Positions 1-46,832 of a stretch of DNA of 46,832 nucleotides are shown here, piece by piece. A program made the translations under genes and the position numbers. The DNA is from a virus. Lineage: Duplodnaviria; Caudoviricetes. Within the stretch, counting starts at the first letter, position 1, and every line of letters starts with the position of its first letter. Where the stretch lies: positions 1-46,832 of IMG/VR virus record IMGVR_UViG_3300020045_007640. One strand, 5' to 3'. Below the pieces are notes generated by a model. The model was not told where the DNA came from and did not search any database. It saw nothing but the letters and a program-made list of their open reading frames with translations.

Positions 1-77
1 AAAGAGTGCATCCGGTTTTTATTAACTTTGCATCCGTTGTAAAAATGCAAACGAAATATGACAGAATTAACTCCGGA
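1..77. repeat. 77-bp perfect inverted copy of 1331-1407
   Basis: Reverse complement of 1-77 equals 1331-1407; identity stops at CCGGA microhomology with the Gly-repeat tract. Confidence 0.95.
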
Positions 78-157
78 ACCGTCACCGTCACCGGAACCGT
101 CACCGTAACCGGAACCGTCACCGGAACCGTCACCGGAACCGTCACCGGAACGTAACC
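72..157 (-). repeat. Hexamer tandem array (GGT-TCC/GGT-GAC/GGT-TAC) encoding Gly-Ser/Asp/Tyr repeats
   Basis: Plus strand accgga/accgtc/accgta units. Confidence 0.9.
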
Positions 158-187
158 TAATTTTATAAAACTTTCTATTGCTTCCAT
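78..187 (-). CDS. Truncated N-terminus of Gly-X repeat phage protein (MEAIESFIKLGY...), one-base deletion near 151; C-terminus probably at 43855-44430
   Basis: ATG at 187 overlaps the end of the DUF6948-like gene; reads into the Gly repeat if one G is restored. Confidence 0.7.
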
Positions 188-456
188 TCTGGTTTGCTTT
201 CGATTGATGTAATAGATTTTTCAGTACACGGTAAAATCTGAATAGCGTCTGTGACTATTCCCAATTTAACTACTTGTGTTACTTTAGAAGAATCATTTAA
301 TCCATCAACACTTATTTGTTCGACGGATTTGGCACCTGAAAAATACCAGATTTTCCGAAAATCTTTAAGTTCTGCTGTTTGTCCAGAAATGGAATTTAAA
401 GTTCCAAAAAATACGCCTGAACGGTCGCAACGTACAATTACTTTTGTGTTTAACAT
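175..456 (-). CDS. DUF6948-like phage protein (start likely ATG 456, not 552)
   Basis: VIVRCDRSGVFFGTL...RKIWYFSGA motif; such genes typically precede Gly-repeat genes. Confidence 0.75.
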   Translation of the reverse strand: MLNTKVIVRCDRSGVFFGTLNSISGQTAELKDFRKIWYFSGAKSVEQISVDGLNDSSKVTQVVKLGIVTDAIQILPCTEKSITSIESKPEWKQ

Positions 457-517
457 AATATTTTTTTTGTTTTTAAAGTTAATAAAACGAGCGTTACAGT
501 CGCTCCCCTGAAATGGG

Positions 518-670
518 TTAATTATACAAATTATCGTTTTGGTGTTCTGCATATTCGGTCGCCACGTCTAAATCAGTAAACGATTTTACCATTTTGGTAT
601 CTTCGTCACAAACAAAGTCATAACTGTCAACAAAGTAAGAAGAACCGTCGAAGTAAACACAATGTAACAT
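518..670 (-). CDS. Small acidic hypothetical protein, 50 aa (MLHCVYFDGSSY...)
   Basis: Manually translated ORF downstream of the promoter at 727-734. Confidence 0.6.
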   Translation of the reverse strand: MLHCVYFDGSSYFVDSYDFVCDEDTKMVKSFTDLDVATEYAEHQNDNLYN

Positions 671-704
671 AACTAAGTGGTTTTTGCCCTGACAAGCGAG
701 CCGC

Positions 705-768
705 TTTTTTGATGATTAATAATACACAAATGTAATCCTTTTATTAATATCCTGTATCTTTTTATTAA
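705..768 (-). promoter_or_regulatory. Bacteroidota-type promoter (TACATTTG) with upstream TACAGGATAT box and AATCATCAAAAA leader
   Basis: TAnnTTTG at 734-727; same layout and spacing as 33407-33472. Confidence 0.7.
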
Positions 769-837
769 ATTATTTTTGATTATTTTTATAAAATGTGCTG
801 TTTTCCTACTAAATGATAGTTTTTAACGACTAAAAAT

Positions 838-871
838 AAAAAAGCCCGATCACAACTTTATGTAATCAGGC
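838..871 (-). terminator. Intrinsic terminator ending the lysis block
   Basis: GCCTGATTACA/TGTGATCGGGC stem followed by T run. Confidence 0.75.
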
Positions 872-901
872 AATTCCAAAACCCGAAAGGTATTTACTGT
901 T

Positions 902-1069
902 TTATACTCGCTCTTTAAAAATAGTTATTTCTTTGCATTTTACTATGCCGCTTTCAATATCTTCAAGATATTTTTCAATTTTCTGGTTATTGGAATTTAT
1001 TAAAATACCTGTCACAAAAAAACACCATAGCATTTTTAATAAATTTATAAATGGATCTGAAAATTTCAT
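902..1069 (-). CDS. Small hydrophobic protein, 55 aa (MKFSDPFINLLKMLW...)
   Basis: ATGA overlap with upstream gene; one hydrophobic stretch. Confidence 0.5.
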   Translation of the reverse strand: MKFSDPFINLLKMLWCFFVTGILINSNNQKIEKYLEDIESGIVKCKEITIFKERV

Positions 1070-1350
1070 CTGCGATTAATGTTTTCTAAAGTTCTTTTAA
1101 TATCTTCTAAAGCCGTTATGATAGTACCGTCTTTGTTTTCGTTATGATTTTTAATATCTACTAACTTTTCACATACTATGTCAATGGCTGTATGCGTTTT
1201 GTCAATAAGTTTGTCAATATAATCCTGTTTGCGCTCATTCTGTTTATAAAAATATATTATGGCTGTGATTAACATAAGTATCACAAACCCATAAAGTAAT
1301 GGTGAATATGGATTCAGGTTCATGACCTGCTCCGGAGTTAATTCTGTCAT
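1066..1350 (-). CDS. Single-TM protein with coiled-coil tail, holin-like lysis accessory
   Basis: TM LLYGFVILMLITAIIYFY; position in lysis block; TAACTTTG promoter upstream. Confidence 0.5.
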   Translation of the reverse strand: MTELTPEQVMNLNPYSPLLYGFVILMLITAIIYFYKQNERKQDYIDKLIDKTHTAIDIVCEKLVDIKNHNENKDGTIITALEDIKRTLENINRR

Positions 1351-1407
1351 ATTTCGTTTGCATTTTTACAACGGATGCAAAGTTAATAAAAACCGGATGC
1401 ACTCTTT
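1331..1407. repeat. Partner of the 1-77 inverted repeat
   Basis: Direct comparison. Confidence 0.95.
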
Positions 1408-1420
1408 ACATACATCCGGT
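1387..1420 (-). terminator. Intrinsic terminator after putative holin
   Basis: ACCGGATG/CATCCGGT stem plus T run on minus strand. Confidence 0.7.
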
Positions 1421-1443
1421 ACACACACCTAAGACCCTAATCG

Positions 1444-1701
1444 TTATTCTTTTTTCTTTTCTTCAGCTCTTTTTTCAGCTTCTAATAACTTAGTAGTATG
1501 ACTACCTTGTAATGCAGCCCAAATGAAAACAACCATCTGCAAAATCGTTTTAGCTGATTCACCTAATAATTCTTTTGCATAGTCCGTTTCCAGACCTACC
1601 ATAAGCATAGCAAGAATCATAATAATAAGTCCCGCTATTTTCGGGCTTTTGGCTTTAAATGCTTCAAATAGATTTACTAAAATCTTCGTTAAAAAGTCCA
1701 T
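1444..1701 (-). CDS. Putative holin (2 TM, charged C-terminus)
   Basis: Two hydrophobic helices, KRAEEKKKE tail, directly after endolysin. Confidence 0.6.
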   Translation of the reverse strand: MDFLTKILVNLFEAFKAKSPKIAGLIIMILAMLMVGLETDYAKELLGESAKTILQMVVFIWAALQGSHTTKLLEAEKRAEEKKKE

Positions 1702-1726
1702 GATAAATTATATTTTAAATTGTTAA

Positions 1727-2179
1727 TTAAATATTCGGCACATGGACAAAAACCACGCCCGATTTTTTTCGTTTCCTTGCCATTACTTCTCCACCGTTTG
1801 ACTGATTTGTAAGCGATGTGTTCCCTTCAATTGTGTTAAAGGTAGTTGCATCCACCCATTGCACAAAAAGCCCTGTATGGTCATATCTGCCGCCACCATT
1901 CCAATCAAATAGAACAATATCACCTATTACCGGATCGTCTGTTATCCATCCCTGTTTTTTAAAGTATGCAAACCCTGTCTGACAACCGGCAAAACCTTTT
2001 GTAAATCCAATGTTCGGAAGTTTGCAATTTGCATGATGGTAAACCCAACTGACAAATATAGCGCACCACGGAAGACCATCAAGCCCAAACCATTTGCCGT
2101 ATTTTGTCTTATTAGAGTTTTTCGGGTTCTCAACAGTTCCGATTTCTTTTTTCGCTACGTTAATTATATCTGATCTCAT
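1727..2179 (-). CDS. CHAP-domain endolysin
   Basis: PWCAIFVSW catalytic Cys, GDIVLFDW, DHTG His, TIEGNTS. Confidence 0.9.
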   Translation of the reverse strand: MRSDIINVAKKEIGTVENPKNSNKTKYGKWFGLDGLPWCAIFVSWVYHHANCKLPNIGFTKGFAGCQTGFAYFKKQGWITDDPVIGDIVLFDWNGGGRYDHTGLFVQWVDATTFNTIEGNTSLTNQSNGGEVMARKRKKSGVVFVHVPNI

Positions 2180-2424
2180 TACTTCAAAAGTTTAATTATG
2201 TATTTAATATATGGCCATGCAATTATTAGAAATTGAATAAACGCCTTTGCAAGTCTGTAAATTCTGCCTAATTGATGCCATTTAAGCGGCTGTACGTCTT
2301 CTTTGCCCTGAAATAGGTCATTCTCTATTGCTTCAAGTATTGCGGCCGCCTGTGATTGCGCTAAGTTGTCAGGTTCGGTATTTCTTACCGTGTCCTGAAA
2401 GTTTGTTAGGTTTAGTGATGCCAT
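2179..2424 (-). CDS. Hypothetical protein with hydrophobic C-terminus
   Basis: ORF coupled by TAATG overlaps. Confidence 0.6.
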   Translation of the reverse strand: MASLNLTNFQDTVRNTEPDNLAQSQAAAILEAIENDLFQGKEDVQPLKWHQLGRIYRLAKAFIQFLIIAWPYIKYIIKLLK

Positions 2425-2735
2425 TACTTATCCTGTTTTGTGTATTTACTATAATTATTATGGTATCTGTTTTCTTTTTCATCTTCTACTATATTTCTTG
2501 TTTTGTGTATATCAATGTTTCCCCACTTTATAAGCTGGCTGCCTATTTCGTAAAGCGTATTACCTACCATTGGATGATGAATGTCTTTATTAAAATAACT
2601 CGCACCATAAGTTAATTGACTTCCAATGTTTTTAAGCGTTGCGATTGTTGCTTTTATATACCCTGTATCATAATACCACCATCTTGTTAATATGTACGTC
2701 ACAATGATTGTAAAAATATAATATACGTGTACCAT
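2424..2735 (-). CDS. N-terminal TM protein, paralog of 18708-19022
   Basis: Shared FNKDIHxPMVGNxxYEIG motif. Confidence 0.75.
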   Translation of the reverse strand: MVHVYYIFTIIVTYILTRWWYYDTGYIKATIATLKNIGSQLTYGASYFNKDIHHPMVGNTLYEIGSQLIKWGNIDIHKTRNIVEDEKENRYHNNYSKYTKQDK

Positions 2736-2737
2736 TA

Positions 2738-3397
2738 TTATAAATGTTGAAGTCTGAAAATAGTATTCGGATTCAGTTTGCTCGGAATAAAAACCTTATA
2801 AGTATTCATTCCGTGTGTTGATATTTCGTATTCATACATTACTTTATACCTTAACCATAAAAAATCATAATATACCATTAACACAAACTGTCTTTTTAAG
2901 GTAAGATAATTACCAACGTTTGGCACAATGTTGATTCCCGATGGTGTTTCTGTCCATGTATCGGGGCCGTTTTCAGTGAAATTATCTACAAGTAATTTTG
3001 TCGTACCATCATCAAATGTAAATTCTATATTATACACTCCATAAATAACAGATGGATTGCCAATACCAACTAATTCGGATTTTGTCCGTTTAAATGTTGT
3101 TTTAAAGATGGTATCCTTATTAAAGCCCGTTTGGGTATGAATCCAACCGGTATCCGATGCAAGTTGATTGTTTTCCTGAATATACTTATTTCGGTCGAAA
3201 GTTTCACGCCTTACGCCCGCCCTGCTTCCATCAAGCCATTTGATTTCAATAAATGGTAAATCTTCGATGTAGGTCGCATAATCGACCTGGCGTTGTTCCT
3301 GTGGCTTTATTTCATCTTCTTTTGAACAATTAAACATTGCAATTAGTAAGCAACAACAAAATAATACTTGAATTAATGAATGTGATAAAGGTTTCAT
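2738..3397 (-). CDS. Lipoprotein
   Basis: Signal ending AMFN-C followed by SKEDE. Confidence 0.7.
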   Translation of the reverse strand: MKPLSHSLIQVLFCCCLLIAMFNCSKEDEIKPQEQRQVDYATYIEDLPFIEIKWLDGSRAGVRRETFDRNKYIQENNQLASDTGWIHTQTGFNKDTIFKTTFKRTKSELVGIGNPSVIYGVYNIEFTFDDGTTKLLVDNFTENGPDTWTETPSGINIVPNVGNYLTLKRQFVLMVYYDFLWLRYKVMYEYEISTHGMNTYKVFIPSKLNPNTIFRLQHL

Positions 3398-3426
3398 GAT
3401 GTGTTATTTTAAAAGGTTTGATAAAA

Positions 3427-3780
3427 TTATTTCTTTTTCCAAATTATCTCCCGATATTCTTTACCGGGTTCTGTGAATGACTTATTGCACCGCATACAAT
3501 ATGAAGTAGTACTATTACATGCGGGGTGTACTATTTCAGAATAATTTTCATGATCTACAATATAACTCGGACAATAAAGTAAAGTAGTTGATCCGCTGCC
3601 ACTCATTACATGACCACGTTCTCGACAAATACTGGTGTCAGCCGTTATTACAAGATTTGTTCCATGATGTTCAAGTAAAATATTATTCGATCCTGATATT
3701 TGCATACCGCTATTACTAATGCCAATGTTACTTTGTGCAATTCCGCAAAAACTAAATAGAATAAAAATTAATGTTTTCAT
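3427..3780 (-). CDS. Secreted Cys-containing protein
   Basis: Short signal MKTLIFILFSFCGIA-Q. Confidence 0.6.
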   Translation of the reverse strand: MKTLIFILFSFCGIAQSNIGISNSGMQISGSNNILLEHHGTNLVITADTSICRERGHVMSGSGSTTLLYCPSYIVDHENYSEIVHPACNSTTSYCMRCNKSFTEPGKEYREIIWKKK

Positions 3781-3920
3781 TCTGTTGATTTTAGCGTTTC
3801 TTTGAAATTCTCAACATCGGCATGACAAACGATTTTCTGGTTTATTTTGCGAATGCTTTTCTTTCTTTCATCGGATAATAGATAATTACCAAATTGAGTT
3901 AATTGATCTTCTGTGTACAT
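3777..3920 (-). CDS. Small protein, 47 aa (MYTEDQLTQFGNYLLS...)
   Basis: Manually translated; ATGA overlap with downstream gene. Confidence 0.6.
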   Translation of the reverse strand: MYTEDQLTQFGNYLLSDERKKSIRKINQKIVCHADVENFKETLKSTE

Positions 3921-3945
3921 GATTTATGATTTAAGTGTGAAATAA

Positions 3946-4302
3946 TTAAGGTCGGATTGCCCAAAGTTTTTGAAGCAAATTGGTAGTATTTAACCATTGA
4001 GTATTGATTTCTCTAAACCTTACAAAATAGGCTTCTAATTGACTTTTGTAGTTGATTGAATCTATTTGATAAAGCGCTATAAGCGAATCAACATAATCAG
4101 GAAAATAACTTTCTGCAATGGTGTCAAGTTCAAAAAACCATTTTTCAGCAACGTTTTTGTATCTGGTGTCGATCTTGTTTGTTGATCCTAAATCGGTCAC
4201 TGTAATGGCTGACCAACTTTTTACATCGTTTACAACTGTTGTGTCTTCTCTTTGTGCTGTCAAAGAAAAAGAGAATAATAGTAAAATAAATATCTGTTTC
4301 AT
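3946..4302 (-). CDS. Secreted protein
   Basis: Signal MKQIFILLLFSFSLTA-Q. Confidence 0.7.
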   Translation of the reverse strand: MKQIFILLLFSFSLTAQREDTTVVNDVKSWSAITVTDLGSTNKIDTRYKNVAEKWFFELDTIAESYFPDYVDSLIALYQIDSINYKSQLEAYFVRFREINTQWLNTTNLLQKLWAIRP

Positions 4303-4307
4303 GTTTT

Positions 4308-4817
4308 TTATTTATAAGTGAAAATCTTAATATAACAATCTTTTAAAACTTCATCCCGATCATCAGGGTGTCTATAAGTATAAATTCCTAATGTACTTGA
4401 ATCTAACCAATCATATTGAACAACATAATTAAGTTGATCGCTTGGTACTTGATTTGATAAAATTACAAAGGTTTTATTTTCCGTAAACTTACTTGATGAT
4501 GTAATCGTATAACGTCCTGTTGTGTTATATGCCAGTGTAAATTCTTCGCCGTATGTATTTTTTAAGACCGTTTCAACAGGTGCATCCGTTCCCGTTTGGG
4601 TTAGTGACGCTTCCCAAATATAAGGCACATTTGTTGTTGTGGAATCCTGAAAAACATCTTCCCATGTTGTGCCATCATCTGAAACATAAGCCCTTATAAT
4701 GTAGGTCGTATCTGTGACACTTAACCGGTTTGTCGTTTCATGTCTTTCAATATTGAATCTTTGCGAAAAGCCCGAAAGACTAATTAAAATGAATGCGAAA
4801 ATTAATATATGTTTCAT
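4308..4817 (-). CDS. Secreted protein with phage fibre-tip-like beta domain
   Basis: Signal ...LSGFS-Q; ASLTQTGTDAPVETVLKNT...GRYTITSSSKFTENKT resembles C-termini of Bacteroidota phage fibre proteins. Confidence 0.6.
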   Translation of the reverse strand: MKHILIFAFILISLSGFSQRFNIERHETTNRLSVTDTTYIIRAYVSDDGTTWEDVFQDSTTTNVPYIWEASLTQTGTDAPVETVLKNTYGEEFTLAYNTTGRYTITSSSKFTENKTFVILSNQVPSDQLNYVVQYDWLDSSTLGIYTYRHPDDRDEVLKDCYIKIFTYK

Positions 4818-4822
4818 CTGTT

Positions 4823-7800
4823 TTATTTTACTCTTTTAACTGATAAATTAGCGTTATAAATGTTTATTGTTGCCCCGGAAGTTCCGCCTGTGTTTTGGTA
4901 TTTTAATTCTATGTAATCGGATGCGGTAAGGTCAACTATTATGTTTCTTGAAATTGCCGTTAAGTTTGCAACGGTATTATCTGCATTTCTTGACCTTACC
5001 TGGCCGTGATAACCTAAACTTGAACCATTTTTGTAAAGTTCTGTATATTGCGATTGAGTATATTGACCGCCCCCATCAATAGGATATTGAAAAGTCATAG
5101 AGTAAGATATTTCATAAGTCCCGGTACTTGGTACGGTAATTCTTTCTGTTGATGCGTCGGCATCTACTATATTTTCATACACCTGCGAAAACGTTATAGT
5201 TCTGAAAGTAGCATCAAAAGTCAATCCTGTTAAATTTCCGGTATTATAAAGTTCTCCGTATTCTACTTCGTTGTTTATTGTGTAAGTTGGTGCCGTTGCT
5301 CCGCCTGTAAGATTTGATGTTCCGTTTGTGCCTGCTACAATATTAAACAAACTGCCTGACTGTATTTCAAATAATTGTGAATCTGAATCGTCATCGCTTA
5401 ACGAATATGCCGGATATGACCATGTCCATGCCGTTCCCGATCCTGTTGACTGAATATATTGACCACTTGCACCACTTGTTGCCGTACTTGAATAAGTACG
5501 ATCTCTAAACCTTACATTTGCATTTACGTCCAATGATTGTGAAGGTGTTGTGGTGTTTATTCCTAACCTGTCATTTGTGTTATCCCAATACATGTTAGCA
5601 TCTGAACTTATTGAAGTTCCGGAATCCCAAAACGCTACTCTTGTAGCTGTACCTGTTCCGGTTACTAAACCCAAATTTGATGAACTTCGCCACGCTACCG
5701 TATTACTTGCACTTTTGGCAAAGATATTATTTGCTGCACCTCCTGAACTTGCATCATCTACAATTGTACTTCCGTTGTCTAAATAAATAGACTTTGCATC
5801 CAAATGAAGTGCAAACAAAGGATCAGCTACATTAAAACCTAAACCATCTGAATCATATTTTATATTCGTATCGTCTATGTTAGTTGAAGATGTCCAATAA
5901 GTCATATAATTAGCGGCTCCTGTTCCTGTTACCGTCCCCGCTGTTGGTGTTATCCAATCCGTTGCTGCTCCGGTTGTACTCAAAACCTGACCAGAACTAC
6001 CTAAATCATTATTTGAATCATAAAACCCACCTGTTAACCTTTGCGATCCTGTTACATGCAATGTTGCCGAAAGTGACGCAAAAGCCGTATTTATCCCGAA
6101 TCTATTTGTACTCTGATTTGCTTTTACAAGTTCCCCAATAAAGATACCGTTTGACCCTGTTTCTAAATAACCCGCCAATGCTCCCAAAAAGATATTATTT
6201 GACCCTAATGCAGATTTACCCGCCCAACGTCCTACTGCTACATTACCAGCTCCTGAAACTAAAGAATTAAGAGATTGCTCACCTATCTCAACGTTATCAT
6301 AACATGACGTACATTGAAACATCGCATAATTCCCGATCGCTCCGTTGTTAATGCCTGTTGTAAGTGAGTAAAGAGTTTGAAAAGCAATACCAAAGTTGTT
6401 AGTTCCCCCTGATCCTGTTGATCCTGCAGAACGTAAAACGTCTTTACCAATGGCTGTGTTGTTTGTGCCGTTTACGTGTCCTGCACCCGTTCCTATGCTT
6501 ATCCCATTGGAAGGAAACGCACTCCCTAAACCTAATCGTAACCCTACTGAATTTTCATCATAAGGTAAATTAAAAGTATGTGTACTTCCTGAACTACTTA
6601 TAGTGAATCCTGTACTTGCTGTTGATGTGGCAAAAGTTTGAGTAGCGTTTGTAAGTCCATTTAATGACCCTAATTTACTGTTGAATGTAGTCCAATTTGC
6701 AGCCGTTAATAACCCCCTGTTTGATGCACTTGCGCTTGGAAGGTTTAAAGTGATTGTTCCGGATGTCGTAATAGGTGACCCTGAAATATTTACATCCGTT
6801 CCGCTTGTTCCTGTTGTTAATCCTACACTTGTGACCGTGCCTGTTGGTATTGTTTGCCTACCTATTGCCCCCGCTGCTGTTATGGTCATCATGTCCGTTA
6901 CTGATCCGGTAAGCCACGGAAAATAAAACGAATTAATTGCCGTACTTGTTGCATTTCTTAATATCTCAAAAGCATTTGCACCGTTTGAGTTATTATCTAA
7001 TTTCGTACCTAAAACAAAACCGTTATTTAATAGACCTGTTCCTGTACCCATAAACCATTGCTTCTCATTTGTTCCCTCTCCTGTGTCAGTAAACCATAAT
7101 GCTGTATTTGTACTTGCTGATAAATGTAGTTTGCCCGCCGGTGACGTTGTGCCTATCCCTATGCTCGTGCCATCGTTCCAAAGCGAAGACGTTGCTACTA
7201 ATGTGTTTGTTCCTGAAAAACGTGTCGTTTGGCTTGTTGTGCCTGTGATTAAATCCTGTTTTAAAGTCAGATCATAAGGTGTTGCAACTTCCAAACTATC
7301 TGCGCTTACAGTCCATGTGTTTACAGGACTTTCCGCTACATTAATACCCCAACCATCATCTACAATTGTGCTGTCAATGCCACTTATAATAGTTTGCAAA
7401 CTGTCATGAATCAAATCCATTACATAAACCGAATCAATGTCAATCTTAACCCTATCTAAAAATAAATCTGTCATAATTATACCACGTCCGCCCCTTATCT
7501 CCATGTCTTCGGCTAATGTGTTTGAGTTTAAAATTATATAATTGCCGGTTGTACTTATAGACAAATCTCCTTCGTTACCCACCTGAGTATCATCACTCAT
7601 TACGTTCCAATATGAACCATTCCAAACCCTTAAATCACCCCCAACAGTTGACCAAATATCATGTACCTGTGGATTAGGCACGTCCGAATAAGACGGATAT
7701 TCAATGTCTGTATAAACTCTTGTTTTATAGGCAAAACCATCACCATCTCTTAAAACTATCAGACTATCCCCCTGCAAATAAATAGAATCCACTCCGTCGG

Positions 7801-8185
7801 TATCTTTGAATTTTATACTATTACCCCCTGCAATAGTTATCGTAAAAACCCTATCCAATGAATCTATACTTAAATTTTGATTGTCGGTATTATCTAAATA
7901 CGGAACTAAACTTACAGTTCCGTCACCATCTCTTAAATAAATAGTGTTGCCTGTACGGTAAATTGAATCTGGATTTGTAATAAAACCATCAAAGTAAGTT
8001 GTATCAACGTGCTGATATAACCAAATTGAATCCGCTAAGTTTTCATCCCATACTTTATATGTTGCTCTTAAAAATCCATTTTCGTATGTACTGCCTTGTA
8101 TTGATGTCGGGTCAATTCCCTGACTTTTCGCACCTGCAAAAATGAATAAAAACCAAATTATTAAGATATATTTAAAATGTGTCAT
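4823..8185 (-). CDS. Tail-fibre/adhesin-like protein, 1120 aa, with signal peptide and C1q/TNF-like C-terminal domain
   Basis: Signal ...FAGAKS-Q; GIGTTSP/GINTTTP repeats, GTVTSV motif, N-x-A-I-G beta-roll repeats, C-terminal GTYEISY...VDLTASDYIEL. Confidence 0.7.
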   Translation of the reverse strand: MTHFKYILIIWFLFIFAGAKSQGIDPTSIQGSTYENGFLRATYKVWDENLADSIWLYQHVDTTYFDGFITNPDSIYRTGNTIYLRDGDGTVSLVPYLDNTDNQNLSIDSLDRVFTITIAGGNSIKFKDTDGVDSIYLQGDSLIVLRDGDGFAYKTRVYTDIEYPSYSDVPNPQVHDIWSTVGGDLRVWNGSYWNVMSDDTQVGNEGDLSISTTGNYIILNSNTLAEDMEIRGGRGIIMTDLFLDRVKIDIDSVYVMDLIHDSLQTIISGIDSTIVDDGWGINVAESPVNTWTVSADSLEVATPYDLTLKQDLITGTTSQTTRFSGTNTLVATSSLWNDGTSIGIGTTSPAGKLHLSASTNTALWFTDTGEGTNEKQWFMGTGTGLLNNGFVLGTKLDNNSNGANAFEILRNATSTAINSFYFPWLTGSVTDMMTITAAGAIGRQTIPTGTVTSVGLTTGTSGTDVNISGSPITTSGTITLNLPSASASNRGLLTAANWTTFNSKLGSLNGLTNATQTFATSTASTGFTISSSGSTHTFNLPYDENSVGLRLGLGSAFPSNGISIGTGAGHVNGTNNTAIGKDVLRSAGSTGSGGTNNFGIAFQTLYSLTTGINNGAIGNYAMFQCTSCYDNVEIGEQSLNSLVSGAGNVAVGRWAGKSALGSNNIFLGALAGYLETGSNGIFIGELVKANQSTNRFGINTAFASLSATLHVTGSQRLTGGFYDSNNDLGSSGQVLSTTGAATDWITPTAGTVTGTGAANYMTYWTSSTNIDDTNIKYDSDGLGFNVADPLFALHLDAKSIYLDNGSTIVDDASSGGAANNIFAKSASNTVAWRSSSNLGLVTGTGTATRVAFWDSGTSISSDANMYWDNTNDRLGINTTTPSQSLDVNANVRFRDRTYSSTATSGASGQYIQSTGSGTAWTWSYPAYSLSDDDSDSQLFEIQSGSLFNIVAGTNGTSNLTGGATAPTYTINNEVEYGELYNTGNLTGLTFDATFRTITFSQVYENIVDADASTERITVPSTGTYEISYSMTFQYPIDGGGQYTQSQYTELYKNGSSLGYHGQVRSRNADNTVANLTAISRNIIVDLTASDYIELKYQNTGGTSGATINIYNANLSVKRVK

Positions 8186-8336
8186 AAATGTGTTTAATTA
8201 ATCGCAATGGCCATAAAATAAGCAATACTACAAAAGCTAAAACAAAATTCCAAAATCCTTTATTACTCGGATATTGATACAAAAAGTCTACCGAATAAAT
8301 CAAACTACAAAACAAAGATATATAAAAATATGTCAT
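8172..8336 (-). CDS. Small two-TM membrane protein, 54 aa (MTYFYISLFC...)
   Basis: Manually translated; overlaps both neighbours. Confidence 0.55.
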   Translation of the reverse strand: MTYFYISLFCSLIYSVDFLYQYPSNKGFWNFVLAFVVLLILWPLRLIKHIYDTF

Positions 8337-9988
8337 ATCAAACGAATTATTATAGTTGCATTTGTTTGTGAAAAGGCTAATAAAAGTTTTCCATCTGCCT
8401 TTACTCCGTATGTGTTTGCTAATGATGGAACTCCTGAAACATAAGTGTAAACAGATCCATTTACCGTTACTTCTATTTCGCTAACATAGTCCACTACATT
8501 TAAAAGACTTATTCCATAAGTAGTAAACTCCGTACCTGTTGAACGTGCCAATACTACCGTTGTGCTATTTGCTGTTGGTGGTAAGTAAATATACGTTTCT
8601 TTTGAACATGTGCCTTCGGTTACCGTAAGCCAATAAACCCCCTTACCTGTTGCCGTTGCTGTTGATCCTGTTCCTATGGTGACCCTTCCTCCTGTTTCAT
8701 CTTCTTCATACTCCCATAAATAAGTCGGAGTACTTGCATCGGTGTCGGCCGTTAAGGTATTGCCGGTACGGTCTATGTCTACCGTAAAATCACAATTACT
8801 TTCTTCGTTAAAAGTAATAAAAACCCCACCCGATTTAACACAATCACAAGCCGTAACTCTTACAAAATAAGTTCCTGTTTCAGATACTTCAAAAGGTAAA
8901 CTTGTAGCAACTTCCGTACCGTTTAGAATTACGCTTATTTCTTCTACACATCCATCCGGAACATTAGATATATCAGCATTTACAAAATTGCCCGAAGCGT
9001 AAACCCTTACAGTTAATAGAGCGCAAACATTGTCTTTAAAATAACTTGCTGTTGCTTTACACCCATCTATGATAACATCAACTCTATAATTGCCGGGCGT
9101 AAGAATATCCAAATAGGTAGCTCCCGATATAAAAACGCCATCTTTGTACCATCTGTAAACCTTTGTGCCTTCCGGTTCATCTGTGAAAGTAACTGTTAAT
9201 TGGTCATCGGTGTTTACTATCTCTATCGCATAGTCATTACACCCATCGCCTGAACCTTCACCATCCGGGCTATTTATAGTGTCTAAGTCTATGTCTTCAC
9301 AACACGCATCCCCTTCCTGAAGATTAATATATTCAAAGCTGACCTTAAATTCAGCCATTACGGTATCAACTACTGAACTTTCCCAATCGAAGTTTTTTAT
9401 TTCGGTTCCGTTAAAATAGTTTGTATCGTTATTTTTCAATCCATCCAGAAAAGCCCCGAATCCTTTCGGTTGTAAAAACCAAAAGTTCTGCCTTGTAATC
9501 TGTCTTTGTACTTTTCTTTGTTCGCCTTCAGCCGTAATTATAGTGACATAAGTAGTGTTACTTGTTGGCGTGTCCTGTTGCGCTGCCGGCATGTGAACAT
9601 ACAATACTCCAGGTTCTGTTTCCCACGGCCAAAAGTTATTAGAACAACTATTTCCTGTTGATAAGAAGTCGTAACAATCCGTAAATTGAATCCAGTCAGA
9701 ATAGTAGGTGTCACCATCAATGACCATCTTAATATAACGCCTGTCTCCTTCAGTTCCGCCCCCTGACGTTACTCTTGTGCCTGTTAGGTCAATTTCTTTA
9801 AGTGTCCATGTTTGCGGACTTAATGTCATTGCGGTTTCAGCACCGGCACTGTCTACTAAAACAGCACTTGATACCGTACCATAAACAATATAGTTTACAA
9901 AGTTAAGTTTGTATAATGCTGTTGACCTGACCTTATCGGCTGTCTTATGCCACGTGAACGGATTATATGGTCCAAAGTTTTTATACAT
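8333..9988 (-). CDS. Tail protein: distal-tail-like N-terminus plus Cys-paired Ig-like repeats
   Basis: YRWYKDG...GNYRVDV...GC, GTYFVRVTAC, GVYWLTVTEGTC repeats; position before fibre. Confidence 0.55.
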   Translation of the reverse strand: MYKNFGPYNPFTWHKTADKVRSTALYKLNFVNYIVYGTVSSAVLVDSAGAETAMTLSPQTWTLKEIDLTGTRVTSGGGTEGDRRYIKMVIDGDTYYSDWIQFTDCYDFLSTGNSCSNNFWPWETEPGVLYVHMPAAQQDTPTSNTTYVTIITAEGEQRKVQRQITRQNFWFLQPKGFGAFLDGLKNNDTNYFNGTEIKNFDWESSVVDTVMAEFKVSFEYINLQEGDACCEDIDLDTINSPDGEGSGDGCNDYAIEIVNTDDQLTVTFTDEPEGTKVYRWYKDGVFISGATYLDILTPGNYRVDVIIDGCKATASYFKDNVCALLTVRVYASGNFVNADISNVPDGCVEEISVILNGTEVATSLPFEVSETGTYFVRVTACDCVKSGGVFITFNEESNCDFTVDIDRTGNTLTADTDASTPTYLWEYEEDETGGRVTIGTGSTATATGKGVYWLTVTEGTCSKETYIYLPPTANSTTVVLARSTGTEFTTYGISLLNVVDYVSEIEVTVNGSVYTYVSGVPSLANTYGVKADGKLLLAFSQTNATIIIRLI

Positions 9989-11700
9989 TATTTCTTAACT
10001 TTAAAGTTAATTGTTTCTCCTTCAAGTTCTATCTCATCTATTATCCATGTTCCTTTTCCTGTTTTATCCAACTTGATCGAATTGCCAGGATTAATCTTAT
10101 TGAATAATTTTACCTTACCGAATATCTTAACATCGGCACTTAATCCTACTGAATAACCTAAAAATGTAGTTGCATTACCATCATGAAGACCCTGTTTTAA
10201 AGGTCTGTTTTTGAAGTGGCAATTTGTTACGATGTTCTTAATTGAAAGTCCGTTATTTAGTCCTATGATTGAAGTTCCGTCTGTTGAAAGTATGAAAAAC
10301 AGTTTTTTATAATTGTCGTTATCGTACAAATCATTATTCAATGCTCCAAAAACATCAGTAAGAAATAGTTCTGATTTTACCGTAATTTCGTTTACATCTG
10401 AATTTAACTGATAATTCTGATAGTCTATTTGGGTTTTATAAAATCCTTCCGTCACTGTTGGTTGTGCCATTAACCACGTTTCAATATTAACCTGGTCTTT
10501 GTTGACTTCCACATCATCACTGAACTCATAGCTTATTTCCTGTGTTCCTGTGTCAATGCCTTTGTTCTGATAGTAGGTGAAGTGTTCCCACCTGATAACA
10601 TCTGCAATATCATCATAAATTAATAGCATTCCAAAAAGTTTGTTAAACTCTAAGACCAAATTTTTAGCTTTAACGATTCCGGACCTTCCAAAACTATCCT
10701 GAATTTCGTTCTCCCGAATAATGTCGTATGATTGTGCAATTCTCAAATCCTGTAAGAAGTTTAATGAATATTCATATTCTGTGTTTTCTGGTGCCGTTCC
10801 ATCTGGATTAATGTTTAGAAAATTGCTTACTAATAGTTTGTCGGTACACTCAAATATATCTTCAAAGATTTCAGAAAACGGATAAGTATTACTTATCGGA
10901 GTGTCAACATAGGTGTTATATTTGCCTGATTCCCACAAAATCTCATCATAATAAGTGTTTACGTTAAATTCATCACTTGCAGAGTATGTGTTAAATTGTG
11001 GCACACCCCAAAATATCTCAGGAAAAATAGATAGGAAAAACCCACCGGACGGGAGCGTTATCCAGTCTGGCGATAATTGTGTAGCTGAAAATGCACCAAC
11101 ATAAGTTACAAATATTGTGCAATTATGACCGATGTATGTTTCTATTCCTGCATTCGATGTGTCAAATGTTGGTGTAGCTGTGAGAATAATGTATTCCGGA
11201 AAGAATCCCAAAGCTGAACGGTCAGGAATACCCCCGACAATTCCTAAAACTTGATTTAGTGTTATAACTACCGAATTATCACCAAAATAACTAACAGCTG
11301 CGAAAGAGTATGTTTCCCTTTCTAAATCCCCTTGAACTGTTTCTATTGCGGCTGCCGTGTAATCAAAAATATTAATCGTAATGTCTTTGATGCACTCAAT
11401 GACTGACTTAAATTTTAGTTTCTTTTCAGCATAACACGCCTTAAAATTAAATGATCCTTCATTGTGGAGTATGTACCCATCATAAATAATCTCATCTTCG
11501 CCACATTGAACGGTAAATTCTGCCGGTTCTTCTGTGTTTCCTGCCATTGTTTCTTTTAGTAAGTCTAAATAACCTGAATCTTTGTCAAATTTCGCATCAC
11601 TATCAATGGAAACAACTACCCCAAAGTCATCTATTTTTTTAGATAACTTATAGTCCTGAACGGTTGTTATATGCCCTAATGATGTTAATTCTACTTTCAT
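9988..11700 (-). CDS. Putative tail tip/hub protein
   Basis: Size, acidity, position, IRWEH motif and terminal OB-like strand pattern. Confidence 0.5.
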   Translation of the reverse strand: MKVELTSLGHITTVQDYKLSKKIDDFGVVVSIDSDAKFDKDSGYLDLLKETMAGNTEEPAEFTVQCGEDEIIYDGYILHNEGSFNFKACYAEKKLKFKSVIECIKDITINIFDYTAAAIETVQGDLERETYSFAAVSYFGDNSVVITLNQVLGIVGGIPDRSALGFFPEYIILTATPTFDTSNAGIETYIGHNCTIFVTYVGAFSATQLSPDWITLPSGGFFLSIFPEIFWGVPQFNTYSASDEFNVNTYYDEILWESGKYNTYVDTPISNTYPFSEIFEDIFECTDKLLVSNFLNINPDGTAPENTEYEYSLNFLQDLRIAQSYDIIRENEIQDSFGRSGIVKAKNLVLEFNKLFGMLLIYDDIADVIRWEHFTYYQNKGIDTGTQEISYEFSDDVEVNKDQVNIETWLMAQPTVTEGFYKTQIDYQNYQLNSDVNEITVKSELFLTDVFGALNNDLYDNDNYKKLFFILSTDGTSIIGLNNGLSIKNIVTNCHFKNRPLKQGLHDGNATTFLGYSVGLSADVKIFGKVKLFNKINPGNSIKLDKTGKGTWIIDEIELEGETINFKVKK

Positions 11701-12527
11701 GCTGCCTTATTAAACGCATTAGGAAACAATACCCTTACTTCCGGTCGCTTTTGCGCTGCCATTTCTGAACTTATCCATCTGAAAGAGTGTCGGCAATTAT
11801 ACCCCCCAGCATCGACAAATGGATTATATCCTATTTCGTTTTTGCCTTCCCAGTCCAGATCCACCCATTTAGCTATTTCTGATTCGTGAAATACTTTACC
11901 GTTTCTTTCTTCACAAAAATCCCTTGTATTTTCCATTTCACCACCTTCATAAAGACAAAAAACAAGTTTTAACTCTTTTCTTACTTCATTACTCCCTATC
12001 CTTCCATACTGATAATATAGGTCATGTGTCCACATTGACCAACGTTTTTGAACTGCATTTTTGTCTACTATAATCTTGCTTAGTTCGGCTCTTAACTCCT
12101 TTAGGCTTATGCCTTCATATTTTTGCATCAAAGCAATTGCCTTTTTTTTGACTTCATCATATACCGGTGATAAGTCTGTAAGTTGATCGAGTGACCTGAC
12201 TGCATGTTTAATGATTCGTTTTTCAACCGGATCACTTGTTTCTATTGCCCGAACATCTATCTTGCTAAGGTCATAAAATACGTCTTTAAGGACTAATTTA
12301 ATCCCGTTTAGAATGTACTTTTTTAGTTTGGTTATTTCCGGTGTAGTGTTTTTGTTGGATAGTTTGTCAATCTTGTTTATTATGTTGATGTTTGATTGAT
12401 TGAAAACTATCACATCATCCTTTACATAGATTTCTTTTACCACATAATCCAATATTGTAGCATAGAGAATATCCTGAATTCTCTTTGTTCTCGTTTTTGT
12501 GAGTGCTATTAATTCTTTTATGTTCAT
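11697..12527 (-). CDS. Minor head morphogenesis protein (SPP1 gp7/MuF-like)
   Basis: TRDFC and GGYNCRH motifs; follows portal. Confidence 0.8.
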   Translation of the reverse strand: MNIKELIALTKTRTKRIQDILYATILDYVVKEIYVKDDVIVFNQSNINIINKIDKLSNKNTTPEITKLKKYILNGIKLVLKDVFYDLSKIDVRAIETSDPVEKRIIKHAVRSLDQLTDLSPVYDEVKKKAIALMQKYEGISLKELRAELSKIIVDKNAVQKRWSMWTHDLYYQYGRIGSNEVRKELKLVFCLYEGGEMENTRDFCEERNGKVFHESEIAKWVDLDWEGKNEIGYNPFVDAGGYNCRHSFRWISSEMAAQKRPEVRVLFPNAFNKAA

Positions 12528-14185
12528 CCAAATTCATTAAAGGACATTTCAGGAACCACTTCAACTTTATTTAATTCGATCAGTTTGTCTATTTCTGCAT
12601 TGATTAACTCTTTTTGTTTTTCTCTTTCAAGTTCGTAAAAGTTCTCATTTGCAAAAAGGACGTTATTCTTTATTTCATTCCAATACACATATAGAATCTT
12701 AAATCTATTATCATCCGGTAACATCGCAACTATCCCTAATTTTTCAGATGGAGTTTTATCTCTGAACGGCTTGAAAGTTTCCCAAAGTTCAACTCTTGCC
12801 AGATATTCAGGAGTATCTAAGTGTTGTTTTTTTAATATTGAACGGTCAATAGTATCAACAACTTCAGACCCGACACCCGCCTTTATCGCTCTTTCTCTTT
12901 CGGCAAACAATGAATCTAATGTTTCTATGCTTAAATCCATAGAATAACCATGAAAGATACTTGCATTCTCTATACCTTCGATTGATGCGATACATTCTAC
13001 CATCCATATAAAAGTTTCGGTTACTTTGTTTCCCATTTTTTGTAAAGCAGAAACTACGCCTTTGTTTTCTTGATTTACTTGTGTAGCTGTTTTTACAAGT
13101 TCTTCCCGGGTAACTTGATTTGAATTAAATACCGTTCTTTGGATCTTATCTTCGATTTCCATTAAATCAACCTTTCTGTTCTGAAGGATTGAATCCGGTA
13201 TAAAAACAGTATGAATTAAATCAGCTAATTTTGTTTGTTCCTGACCTGGCTCCGGTTCTCTCAAATAAATAACGTCCTGACTTGATGTATGAATCTTTAA
13301 ACCTGAACCGTTGCATACTTTACATGACCCTTTATAGGTTTCTCCTAACATTAAATTACCTTCATTACAATATTCATGTCCGTCATCTGTTGCACTTTGG
13401 TAATTGCATTTTTTAGCGTAATTGAACTGTTTGATTATTCCGTGAGTAGCTTTAATTACGTCATACTCTGAACCATCCCAAAGAAGCTGTTTGAGCATGT
13501 TGAATGCAGGGTCTAAAATAGACTTGAAAGACTGAAATTTTGTTTCGCTGTTTTTGATATAACCTATGTGGTAAGCAAAACACATTGATGTCGGCTTATA
13601 GGTGTTATCTATTAGTGATGGTTCTTTTCCTGCGATTCCTTTATAATCTGCAATGAAGTCTTTTGTATAAATTCGGAATAAGTCACCCCCCATCTTAATG
13701 ATAAGGTATTCTACTCTATCGTTTTTGATCTTAAAGTCAAATATGTTTTCTGATTCAACAGCATCAAAACAAATAGATTCTAATTCATCTTTATAACAAA
13801 TCAGAAAAGTATTAGGATCAACAATATTATAATACTTAACATAATCGAATGCCTGTTGACTGACATTTATTTCATAGATGTGTTTATCTAATATCTCGGT
13901 CTTAGTTTCTGATTCGTGTGAGACGTTTACAATCGCTTTATCTAATGTATGAAGCAAATCAAGTGTATTTTCGATCTGCATACAAACGTGTTTGGGTCTT
14001 CTTATCGTAATCCTGTTACGTTGCTTTTTTTGGTTATCAGTTTCTAAAAATCTGTAATTAGTAAGTTCTTCAAAATCATCTTTGCCGGTGTAGTACATTT
14101 TGCATGTCTTAGCATGTGTCTTGATACTATCAGACCACTTGAAGGGTCTGCCTTCTTTGATTTTCTTTAAAAGTACTTCTAACAT
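12524..14185 (-). CDS. Portal protein
   Basis: 553 aa after TerL; KTATQV motif; internal CxxCNGSG insert. Confidence 0.7.
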   Translation of the reverse strand: MLEVLLKKIKEGRPFKWSDSIKTHAKTCKMYYTGKDDFEELTNYRFLETDNQKKQRNRITIRRPKHVCMQIENTLDLLHTLDKAIVNVSHESETKTEILDKHIYEINVSQQAFDYVKYYNIVDPNTFLICYKDELESICFDAVESENIFDFKIKNDRVEYLIIKMGGDLFRIYTKDFIADYKGIAGKEPSLIDNTYKPTSMCFAYHIGYIKNSETKFQSFKSILDPAFNMLKQLLWDGSEYDVIKATHGIIKQFNYAKKCNYQSATDDGHEYCNEGNLMLGETYKGSCKVCNGSGLKIHTSSQDVIYLREPEPGQEQTKLADLIHTVFIPDSILQNRKVDLMEIEDKIQRTVFNSNQVTREELVKTATQVNQENKGVVSALQKMGNKVTETFIWMVECIASIEGIENASIFHGYSMDLSIETLDSLFAERERAIKAGVGSEVVDTIDRSILKKQHLDTPEYLARVELWETFKPFRDKTPSEKLGIVAMLPDDNRFKILYVYWNEIKNNVLFANENFYELEREKQKELINAEIDKLIELNKVEVVPEMSFNEFG

Positions 14186-14186
14186 A

Positions 14187-14197
14187 GCTCAAATTTA
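14187..14197 (-). promoter_or_regulatory. Promoter TAAATTTG(AGC) 4 nt upstream of portal ATG
   Basis: TAnnTTTG consensus; near-identical to 27946-27956. Confidence 0.5.
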
Positions 14198-14230
14198 GAG
14201 TTAAACCGCTTTTTGAGTGTAAAAGTAAAT

Positions 14231-14416
14231 TTATTTAGCTTCTACTCCTATGCTGTTGACTTCAATAAATACGTCTATTTTGTCTTTCTGATAGAGTTTC
14301 AAAAGTCTTATGAACTCATCTATGCTATCGTTTTTTGATTGGCAATATTTCAAAAGCCATTCAACTTGAATTTCTCTTACTTTTCTTGTTTCGATTAGTC
14401 CGGTTACGTCTGTCAT
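14231..14416 (-). CDS. Hypothetical protein
   Basis: ORF between TerL and portal. Confidence 0.55.
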   Translation of the reverse strand: MTDVTGLIETRKVREIQVEWLLKYCQSKNDSIDEFIRLLKLYQKDKIDVFIEVNSIGVEAK

Positions 14417-14439
14417 TTTTTTGGTGTAAATATAGCGAG

Positions 14440-15714
14440 TTAAAATTGTTGTTCTTTACCGTGTGAACTGTCAAATATTGATTCAGTGGTTAATCTTCTA
14501 AACCCGTATCTCATGCCATCCATAAGGTGATTAAACTTATCAATAGGAATTGATGCCTTTTTATCATTCCAAATATAGTTATCAAATTCAGTTTTAAAAT
14601 TAGTGCTTTCAGGATCAAGTATTATCTCATAAAGTTTGATTGCCCGAACGTCATCAACTATTAATCCTTTTACAGCATTTTGAATATTAAACCCTAATTT
14701 CTGAACGCTCGTTTTTGTACGTGGCTCCGATGTATCACATACAATAAGTTCGTTTTTTCTAATTCCTACGCCTGCCAAAGCTGATGCAACGTCATTAACC
14801 ATTGTGGCGTAAATCTTATCTTTGACGTATATCTTTTTATTTCGGGTATCAACTGCAATTTTACCTACTGCCAAAGGATCGGGACTATAACCCCAATCTA
14901 AGTGATAACAATAAACCGGCAATGATTCATTAAACTTACCTATGGTATAATCAAATATTACTCCTTCGGCACGCTCTAACCATCCACCAATATAATTAAA
15001 ATAGTAATGTGATTTGTATTTTGCGCCCTTTTCCTTTTTTTCGGCTTCTTCGGCTTTTAACTTGTAATCGTTTGCTTTGTATATCCAATTTGCATTCAGA
15101 TAATTAAGTTCTACGGCAATATGATAAGTGGTATGTATATGTTCGACATTTGGATTAGTTGAAACTGTCACATCATATCCGTAATAATCCTTTGTGGTTA
15201 GTGTGTCTTTTATCCATCGCTTATAAATGAAATGTTCTCTTGTTGATGGGTTTTGAATCCAGATAACTCTATTTTGAATCCCATTTACCCTTATTGAATC
15301 ATCAATGGTATCAAATGCCTTTTCATCATGGAAGTCTTCACCTTCATCAATTACCCATGTTGTTATTCCTGCAATACTTTTTAAATGTGCTGTTTGGTTT
15401 CCGGAACTTGTTTTTATTCCTGAAAAATAAATAAAAGACTTTGTTTCGTTATTGGTGATTAAGGTTTGAGTTATTGTAAAATGATGCTCAATACCTAATC
15501 TTTCAAGTGTTTTTTTAAACTCCGGAATTATAGACTTTTCAGCAGATGTCATAGTATAACGAGTAAACAAAATTCCATGACCCTTTTCAAATGTCAATCT
15601 CGCAATGAAGTCATGAACCGTTGTACTTTTTAATGATCCCCTGCCCCCCGTGACCAATATGTAACGACGCTTAGTTGTGTATAGTGGTAAAAAGTGTTCA
15701 TTTATTTTGGTCAT
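14440..15714 (-). CDS. terL: Terminase large subunit, PBSX family
   Basis: Walker A GGRGSLKS, Walker B WVIDE, nuclease LDWG and NHLMDGMRY. Confidence 0.95.
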   Translation of the reverse strand: MTKINEHFLPLYTTKRRYILVTGGRGSLKSTTVHDFIARLTFEKGHGILFTRYTMTSAEKSIIPEFKKTLERLGIEHHFTITQTLITNNETKSFIYFSGIKTSSGNQTAHLKSIAGITTWVIDEGEDFHDEKAFDTIDDSIRVNGIQNRVIWIQNPSTREHFIYKRWIKDTLTTKDYYGYDVTVSTNPNVEHIHTTYHIAVELNYLNANWIYKANDYKLKAEEAEKKEKGAKYKSHYYFNYIGGWLERAEGVIFDYTIGKFNESLPVYCYHLDWGYSPDPLAVGKIAVDTRNKKIYVKDKIYATMVNDVASALAGVGIRKNELIVCDTSEPRTKTSVQKLGFNIQNAVKGLIVDDVRAIKLYEIILDPESTNFKTEFDNYIWNDKKASIPIDKFNHLMDGMRYGFRRLTTESIFDSSHGKEQQF

Positions 15715-15717
15715 TTA

Positions 15718-16164
15718 TCACTTTGACTTTACCCACTCAATAACGGGAATGTTTATTTCTTTGCCGTTTGTGGTGTGGTCTGTCTTATCTGTTAATCCTA
15801 AATCCCTTGCAATGATGTTAGGGTTAAATATCCCAACTGAAGCACCATCAAACTTTTGTGAGTAAATAATATTACCTATGTGCGCTATGATTTCCGAAAA
15901 CTCAATCTTTGTTTTATAATGTTCAATGTCCTTTACACCTAAATAAACATAAAGCCCCTGCCATGTATACGGTCTTTGTAGGTCATATTGCACCGTTTCA
16001 ACATCTTTGCCTTTGAAGTCTGTTTTTAATATAGGATTGTCATCCGCCCATTTAAAATACCCTGTTACTTCTTTCCATAGTTCTATTGGTGTTTTATATG
16101 TTGGGGGTCTGCCTACTTTTTCAGGGTCTGCAAGCTGCCATATTTTATTTCCTTTCTCAAACAT
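15718..16164 (-). CDS. terS: Terminase small subunit (P22 gp3-like)
   Basis: GRPPTYKTP, RPYTWQGL, NIIARDLGL motifs; precedes TerL. Confidence 0.9.
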   Translation of the reverse strand: MFEKGNKIWQLADPEKVGRPPTYKTPIELWKEVTGYFKWADDNPILKTDFKGKDVETVQYDLQRPYTWQGLYVYLGVKDIEHYKTKIEFSEIIAHIGNIIYSQKFDGASVGIFNPNIIARDLGLTDKTDHTTNGKEINIPVIEWVKSK

Positions 16165-16174
16165 GTTTCTTTTA

Positions 16175-16648
16175 TTAAATATTAATACCCCTTTTTCTTA
16201 ATTCTTGTCTCATATATGGTATTTTAGGATTGTCTGGGTATTTTTTAAAGTAAGATGCAAGTTCCTTTTTTAAATACCATAGTCTTTTTCTCTTTGGATC
16301 ACTATGTATGAGTTTTGAAACCTTTCTCCCGTTTTCCTGTCTTATTTTTAATGGGCATTCTGGCTCGTTCCCTCCGCTTGCAACGTTTAATAATTGATAT
16401 TTTGTTCTGAAATATTTAATTGCGTCTTTTTCTTCTTGCTCCCAATCTTCGTATTCAACTTCTTTGTATACTTCAAATATAGGATTTATGCCGTTTTCTA
16501 AACAATTCTTGATCCATACGTTAATCTTTGACCTTCCGTTTCTGCTCCAAATGTGGGTACTAATTCTTTTCTTTAGATTATTAGCCTTTCCTACATAAAC
16601 TATTTCGTTTGTTTCTGGACATTTTATTGTATAAATTATTGTTTTCAT
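16175..16648 (-). CDS. GIY-YIG endonuclease (start likely 16648)
   Basis: IIY...VYVGK...R..H, conserved Glu, LLNVASGG; TATATTTG promoter just upstream. Confidence 0.8.
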   Translation of the reverse strand: MKTIIYTIKCPETNEIVYVGKANNLKKRISTHIWSRNGRSKINVWIKNCLENGINPIFEVYKEVEYEDWEQEEKDAIKYFRTKYQLLNVASGGNEPECPLKIRQENGRKVSKLIHSDPKRKRLWYLKKELASYFKKYPDNPKIPYMRQELRKRGINI

Positions 16649-16707
16649 TTCCCTTTTTGTTAAGCAAATATACAAAATAATTTATATTAATTCAATTATT
16701 TGCCATA

Positions 16708-16995
16708 TCAATTACATTGAAGTACTGACCTTACTGTATAAGTTACTCCATTACAGAGTGTTTTTGTTTGTGATTTGTTTAGTTCTGATTTGCGCTTTGA
16801 AATATCGTTTCCGCATACCGTTCCGATGGATTCACTTAGTATAACGTCAAATTTAGGGTATGAGTTTGCTAATTGGTCACATTTTCTGTCTGCTTCTTTG
16901 TAATTGGATTCTGTTATTAGTGTGCATTTTTTACAATCATCTTCTTTTGAACATGAAAGTAGTATGAAAAATGTTAGGATTGTTATTGTTTTCAT
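16708..16995 (-). CDS. Small Cys-rich lipoprotein
   Basis: LLS-C lipobox followed by SKEDD. Confidence 0.8.
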   Translation of the reverse strand: MKTITILTFFILLSCSKEDDCKKCTLITESNYKEADRKCDQLANSYPKFDVILSESIGTVCGNDISKRKSELNKSQTKTLCNGVTYTVRSVLQCN

Positions 16996-17005
16996 TTTGA
17001 TTAAT

Positions 17006-17392
17006 TTATAAGAACTCCGTTATACTCGCTTTTACCTTTGCATCAACTAAATTTATTATCATTTGGTTTCTGTATTTGGCGTTTAAATATTCGTTGTTTT
17101 TACTTACCCACTTTATGTATTTTTTGATTCCCGGTATGTCTTCTTTTTGGTATGCGCTCTTTAATCTTCGGTAATGGTTAATTTTATAAAGTGTTTCGCC
17201 TTTTACTATTACTTTTTCGGTTTGGTCTGAACTGATTAAATTACCGTTTTCATACATTTGGAATTGACTGTTTTTTATTTCTTTGCTCCGAATGTCTTTT
17301 ATTTCTTTGACAAAATGTCTGTTTCCTTCATCGTATGAATCGGGTAACTTTTTAGCCAATGTCCTTAGTTCTTTTAGGATTTCTTTTTTCAT
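17006..17392 (-). CDS. Hypothetical basic protein
   Basis: ORF; NHYRRLK motif. Confidence 0.65.
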   Translation of the reverse strand: MKKEILKELRTLAKKLPDSYDEGNRHFVKEIKDIRSKEIKNSQFQMYENGNLISSDQTEKVIVKGETLYKINHYRRLKSAYQKEDIPGIKKYIKWVSKNNEYLNAKYRNQMIINLVDAKVKASITEFL

Positions 17393-17628
17393 TGTGGTAT
17401 TCCTTTTACCATTGAATAATATTGCACTTTTAAGGTTTCTATTGATGTGTCATCATCGGGATAAATTGTACTCAAAAAGTCCCTTGCATTGTCCGTTAAA
17501 CACACTTTGCCTTCTTGAACTTTCGCTTGATGAAATGAGTAAAACATCGTATCTCTGGCAAAGGTTTCAACTCCCTTTTTTACGATGTAAGGAAATGAAT
17601 CTAAATGTATTTCATTGTCATCTTTCAC
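17389..17628 (-). CDS. Hypothetical protein
   Basis: GTG-start ORF overlapping neighbours. Confidence 0.55.
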   Translation of the reverse strand: MKDDNEIHLDSFPYIVKKGVETFARDTMFYSFHQAKVQEGKVCLTDNARDFLSTIYPDDDTSIETLKVQYYSMVKGIPQ

Positions 17629-18267
17629 TTATCATGGTTTTACAAGTTTCAAATAATGGTAAGAACTCAAATATCGGCATCCTGTTTATGTATTCTATTG
17701 AATAACCTGTCTTTTTTACTACAAATATATTCATTTTTTCGTATGTGTCACGTATTTCGTTTTCGTTTGGCACTCTTAACTCTGTTGCTCCGTCTCCTTT
17801 TTTATAAGGCTGTAAACGTTTCTGAACTCTGGTATTAACTCGCTTACCAACAAAAAAAAATCACTTATCGGTATATTGCCCCAATCATCATATTTGGCTT
17901 TTATCATTTCATCTGTAAAAAGGCTTATGTCTTCACCTTCAGTATTGCAGAATAAAGCGCAAAATCTTATTATCTTCGGTTCGCTTGTTTGAGTGTAATT
18001 ACCTATTCCCGCTATTAGGTTTTGGGTTTTTATTTTGAGTTTTTCTATGTCGTTAAACGTGATCTTGTTCAGATTTAACTCACCCATGCTTTTACTTATT
18101 TCTACTAATGAATCATAGAAAGTCTTGAAGTCAGAACCAAAAGCCAACATTAAAGAAAGGATTTCATACTCCCTGAATCTTTTTGTGCTGATTGTGTCGG
18201 CTTCAATCTTATAGACCTTTCCTGATATTCCGGTAAATTGTTTTAATTCGTAATTTATGCGATTCAT
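17618..18267 (-). CDS. Predicted -1 frameshift extension (gpGT-like) of tail assembly chaperone
   Basis: -1 frame open from about 17861 to TGA at 17618; slippery A AAA AAG at 17803-17797 and T9 at 17860-17852. Confidence 0.6.
17776..18267 (-). CDS. Tail assembly chaperone (gpG-like)
   Basis: Size, helical content, slippery sites near 3' end, tail region. Confidence 0.6.
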   Translation of the reverse strand: MNRINYELKQFTGISGKVYKIEADTISTKRFREYEILSLMLAFGSDFKTFYDSLVEISKSMGELNLNKITFNDIEKLKIKTQNLIAGIGNYTQTSEPKIIRFCALFCNTEGEDISLFTDEMIKAKYDDWGNIPISDFFLLVSELIPEFRNVYSLIKKETEQQS

Positions 18268-18467
18268 TAAGGGTTTTTGCGTTTGTTAAATATCCACTTA
18301 CTTTCTTTAAGTAGTTTTTCTAATCCTGGGTTTTGTGTTGATGTGTCGAATACTGCCACATGTCTTTTGCCTATTTCAACAAAATCTATATGTCTTTTAC
18401 CTATTACTGCTATTTTCAGGTTTTCTTTTTCCGAATTTACCCAATTTTTTATACCGTTTTTACTCAT
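18267..18467 (-). CDS. Hypothetical protein
   Basis: Translationally coupled ORF. Confidence 0.6.
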   Translation of the reverse strand: MSKNGIKNWVNSEKENLKIAVIGKRHIDFVEIGKRHVAVFDTSTQNPGLEKLLKESKWIFNKRKNP

Positions 18468-18715
18468 TTTACTTTATTTAAATAATAAATCAATAACATA
18501 CTTGTAGGCAAAATAAGAAAATCAGATCCGTTTAAAATCATCACTATTGCCGCATAACCACAATGACAAAGGTCACATGTCAGCACCTTGTGTAAAATAG
18601 GGTGTGAATCTTCAATCGGTATTAATGCCCTGTTGTATGATGAAAATATTTCATCTGGCTGTCTCATTAGCCAAAACCATTTAGCTATTATTACGGGAAT
18701 TAGGTATTCAATCAT
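18464..18715 (-). CDS. DUF1360-like membrane protein with CxxC (start likely 18715)
   Basis: Hydrophobic helices around KVLTCDLCHCGY. Confidence 0.55.
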   Translation of the reverse strand: MIEYLIPVIIAKWFWLMRQPDEIFSSYNRALIPIEDSHPILHKVLTCDLCHCGYAAIVMILNGSDFLILPTSMLLIYYLNKVK

Positions 18716-19022
18716 TTGGTTTTGTGTATTTTGTTGTATTTTCGTGATACCTTTCTGTTCCTTGGTCTTCGACTGTTTTGCGTACACTTTCAAAACTAAA
18801 ATGTCCATACCTTTGTATTTGACATCCTATTTCATAAATCACATTACCTACCATTGGCGGGTGAATATCTTTATTAAACCATGATGCAAAATAGGACAAA
18901 TTTTCTCCTGTTCGAGTGTTTGCTTTTTTAAATCCAACTTCGTGACCTTTGTCATAATAATACCACTTAGTTGCAATAAACACAACACAAACAACAAATA
19001 AAAAATATATAAATATCATCAT
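18708..19022 (-). CDS. N-terminal TM protein, paralog of 2424-2735
   Basis: Shared motif and local DNA similarity. Confidence 0.75.
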   Translation of the reverse strand: MMIFIYFLFVVCVVFIATKWYYYDKGHEVGFKKANTRTGENLSYFASWFNKDIHPPMVGNVIYEIGCQIQRYGHFSFESVRKTVEDQGTERYHENTTKYTKPND

Positions 19023-19053
19023 TTTAAACTATTAACAATTGTAAAATTATCTG

Positions 19054-19536
19054 CTAACATGTAACCGGATTTTCAACATTAGTATAATCACAATCAGCTA
19101 CAACGGTAATAACAATATCAAAAACGGTATATTCAAGATTTGCGTTAAGTCCTGATACGTTCCTGTAATTTACAGTATTTTGTTTGTAATAGTCTCCTAT
19201 GTTTGCCCTTATGTAAGAGAATAATTCCGCTGACGTTCCAAAATATTTATCTTCTTCAACTTTTTTTACTGTTGTGAAAAGATGAATTGTAAATGGAATA
19301 TCTACCCATGTCAACATAGAATTTATCTGTCTCGTTTTCCAATCACCAACGGATAAATAGCCAACTGTCTTATATCTCTCATCAAACGTGTACGTATTCC
19401 CTTTACAGTCTTTTTCTTTTGATACTCCGTATGGAATAGGTTTGTCTGTGGTATGAGCGCTATAACCGCCCCAACGATCAATAACTCCGCTCCCATTGAT
19501 TATATTGTTTAAGTTTGTAATGTATGGTTTAAGCAT
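19054..19536 (-). CDS. Putative tail terminator/completion protein
   Basis: Size, position after neck gene, C-terminal beta strand pattern. Confidence 0.45.
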   Translation of the reverse strand: MLKPYITNLNNIINGSGVIDRWGGYSAHTTDKPIPYGVSKEKDCKGNTYTFDERYKTVGYLSVGDWKTRQINSMLTWVDIPFTIHLFTTVKKVEEDKYFGTSAELFSYIRANIGDYYKQNTVNYRNVSGLNANLEYTVFDIVITVVADCDYTNVENPVTC

Positions 19537-20065
19537 TGGTTTGGATTATTCTATTTAAACGTTCCTGATTTGCGTCTGTGATAAGTTCTATTTCTTCTTT
19601 CGATGGCTCCATTAAATTGGTTTTCATTCGATTAGAATTGTAGTTTAGAATCTTTTGAAGTTCCGGATTTGATGATTTAATTTCGACAATAGTTCTTTCT
19701 GTGTTGTTTTCTACTACTACGGGTCTGATTGACTGCAACATTGCACCTGTAAAAGAGTGTGTTCTTTTGTCAACCGGAAGACCTGCCAATATTCTGGTTG
19801 CTTTGTATGAAGTGTCTTTTTTTCGCTTCTTTATTGCGCTCGGTTTGTTGGAATTATAAATATTTGCAGTCGAAATAAATTCTCCTAATTGAGTTTCTGA
19901 ATACAACGGAAATTTAACTCCTTCGCTGTTTTCACCTTTGTTTAAAAGCCTGTCATTGACGTTTGCGATCATGTCGGACGCAAATATCAAAGCGGACTCT
20001 TGCCTGCCTTCATTTAGCTGTTTTACGATGTTTGCCAGATTGAATTTTAGTCCTGTAATTGACAT
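19529..20065 (-). CDS. Neck/tail-completion protein (HK97 gp10/Mu gpG-like)
   Basis: G-x-FPLYS and FTGAMLQSI motifs. Confidence 0.6.
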   Translation of the reverse strand: MSITGLKFNLANIVKQLNEGRQESALIFASDMIANVNDRLLNKGENSEGVKFPLYSETQLGEFISTANIYNSNKPSAIKKRKKDTSYKATRILAGLPVDKRTHSFTGAMLQSIRPVVVENNTERTIVEIKSSNPELQKILNYNSNRMKTNLMEPSKEEIELITDANQERLNRIIQTNA

Positions 20066-20105
20066 ATTATTACAAAATTACATACAAATTTACTACTTTT
20101 ATGAT

Positions 20106-20318
20106 ATGTTTTGTATAAATATCGAAATTTTACCATTTTTTGAACTTGAAACGTTTTATTATGTTTCTAAAAATAAGGAATATACAATAGTAAAATGCAG
20201 TCTAAACGGTACTATTTTAAATCTTAATCCTGATCAGGAACAAACTTTAATTGATGAAATTAAGTACATAAAGAGTAATGAAGTGAGTGAAAACGATATA
20301 TCGCATTCAGAAAATTAG
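20106..20318 (+). CDS. Plus-strand small hypothetical protein (likely ATG 20106)
   Basis: In-frame ATG within ORF 19938-20318; fills gap between minus-strand genes. Confidence 0.5.
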   Translation: MFCINIEILPFFELETFYYVSKNKEYTIVKCSLNGTILNLNPDQEQTLIDEIKYIKSNEVSENDISHSEN

Positions 20319-20320
20319 CA

Positions 20321-20533
20321 ATGTCAAAAATACCAAATTTGTCAGGAATTAAAGTAAGGATAGAAAACGAAATTGGCGGTTTTATTTACTTTGAATTTTA
20401 CGATACACACGCTTATGTCACATTAAAAGTAGATAAAAGCGAAGATATACGAAGATATGAAACGAATGACGCAATTCAACTTTATAGGTATTGTAGGCAA
20501 AAAGTAATTCAATCTACATATCAAAATAAATAA
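20321..20533 (+). CDS. Plus-strand small hypothetical protein
   Basis: Starts 2 nt after previous gene; converges on TMP stop. Confidence 0.6.
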   Translation: MSKIPNLSGIKVRIENEIGGFIYFEFYDTHAYVTLKVDKSEDIRRYETNDAIQLYRYCRQKVIQSTYQNK

Positions 20534-23500
20534 TACTACCGTTTTCGCCTTGTGGAATGTCTTTTAAAATAGCTGCCTGTTTCCCTGCTTTGGTCTTAAA
20601 CGGAACCCATTGTTTTAAAGGTAATTGATTGACATTATTAACAATTGTATTGTTTACGGAGCCTGTTTGTACATCATTTCTAAACCCTTTGTTTATGTCC
20701 AGAACTTCGGCAATATCGAAATTGTATTTACCGGCTCTTAGTCCTTCAAATAGTTTTCTTTGTTTGTTGGTCGTTTCTTCATCAAATAACCATTCACGCC
20801 CTGATATTATTACATTGGTGTCGTGTCCTGAAACTGCGTCAACTACCCTGTAACCTTGCCCCCTTCCATGTATGTCAGATGCTCCGCCAGGCGCAACTTC
20901 ACCAATATAATCATCAATACGCCTTGCACCGCTTGATAATCTTGTGGCTTTTAATGCTTCGATTTTATTCTTAACAAAGAACGCCCCTAAAGCTGCAACG
21001 GCTGCAATTCCCAAAGGTAAACCGATGATAGGAATATTTGAAAATCCTTTTATTATGTTTATTCCTGCTGTGATTAATGATTGACCCTGTTGCACACTAT
21101 CAGCTAATATTTGACGTCTTTGCGCTTCTTTTTGTATTTTGTCCTTTTCTTCTGTTAGTCGGGTTTCTTCTGCCAAAAGGCTGTCTACTTCAGTTTGTTT
21201 TACCGAAGCGGAGTTTGCCAGATTATCTTCTTGTAATTCCAATTCATGATCCAGATCATCTTCTGCTTTTTCTCTCCTTTCTCCTAATCGGTCAAGTTGT
21301 TTGTCTATGGCTTCAATTTGAATGTCGTTTGCTTCGTTTAGTAAGTTTCCAAATTCATTAACAAATGACCCTAAACCTTTGAAAAACTCTTTTGCTTTGT
21401 CAGAATTTCGATCTCCGAAAATATCATCAAACATTGAATTAAAAAGGTCTTCAAAATTGTTGATTCCTTCTAATATCTGACTGTCATCAATTTCTATGTC
21501 TGTTTTTGCAGGAACTATTGTAAGTTCAGGAACTTTGACCTTTAACGGATCTTCTGATTTAATACCTTCGTTTCCTATCTTTTCGATTTCCGATTGTATT
21601 TGTGCCTGTAAATCTTGGGTATTTATTCCAAATTTTAACTCTGATAATTTTAGTTCTTTTAATCTGTTTTCAAGTATGGTAAGTTCTTTGTTTGCTAATC
21701 TTGTGCTAAGTGGTAATTTTTCGATAGGCTCGAATGTTGACGTAAAGTCACGTGCTGAAATGCCGTTAATCATCTCTTGAAGATTATTAAACTCTTTACT
21801 TACATCTTTGCCGGTTATCTTCGCAATTTTAGTAAGTTCTGTTTGAAACTCTTTTAGTTGGTCAATTTGCTTTTCTTTGATTAACTCAAACTTTTCTTTA
21901 TCATTTAATCCACCGTTTTCATTTATGGAATTAAATAACTCATCCTGAATAGATTTAAATTTCTTTAATGCTTCTTGTGTTTTTTTGTCACGTTCCTGTC
22001 TGTCTTTTTCGGCTTTGTCTGCTAATTCTTTTGACCTTGCTGCATTGAAAACCGCAATTTCATGTTTCTTTTCTTCTATCTTTTCAATGTCAGCACGTTG
22101 TAACTCTAAAGATTTAAGTTCATTCTCTAATATTTCTTTTCCAAGTTTGGCAGTTTCTTTGCCCCCTGCCTTTAATATTTCTTCTCTTTTCTTTTGGTTT
22201 TTTACCATTGCGTCAATTTCTTTAGCCAGAATTTTGTCGGCTCTTTCTTTTTCGCCTTCTGCAAAACCTTCTTCAAACGCTTTGCCGGCATCCTTTCCGA
22301 TGTTTTTAAACGATTCTAACGCTCCTGAAAAGTCACCACTGAACAATTTACCTAAACTGTCACCTACGCCCCCAAAAAAAGATTCTATTGCCCTACCGGC
22401 TCCGGAAACAGCACTACCTATTTTATCAAAATTATTATAGAGATATTCCAGACCTTTTACTAGTAAGTTTAACGGCGGTATGAAAAAGGTTATCTTCTTT
22501 CCAAATTCAAATATTGCCCCCGCATTTTCGGAAACTGATTTTTTTACTTTGTCCCAATTACTAATCAAAACACCCAACCCAATAACTAACAATCCTATTC
22601 CTGTCGATGCTAAAGCGATTCTAAACAGTTTTAACGCTCCTGTTGACCCACCTACGACCGCTGTATATGCCCCTTGTGCGATTGTAGCGGCTTTTGTGGC
22701 TAATCCGCCCCTTTGTGTCAATATTGTGCCGGCTTGCTGTAATCCGTTTGCAATAGCCATTACAGCGTTTAATTTTACAAGTTGTTTTTGTAGGTCTTCG
22801 CTTTCATCACCAAATAAAGCGGCTGCACCTTCTGCTATCTGAAAACCTGCACCAATGCCGTTAACTCCTTCGGCAAATAAATCTAATGCTCTGGTATCGG
22901 AACTTAATTTTTTTATCTGTGTCCTAACGTCGCCAATTTCATCCGTTAATCTTGCGGCTCTTTGGGTAGCTTGTACAAGTTCATCTCCTGTTAACTGACC
23001 GGAATTTATAAGACTTGTAAGTTGTCTTAATTCGGTTTTTGCGCTTATAAACTTGCCTGTTGTTTTTTCAGCATTGGCGGCCAATTGATTAAATTCATCT
23101 GATTGAATATTACTTACATTTTGAGCAACTTCTTTTATGTTATCACTCAAAAACTCAATTTGCTGATCAGTTAGTTTTACTTTTGACAATAGGTCCGTAA
23201 ACTCGTTTTCTATGTCCTGAATATTTGCAGAAACTCCTTTTAGTTTTGCGTCTTCCAACTTCTTAAATAATGCTACTAATTTTTGTCCGGTTCCTTCACT
23301 CTTTGCAATGGCCATTGTAATATCTGCAATGTCTTGCTTTTGCTTTTGCATTGCTTTACTTTCGTTAATAGTTGCCTGTGTGACCTGATCAATACTTTTA
23401 GCGGCTTTCTGATTAGCCTGAACTAAATCGTTCCCGATTGCTTTTGTCGTTTGATTGACTTCTTTTTGCATGGCATCAAAACCATGTGCAACTTTGTCAA

Positions 23501-23576
23501 CTACCGGATTGATTGCCTGAATTTTGTTTATAAAATCCGAATCATCCAGAATTAATCTTTGAATTATATCGCTCAT
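20514..23576 (-). CDS. Tape measure protein
   Basis: 1020 aa helical; KLFRIALASTGIGLLVIGLGVLISNWD hydrophobic segment; C-terminal glycine-rich motif. Confidence 0.85.
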   Translation of the reverse strand: MSDIIQRLILDDSDFINKIQAINPVVDKVAHGFDAMQKEVNQTTKAIGNDLVQANQKAAKSIDQVTQATINESKAMQKQKQDIADITMAIAKSEGTGQKLVALFKKLEDAKLKGVSANIQDIENEFTDLLSKVKLTDQQIEFLSDNIKEVAQNVSNIQSDEFNQLAANAEKTTGKFISAKTELRQLTSLINSGQLTGDELVQATQRAARLTDEIGDVRTQIKKLSSDTRALDLFAEGVNGIGAGFQIAEGAAALFGDESEDLQKQLVKLNAVMAIANGLQQAGTILTQRGGLATKAATIAQGAYTAVVGGSTGALKLFRIALASTGIGLLVIGLGVLISNWDKVKKSVSENAGAIFEFGKKITFFIPPLNLLVKGLEYLYNNFDKIGSAVSGAGRAIESFFGGVGDSLGKLFSGDFSGALESFKNIGKDAGKAFEEGFAEGEKERADKILAKEIDAMVKNQKKREEILKAGGKETAKLGKEILENELKSLELQRADIEKIEEKKHEIAVFNAARSKELADKAEKDRQERDKKTQEALKKFKSIQDELFNSINENGGLNDKEKFELIKEKQIDQLKEFQTELTKIAKITGKDVSKEFNNLQEMINGISARDFTSTFEPIEKLPLSTRLANKELTILENRLKELKLSELKFGINTQDLQAQIQSEIEKIGNEGIKSEDPLKVKVPELTIVPAKTDIEIDDSQILEGINNFEDLFNSMFDDIFGDRNSDKAKEFFKGLGSFVNEFGNLLNEANDIQIEAIDKQLDRLGERREKAEDDLDHELELQEDNLANSASVKQTEVDSLLAEETRLTEEKDKIQKEAQRRQILADSVQQGQSLITAGINIIKGFSNIPIIGLPLGIAAVAALGAFFVKNKIEALKATRLSSGARRIDDYIGEVAPGGASDIHGRGQGYRVVDAVSGHDTNVIISGREWLFDEETTNKQRKLFEGLRAGKYNFDIAEVLDINKGFRNDVQTGSVNNTIVNNVNQLPLKQWVPFKTKAGKQAAILKDIPQGENGSIIYFDM

Positions 23577-24532
23577 ATCAGTATTTCACCTTTACTTAAA
23601 TATCCACATTGATAACAGTCAGTCAGGTTGTATGCTTGTGGTAAGAATTTAACCCTTTTTTCAATCTCTCTCAAACAGTAGTCTATTAAAGCGGGTATTT
23701 CTTCGCCATTTGTAGTGATATAATTCGTTATTTGACCACTTGACAATAACCACGCTGCTAAGTTCTTTCTGCCGATGTAAAGTACTGCCATCGCATAAGA
23801 ATGCCCCCAGGGATCATTCTCAAAATCAACATCACATAAAGGCGCAAATGAATCACATTTTGCAACTCCTGTAATGATTACTCCGTGTGAATATTCTGAA
23901 GGTAGGTATTCCAAATCTGCTAAATCTGTGACAATACCACCGCCCAAATAAATAAAGTTATTCCATTGCGGAACCTGACCACAACATTTATATTTATAGT
24001 CCTTCGGTCTTGTTGCGCTTTGATAAGCGATGTAATATTCCCGATCTAACACTAAATCTGTTTCTTCAAATGCTGTTTGGATTCCTTCATATAAAGTTGT
24101 TCCAAATTCATCTATAAGTAAAATATCACCTGTTGTAACCGGAACCGATATTGTTTTTAAAGTAAGAATTGTTCCCCTTACGGTCTTTGGTTTGATGGCC
24201 ATAAAATAATAACCGGCTGTTGCTGCGAGTAATGTCGAATAGCTTTCTTTTTTTGGTGCTTTGAAATTATAAGTCCGGTAATTAGATACTAAGTTCTTTT
24301 CCATTTCCATGTAAAGAAGTCCGTTCAACTCTTTAACTGAATCAGGTATTAAACGACCTAAAAAACTAACCACGTCATTATCTGAACAATCAAATATACT
24401 TGCCGAAAGTGGTAACCGCCCCATGTTTGAATCATCCAAATACAATCCACTCAATGAATCTTCGCCCACCCCCAGGTCAATACAATCACACCCGTTTTTA
24501 CTTAACCCAACTATATTATCTAAGCATTCCAT
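23573..24532 (-). CDS. Cys-rich structural protein, putative head-tail adaptor
   Basis: Position after capsid block; CLDNIVGL start and terminal CxxC. Confidence 0.45.
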   Translation of the reverse strand: MECLDNIVGLSKNGCDCIDLGVGEDSLSGLYLDDSNMGRLPLSASIFDCSDNDVVSFLGRLIPDSVKELNGLLYMEMEKNLVSNYRTYNFKAPKKESYSTLLAATAGYYFMAIKPKTVRGTILTLKTISVPVTTGDILLIDEFGTTLYEGIQTAFEETDLVLDREYYIAYQSATRPKDYKYKCCGQVPQWNNFIYLGGGIVTDLADLEYLPSEYSHGVIITGVAKCDSFAPLCDVDFENDPWGHSYAMAVLYIGRKNLAAWLLSSGQITNYITTNGEEIPALIDYCLREIEKRVKFLPQAYNLTDCYQCGYLSKGEILI

Positions 24533-24555
24533 TATTTATAATTTTAACTTAAAAT

Positions 24556-24587
24556 AAAAAGGCGGCAAAGTTTTCACCCGCCGCCTT
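24556..24587 (-). terminator. Intrinsic terminator after capsid operon
   Basis: GGCGGC/GCCGCC stem plus T run. Confidence 0.8.
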
Positions 24588-24618
24588 CACTCAATTATTT
24601 ATTAACCAAAATCAATCT

Positions 24619-25038
24619 CTATGGTTTGAAATGCGCATAGGCTTTAATCTGATTGCTCATTGTTCCTGCTCCCACCCATTTAAATCTGTAATACGGTGCT
24701 ACCGGAAGACCTGCCGTTGATATAATCGGTATCTGATAGATTTTACTGTTAGTAGCCTGATCAGCAGGATAGAACGGTGCTAATGTTGCCAAAGTATCAT
24801 AATTTGTACCATCTACTGAATACTGAAGCTGAATTTTACCGGCTGTTGTTCCTGATATTTCAGTACATACGATTTGAAACATTGCGCTCTTATAAGAACC
24901 TGCAACGGTCAAAGTAAGGTATTCGGTTGCCGAATTTACAACGGTATCGAGTGCCGGTGAAAACCTGAATATTTTTTGTGCAGAAGTGTCAACTGCAAAG
25001 GTCATTAAAATGCCTATAATTAAACTGAAAATTTTCAT
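24619..25038 (-). CDS. Capsid decoration/spike-like beta-sandwich protein with signal peptide
   Basis: Directly after MCP and before the terminator; LQYSVDGTNY and PYYRF motifs; signal ...VDTSA-Q. Confidence 0.6.
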   Translation of the reverse strand: MKIFSLIIGILMTFAVDTSAQKIFRFSPALDTVVNSATEYLTLTVAGSYKSAMFQIVCTEISGTTAGKIQLQYSVDGTNYDTLATLAPFYPADQATNSKIYQIPIISTAGLPVAPYYRFKWVGAGTMSNQIKAYAHFKP

Positions 25039-25071
25039 GATATTAAAGTTTTAATTTGATTAATTAATTTG

Positions 25072-26145
25072 TTATGCTCCTGCAATGTTTTCAATCTTCA
25101 AAACTCCCTGCCTATCATCACAATTAGCCAGATTCGTAACCATTGCAGCTCTGATGATATATTCATAATTCCATCCCCAACTTAGAGACTGAACTGCTGA
25201 ACCTTCGCATACTCTTTTCGCTCTTACGTCAATATAAATAGGGTTCATTTGCCCGTTTGCAAAATATTGAAGTCTTGGTAAGGTGTCTCTCCAAATGTAC
25301 GTATCGGTTGTCATTAACATTGGCGACATGTCGATATAATCCGGTGCTGACCAGAATATCACTGCATTTTTGTCAATCGCCAATGTGAAATAACCACCCA
25401 AAGTTGAATCCATATTATGCAGATCATAATAAACCTGAAAACCTGAACCATTCAACACTGAATCATTATCACAACACGCAATCCCTTTGAACTGTGCTAA
25501 AAACGCTTCTGTGTAGAAATTCGTACCATTTAAGATCAACGGGCTTGACATTTTTGTGATGCCGGCTGCCGTTCTTATATCCCCTATCAAGTCGCTTTTC
25601 CAATTTGCGTCAACTACCTGAAAAGTATCTGAACTTACCGTTCCTTCAGTACGCCTAAACCACGCTGCCAAAGGATTATCTGCGATACTTGACATTCGTG
25701 CAATAAGCAATTGAGATATTTTTACCTCAAGTTTAGCTTTAGCAACCAATGAAGCATAAGCCGTTTTTTCTGCAAAACTGTGTGCATTGTGACAATCACG
25801 GTCATAAACGGTAAAGTTTATTTTTGCGATGTTTGACTTTGTTAAGTCTAAAACTTCACTACCCAACTCCGCCCCTACGTCAATTGCACAACTTTGAGTT
25901 AATGTAGATTCAACTGCCAAATCACATGCTCTGATAGCTGATGCCTTTGCAGATACGCACTTTTGACCGATACCATCACCCGTACCGAGTACTTGTATGT
26001 TTGGGTCCTGATGTGCCAAAATCGCCTGTCCTGCAACAATCGAAGTGTTTAATTCTGAAATTCGGGAAGTAGTTAAGAAATTCTGTTCAGCAACAATAAC
26101 GTCACCCATTGTAGAATCGCTAAAAGTCCCTGGAGTATATGCCAT
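25072..26145 (-). CDS. Major capsid protein
   Basis: 357 aa after scaffold-like gene; ends GVLKIENIA. Confidence 0.7.
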   Translation of the reverse strand: MAYTPGTFSDSTMGDVIVAEQNFLTTSRISELNTSIVAGQAILAHQDPNIQVLGTGDGIGQKCVSAKASAIRACDLAVESTLTQSCAIDVGAELGSEVLDLTKSNIAKINFTVYDRDCHNAHSFAEKTAYASLVAKAKLEVKISQLLIARMSSIADNPLAAWFRRTEGTVSSDTFQVVDANWKSDLIGDIRTAAGITKMSSPLILNGTNFYTEAFLAQFKGIACCDNDSVLNGSGFQVYYDLHNMDSTLGGYFTLAIDKNAVIFWSAPDYIDMSPMLMTTDTYIWRDTLPRLQYFANGQMNPIYIDVRAKRVCEGSAVQSLSWGWNYEYIIRAAMVTNLANCDDRQGVLKIENIAGA

Positions 26146-26166
26146 TACTTAAAATTTAAACTGTTA

Positions 26167-26967
26167 TCAATTTTTTTTCGATAGCGCTTTTATTTTCTCA
26201 TTGATTTGCTGCCTTCGTACCGGGTCTTTTTCGCTTCTTAACTCTTCGAGCAATTCGGCATTTGTTGTACCCATTGATACCGTTTTTGTCGGATCATATT
26301 GTCCGGGTAACGGTGATGGATTTGATTTTTCTCCTTTAATTGGAAAATCATCTTTGTATGCTTTTAAAATCAAGTCTTCAACTGATTCGCTTATCGGTTT
26401 GTTCGTTTTCCTGTCGATAACGTAATCAGTGGTTTCTCCTTTCTCAATTTCATAATCATTAAAGAATCCATCGAATGCAAGTTGTTTAAGTCTTTCGCTT
26501 TTAACGTCAAATTTGTTACTGAAATGCTTATCAAAGATTGCAAACTGTGAGTTCTTTTTTTCTTTACTCTCAACAACAAGCTTAAAGTTATTAAACTCTG
26601 ATTCAATCTTTTCTTTGCTTTTTTTCAGTTGCTCAATTTCGAATTTAGTTTTTTCATCTGATTTCGGGTCATGTGGTTGAATCTTGGTTTTAATCCCTTC
26701 AAAGAGACTTTCAAGATTTTCACCATCTACACCAAATTCAGATTTTAACCTTTTCTCAATATCTTCTTTAACTTTTCGTTCAGCAAAACCGTAAACGTCT
26801 TTTTTGGCAGCATCTTTGATACTTTTATCAAGCGCTATTATTTCAGACTTTAAAATATTTGTCAAAACATCATCTTCTAAAGTCTCAACATTTTCAGCTA
26901 AATTATAAGCTTTAGCCAGCTCCAGCGGTTCCTTTTTCAAGATGGAACCTAAATCTCCTAATTTCAT
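26167..26967 (-). CDS. Capsid scaffolding protein
   Basis: K/E-rich coiled coil, Pro/Gly linker, C-terminal helix pair; precedes MCP. Confidence 0.7.
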   Translation of the reverse strand: MKLGDLGSILKKEPLELAKAYNLAENVETLEDDVLTNILKSEIIALDKSIKDAAKKDVYGFAERKVKEDIEKRLKSEFGVDGENLESLFEGIKTKIQPHDPKSDEKTKFEIEQLKKSKEKIESEFNNFKLVVESKEKKNSQFAIFDKHFSNKFDVKSERLKQLAFDGFFNDYEIEKGETTDYVIDRKTNKPISESVEDLILKAYKDDFPIKGEKSNPSPLPGQYDPTKTVSMGTTNAELLEELRSEKDPVRRQQINEKIKALSKKN

Positions 26968-26978
26968 AAAACATATTT

Positions 26979-27167
26979 TTATTCTATAATGTCCGTTTCT
27001 TTAACCGGATCATTTTTTTTCTCTTGTTTTTCTTGGTACTCTTTTGGTGCTTGTACTTTTTTTTGTGGTTGCTCCAATATCTGAACTATCCCCTTTGATT
27101 TCAACGCTACCGATTCCGGAAGGCTTATCACTTTGCCTGTTTTGATTACTTTTACTGAGATATTCAT
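26979..27167 (-). CDS. Small hypothetical protein
   Basis: ORF overlapping 27010-27291. Confidence 0.5.
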   Translation of the reverse strand: MNISVKVIKTGKVISLPESVALKSKGIVQILEQPQKKVQAPKEYQEKQEKKNDPVKETDIIE

Positions 27168-27291
27168 CTGGAACTTCTATTTTTTCATTTGGAAATTTGG
27201 TAAACCGTTTTAGATCGTCGGGGAGTAAATTACTCCACATTGTGTCTGCTATCCAAATTTTTTGTTTTGTTATTAAATTTATATACCACAT
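27010..27291 (-). CDS. Small hypothetical protein with basic tail
   Basis: Starts 1 nt after tail-tube stop. Confidence 0.5.
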   Translation of the reverse strand: MWYINLITKQKIWIADTMWSNLLPDDLKRFTKFPNEKIEVPDEYLSKSNQNRQSDKPSGIGSVEIKGDSSDIGATTKKSTSTKRVPRKTREKK

Positions 27292-27292
27292 A

Positions 27293-27916
27293 TTAAGGAT
27301 TTGCGTCTCTTGGCGGATCAGTCATAGCGTACCATTCAGTCGTTAAAGGATTGATTGCTATTGAGCCTACACCCCTTGCAAGTATGTGAGGCGCTCCTAA
27401 CAATGTCATTTTAACTCCATTTATCCCACCGTACAGATAATCCTTTGTCTCATACCATATATGACCTTTACCTCCGCATCCGTCAATCTTTTGACAAAAA
27501 GCATAATTCAAATTGTCAATGGTCATTATGTCAAATGTCGCTGTATGTTTTTTATTGATTTGCGCTGTTTCGCCTTCAGGCCCGACAATGCTTGTTGATG
27601 TTGGTGCCGGCTTGTCTCCGATGACCTTCATGTATCGAAGTCCGTTTGCCGATGTATTGTCTTTAGTGGCTTTCCATGCGATTATGGCAGCATCGTTTAA
27701 AGTCGGGTCTGCTGCTAATCCTACATTTGTCCATCCTGTAATCGGATTAAGTGGTTCTCCGGGGTTTGCGGTATCGGCTTCTGAAAACCATATTGCTATA
27801 ATTTCAGATACTTCGATTGTTGCCGGGCCAAAACATACTTCACTGACTGATAAAAAGGTATTGTCGTCACAGTCAGTTTCACACGTCGGGGTATAAAGAT
27901 CATTTAAGTTTGCCAT
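27293..27916 (-). CDS. Putative major tail tube protein
   Basis: 207 aa, beta-rich, IGDKPAP and WYET..YLYGG motifs; first late gene. Confidence 0.55.
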   Translation of the reverse strand: MANLNDLYTPTCETDCDDNTFLSVSEVCFGPATIEVSEIIAIWFSEADTANPGEPLNPITGWTNVGLAADPTLNDAAIIAWKATKDNTSANGLRYMKVIGDKPAPTSTSIVGPEGETAQINKKHTATFDIMTIDNLNYAFCQKIDGCGGKGHIWYETKDYLYGGINGVKMTLLGAPHILARGVGSIAINPLTTEWYAMTDPPRDANP

Positions 27917-27945
27917 GTCAAAAGGTTGTTTCCTTAATTAATATG

Positions 27946-27956
27946 GCTCAAAATTA
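27946..27956 (-). promoter_or_regulatory. Late promoter TAATTTTG(AGC)
   Basis: TAnnTTTG after a terminator, upstream of first structural gene. Confidence 0.6.
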
Positions 27957-27998
27957 AAGTCTTAGTTTTTTATGTATGTAAAAAATAATTTATTGCAT

Positions 27999-28032
27999 AA
28001 AAAAAGACCGCCTGAACTTAGTCAAACGGTCT
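27999..28032 (-). terminator. Intrinsic terminator separating early/middle from late genes
   Basis: AGACCGTTTGA/TCAGGCGGTCT stem with G-U pairs plus T run. Confidence 0.8.
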
Positions 28033-28079
28033 CTTAGAATCATCAAAAACAAAAAAAATGAATAGTTATATCACAACAA
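27999..28079 (-). ncRNA. Candidate ~80-nt small RNA
   Basis: TATATTTG at 28091-28084, no ORF, terminator at 28032-27999; core complementary to early-gene leaders. Confidence 0.5.
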
Positions 28080-28114
28080 AGTACAAATATATGAATTTTA
28101 TTTTAAATATTTAA

Positions 28115-29362
28115 TTAATCGGTATCGGTTTCTTTTTTGGGTTTGTCAAATTCATCATTAAGTATTGCATTTTGCTTTTGTAAGTTTTCGTTTAATATCT
28201 TTAGTCTTTTGTTTTCATTTTCAATTTGCAGAATATATTTAGTGGTTAATTCTGGTATAAATTCTATTGGTGCGTTTGTCTGCTTAGTGCTTAATTCTTT
28301 TATCTCTCTTTCTAAATCTGCAATTCTAATATCTCTATAAGTTATATAACTACCAAGTGAATTGTTGCGTTGGGTCAGTTCTTTTATCTCATTGCTCTGG
28401 TCATTGACTATTTTTTCATAGTCGGCAATTTGTTCTTTGTACCTGTCAATTTCTAAGATAAGATTCGTTTTTACCTGTTGCTCTATGGTAGATGGTTGTG
28501 CTTGTAGTTCTGCAATTTGTTTCTTTAATTCTTCGTTTTCTTTAATCAATCGTGTGTTGCATTCTGTAAGTCTACTTATTTCTATTTGCATCTTCATGGT
28601 TTGCGTTCTTAGTTCTTTATCTAATTGCGATTCATTTTCTTTCCATTTAAGAAGCGGTGCGTCCTTCCATCCTTTGCCCGCTGTTGTTGGATCATCGTTT
28701 TTAAATACTATTTTTCGTGGATCACATTCTATTGTTCCGTTTTCAAGTTTTGGCAACTTTCGTAACTCTATCTCTTTTGATTTTAAGTCAATCATTTTGT
28801 TTATTGTTTCACTAATTACTTTTAGTGCTTCTAATGATTCTTTGTTTATTGGTTTTGGCTTTTCTTTTGGCGCATTCACTACATACCTTTTAAATTGTTC
28901 GGTTGTTAGTTCCCGATAGCCTTCACTTTTGATTTCTTGATAATCACCACGTTTAAATGATGTGCTGCCATTTATTTTATTTGAATGAATATATCCGCTA
29001 TCACATTGATAATTACTTGATTCTTCTTCCAACCTATTCTCATTACACCACTTATTAACCATTTCGTAGTTTTCAGGTGTTCGCAAAATACACCACTTTT
29101 CAGGTAGTGTAAATCTTTCTTTTTGGTAGTAGTCTTTGAATTTTATTCGTTTTGGTGCAATCCTGTTAAAATGTTCTAAGGTTGATACCCTAAACAGTCC
29201 CATCTCGTAATTTAATAATTCCCATTCTGTGTGTTGGACAAATTGATCACGACTTGCCCATCCTTTACCAATGCTAAACAAATGCTCCTGCAGAGCTTTA
29301 CTTTGCTTCGGATTGACTTTTATTTTAAATATTTCCGGTAGTTGTTTGATGTTTTTGTACAT
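28115..29362 (-). CDS. Mosaic protein: LPEKWC-type domains plus long coiled coil
   Basis: LPEKWCI...ELTTEQFKRYV; heptad-rich C-terminal half. Confidence 0.7.
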   Translation of the reverse strand: MYKNIKQLPEIFKIKVNPKQSKALQEHLFSIGKGWASRDQFVQHTEWELLNYEMGLFRVSTLEHFNRIAPKRIKFKDYYQKERFTLPEKWCILRTPENYEMVNKWCNENRLEEESSNYQCDSGYIHSNKINGSTSFKRGDYQEIKSEGYRELTTEQFKRYVVNAPKEKPKPINKESLEALKVISETINKMIDLKSKEIELRKLPKLENGTIECDPRKIVFKNDDPTTAGKGWKDAPLLKWKENESQLDKELRTQTMKMQIEISRLTECNTRLIKENEELKKQIAELQAQPSTIEQQVKTNLILEIDRYKEQIADYEKIVNDQSNEIKELTQRNNSLGSYITYRDIRIADLEREIKELSTKQTNAPIEFIPELTTKYILQIENENKRLKILNENLQKQNAILNDEFDKPKKETDTD

Positions 29363-29374
29363 TTTGGTTTGTTT

Positions 29375-29635
29375 TTAATATTCTTTAATTCTAATATAAT
29401 TCCAATAGTGCCCTTCAAAATGAACTCCATCCATTGAAACTTCAATATACTCGTTTGGTTTTAATTTGTACATTTGTTTTGATTCTATTGGTTGTAGTTT
29501 ACCTGTTATTTCTTCGTGCCGAATGTCTGCAAATTCGTTTATGTAGTCAAGTTTCTTTAATTGCAAAAAGCCTGTGAAAATTATATAGCACAACGTCGTA
29601 ATGCAAACTATTAATATTAATGATTTCTTTGTCAT
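29375..29635 (-). CDS. Hypothetical protein with N-terminal TM
   Basis: ORF track. Confidence 0.6.
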   Translation of the reverse strand: MTKKSLILIVCITTLCYIIFTGFLQLKKLDYINEFADIRHEEITGKLQPIESKQMYKLKPNEYIEVSMDGVHFEGHYWNYIRIKEY

Positions 29636-29919
29636 GATTGTGTTTGTTTAGATTTGAAGAGAAACAAAAAGCATCCTTTGAATACTAAAAACGTACATTC
29701 TGCCTTTGATAACCATCCTGCCATGTATTCGCTGGTCTTTTTTAAATAAAATTTATAATTATATTGCATTGTTTCAAAGTCAGCTTTATTTTTATAAAAT
29801 TCTATTGTTGCATGTTGGTGTCTCGCCCTGAAATAGAAATAATAGTTTAGAAAATACCCTTCGGCTTGTACCGGACAATTCCCGCTCGGTTTATATATCC
29901 ATTTGAAAAATCTTTTCAT
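29632..29919 (-). CDS. Hypothetical phage protein
   Basis: GNCPVQAEG...FYFRAR motif. Confidence 0.65.
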   Translation of the reverse strand: MKRFFKWIYKPSGNCPVQAEGYFLNYYFYFRARHQHATIEFYKNKADFETMQYNYKFYLKKTSEYMAGWLSKAECTFLVFKGCFLFLFKSKQTQS

Positions 29920-29928
29920 TCTTTGTTT

Positions 29929-30162
29929 TTAATGTGAGTTAATGTAATGGTTTTGATCTGGAGTTAAATCTATCTTATTAAGACTTATTTCTATTTTATG
30001 GTCCGAATACTTACCATAGAAATAATTAACGCCAAATGCTGTACTGATTTCAAAGCCTGACCTCTTGTTATAAACCTTTTCAATAATATCAGTTTCAAAG
30101 TTGTTTTCAGGTGTTAATGTAATTGCTGTTTGTCCGTTTTCTATTATTACTTTTGCTTTCAT
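29929..30162 (-). CDS. Hypothetical protein
   Basis: Coupled ORF. Confidence 0.6.
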   Translation of the reverse strand: MKAKVIIENGQTAITLTPENNFETDIIEKVYNKRSGFEISTAFGVNYFYGKYSDHKIEISLNKIDLTPDQNHYINSH

Positions 30163-30359
30163 TTTTGTTTAGGTAACGTTGTTAATTGCTGTGCAATCCA
30201 TTCTATTTTGTTTTGAACGTCAAGCGATAAATAAACCCTTAATGATAAATCTTTCTTCATTCCGTACATCATTGTTTTCTTAACCAATTCGTATCTTTCG
30301 TTTGTGAATAGGTCTAATTGGCTTTTGTCCTTTAATTCTTTTATGACTTCTTTTTTCAT
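30159..30359 (-). CDS. Hypothetical protein
   Basis: Coupled ORF; QLDLF resembles a beta-clamp binding motif. Confidence 0.6.
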   Translation of the reverse strand: MKKEVIKELKDKSQLDLFTNERYELVKKTMMYGMKKDLSLRVYLSLDVQNKIEWIAQQLTTLPKQK

Positions 30360-30757
30360 CAGAACGGAAGCGAATCATCTTCATTTAGCGGCGATGGCTG
30401 TCCGAATTTAGAGCCGGCATCATAATGGTTTTCAGGTTGTTGATCTGTCATCTTGGTAAACCTTTGAGCAACTTTTACAGTTTGCGCCAAAACATAACTC
30501 ACATATCCTTTTGTACCGTCTTTTTTATCGTAACTTTCGTTTACCATTTTGCCGGTTATGAAAACTTCCTGACCTTTACTCAGTGGAAGATCCGCTATCC
30601 ATCCCCAACCTTTGACATTATGCCAGATGGTTGTTTCTTTTTGGTCTTTGTCTTTGTCTGTAGTTGCAACTGAAAAGTTAATTACTTTTTTGCCTGAATC
30701 CAGGGTTCTTGTTTCGGGTTCTTTGCCGATGTTGCCTATTAGGTATGAAATGTTCAT
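30359..30757 (-). CDS. ssb: Single-stranded DNA-binding protein
   Basis: LIGNIGKEPE, FSVATT, WHNV, acidic DDSLPF tail. Confidence 0.95.
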   Translation of the reverse strand: MNISYLIGNIGKEPETRTLDSGKKVINFSVATTDKDKDQKETTIWHNVKGWGWIADLPLSKGQEVFITGKMVNESYDKKDGTKGYVSYVLAQTVKVAQRFTKMTDQQPENHYDAGSKFGQPSPLNEDDSLPF

Positions 30758-30774
30758 TGTGTTGGTTTAATTGT

Positions 30775-30948
30775 TTATTTATCTATTTCTTTAATTAATT
30801 TAAGCAATCCTGTTTTTGTTCCGTCGTCGTTTCTCCAATTTAAAAATAATTGTGCTTTCTCAGGTGTTGTAATGTCAATGTCGGCAATTAGTTTATGCCA
30901 TTCTTTCAGGTTTTTAAATCCTAATTCTTTTACCCATTTTTCTATCAT
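30775..30948 (-). CDS. Small hypothetical protein, 57 aa (MIEKWVKELGF...)
   Basis: Manually translated. Confidence 0.6.
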   Translation of the reverse strand: MIEKWVKELGFKNLKEWHKLIADIDITTPEKAQLFLNWRNDDGTKTGLLKLIKEIDK

Positions 30949-30971
30949 TTTGTTTGGTTTAATTAGTGAAA

Positions 30972-31280
30972 TTATTTAATGTGGTTTACAACTCCGTTTT
31001 CTTTTGGTTTGCCCCATTTACGGTTTTTGTTAATAACCATCTTTTCATCAATACATTTGCAAATATCTTCATAGGTTAATCCGTATTGATCTGCGGCTCC
31101 AAACAATAAAATAAAACAGTCTGCAAATTCTGACTTCGCACTTTCCTTATTACCTAATATCAATTCATTATTTAGTTCAGTAAGTTCCTCATTCAGGTGC
31201 GCTAATTTACTCATGGTCGTTGCTTCTCCAAATGTTGCTCTTTGCCATTTACTAATGTCTTCAAATTGTTCTTTTGTCAT
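30972..31280 (-). CDS. dATP/dGTP pyrophosphohydrolase (MazG-like, DUF550)
   Basis: WQRATFG, HLNEELTE, EFADCFIL, KMVINKNRKW. Confidence 0.85.
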   Translation of the reverse strand: MTKEQFEDISKWQRATFGEATTMSKLAHLNEELTELNNELILGNKESAKSEFADCFILLFGAADQYGLTYEDICKCIDEKMVINKNRKWGKPKENGVVNHIK

Positions 31281-31840
31281 TTTATTGTTTTTAAAATTTC
31301 TAAAACCTGATTGTCATATTCCTTTTTCATCCAAATCAATTCAAATGTACTGTATTTTTTCGTTTGCTTTGACCTTTGAACTAACTTTTCAACTTCTTCA
31401 GCCCCGTATCTTGCAATCATGTACGCTGTGTATTCAGCACTTATAATAGGGTTATCCATGTCGGCATTTTTATGTCCTGCCTGTGGATGGACGTTCATAC
31501 TTTCAAAACAAGTACTAAGATTTTTGCCCGGAATCCAATGCCCTCCCTGAGCCTTAGTCCAATGTCGATATTCCCCATTGACACATAAACAAATGCCGTT
31601 CTGATCCATTTCCTGCAATCTGCGGAGTTTTTGAAATGATGCCTTTGCTTCTCTTAATGCTTTTGACCAACTTCTTGGTGATTGTTTTCTTATTGGTTTG
31701 TTTCGCTTTGAAACTTTGTTTAAAATGACCTTACACTTATCGCATATTCCATTTAAAAAATTCCCTTTCTTGGTACATCCGTTAACTCTGCATTTGGGTA
31801 GGTCGGGTTTTACTCTTATTGGCTTTAGGTCAGACTTCAT
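31277..31840 (-). CDS. ninG: NinG/Rap-like recombination endonuclease
   Basis: GGHWIP, NVHPQ, RYGAEEVEKL motifs. Confidence 0.75.
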   Translation of the reverse strand: MKSDLKPIRVKPDLPKCRVNGCTKKGNFLNGICDKCKVILNKVSKRNKPIRKQSPRSWSKALREAKASFQKLRRLQEMDQNGICLCVNGEYRHWTKAQGGHWIPGKNLSTCFESMNVHPQAGHKNADMDNPIISAEYTAYMIARYGAEEVEKLVQRSKQTKKYSTFELIWMKKEYDNQVLEILKTIK

Positions 31841-32181
31841 TTTAATAGTTCCGGATTTTCGTAAATATTTCCGATTACGGTAAAAGACCTATCAGATATA
31901 TGATAACTGCTTGTCCCATAATTAAAACCATACCCGCAATCGCTATCAATCCAATTAACCACAAATGGAATATCAAAAGGATTAGCGTGTTGCATAATAT
32001 CACCTTCATAAATCTCTTTACCGTTTTTGTCTTTAAGTCCTGTAAATTGCATTATATCATCTTCAAAAATCCAAGACTTTCCGCTTTCATCACTCCACTC
32101 AGATTGTGAATTACAAACAGAAATGTCGTAAATCATTTTATTTAACTTTTCATGCCATGCCCTAAATTTTATATCTCTCAT
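31837..32181 (-). CDS. YopX family protein
   Basis: IKFRAW, MQFTGLKDKNGKEIYEGDI, VIGNIYENPELL. Confidence 0.95.
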   Translation of the reverse strand: MRDIKFRAWHEKLNKMIYDISVCNSQSEWSDESGKSWIFEDDIMQFTGLKDKNGKEIYEGDIMQHANPFDIPFVVNWIDSDCGYGFNYGTSSYHISDRSFTVIGNIYENPELLK

Positions 32182-32182
32182 T

Positions 32183-32365
32183 TTAATTAAGGTTTAATAT
32201 AAAATGCCACTCACGCTCTTTATTCTTTTCATTGACGTAAAAACAAGTAACCTGAACTTGGTTTGGTTGTTCTATGTCTGTTACTATGAATACGTCGTCT
32301 ATTTCCATTGTTTCAAATTTGTCATTCATTCTAATGTTTTTATGATTTTTAAAAGAAGTGAGCAT
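32183..32365 (-). CDS. Small hypothetical protein
   Basis: ORF track. Confidence 0.5.
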   Translation of the reverse strand: MLTSFKNHKNIRMNDKFETMEIDDVFIVTDIEQPNQVQVTCFYVNEKNKEREWHFILNLN

Positions 32366-32406
32366 TTACTTTTAAACACCCACTTCATGAACTGTGATTT
32401 ACAAAT

Positions 32407-32622
32407 TTATTTATTTTCTAATTCTTTAATTCGTTCCTGCAATCTGTGTATCATAACTCGCACAAGTTTTTCATCATATACCATTGTACATTTGTTTGAG
32501 TTATTGTACAACCATCTAACTTGCCTTATTTGTGATTTTAATATTGGTTCAAAGTTAAGTTCTGACAACATCTTGTCAATATTCTTTGTACTTAATCTCG
32601 TAACTGACTTGACTTTTTTCAT
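32407..32622 (-). CDS. Hypothetical protein
   Basis: ATGA-coupled ORF. Confidence 0.55.
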   Translation of the reverse strand: MKKVKSVTRLSTKNIDKMLSELNFEPILKSQIRQVRWLYNNSNKCTMVYDEKLVRVMIHRLQERIKELENK

Positions 32623-32966
32623 TCCAACGCCTTATTTATTTTGTTTTTCATTCCTATCAACAAGTTTTCCAAATTGCTTTCTGGTCTGTTAAAGTCCTTT
32701 GGTGTGTCAAAATGGTCTGCAATATAGGTAAGTGATTCGTAAAAGTTTTGGACTAAGTACTTATTGATTTCTGCTTTTAAATCACCAATATAATCATTTG
32801 CGGATACTTCAACAATCATATTGTGTTCTGCACTGAATACCTGAGCAAAAAAGCAATTTCGCTTATCGCTTTTGAATATCGAAATTCCGTAATAGGTTTC
32901 AACTTTTGAATAGTCTACCTGTTGGCTGTCTTCTTGTCTGGTGTCGTGGTCTGTGTGTGTTCCCAT
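32619..32966 (-). CDS. Hypothetical protein (start likely 32966, MGTHTD...)
   Basis: A-rich leader with ATCATCAAAAA just before this ATG. Confidence 0.6.
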   Translation of the reverse strand: MGTHTDHDTRQEDSQQVDYSKVETYYGISIFKSDKRNCFFAQVFSAEHNMIVEVSANDYIGDLKAEINKYLVQNFYESLTYIADHFDTPKDFNRPESNLENLLIGMKNKINKALE

Positions 32967-32998
32967 TTTTTGTTTGTTTTTTGATGATGAAATATAAT

Positions 32999-33397
32999 TT
33001 ATAAAGGTTGTGCCACAATCCAAAATCCACCGTAATATCCGTTGTGCTCATTGTGGTTTGAAATTTGAAACACGCCTTTGTCGGTTTTGATGTCTAAAAA
33101 CTGTATTTCGTGGTCTTCGTATTCTGTGTTTTCATTTGTTACGTCTTTTAATTCAAAATCTAAAAGAACGGCATCTTCATATTCTGTTAAATCATCTGAT
33201 GTGTTCATATATCTGTTTTCACAACAAGATTGACCATCGTCAAATATTTTCATTCCAGATCCGTCTGTAAAAGTAAATAGTAATTCATTTTCAATAATAC
33301 ATACTCTTTTGATTGTTTTCTTAAGCGACCCTTTTAGTGTGTTTACGGTTTCCGCATTCCCACCAAGTGACTGTATCATAACTCCTACTCCTAACAT
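32999..33397 (-). CDS. Conserved phage protein (DUF7448-like)
   Basis: QSCCE, IKTDKG, NGYYGG motifs. Confidence 0.7.
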   Translation of the reverse strand: MLGVGVMIQSLGGNAETVNTLKGSLKKTIKRVCIIENELLFTFTDGSGMKIFDDGQSCCENRYMNTSDDLTEYEDAVLLDFELKDVTNENTEYEDHEIQFLDIKTDKGVFQISNHNEHNGYYGGFWIVAQPL

Positions 33398-33406
33398 GTT
33401 TTATTA

Positions 33407-33472
33407 TTTTTGATGATGATTAAATAGAATACAAATATAATCATTTATTTTATATCCTGTACTTTTTATTAA
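33407..33472 (-). promoter_or_regulatory. Promoter TATATTTG with TACAGGATAT box and ATCATCAAAAA leader
   Basis: Same layout as 705-768. Confidence 0.7.
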
Positions 33473-33486
33473 GATTTTTTTATAAT

Positions 33487-33933
33487 TTATTTAGTTTTGT
33501 TTAAATTTAGTTCTTTCCCACTAAGCGCAAAACTCAAATTCTGCAAGTGGTGTACATAGTGTATGCAAAAATCTGTACTATTATAGCCACCAAAAAATTT
33601 TACACTTACTTCATAAGTCCCTTCAACTATTTTAATTAAAATATAATCAAAGTAGTAATATGGCATGTGTTCTTTCTTTTTTGCCCCAAAATCTAAAAGC
33701 CATTGTTCGGTAATTGGTATGGGTTGTATAAATTCTACATATTGACCAAATGTATCTTTATATTTATTTTCAAGTAAATATCCTGAAATTGTTTGACCTG
33801 ATTCAAAGTGCTTTGTTGACTGTTCTGTTTTTATTTCGGTCACTACTAAAATCTTGCCTGTGTCATCAGGTCTGTATTTTGGATTGTTTATTGTTACATA
33901 ATTTCCGATCATTAATTCTTTTGCGTTTATCAT
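33487..33933 (-). CDS. Conserved Bacteroidota phage protein
   Basis: ELMIGNYV, PIPITEQWLLDFG, YVHHLQNL motifs. Confidence 0.75.
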   Translation of the reverse strand: MINAKELMIGNYVTINNPKYRPDDTGKILVVTEIKTEQSTKHFESGQTISGYLLENKYKDTFGQYVEFIQPIPITEQWLLDFGAKKKEHMPYYYFDYILIKIVEGTYEVSVKFFGGYNSTDFCIHYVHHLQNLSFALSGKELNLNKTK

Positions 33934-33967
33934 TGGTCTTCTTTTTTGGTTAGTGAATTGTTAGGGT

Positions 33968-34294
33968 TCATCCTTTTGTTTTATAAACATTATCAATAAT
34001 AAATCTACAATGGTTATGGTTTATGAATTGAAGTTCGGTAACGTTTGTCTTTTTCGCTTTTAATTGTGCGAAATACGCCTTTGAGTATTGTTCACATTCG
34101 TACTTAAACCTATCCAAACAATAACCTTTTAATCTGTAAAATTCTTTTGCTTTGTCCATATCTATGTGTCCGGTCTTTGCCGATTGCAATAACTCAAAAA
34201 GTCTTTGGGTTTTTGCTTTTTTATCTGTTGGTGTTTTAAAATGGGACTTCATCGTTTTTGTTTGCGGACATTCCGCCCTGTGAATTAAAATCAT
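33968..34294 (-). CDS. Hypothetical protein (start may be internal MKSHF)
   Basis: ORF track. Confidence 0.55.
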   Translation of the reverse strand: MILIHRAECPQTKTMKSHFKTPTDKKAKTQRLFELLQSAKTGHIDMDKAKEFYRLKGYCLDRFKYECEQYSKAYFAQLKAKKTNVTELQFINHNHCRFIIDNVYKTKG

Positions 34295-36113
34295 GTAAAC
34301 CTAAACTAAAATCTTTATCATCCGGTGTTGGGGTTTTTGTTTTGAATGGAGCGTCATCAAAATCAAACTGTTTTGTATTTCCGTTGTACTGAAAAAATAT
34401 ATCGCCACGTTTCCCAACTATGTTTTGACGTTTTATTTTTCGGGTAATCATCTTACAACCGTTGCGGCTGTCTGTGTCTTCGCTGTTAAACTCCGGTCTA
34501 TGAAATACTACAATGTTATCCATTTTATTATTCCACATTGCGCCACCCGCCAAATCATAAACATCTGGTTCCGGATAATTGCCTGTTGTGTTTTTCTGCA
34601 TCTGTTTTGGGTGTGCAACGATAAAAAAGAAAACATTATTTATGTTTGCGAAGTTCTTACAATCGCTTAAAAACGTTGTCAGATAACGATCATCCCGGCT
34701 TCCTTTGTAGTCGTTTTCCAACTGATTGAAAGGGTCAATTATGCACCCGTCGCATTTTTCTTTTATAATCAGTTCTAAAAATATTGACTGAATGTATTGT
34801 GGTGTCGGGCTTGTTTCTTTTGGAAAGACGTAAAAAAAGTGTTCAGATACAAAATTATAAACCAATTCGTAATCTGCTTCTGTTGGTTGATTGTGGTTAA
34901 TTGTTCCGTCGTAATTGTACGGTGTGCAGTTAGTTCCTATAATCACTTCAACTAATGAGTGATAAAACTCATGTGCCGGGAAACTTTCAGGACTGAAAAC
35001 CGCCCATTTGCTTTTGTCTTTTAAACTCTTGCACAAAAGTAAATAATTAAGAAACGCACTTTTGCCATAATTGCCAATTCCGGTTATGCAAGTTATTTCA
35101 CCCCTTTTGGGTTTCCATATTGAATCTACTAAATTAATCCCCCAATGTTCAGCACTCTCATAACCACGCCTGTAAATGTTCAATGAATCTGATTTTACGT
35201 CCTTTCCATAAATTACGTCTTTTACTGATTCGCATAAATCTATTGTTACTTCCTGTAATGTTTGTTTTTCAATTAGTTTGCCGTTGTCAAATTTTGCGCT
35301 GCCTTGTACGTTTTTTTTGTATGCTGAATTAATAGTGGTTCGCATTTCAGAAACTGTAAAGTCCGTATCTTTTGACAAATAATTATAACTTATCAGGTGT
35401 TCGGCTGTGATATTGTCAATTCCAAAACGGCAACATGCACCTGCTAAATTGAAGATAAAATTATTTCTGTTGCCCGACTGAAAGACTTCATTTTTATTTT
35501 CAAGCCATTTGCATAATTTATCAAAGTCGCTTTGTACGTCTGTTTTAAATTCTATTCTTTCATTAAATGTTATTTTTTCGGTCTTTAAAATCTTCGTATA
35601 AGCGACGCAATTCCAATTTATGAGTATAGCCTTGTCTGAACAGTCGAAACACGCTCTTGATACGTCTTTGGTACTCCTGTCGGCATCTGTGAACTCTTTA
35701 AGAAGCGATAAATAATGATCTAAGTGTTTTGTTGTGTCTAAAATCTTAATAATTGCTTTTACGCCATCTCCGGAAGGACTGACAAAAGCTGCCAAAACAA
35801 AATGGTTTTTCATTAACTCTTTTTTCTTTTCGGCAACGTCAATTTTTACCTTATCAAAATCTAAAATTATAAACCCCGAATGACTTATTAAATTTTCTGC
35901 TTTGCGTTCCCCTGCAAATGTTCCTGAAAAACAAATAATTGGCAAAGTCTTTTTAACGTCGTTTTTTTCGCTGTGATTTTCAATAGATCTTATTTTCTGA
36001 ATGGTATCAATAGTCTTTTCGTTTTTTATACGATCAAATACTTTTTCCAAAGTTACCGTATAAGGGTCTTTAGAAAATATAGACTTGTACATTGTGACTT
36101 TGATGTCTTTCAT
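34236..36113 (-). CDS. Primase (BT4734/VirE-N-like plus PriCT) fused to SF4 helicase
   Basis: ILDFD, SPSGDGVK, GNRNN; Walker A GIGNYGKS, IIDPFN, VAHP. Confidence 0.85.
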   Translation of the reverse strand: MKDIKVTMYKSIFSKDPYTVTLEKVFDRIKNEKTIDTIQKIRSIENHSEKNDVKKTLPIICFSGTFAGERKAENLISHSGFIILDFDKVKIDVAEKKKELMKNHFVLAAFVSPSGDGVKAIIKILDTTKHLDHYLSLLKEFTDADRSTKDVSRACFDCSDKAILINWNCVAYTKILKTEKITFNERIEFKTDVQSDFDKLCKWLENKNEVFQSGNRNNFIFNLAGACCRFGIDNITAEHLISYNYLSKDTDFTVSEMRTTINSAYKKNVQGSAKFDNGKLIEKQTLQEVTIDLCESVKDVIYGKDVKSDSLNIYRRGYESAEHWGINLVDSIWKPKRGEITCITGIGNYGKSAFLNYLLLCKSLKDKSKWAVFSPESFPAHEFYHSLVEVIIGTNCTPYNYDGTINHNQPTEADYELVYNFVSEHFFYVFPKETSPTPQYIQSIFLELIIKEKCDGCIIDPFNQLENDYKGSRDDRYLTTFLSDCKNFANINNVFFFIVAHPKQMQKNTTGNYPEPDVYDLAGGAMWNNKMDNIVVFHRPEFNSEDTDSRNGCKMITRKIKRQNIVGKRGDIFFQYNGNTKQFDFDDAPFKTKTPTPDDKDFSLGLHDFNSQGGMSANKNDEVPF

Positions 36114-36724
36114 TATGCAGGTATCTGGACTTGTTTTTTAAGTGAATGATTGTACGCCCATTTATAACCTGGCTTTAATTCCGGATCTTTGGCAACTTGT
36201 AATGTTTCAAAATATTGCATCGTATTTGAAAGTTTTGATTTCCAATTTTTAATCTTGTTTCCTTTTCCATCAATCCATCCGTTATTTACCCATGCGTCAT
36301 ATTTGTATCTGACTTGATCTGTGTTTATTTTTTCATTCAACTTGATAGCATGTAAAAGAAAATCATCAATAGTGGGTATATTGTTATTGTTATTTTCATT
36401 GTTATTTACATTATCATTATTATTTACATTTACATTTACATTGTTATTAGCTTTCGTTTTGCTTCGCTTTTGCTTCGCTTTTGCTTCTGCTTCGCTTTCG
36501 TTTTGCATCAATTTAGGTTGACTTCCGTTCTTAAATCGCTTATTATTTGCATCTAATTGTGGCTTAATTAGTTTGAAAATTGTCTTAGCAATTCCTGTCA
36601 TTTCGGTTTCTTTGAAGTTTAAGGAATACTCACAAATTGCCTTAAAAACCTGTGCCTGTGAATCATTGTCTAAGTCGCAAATAGCTTCATAAAAACTCCT
36701 GTAAAGTATAAATGAATCTCTCAT
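36113..36724 (-). CDS. Replication initiator (DUF6291-like N-terminus)
   Basis: RDSFILYRSF...IKPQLD; Asn-rich linker; NGW...IKNWKS C-terminus. Confidence 0.8.
   Translation of the reverse strand: MRDSFILYRSFYEAICDLDNDSQAQVFKAICEYSLNFKETEMTGIAKTIFKLIKPQLDANNKRFKNGSQPKLMQNESEAEAKAKQKRSKTKANNNVNVNVNNNDNVNNNENNNNNIPTIDDFLLHAIKLNEKINTDQVRYKYDAWVNNGWIDGKGNKIKNWKSKLSNTMQYFETLQVAKDPELKPGYKWAYNHSLKKQVQIPA
36380..36506. repeat. Iteron-like GCTTCGCTTT repeats plus AT-rich tract, putative origin
   Basis: Three GCTTCGCTTT copies flanked by TTTCGTTTTGC, adjacent to TTTACA/TTATTG repeats inside the initiator gene. Confidence 0.6.
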
Positions 36725-37026
36725 AATTTCTCTAATTTACTTTGTAAAGAAATTAAATCTATTCCTTTTTTAAGGACATAAAAAGCCATTAAAGCGGTTA
36801 TTTTTTTTAATTCAGCATGTGCAAAATCATGACATTTACAACAAAGCGTTACTAACATTTCGTTGTCATGATCTTGTGGGAGTGTTCCCTTTTTGTACTG
36901 AAGATGATGAAGGTGTAACTCTTTTTCAGTTTCACCGCAACATTGGCACGTGAAGTTATCTCTCTGAAATACTTCAAGTCTTTTGCGTTGCCACAAAGGA
37001 TGTTTTAAAAGTTCTGTGTAGAGCAT
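36721..37026 (-). CDS. HNH endonuclease
   Basis: WQRKR..RDNFTCQCCG, LHLHH, LVTLCCKCH. Confidence 0.9.
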   Translation of the reverse strand: MLYTELLKHPLWQRKRLEVFQRDNFTCQCCGETEKELHLHHLQYKKGTLPQDHDNEMLVTLCCKCHDFAHAELKKITALMAFYVLKKGIDLISLQSKLEKL

Positions 37027-37146
37027 AAAATAAAAAAGGGGCTATCAGTGCCAGATTACCGATGCCCCCGTATATTGGTTACTTAATTTCACCACGTTGA
37101 TTTTTATGGCTCTGGCTACTATAAAAATCAATTGCACACAAAGATA
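37027..37146 (-). promoter_or_regulatory. Promoter TATCTTTG plus two-hairpin leader with complementary loops
   Basis: 11-bp stem with GCCAGA loop; terminator-like stem with AA-TCTGGC loop. Confidence 0.65.
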
Positions 37147-37151
37147 CATAT

Positions 37152-39662
37152 TTATTGTGATATGTCAAATAAAGTGGGTATATTCATTTTGTAAATTTGC
37201 GATTTTATATAATAAAGCGAATCACTAAAATACTCAGGATTTAATTCTATTGTTATTGCCTTACGACCTAATTTTAAAGCCCTTATTGCTGTTGTACCTA
37301 ATCCTCCAAAAGGATCGCACACTAACTCCCCTGGCATCGAATACCTGTTTACTAATCTGTCAACAATGTCAAACTGCAGAGGGCATATATGTTTTTCTTT
37401 TTTGGCATTTGCCTGATGAGTGTTTAATGTGTTCATTCGATTTACATCACTCCATACATAATCAGAGTTAGAATGTACCGGCAAAGTCATGAAAGTAGAA
37501 CTTAGTTTTTCAAGTTCGTCCATTTCTTCACATATTCTTAAATGTTCTGCAAAGTCGTAAATTTCACCTTTGTTTATTTCTTTCCACTTTGCAACTATTC
37601 TTTTTACTTCATATTTGCGAAGTTCTTCACCTGTCAAATATCTGTCACCCGATGATCTTTGATAAGCGTGTGCATCTAACTGCCAGAGTGCTTTTGTATA
37701 TTCTTTTTTGGTGTGTTCGCACGGATTGTCTGCATAGCTGTTATCTGCTGTTGTAGGGGCCTTTCTAAATAATAAAACATACTCCGGTAACCCTACTCCC
37801 ATTTTAGAGCTGTCTTTACATTGCTCTGACCATCCTAACCTATAAGTTTGATTATTCTCAGCTACAACATCTGTCGTGATGGTAATTTTCCCTAACAGAA
37901 AAAATCCATGTTTTTGAAAGTGTGCAACCGTTTGTCCTGAAAAGTCCGCAATAGTCGTAAAAGATGTACCGTTTTGATATGAATATCTTATACGGTCCTT
38001 AACGTGAATCGCAGCAATACGGCCAGGCATTAGACACCTTAACATATTTGGTGTCAAAAAGTCCATCTGATTAAAAAAGTTATCATTCCCATGATTATGA
38101 CCAAAATCATTATAATTGTCTGAATATTCGTAATGATCACCAAATGGGATTGAAGTTAAATACATGGCCACTGAATTATCTGGCATCTCTTTTGGGTCAT
38201 CGTGAACTATTACGGTATCATTATTGTATGCAGTTACTCCTTCCGGAAATACTACCTTTTTGCTGTTTTTAAATATTTGTCTTTCCATTTGTGATTTGAT
38301 TAATTCTGAATTTAAACCGTTTTCTTTTACTAATTCTATCATTTGTTTATTTAGTTCTAAATGATTTACCCATTTTGATTTTAGTGTTTTTAAAACTTCA
38401 TACTCATTGCCTGTGTAAATTATGTGAACATTTACAACTTTATCTTGCCCGAATCGGTATTCTCGATGTATAGCTTGTATGAAGTCGTTAAACTTATAAT
38501 CTATGCCGGCAAATATCATGTTATTGCAAATTTGCAAATTACACCCCGATCCTGATATTTTAGGTTTTGTAAGTAGGTATTTATGAAGTCCTTCGCTAAA
38601 ATCTATTACCCTTTTTTCTTTGTCTATATTTGGCAAGGATCCGTAAACACTCACAAAATCAGTACCTTTAAAATTGCGCTCTAAAATTGCTCTTTCCGCT
38701 TCTAAATGATGCCAGACTATAAAACTATCATCAGGACATTGTTCTATGATTTCAGAAACTTTATTCATTCTGGCAGGTAAAGAATCTCTTTTTTCTCTAC
38801 TTACTTCCAAAAGGCTTTTAGAATCTTCTTTAAAAAGTATTGGTACGCCCCATTTATCGACAGGTTGATATTTCAAATCATAGGTAATACAATGCTCAAT
38901 TATATTTAACTCTGGCAAATCATAACCTGTTGAATCATATCCCAAGTCTGCAGGTGTATTTATGAAAGCGGCCCAAGTTGATACCCATTTCCAAAACTCC
39001 GCTTTTTTATTTTCGTACAATTTTAAATTACCCGCCTTTTGGCTATCTCTTTGAAAGAACCTTGTTAAAGCGTGACCCCGGCTAATTACTCCAAGATAAT
39101 CAGCATAATTAAGAATCTCAATATAATCATTAGGTGTAGGTGTGGCAGTTGCAACGTACCTAAATTGAATATTTTTAAAATGCTTTAAAACATAATTAGT
39201 CGTTTCCGTTTGCAGGTTTCGCAAAATCGATGCTTCATCAAAACTAACTCCACCAAACCAATCTGCCACAACATCGCCTTTACGGATCCTTTCATAATTA
39301 GTCAGATATATTTGAAGTTTAGGAGTATCAAAATTATCTGTGTCTGTAATGTAGTCAATATCATATCCTGTGTTTAGTTTTCTGTTATCTCTTTTAAACT
39401 CTCCAGCTACACCCAAAGGGCAAACGATTAAAAACGGCTTTCCTGTGATCAGTATAATTTGTTTTGCAATTTCAAGCTGCATAAATGTCTTTCCTAAACC
39501 AAAAGACGCAAATATCGCACGCCTTCCACCTTTCAGACAAAAATGTACAATGTCTTTTTGATGTGGAAATAGCTTTTCTGATAATTCTAAGTTTGAAACG
39601 TCAATTCCAAACTCAGGAGCGATTACAACCTTCGCTTTTAAAAAACTTTGATAATCATTCAT
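37152..39662 (-). CDS. SNF2-like helicase fused to N4/N6 DNA methyltransferase (start likely 39662)
   Basis: GLGKT, DEAS, TATP, YRFGQ; TSIPF catalytic variant, HICPLQ, DPFGGLGTT. Confidence 0.85.
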   Translation of the reverse strand: MNDYQSFLKAKVVIAPEFGIDVSNLELSEKLFPHQKDIVHFCLKGGRRAIFASFGLGKTFMQLEIAKQIILITGKPFLIVCPLGVAGEFKRDNRKLNTGYDIDYITDTDNFDTPKLQIYLTNYERIRKGDVVADWFGGVSFDEASILRNLQTETTNYVLKHFKNIQFRYVATATPTPNDYIEILNYADYLGVISRGHALTRFFQRDSQKAGNLKLYENKKAEFWKWVSTWAAFINTPADLGYDSTGYDLPELNIIEHCITYDLKYQPVDKWGVPILFKEDSKSLLEVSREKRDSLPARMNKVSEIIEQCPDDSFIVWHHLEAERAILERNFKGTDFVSVYGSLPNIDKEKRVIDFSEGLHKYLLTKPKISGSGCNLQICNNMIFAGIDYKFNDFIQAIHREYRFGQDKVVNVHIIYTGNEYEVLKTLKSKWVNHLELNKQMIELVKENGLNSELIKSQMERQIFKNSKKVVFPEGVTAYNNDTVIVHDDPKEMPDNSVAMYLTSIPFGDHYEYSDNYNDFGHNHGNDNFFNQMDFLTPNMLRCLMPGRIAAIHVKDRIRYSYQNGTSFTTIADFSGQTVAHFQKHGFFLLGKITITTDVVAENNQTYRLGWSEQCKDSSKMGVGLPEYVLLFRKAPTTADNSYADNPCEHTKKEYTKALWQLDAHAYQRSSGDRYLTGEELRKYEVKRIVAKWKEINKGEIYDFAEHLRICEEMDELEKLSSTFMTLPVHSNSDYVWSDVNRMNTLNTHQANAKKEKHICPLQFDIVDRLVNRYSMPGELVCDPFGGLGTTAIRALKLGRKAITIELNPEYFSDSLYYIKSQIYKMNIPTLFDISQ

Positions 39663-39673
39663 TTTTTTGTTTT

Positions 39674-39847
39674 TCAATTAAGTAATTCTGTTTTTTCTTC
39701 ACGTATTGGACTCTCGCAACATTGAATAAAACCTGATTTATTTCTATATGTAATTGCTAGCCCTGTACGTTCACCTTCATAAGCATAAACCTTTGCATTT
39801 TCAGGAAACTTATTAAGTTCTTCTTTTAATTCTTTTACCGTTTTCAT
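39674..39847 (-). CDS. Small protein, 57 aa (MKTVKELKEELNKFP...)
   Basis: Manually translated; common phage N-terminal pattern. Confidence 0.6.
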   Translation of the reverse strand: MKTVKELKEELNKFPENAKVYAYEGERTGLAITYRNKSGFIQCCESPIREEKTELLN

Positions 39848-39861
39848 TTTTTTGTTTTAAT

Positions 39862-39968
39862 TGAAAAACCCTTCACAAATCGGATGCGTCTCACTTCATC
39901 TTCAATGCAAAGGGCTTAATCCTTTTTGGTCATTTGAATTGTGAGACGTCGACCATGTGACAAATATA
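39862..39968 (-). promoter_or_regulatory. Promoter TATATTTG plus two-hairpin leader with complementary loops
   Basis: CGTCTCAC in hairpin 1, AA-GTGAGACG loop in terminator-like hairpin 2. Confidence 0.65.
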
Positions 39969-39974
39969 ATACTT

Positions 39975-40262
39975 TTATTTAATAGTTTTAGTTTTTATTG
40001 AATTAATTTTCATTTTTTTATAAATCCTTAATTTCCGGTTTTCACAAACATAATTGATCTGACCGTCTGCTTTGAGTAATCTCATGTACCGGAGAATTGT
40101 GTCAGGAAATATGTACCAAATACTGACAGCCTGTTTTACCATTTCGACCAATGTTTCACTTTTAAATTCATTTGGTAAGCGATGCCAGACGTTTTGTTTT
40201 ATGGCTGCCATTATGATCTCTTTGTTTTTGTGGTCAGGGATTTGGTTCATTGATTCTGTCAT
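39975..40262 (-). CDS. Winged-helix-like small protein
   Basis: PDTILRYMRLLK..GQINY pattern. Confidence 0.55.
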   Translation of the reverse strand: MTESMNQIPDHKNKEIIMAAIKQNVWHRLPNEFKSETLVEMVKQAVSIWYIFPDTILRYMRLLKADGQINYVCENRKLRIYKKMKINSIKTKTIK

Positions 40263-40265
40263 GAC

Positions 40266-40475
40266 TTAATAAAGTTTAAATTCTTTATACTTTTCATAGA
40301 ATGCAATACTTCCAATTTCTTCATATTCTTCCATATATTCGGCAATTTCATCTTTAATCTTTCTGCCTTCATCCCCAGATAATTCGTAGGTGTCATCTCC
40401 GTCTCTCATTTGTTCTTGTGAATAACCTTTGCCTTGGTATTTACTGGCAATCCATAACATTTTTGACTTTTCCAT
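40266..40475 (-). CDS. Hypothetical protein
   Basis: ORF track. Confidence 0.6.
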   Translation of the reverse strand: MEKSKMLWIASKYQGKGYSQEQMRDGDDTYELSGDEGRKIKDEIAEYMEEYEEIGSIAFYEKYKEFKLY

Positions 40476-40495
40476 TTTTTTATTATTTTAATTAT

Positions 40496-40804
40496 TTACA
40501 AATCTACATTCTCCCACTCAGGGCGTAGTTCTTTCATACGGTCTGCTCGAAGTTGAAGATAATGTTTTGCGTCTTCGTATGGTTCAAATATTGGCGTATT
40601 GCATAAATAGAACTTACCTTTAGTAAAAGACCTTATGAATTTACTTGATACAGGTTTATTAAATTTATGGTTTATACACTTACAAATACCGTCATTAACA
40701 TCATTGGCTCTTAAATAGTCACTTCTAATGTCTTTCGGCAAATCCGCAATACACTTTTCATAGTGCAAAATTAAAGCGGTTAGTAAGTCTCCGTATGTTT
40801 TCAT
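40496..40804 (-). CDS. Hypothetical protein
   Basis: ORF track. Confidence 0.6.
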   Translation of the reverse strand: MKTYGDLLTALILHYEKCIADLPKDIRSDYLRANDVNDGICKCINHKFNKPVSSKFIRSFTKGKFYLCNTPIFEPYEDAKHYLQLRADRMKELRPEWENVDL

Positions 40805-40808
40805 GATT

Positions 40809-41105
40809 TTAAAGCGATTTAAGGTAAAGACACATAATTATACCAATAAGAAACAAAACGATCACTACAAGCGCAAAACACATCTGTTTGAAGATAATTA
40901 GCGATATATCTACCTTTGTTTTTTCTGTGTCTAATATTGAGTGCTGATTTTGCCACTTTTTTGAAATTTCCGACAATCTGGCAATTACGACATCTTTATG
41001 ATTTATGTCTTTTTTAAGGTTTGAAATTACGCCAAGTTGTATTTTATGCCGTTCAGTCAGGTTTTTTATTGTTGTGAGCGGATTTGCATTTGTTTCTGTT
41101 TTCAT
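40809..41105 (-). CDS. Coiled-coil protein with C-terminal TM
   Basis: Hydrophobic C-terminus. Confidence 0.6.
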   Translation of the reverse strand: MKTETNANPLTTIKNLTERHKIQLGVISNLKKDINHKDVVIARLSEISKKWQNQHSILDTEKTKVDISLIIFKQMCFALVVIVLFLIGIIMCLYLKSL

Positions 41106-41464
41106 AACGAACTTGTTTTAAATAAACGTCCATCACAATGATGAAGATAAATAATAGTGTCATCTTTTAATCTGTATTCTGACTTAGTTGTAGGCAAAAG
41201 TTCCAGGGTTAAATGTTCAGGTCTGCCTTTTGGGACCGTGCCTGTGCTATTTCTTGACTTTCCAAATGGTATGTAAGTCCGTTTTGATACGTGCCGCCTT
41301 TGAAGTGAAAACTCTACTTTAACGCCTTTCCAAGTGAATGATGTGGAGTTTGCTGCTATTAGGGAATTTAGCTTTCTCATACTAACCCCTAAATGATACC
41401 TTAGTTCTTCTTTGCCTGTGTAGGTTTTTCCATTAACTGTGAATAAGAAAAATTTTCCGCTCAT
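41102..41464 (-). CDS. Hypothetical basic protein, possible HTH
   Basis: ELRYHLGVSMRKLNSLI resembles a helix-turn-helix. Confidence 0.5.
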   Translation of the reverse strand: MSGKFFLFTVNGKTYTGKEELRYHLGVSMRKLNSLIAANSTSFTWKGVKVEFSLQRRHVSKRTYIPFGKSRNSTGTVPKGRPEHLTLELLPTTKSEYRLKDDTIIYLHHCDGRLFKTSSL

Positions 41465-41474
41465 TTTTTTGATT

Positions 41475-41711
41475 TTATTGATTGGGTTTTAAAATATCTG
41501 TTAATTCGGTAAATAAATTGCGCTCTGTTTTTTTATTACACGTGCATTCTGTAAACTTTACATTACTTGCGTCAACCATATCAACCGTACATCCTTGTTT
41601 TACATATTTGGCTAAATCCTTAGTCCAGTCTTTGTCTGTGTAACAATGCGGCTCTTTGCATGCGGCAAATATATTGCCACAACATTTATATTTTATGATC
41701 TGACATTTTAT
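41475..41711 (-). CDS. Cys-rich ~78-aa ORF lacking a canonical start
   Basis: Open frame IKCQIIKYKCCGNIFAACKEPHCYTDKDW... filling the gap. Confidence 0.5.
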   Translation of the reverse strand: MKCQIIKYKCCGNIFAACKEPHCYTDKDWTKDLAKYVKQGCTVDMVDASNVKFTECTCNKKTERNLFTELTDILKPNQ

Positions 41712-41730
41712 CTTTTTGTTTTTATTTGTT

Positions 41731-42018
41731 TTATAATGTTTTTAAGAATTTCAATTTTTCATCTGCATAATTAAACCACCTTTTTGATAATATAAGGCTT
41801 ACTTTTGTCCTACATTTTAAGTCCTGTAATGCTAATTCTTTAGTAGTGTTGGCATACTTCTTTTTATTGTTTTTGCCAATTACCTTTTGTTTCATTCCTA
41901 TTCTTATAATGTAAGATTTTTCTGTTTCTTTTATTGTGTAATGTTCACGATATTTGATGATAAATTGATTTGTATCTTCATCGCCCCAATTTACTATTTC
42001 CGCTCTGTAAAGTATCAT
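41731..42018 (-). CDS. Hypothetical phage protein
   Basis: IKETEKSY and KYANTTKELAL motifs. Confidence 0.65.
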   Translation of the reverse strand: MILYRAEIVNWGDEDTNQFIIKYREHYTIKETEKSYIIRIGMKQKVIGKNNKKKYANTTKELALQDLKCRTKVSLILSKRWFNYADEKLKFLKTL

Positions 42019-42025
42019 AATGTTT

Positions 42026-42769
42026 TTACTTTTTGATTACGTAAAAGTCATTTTTGTGCCTGTAAACACGCCTTATATTTTCAATCCAATTTATATCCTT
42101 AAGTTTCAAATATCGCTCCTTACCTACAAATTGAGAATAAAAAAACTCATCATCATCTAAAAGAACGGCATCCCTTAACATTTCAACACCTATGCCAATA
42201 TAAGGAAAGTTTTTTTCTGTTTCTGATAGTATTTTATCCTGAATTTCTATTTCGGGTAATATCTCATGAAAACAATACCGATCTTCAACCGGAAATGGAT
42301 ATTCGTTCCAATCATCATCCCCCCAAATTTCAGGTTTGGTCAAATAATTAAGCAAATACCCTTTTTCAACTTTTAATGCCATCATTTGGGTTTGCACCTG
42401 AATATGATATTTTGCAGGTAATTTGTCACGTTGCTCAATGTATGTATGAATATAGAATTGACATTTAGCATCCAACACAAAACCATCACCCAGGGCGTCG
42501 GGAGTCGCTCCGCAAAACTCATTTATAGGATAATAAACCTGTTCCCCTGATTCGTTTGTGTTTGGATAAGCGTTTAATTTTTCTTTGGCTATCTGTAGGG
42601 CGTAAAACTCATTATTTATGCCATGCTTCATTGCGGGTGTTGAAATGTCCTTATCTGCTCCGATTGTTTTTAAAGCTAAATCAAAGATATAATTCCATTT
42701 CGTTTTTCCTGTTCCACCAGCTAAAAGTTCCGACATTCTGGACGCTGTAAAACACATCGGTTTGCTCAT
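42026..42769 (-). CDS. YqaJ/lambda-exonuclease family protein
   Basis: FTASR, AMKHG..NE, GATPD, DAKC, YHIQVQTQM. Confidence 0.85.
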   Translation of the reverse strand: MSKPMCFTASRMSELLAGGTGKTKWNYIFDLALKTIGADKDISTPAMKHGINNEFYALQIAKEKLNAYPNTNESGEQVYYPINEFCGATPDALGDGFVLDAKCQFYIHTYIEQRDKLPAKYHIQVQTQMMALKVEKGYLLNYLTKPEIWGDDDWNEYPFPVEDRYCFHEILPEIEIQDKILSETEKNFPYIGIGVEMLRDAVLLDDDEFFYSQFVGKERYLKLKDINWIENIRRVYRHKNDFYVIKK

Positions 42770-43335
42770 TTGATGTTGTTTTGAATCTCTAAACGACGCT
42801 TTGTAAACAACGCTTTACATTCTTTATGTTCGCTATCATCGAGTGAATCCCATAAAACAGTGATTTCATCAATTTCAGTACATAATTTTAATTGATCAGC
42901 GATTTTCAAATATGTTTCTGAAAACTTTTGTACCGGCTTTTCTTTTGGCTGTTCTTTGTGATCGTTTGTATGGTCAGCGTCTTTTGTGTCATCAATAAGG
43001 AAAAGTCCATTTAAGGCGTATTTGCGGGCATATGATGAACTTGCGCCAAAACATTGTGCAATACTCATTCCTTTTTGTGCAATGTCGATTCCTGCCTGTG
43101 CTTTGACTGATATTACGGTTTTATTGTCTGATATTTCGGCTATTGCTTCAATGTAAACTAATGTACCAATTTGTTTTACTTCATCGGTAATGCATAACCT
43201 ACAATTGTGTTTTAAAAGAAGTGGCTTAAGTGCTTCCAAAACATCTTCACACGAACGGTATTTATAGTTCCCGAACTTATTTAACTGATTCTTTGGAGCT
43301 TTAAGTTCTGACTGAATTTTGATTAATGATTCCAT
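42766..43335 (-). CDS. erf: ERF family single-strand annealing protein
   Basis: LKAPKNQLNKFGNYKYRSCEDV, GASSSYARKYALNGLF. Confidence 0.92.
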   Translation of the reverse strand: MESLIKIQSELKAPKNQLNKFGNYKYRSCEDVLEALKPLLLKHNCRLCITDEVKQIGTLVYIEAIAEISDNKTVISVKAQAGIDIAQKGMSIAQCFGASSSYARKYALNGLFLIDDTKDADHTNDHKEQPKEKPVQKFSETYLKIADQLKLCTEIDEITVLWDSLDDSEHKECKALFTKRRLEIQNNIK

Positions 43336-43410
43336 TTTTTTGTTATTTGATGATTAATTAATGTAATAAAGTTAACTATTTTGTTTCAATTCTAATAGTT
43401 TTTATTAAGA
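43336..43410 (-). promoter_or_regulatory. ERF promoter/leader (TAACTTTA variant, TTAATAAAAA upstream, AATCATCAAA leader)
   Basis: Resembles 705-768 and 33407-33472. Confidence 0.5.
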
Positions 43411-43651
43411 AAAGTTTGTAAAATTATACAGTTCAAATAGTGGCAAGAATGATAATTAGGTACACTTCAAACAATACAAGCAACAAGTATGCGCAAAAAC
43501 CTATCCTTTCTTTTCCGCTCACTTTTTAATATTTAATTGAAGTTAATAAAATCATCGCTGTTAAATAGGTCATTCCATGCTGTTTTGAGCATTTTAAAAA
43601 GACCCAAAACGACGCATACCAAAAGAAAAATTAGTAAGAGTGTTTATTAGT

Positions 43652-43867
43652 TCACGCATTTTCTTTGGTTTTTACGGTTTTGAAACTTTCCATTTCGTTT
43701 TCCATTTCAATAATTTCGTGTTGAATTTCCGGAATAACATTTTCTACAATTTCCGCTACTAAATCAGACTTGAGATACTTCTTTCCGTATCGCTTTGATT
43801 TTACGTTACGGTAATTTATTAGAATTTTGTGTGTTTCTTTTGAAACTTCAATTACTACTTTTGGCAT
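43652..43867 (-). CDS. Ribbon-helix-helix-like DNA-binding protein
   Basis: VVIEVSKETHKIL...KSDLVAEIV pattern. Confidence 0.5.
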   Translation of the reverse strand: MPKVVIEVSKETHKILINYRNVKSKRYGKKYLKSDLVAEIVENVIPEIQHEIIEMENEMESFKTVKTKENA

Positions 43868-44472
43868 GGTGTTATTTTTAAGCGATTAATTATTTCTCCA
43901 TTATACTGATTCTCGGTCAGCAAAATAAATTCATTTACCGTGAGTTTGTCTTTTTCAATGTCTATTCCATTTTGTTTGGCAAAGGACATACGCCCTAATT
44001 CACACGATCCGGTAAGTAAATAATGCCATTCATAAAACAACTTTGCAGGATACTTTTTTAGATAGTCTGTAAATTTATTTTTGAACTCTTTTACTTTTTC
44101 TTCAATATTCATATTAGCGAAAACCTTATCGCTTAGTGATTTTAAGGCTTCTTTTAATGATTTTCCGTGCGCAAAATAAGTATCGTTTTTGACAATATAA
44201 CAATCTGTCGTTGTCATGTCTGTGTTTAAAATAAATCCTTTTGCAGTGTTGTTTTTTACGGTATAAATTCCTGTATTGATGCCGTCTATTCTGTAGATTT
44301 TAATATTATTTATTGAATTAATACCGTAACCGGAACCGGAACCGTAACCGGAACCGTAACCGTAACCGGAACCGTAACCGGAACCGGAACCGGAACCGTA
44401 ACCGTAACCGTAACCGTAACCGGAACCGTTATCGGAACTGTAACCGCAGTGCTTATTAGTCATAGGTAGCAA
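43855..44472 (-). CDS. Gly-X repeat phage protein; N-terminus as assembled is probably chimeric
   Basis: GYGSG repeats then FAHGKSLKEA and WHYLLTGSCELGR conserved domain. Confidence 0.75.
   Translation of the reverse strand: MLPMTNKHCGYSSDNGSGYGYGYGYGSGSGSGYGSGYGYGSGYGSGSGYGINSINNIKIYRIDGINTGIYTVKNNTAKGFILNTDMTTTDCYIVKNDTYFAHGKSLKEALKSLSDKVFANMNIEEKVKEFKNKFTDYLKKYPAKLFYEWHYLLTGSCELGRMSFAKQNGIDIEKDKLTVNEFILLTENQYNGEIINRLKITPCQK
44323..44430 (-). repeat. Hexamer tandem array GGT-TAC/GGT-TCC
   Basis: accgta/accgga units. Confidence 0.95.
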
Positions 44473-44690
44473 GCTTTCGGTTTCGTTCGCCCCCCAATGT
44501 AGTTTTTGAGTCCGTCACCTTCACATTCAGCGCCATCATATGAATAACCGTGGCTGTACCCCCAGCCGAAGCCGTCCCCAAATATTCGTTGGTCGCTTGC
44601 GCGTGTAATACCGCACCCGTAGCCTGACCCTTTGATATGCGCATAAGTGAACCATGTCCCATTGCGTCGGTGTTTCATAGTTGGGTGCAC
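44460..44690 (-). CDS. Small protein with degenerate Gly-X repeats
   Basis: GSGYGCG...GDGFGWGYSHGYSYDG. Confidence 0.5.
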   Translation of the reverse strand: MHPTMKHRRNGTWFTYAHIKGSGYGCGITRASDQRIFGDGFGWGYSHGYSYDGAECEGDGLKNYIGGRTKPKACYL

Positions 44691-44841
44691 TTTTTACGGA
44701 GGGTGTGGAACCAGTGGACTACGTTCTGGTACTGCTCTCGATTGTCCCTGATATGTAGACCCCGGTTCCCATTCCAAGCAGGATAAAGTGGGCCGTAGTT
44801 GTTGGAACCGACGCCACGTAGGGCCTTATGCCCGAAGGTAT

Positions 44842-45456
44842 TCATGTCTCCACGTCGGGGACATCCCCCCACATGATCCACTTTCTGGCACCCTCCGCGG
44901 TGGCGCACTCGTCGTTCTTCGGGACAGGGTGCACGTAGACGCGGTGGGTGGATGGGCAGACGACGCGGAGCATGTTCACGAGTAGGGTCGTGTCCACGGC
45001 CTCATAGAGGGCCCCGTGGGGCCCGTCATTGGTGCCGTCGATGCACTGCCCCAGGATGCCCTCCCAGCCGTCCACGGCGTCCAAAAGGCGGGCACGGAGC
45101 ATGGCGTCCCCCACTCGCAGACAAGCCCTACCGGCCGCCGCTCGGGCTTCAGCGCCCTTCGGGTCGTGCCGGTAGAGTTGGGCGATCTCCCCATGCTGAA
45201 GGATTGCCCTGAAGGCGGGATCGTTGATTGTCATGACTGAGTCTTCGAGGATGACTGCGCTCTCGGTCCCCTCGCCATCGTAGACAGTCACGACGTTGGG
45301 TAGGTGTTCAATGTACCCCACCCATTCGTCAGGCCTAGCTAAGTTGGGCACTGCCACCCCCCGGCCATCATGGGTTGACACCATGGTGAACCGGCCTTTG
45401 ATGGTGGGTGTGCCCGCGTTTAGCGCGGCCCGCATTTCAGCGGGTGTCGGTCTCAC
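44842..45456 (-). CDS. DUF6745-like protein
   Basis: MLRVVCPSTHRVYVHPVP...TAEGARKW C-terminal motif. Confidence 0.7.
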   Translation of the reverse strand: MRPTPAEMRAALNAGTPTIKGRFTMVSTHDGRGVAVPNLARPDEWVGYIEHLPNVVTVYDGEGTESAVILEDSVMTINDPAFRAILQHGEIAQLYRHDPKGAEARAAAGRACLRVGDAMLRARLLDAVDGWEGILGQCIDGTNDGPHGALYEAVDTTLLVNMLRVVCPSTHRVYVHPVPKNDECATAEGARKWIMWGDVPDVET

Positions 45457-45812
45457 AGTTCTGCTTCCTTCGCCAGACGTTGCACGTCCGCATTGTCCAA
45501 GACGCTGGACTCAGCGACGCACAACATGACGATGTTGGGGATGGGGGCGATGCTCGCCGCCACTTCATGCCATGAGGGCTTGGCCTTGGTGATGGCGAGT
45601 TGCGCGAGCCCCCGTTCCGTACCCCACACTGCCACACCAGGGCCGACCACGAGGTAGTTGCCGTTCTGGCGAATCCATGTGGGGCCAGCACGAGTCCAGC
45701 CCTCCGAACCGCACACAAGGCAGACGCCGATGTACTCCCAGTTCTTGCGATCCGATGCCAAACGACCGAGAAGCGTTTCCAACGACACGTTTTTTGAGGT
45801 TGTTGTAGTCAT
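45453..45812 (-). CDS. Hypothetical protein
   Basis: Coupled ORF; VWGTERGLAQLA motif. Confidence 0.6.
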   Translation of the reverse strand: MTTTTSKNVSLETLLGRLASDRKNWEYIGVCLVCGSEGWTRAGPTWIRQNGNYLVVGPGVAVWGTERGLAQLAITKAKPSWHEVAASIAPIPNIVMLCVAESSVLDNADVQRLAKEAEL

Positions 45813-45814
45813 AG

Positions 45815-45861
45815 GCCCGCCCGGGGGAGTTGAACCCCCGCTACAGTCACCGGATGCGAGC
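45815..45861 (-). ncRNA. tRNA-like mini element (acceptor-like stem plus T-arm, no anticodon arm)
   Basis: GCTCGC/GCGGGC stem enclosing GGGGG-TTCAACT-CCCCC. Confidence 0.5.
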
Positions 45862-45869
45862 AGTCGGTC

Positions 45870-46259
45870 CTAGTCTTTCACGTCTTCGGGCAACATGGTG
45901 TCGGGATTCATCTCTCGGCTAACGCGATGCTCCCAGCACCCGGCGTGAAACAGGATCGCGCCGTGCCTTTCCTTTGGGGAGTCCGTGTGAATCAACACCG
46001 CACCCTCGGGTCCAATGTGGACGAGGTTAGTACCGGCTTCGGCAACGAAGTGCCCAAGCAGGACGTGCCCCCCATGCTGACCCTCAGCGATAACAGCGGC
46101 CGAGGGGATGGTGTCCGACTTCAGTTTGGCCGGACCCCGGAACCAAACGTTCACGTCCCCCTGGCGGCCTCGCTTATCGGCCACTTTGATTTCGTTCTCG
46201 GGTGTCTCCGTTCGGTGAATCTGTTTCGCTTTTGTGATTAAACTTTCGAAGTGCTGCAT
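45870..46259 (-). CDS. RQGDV-motif phage protein usually found near DUF6745 genes
   Basis: RQGDV, IAEGQHGGH, H..I...GCW...RE motifs. Confidence 0.7.
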   Translation of the reverse strand: MQHFESLITKAKQIHRTETPENEIKVADKRGRQGDVNVWFRGPAKLKSDTIPSAAVIAEGQHGGHVLLGHFVAEAGTNLVHIGPEGAVLIHTDSPKERHGAILFHAGCWEHRVSREMNPDTMLPEDVKD

Positions 46260-46261
46260 AG

Positions 46262-46540
46262 TTACTTCTCCGTTTGCTCCGTTTTGGGTTGATTAAGGTA
46301 AGCGAGTATTTTATCGCACAAAGTTTGAACGTTGTAAACTGGATCGTTACTCCTGTCAAGATAAAGTTCTAAAAGGATTTTGTCTAAGGTCGGTACTGCT
46401 TCACGGAAGTCGTCAAGCAATGCCCCCGTCGTAGTGTACAGCTGGATCGAGAGGTCGGCCACATACCGACAGAAGCGGGCGTTCCCCTCTTTACTGTCCA
46501 GTATAGTCGGTGTCGTCATCGGTGTCTCCGTCCGTATCAT
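46262..46540 (-). CDS. Hypothetical protein
   Basis: ORF track. Confidence 0.5.
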   Translation of the reverse strand: MIRTETPMTTPTILDSKEGNARFCRYVADLSIQLYTTTGALLDDFREAVPTLDKILLELYLDRSNDPVYNVQTLCDKILAYLNQPKTEQTEK

Positions 46541-46814
46541 CGTTAGATTTCCAATAGCTATCGTAGGCTTGCCAAGTAAAGTCGGCGCAGTTCACAACAA
46601 TCACGCCAGCGTCGCCGTGCGAGAGGGCCTCCATCAGTTTCCCGTTGTCGATCGAATTTCGAGGAACCCATGTATTCATGAGGCCTAGCGAGTAGGCCGT
46701 GTTCGGGAGGTAGTCACTATGCACGATGCCGACGAACCGTGCGGCTGCATAGCTCGCGTCGTTTGGTCGTGCAGGCAACATGAGGGTTTTCAGTTTTTCG
46801 ATTATCTCCGGCAC
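46491..46814 (-). CDS. Hypothetical protein, possibly 5'-truncated
   Basis: ORF track at window edge. Confidence 0.45.
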   Translation of the reverse strand: MPEIIEKLKTLMLPARPNDASYAAARFVGIVHSDYLPNTAYSLGLMNTWVPRNSIDNGKLMEALSHGDAGVIVVNCADFTWQAYDSYWKSNDDTDGDTDDDTDYTGQ

Positions 46815-46832
46815 TACGTCGCCGCGCCAGTG

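What the first reader, a model, noticed from the sequence alone, without database searches (positions are those of the whole stretch)
3427..8336. Virion-type late genes carrying Sec signal peptides: candidate periplasm-matured fibre system
Seen: in the slot where tail fibres belong (after tail-tip genes, before lysis) four genes begin with basic-hydrophobic signals cleaving before Gln: 8185 (AKS-Q), 4817 (GFS-Q), 4302 (LTA-Q), 3780 (GIA-Q). A small 2-TM gene precedes them. The 1120-aa protein has trimeric fibre-like repeats and a C1q-like tip but no evident T9SS tail or autotransporter barrel, and I see no other long fibre gene. Known: SPI cleavage before Gln (pyroglutamate Q-rule) marks Bacteroidota exported proteins, while tailed phages assemble in the cytoplasm. 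Inference: fibres or appendages may be exported, folded in the periplasm and added to particles at lysis, or displayed by the infected cell. I am not aware of either being described for such phages.
Basis: partly seen in the sequence, partly recalled or inferred. Interest (0 to 1): 0.85.

Follow-up and report, generated by a model that had tools for sequence, protein, structure and literature searches.

The report
Exported phage fibre and capsid cement
An uncultured tailed phage of Bacteroidota-type bacteria starts its only long tail-fibre-like protein, three small neighbours and a capsid-cement-like protein with bacterial export signals that relatives keep, so these outer virion parts are likely matured in the host periplasm and would join the particle only at lysis, unlike the cytoplasmic assembly known for tailed phages.

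Summary
The four leaders are real: 4 of 69 ORFs pass a signal-plus-Gln rule, against 9 of 13,800 shuffles. The fibre's leader recurs right after the tail-tip gene in 3 of 3 close relatives.

It has a predicted jelly-roll like BPP-1/Pam1 cement. 48 of 55 homologue clusters carry the leader, including cultured phage Pan5, and 3 leaderless homologues sit in the same slot.

The fibre has a C1q/BclA-like tip and no T9SS or autotransporter hit. All 10 of its Bacteroidota O-glycosylation motifs lie in residues 22-310 (2.5 expected; region chosen after looking; no excess in distant phages). Cultured phi18:3 has three leader-plus-Gln proteins annotated as MS/MS-detected structural.

Export is very likely. 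Attachment to virions at lysis is inferred (about 0.62), and the complex prediction could not be run. The 2-TM gene is not conserved, and 3427-3780 is probably separate.

Q-rule phage genes are in print, read as host-membrane modifiers. I found no paper on exported virion parts. The scan noted this theme before on other DNA (93 findings, at least 89 genomes).

The parts
4823..8185 (-). 1120-aa fibre-like protein: leader 1-21 (8123-8185), Gln22, conserved N-terminal block (likely virion anchor), motif-rich region 22-310, GIGT/GINT-type shaft repeats, C1q/BclA-like tip (about 975-1120)
4308..4817 (-). 169-aa protein, leader 1-18, Gln19; unnamed viral fold, possibly a fibre-tip or short appendage; leader-bearing homologues in two other phages
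   Evidence: L083; L132, 199 aa
3946..4302 (-). 118-aa protein, leader 1-16, Gln17; 4 glycosylation motifs against 0.55 expected; no homologue found in loci held
3777..3920 (-).
3427..3780 (-). 117-aa protein, short leader 1-15, Gln16, six Cys; probably an accessory exported gene, link to the fibre not shown
8172..8336 (-). 54-aa membrane protein (one strong, one weak hydrophobic segment); absent in G002 and G003, replaced by an unrelated soluble ORF in G026
8333..9988 (-). 551-aa leaderless tail-tip protein: Dit/tube-type domain, three Ig domains, C-terminal tail domain; candidate docking site for the fibre
9988..11700 (-). 570-aa leaderless protein, likely tail hub (by position and conservation only)
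24619..25038 (-). 139-aa capsid-cement-like jelly-roll, leader 1-20, Gln21, invariant D31-T32 motif; homologue of Pan5 gp7 'cement protein'
25072..26145 (-). 357-aa leaderless probable major capsid protein (full-length profile match to the Pan5 capsid family, prob 60%, pairwise E 8.5e-5)
20514..23576 (-). 1020-aa tape-measure protein, leaderless
2738..3397 (-). 219-aa predicted lipoprotein (SPII-type leader) between the fibre block and the lysis genes; role unknown
1727..2179 (-). CHAP-domain endolysin, marking the lysis cassette

Best explanation
The phage likely sends its outer virion parts (the long C1q-tipped fibre, the small 169- and 118-aa proteins and the capsid cement) through the host's Sec system into the periplasm, where they would mature and would join the cytoplasm-built particle only when lysis opens the inner membrane. 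Shown: the leaders, the +1 Gln, their conservation, the gene slots, the fibre and jelly-roll resemblances, leaderless core head and tail proteins, and the motif clustering. Inferred from established Bacteroidota biology: signal peptidase I cleavage, pyroglutamate formation, and O-glycosylation at D-S/T motifs in the periplasm. Inferred only: trimerisation there, retention in the periplasm (no T9SS tail or barrel found), docking of the mature N-terminal block on the 551-aa tail-tip protein, and cement binding to the capsid after lysis. A likely gain is host-made modification (a blocked N-terminus, a glycan coat on the proximal shaft and capsid) and keeping sticky adhesins away from assembly.
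For: Leaders far above chance. The first long gene after the 551-aa orthologue has leader+Gln in 3 of 3 close relatives: G002 (490 and 1302 aa), G003 (716 aa), G026. All 5 database homologues of the fibre's first 300 residues carry one. The fibre's residues 22-80 were found in 1 of 301 Saprospiraceae-family genomes, on a phage contig behind the tail-tip gene. No other long fibre-like gene lies in the window. In G005, G017 and G019 every gene of 200 aa or more between the hub/distal-tail genes and the lysis genes has leader+Gln. Cement family: 48 of 55 clusters have a leader, 3 have it behind a fused domain, 3 are leaderless and 1 is broken. All 8 upstream genes I scanned are head proteins. Leaderless L090 is sister to leader-bearing L092 (100/96). 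The model is a jelly-roll (pLDDT 86.5), Z 8.0-8.7 to BPP-1, KHP40 and Pam1 cements. Motifs D-S/T-[AILVMT]: 18 against 9.4 in the five mature proteins (p 0.009), 17 against 15.3 in 11 leaderless structural proteins, reversed motif 2 against 2.6. In cultured phi18:3, 3 of 12 MS/MS-annotated structural genes examined carry leader+Gln.
Against: No experimental data for this phage. The cement fold match is generic: cements do not stand above unrelated jelly-rolls (top Z 9.8). Motif excess is not general: whole fibre 10 against 7.4 (p 0.2), with the 22-310 window chosen after looking; 19 leader proteins of distant phages 56 against 49.3 (p 0.18); phi18:3 proteins have 1 each. G002 and G003 also encode leaderless fibre-type genes and an adaptor-like gene, so there the leader proteins are not the only candidates. 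6 of 18 cement-family records have no leader+Gln gene in the tail-end block. The leaderless 551-aa protein has Ig domains and could itself bind the host. MS detection in phage preparations can reflect co-purifying material. phi18:3 was not among the fibre's tblastn matches.
Confidence: 0.62

Rival explanations
1. The proteins are exported host-surface cargo (adhesin-like morons) displayed by the infected cell or lysogen and are not virion parts.
For: Matrishin et al. read Q-rule genes of Porphyromonas prophages this way (PMC10367356, passage). Bdellovibrio MAT fibres are leader-bearing trimeric surface adhesins with phage-like shafts and TNF-like tips (PMC10769870, passages). Two of the fibre's hits (P0029, P0030) look like bacterial surface fibres. 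Some relatives are proviruses (G005; G208 on a 288-kb contig).
Against: No tyrosine integrase in the record. No T9SS tail or barrel hit. The N-terminal block was not found outside a phage contig in 301 genomes. It does not explain the leader on a cement-slot gene with leaderless counterparts, nor phages whose tail-end genes all carry leaders.
Confidence: 0.17
2. The proteins are exported as soluble decoys or receptor blockers that mask host receptors on cell debris at lysis or exclude superinfection, without joining the particle.
For: Lectin/C1q-like tips and small size of three of the proteins; position beside a lipoprotein and the lysis genes. Receptor blocking by phage envelope proteins such as T5 Llp is recalled, not tested.
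Against: A 1120-aa shaft with a conserved N-terminal block tied to the tail-tip gene, and strict placement of the jelly-roll gene at the capsid gene across unrelated capsid families, fit structural roles. It may still hold for the 117- and 118-aa proteins.
Confidence: 0.11
3. The leader is a membrane tether or timing pro-peptide: the proteins are virion parts but assemble on the cytoplasmic side and never cross the membrane.
For: Some cement homologues have the hydrophobic segment behind a fused 70-aa domain, and some capsid proteins of related phages begin with a hydrophobic segment. PMC10367356 suggests phage proteases remove such capsid leaders.
Against: The small-x-small/Gln cleavage pattern is kept across very diverse homologues. 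The motif excess in this clade points to exposure to a periplasmic enzyme (PMC12871550 passages).
Confidence: 0.1

Closest known systems
Cellulophaga phage phi18:3 (Pachyviridae, KC821620) gp085-gp087
   Same: Adjacent late genes with leader+Gln in a cultured Bacteroidota phage, annotated as structural from MS/MS.
   Different: No sequence match to the window's fibre was returned; no motif excess; the record does not mention the leaders.
Pan5 gp7 'cement protein' (ON968456) and LS06-2018-MD05 gp76 (OP947161)
   Same: True homologues of 24619-25038 (33-34% identity), directly after the capsid gene, both with leader+Gln.
   Different: The Pan5 name is a prediction; the paper's main text has no occurrence of 'signal peptide' or 'cement'; the phages are filed under non-Bacteroidota hosts.
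Jelly-roll capsid cements of BPP-1 (3j4u_H), KHP40 (7dou_4), Pam1 (7eel_H)
   Same: Fold (Z 8.0-8.7) and, for the slot after the capsid gene, general phage knowledge.
   Different: 6-12% identity, matches not above unrelated jelly-rolls; these are taken to assemble in the cytoplasm (recalled).
Bdellovibrio MAT (mosaic adhesive trimer) fibres, PMC10769870
   Same: Signal peptide, about 1,000-aa mosaic shaft with similar repeat loops, TNF/C1q-type tip.
   Different: Bacterial chromosomal surface proteins defined by a 130-aa N-terminal domain; the window's N-terminal block is phage-linked; no S74 hit.
Q-rule genes of Porphyromonas gingivalis prophages (proposed Nixviridae), PMC10367356
   Same: Phage genes with SPI leaders exposing Gln.
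   Different: Five genes of unknown function, read as host outer-membrane modifiers, not as fibres or cement.
Inovirus pIII/pVIII (M13) (recalled)
   Same: Virion proteins made with Sec leaders and added to the particle at the envelope.
   Different: Filamentous extruded phages with membrane-anchored subunits; here a lytic tailed phage with soluble appendages.

Membership tests
Bacteroidota Sec/SPI Q-rule substrates | Basic n-region, hydrophobic h-region, small residues at -3/-1 | tested here: met
   Own rule, not SignalP
Bacteroidota Sec/SPI Q-rule substrates | Gln at +1 | tested here: met
   All five proteins; invariant in 7 of 7 close cement homologues and 3 of 3 fibre N-termini
Bacteroidota Sec/SPI Q-rule substrates | Cleavage and pyroglutamate formation in vivo | not testable with these tools
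   Needs N-terminal MS; rule from PMC5837995 (abstract)
Bacteroidota O-glycoproteins | D-S/T-[AILVMT] motifs in a non-cytoplasmic protein | tested here: met
   18 against 9.4 pooled (p 0.009); 117-aa protein has none; no excess in distant phages
Bacteroidota O-glycoproteins | Glycan attached | not testable with these tools
   Needs glycoproteomics
Phage tail fibre / receptor-binding protein (1120 aa) | Gene between tail-tip and lysis genes | tested here: met
Phage tail fibre / receptor-binding protein (1120 aa) | Shaft similar to known fibres and a trimer-type tip domain | tested here: met
   (tip matches are below curated cut-offs)
Phage tail fibre / receptor-binding protein (1120 aa) | Homotrimer | not tested
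   Fibre was not folded
Phage tail fibre / receptor-binding protein (1120 aa) | Attached to the tail of the virion | not testable with these tools
   Needs virion MS or cryo-EM; complex prediction could not be run
Jelly-roll capsid cement (139 aa) | Small jelly-roll fold | tested here: met
   generic match
Jelly-roll capsid cement (139 aa) | Gene at the major capsid gene | tested here: met
Jelly-roll capsid cement (139 aa) | Sequence relation to a solved cement | tested here: inconclusive
   No cement among 5 weak PDB hits
Jelly-roll capsid cement (139 aa) | Binds the capsid surface | not testable with these tools
   Needs cryo-EM
T9SS cargo | C-terminal T9SS sorting domain | tested here: not met
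   No Pfam or NCBIfam hit; the C-terminus is the C1q/BclA-like domain
Trimeric autotransporter adhesin | C-terminal beta-barrel anchor | tested here: not met
   No Pfam or NCBIfam hit
MAT fibre family | Conserved 130-aa beta-rich domain right after the signal peptide | not tested
   No direct comparison with MAT sequences; the window's block was phage-linked

The most novel reading that the evidence does not exclude
A widespread class of tailed Bacteroidota phages builds its virion in two compartments: bare head and tail in the cytoplasm, and fibres plus capsid cement in the periplasm, where the host caps them with pyroglutamate and, in this clade, its own O-glycan. The particle is finished and armed only at lysis and leaves wearing host sugars.
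Probability: 0.45. Interest if true: 0.9.

Novelty: new variant of a known kind. Interest (0 to 1): 0.74.

Why it matters
Tailed phages are taken to be finished in the cytoplasm, and signal peptides are routinely used to rule out a virion role. If fibres and cement are exported first, there is a second assembly compartment, lysis becomes an assembly step, and virions could carry host-made glycans that affect host range, stability and recognition. It would also change how receptor-binding proteins of Bacteroidota phages are annotated and expressed. The cement homologue gives a direct test in cultured phages (Pan5, LS06-2018-MD05).

Tried and rejected
- No close relatives among cultured phages for the capsid or portal protein.
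- Single-protein and small-alignment scans for the 551- and 570-aa tail proteins in viral contigs found nothing.
- The fibre has no sequence match in the PDB and no whole-protein PHROG, Pfam or NCBIfam hit. The capsid alignment has no PDB match.
- A complex prediction of the fibre N-terminus (three copies) with the 551-aa protein was not run because the queue was full: no verdict.
- No sequencing run was listed for the region, and no RNA holder was listed.
- The 54-aa membrane gene as a dedicated export or assembly factor: rejected, not conserved in G002, G003 or G026.
- Glycosylation as the general reason for export: not supported beyond this clade (phi18:3).
- Mis-called starts: rejected.
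- Pan5 virion MS: shown only as a ring in Fig. 2, which is not readable here; a term search of the one supplement found no 'mass spec'.
- The cement tree is too poorly resolved to say whether the leader is ancestral (17 of 51 branches open).
- Literature searches for exported virion parts gave no relevant paper among the listings. Two hits were checked by passage and were irrelevant. Subscription papers and bioRxiv supplements were not searchable, including the original Cellulophaga proteomics paper.
Full report
Context. The window is a whole IMG/VR virus record (G000, 46,832 bases, linear, 87% complete by CheckV). The genes I annotated lie on the minus strand: terminase, portal, tape measure, CHAP endolysin, Erf, primase and helicase are identified by PHROG or Pfam. 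No tyrosine integrase was found. Gly-Tyr/Ser repeats at 73-151 and about 44,320-44,440 suggest circular closure at about 44.3 kb. The last 2.4 kb (62% GC in the 45-46 kb bin) and the first 77 bases (an inverted copy of 1331-1407) look like assembly artefacts (inference). A capsid relative lies in a MAG titled Saprospiraceae, whose second 11-kb contig carries the tail block; both contigs are all phage, so co-binning is possible. A more distant relative lies on a 288-kb contig of another genome drawn from that family. The host is likely Bacteroidota, probably Saprospiraceae.

Observation. The four leaders are as described. My rule (basic n-region, hydrophobic core, small -3/-1, Gln +1; not SignalP) passes 4 of 69 minus-strand ORFs, 0 of 111 internal Met starts and 9 of 13,800 shuffled N-termini. 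The slot is as described. The 551-aa upstream protein models well (pLDDT 84.9) as a tube/Dit-type domain, three Ig domains and a C-terminal domain also seen in phage tail structures, all at middling Z of 7.3-9. The 1120-aa protein matches virion and tail-fibre proteins in 14 cultured-phage records over residues 542-744. It ends in a C1q/BclA-like domain by three weak, concordant tests. No T9SS or autotransporter domain is detected. The 54-aa membrane gene is absent in G002 and G003 and replaced in G026, so it is not part of the system. A 47-aa leaderless ORF separates the Cys-rich 117-aa gene, for which no homologue was found in the loci held; its link is doubtful.

Conservation of the fibre leader. 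In the three close relatives that hold the 551-aa orthologue and downstream DNA (G002, G003, G026), the first long gene after it has leader+Gln. All 5 database hits to residues 1-300 carry one too. Residues 22-80 were found in 1 of 301 Saprospiraceae-family genomes, on that phage contig, so this block looks phage-linked rather than a host surface module. Against: G002 and G003 also carry leaderless adaptor-like and fibre-type genes behind the leader genes, and the distant G208 prophage has a leaderless 1313-aa tail gene beside a leader-bearing homologue of the 169-aa protein.

24619-25038 follows the probable capsid gene (profile match to the Pan5 capsid family, prob 60%) and begins with a leader ending TSA-Q21. 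It is homologous to Pan5 gp7, annotated 'cement protein', and to LS06-2018-MD05 gp76; both have leader+Gln. Over all loci then held there were 86 rows in 55 clusters at 80% identity: 48 with a leader, 3 with the same segment behind a fused 70-aa domain, 3 leaderless and 1 broken. I scanned the upstream gene in 8 of these, including all 3 leaderless cases: 5 are PHROG major head proteins and 3 belong to the Pan5-type head family. Leaderless L090 is sister to leader-bearing L092 (100/96; L095 left out as broken). The model is a jelly-roll (pLDDT 86.5) with Z 8.7, 8.4 and 8.0 to the BPP-1, KHP40 and Pam1 cements, tied with unrelated jelly-rolls. One family in one capsid slot, with and without leader, is the best argument here that a leader does not exclude a virion role.

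Wider family. Of 18 cement-family records whose tail side I fetched, 8 have leader+Gln genes of 200 aa or more after the tape-measure/hub block, 6 have none, and 4 stretches did not clearly reach the block's end. In G005, G017 and G019 every such gene before the lysis genes has a leader (gene roles by position). My rule gave no leader to the capsid, tape-measure or hub genes in these records.

Glycosylation motif. Bacteroidota glycosylate D-S/T-[A/L/V/I/M/T] in non-cytoplasmic proteins (PMC12871550, passages). The five mature proteins hold 18 motifs against 9.4 expected (p 0.009); 11 leaderless structural proteins hold 17 against 15.3. All 10 in the fibre lie in residues 22-310 (2.5 expected; window chosen after looking; whole protein p 0.2), and the 118-aa protein has 4 against 0.55. 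D31-T32 of the cement is invariant in 19 of 19 aligned sequences, and a motif lies near the domain start in 45 of 55 clusters. The excess is not general: 19 leader proteins of distant phages have 56 against 49.3, and phi18:3's three have 1 each.

Experimental foothold. Following a lead from earlier scan notes, I fetched 22,000-71,443 of phi18:3. Of 12 genes annotated structural by MS/MS, 3 adjacent ones (gp085-087) carry leader+Gln. This is record annotation, not the paper, and co-purification is not excluded. Pan5 is a purified siphophage with a 149-nm tail; its MS result is in a figure I cannot see (PMC9837993, passages and supplement term search).

Mechanism. Head and tail cores are leaderless and would be built in the cytoplasm. 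Fibre, small partners and cement likely cross the inner membrane by Sec, are cut before Gln and cyclised (PMC5837995, abstract), and in this clade are likely O-glycosylated. Lacking a detected outer-membrane export signal, they would wait in the periplasm and bind the particle once the inner membrane opens at lysis. Late attachment of tailspikes to finished particles is recalled for P22. Confidence 0.62; rivals are surface display (0.17), decoy or blocker (0.11) and a cytoplasmic tether (0.10). The complex prediction that would have tested docking could not be run.

Prior art. Matrishin et al. report five Q-rule genes of unknown function in P. gingivalis prophages and read them as host-membrane modifiers (PMC10367356, passages). 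Bdellovibrio MAT fibres are exported phage-like trimers on a bacterial surface (PMC10769870, passages). Inovirus coat proteins have Sec leaders (recalled). Six searches listed no paper on exported fibres or cement of tailed phages; coverage is open-access only. The scan itself has 93 notes of this theme in at least 89 genomes and several on leader-bearing cement, none by sequence or place for this genome; these are not independent evidence. Verdict: real, conserved, likely exported virion appendages; a new variant of known parts with an undescribed route; interest 0.74.

Noticed in passing
L032 (Pan5, ON968456) 5945-6346, 18042-22086; L033 (OP947161) 14869-15282: Pan5 (filed as a cyanophage) and LS06-2018-MD05 (filed under Rhodobacteraceae) carry leader+Gln genes and share their capsid family with Polaribacter phages P12002L/S; they may really infect Bacteroidota in the host cultures.
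   Followed up: partly
L066:6526-7200, L080:9665-10324, L093:9686-10324; P0036, P0037: Cement homologues in which a 70-aa head-module domain is fused ahead of the hydrophobic segment and Ala-Gln, giving a signal-anchor form that could tether head parts to the membrane.
   Followed up: partly
L040:7849-9306, L069:7998-9479: PHROG major head proteins that begin with a basic stretch and a hydrophobic segment.
   Followed up: no
L107:7391-8788; L114 (568-aa ORF): Genes in the distal-tail slot that start with a lipoprotein-type signal.
   Followed up: no
L035-L062 (several): 255-276-aa cement homologues; the four checked (G014, G015, G022, G023) hold two tandem copies of the domain behind one leader.
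   Followed up: partly
L029:721-13970 (G004): A second, different tail module (tube-like, tape-measure-like, 2138-aa leader-bearing fibre) lies upstream of this family's head block, which has its own tape-measure homologue; either chimeric or a two-module genome.
   Followed up: no
window:16708-16995 and 2738-3397: Two predicted lipoproteins; the 95-aa one (7 Cys) is conserved in L008, G001 and G004 within or next to the structural block.
   Followed up: partly
window:1-187 and 44300-46832: Record ends look artefactual: inverted copy of 1331-1407 at 1-77, and high-GC DNA joined at a Gly-Tyr repeat; the phage probably closes at about 44.3 kb.
   Followed up: partly
window:25072-26145, 23573-24532, 8333-9988: Leaderless structural proteins carry many conserved cysteines (six invariant in the capsid alignment, including a CC pair), suggesting disulfides formed after release.
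   Followed up: no
window:2424-2735 and 18708-19022: Two small membrane genes look like paralogues (shared WWYY/KWYY and FNKDIH motifs, seen by eye).
   Followed up: no
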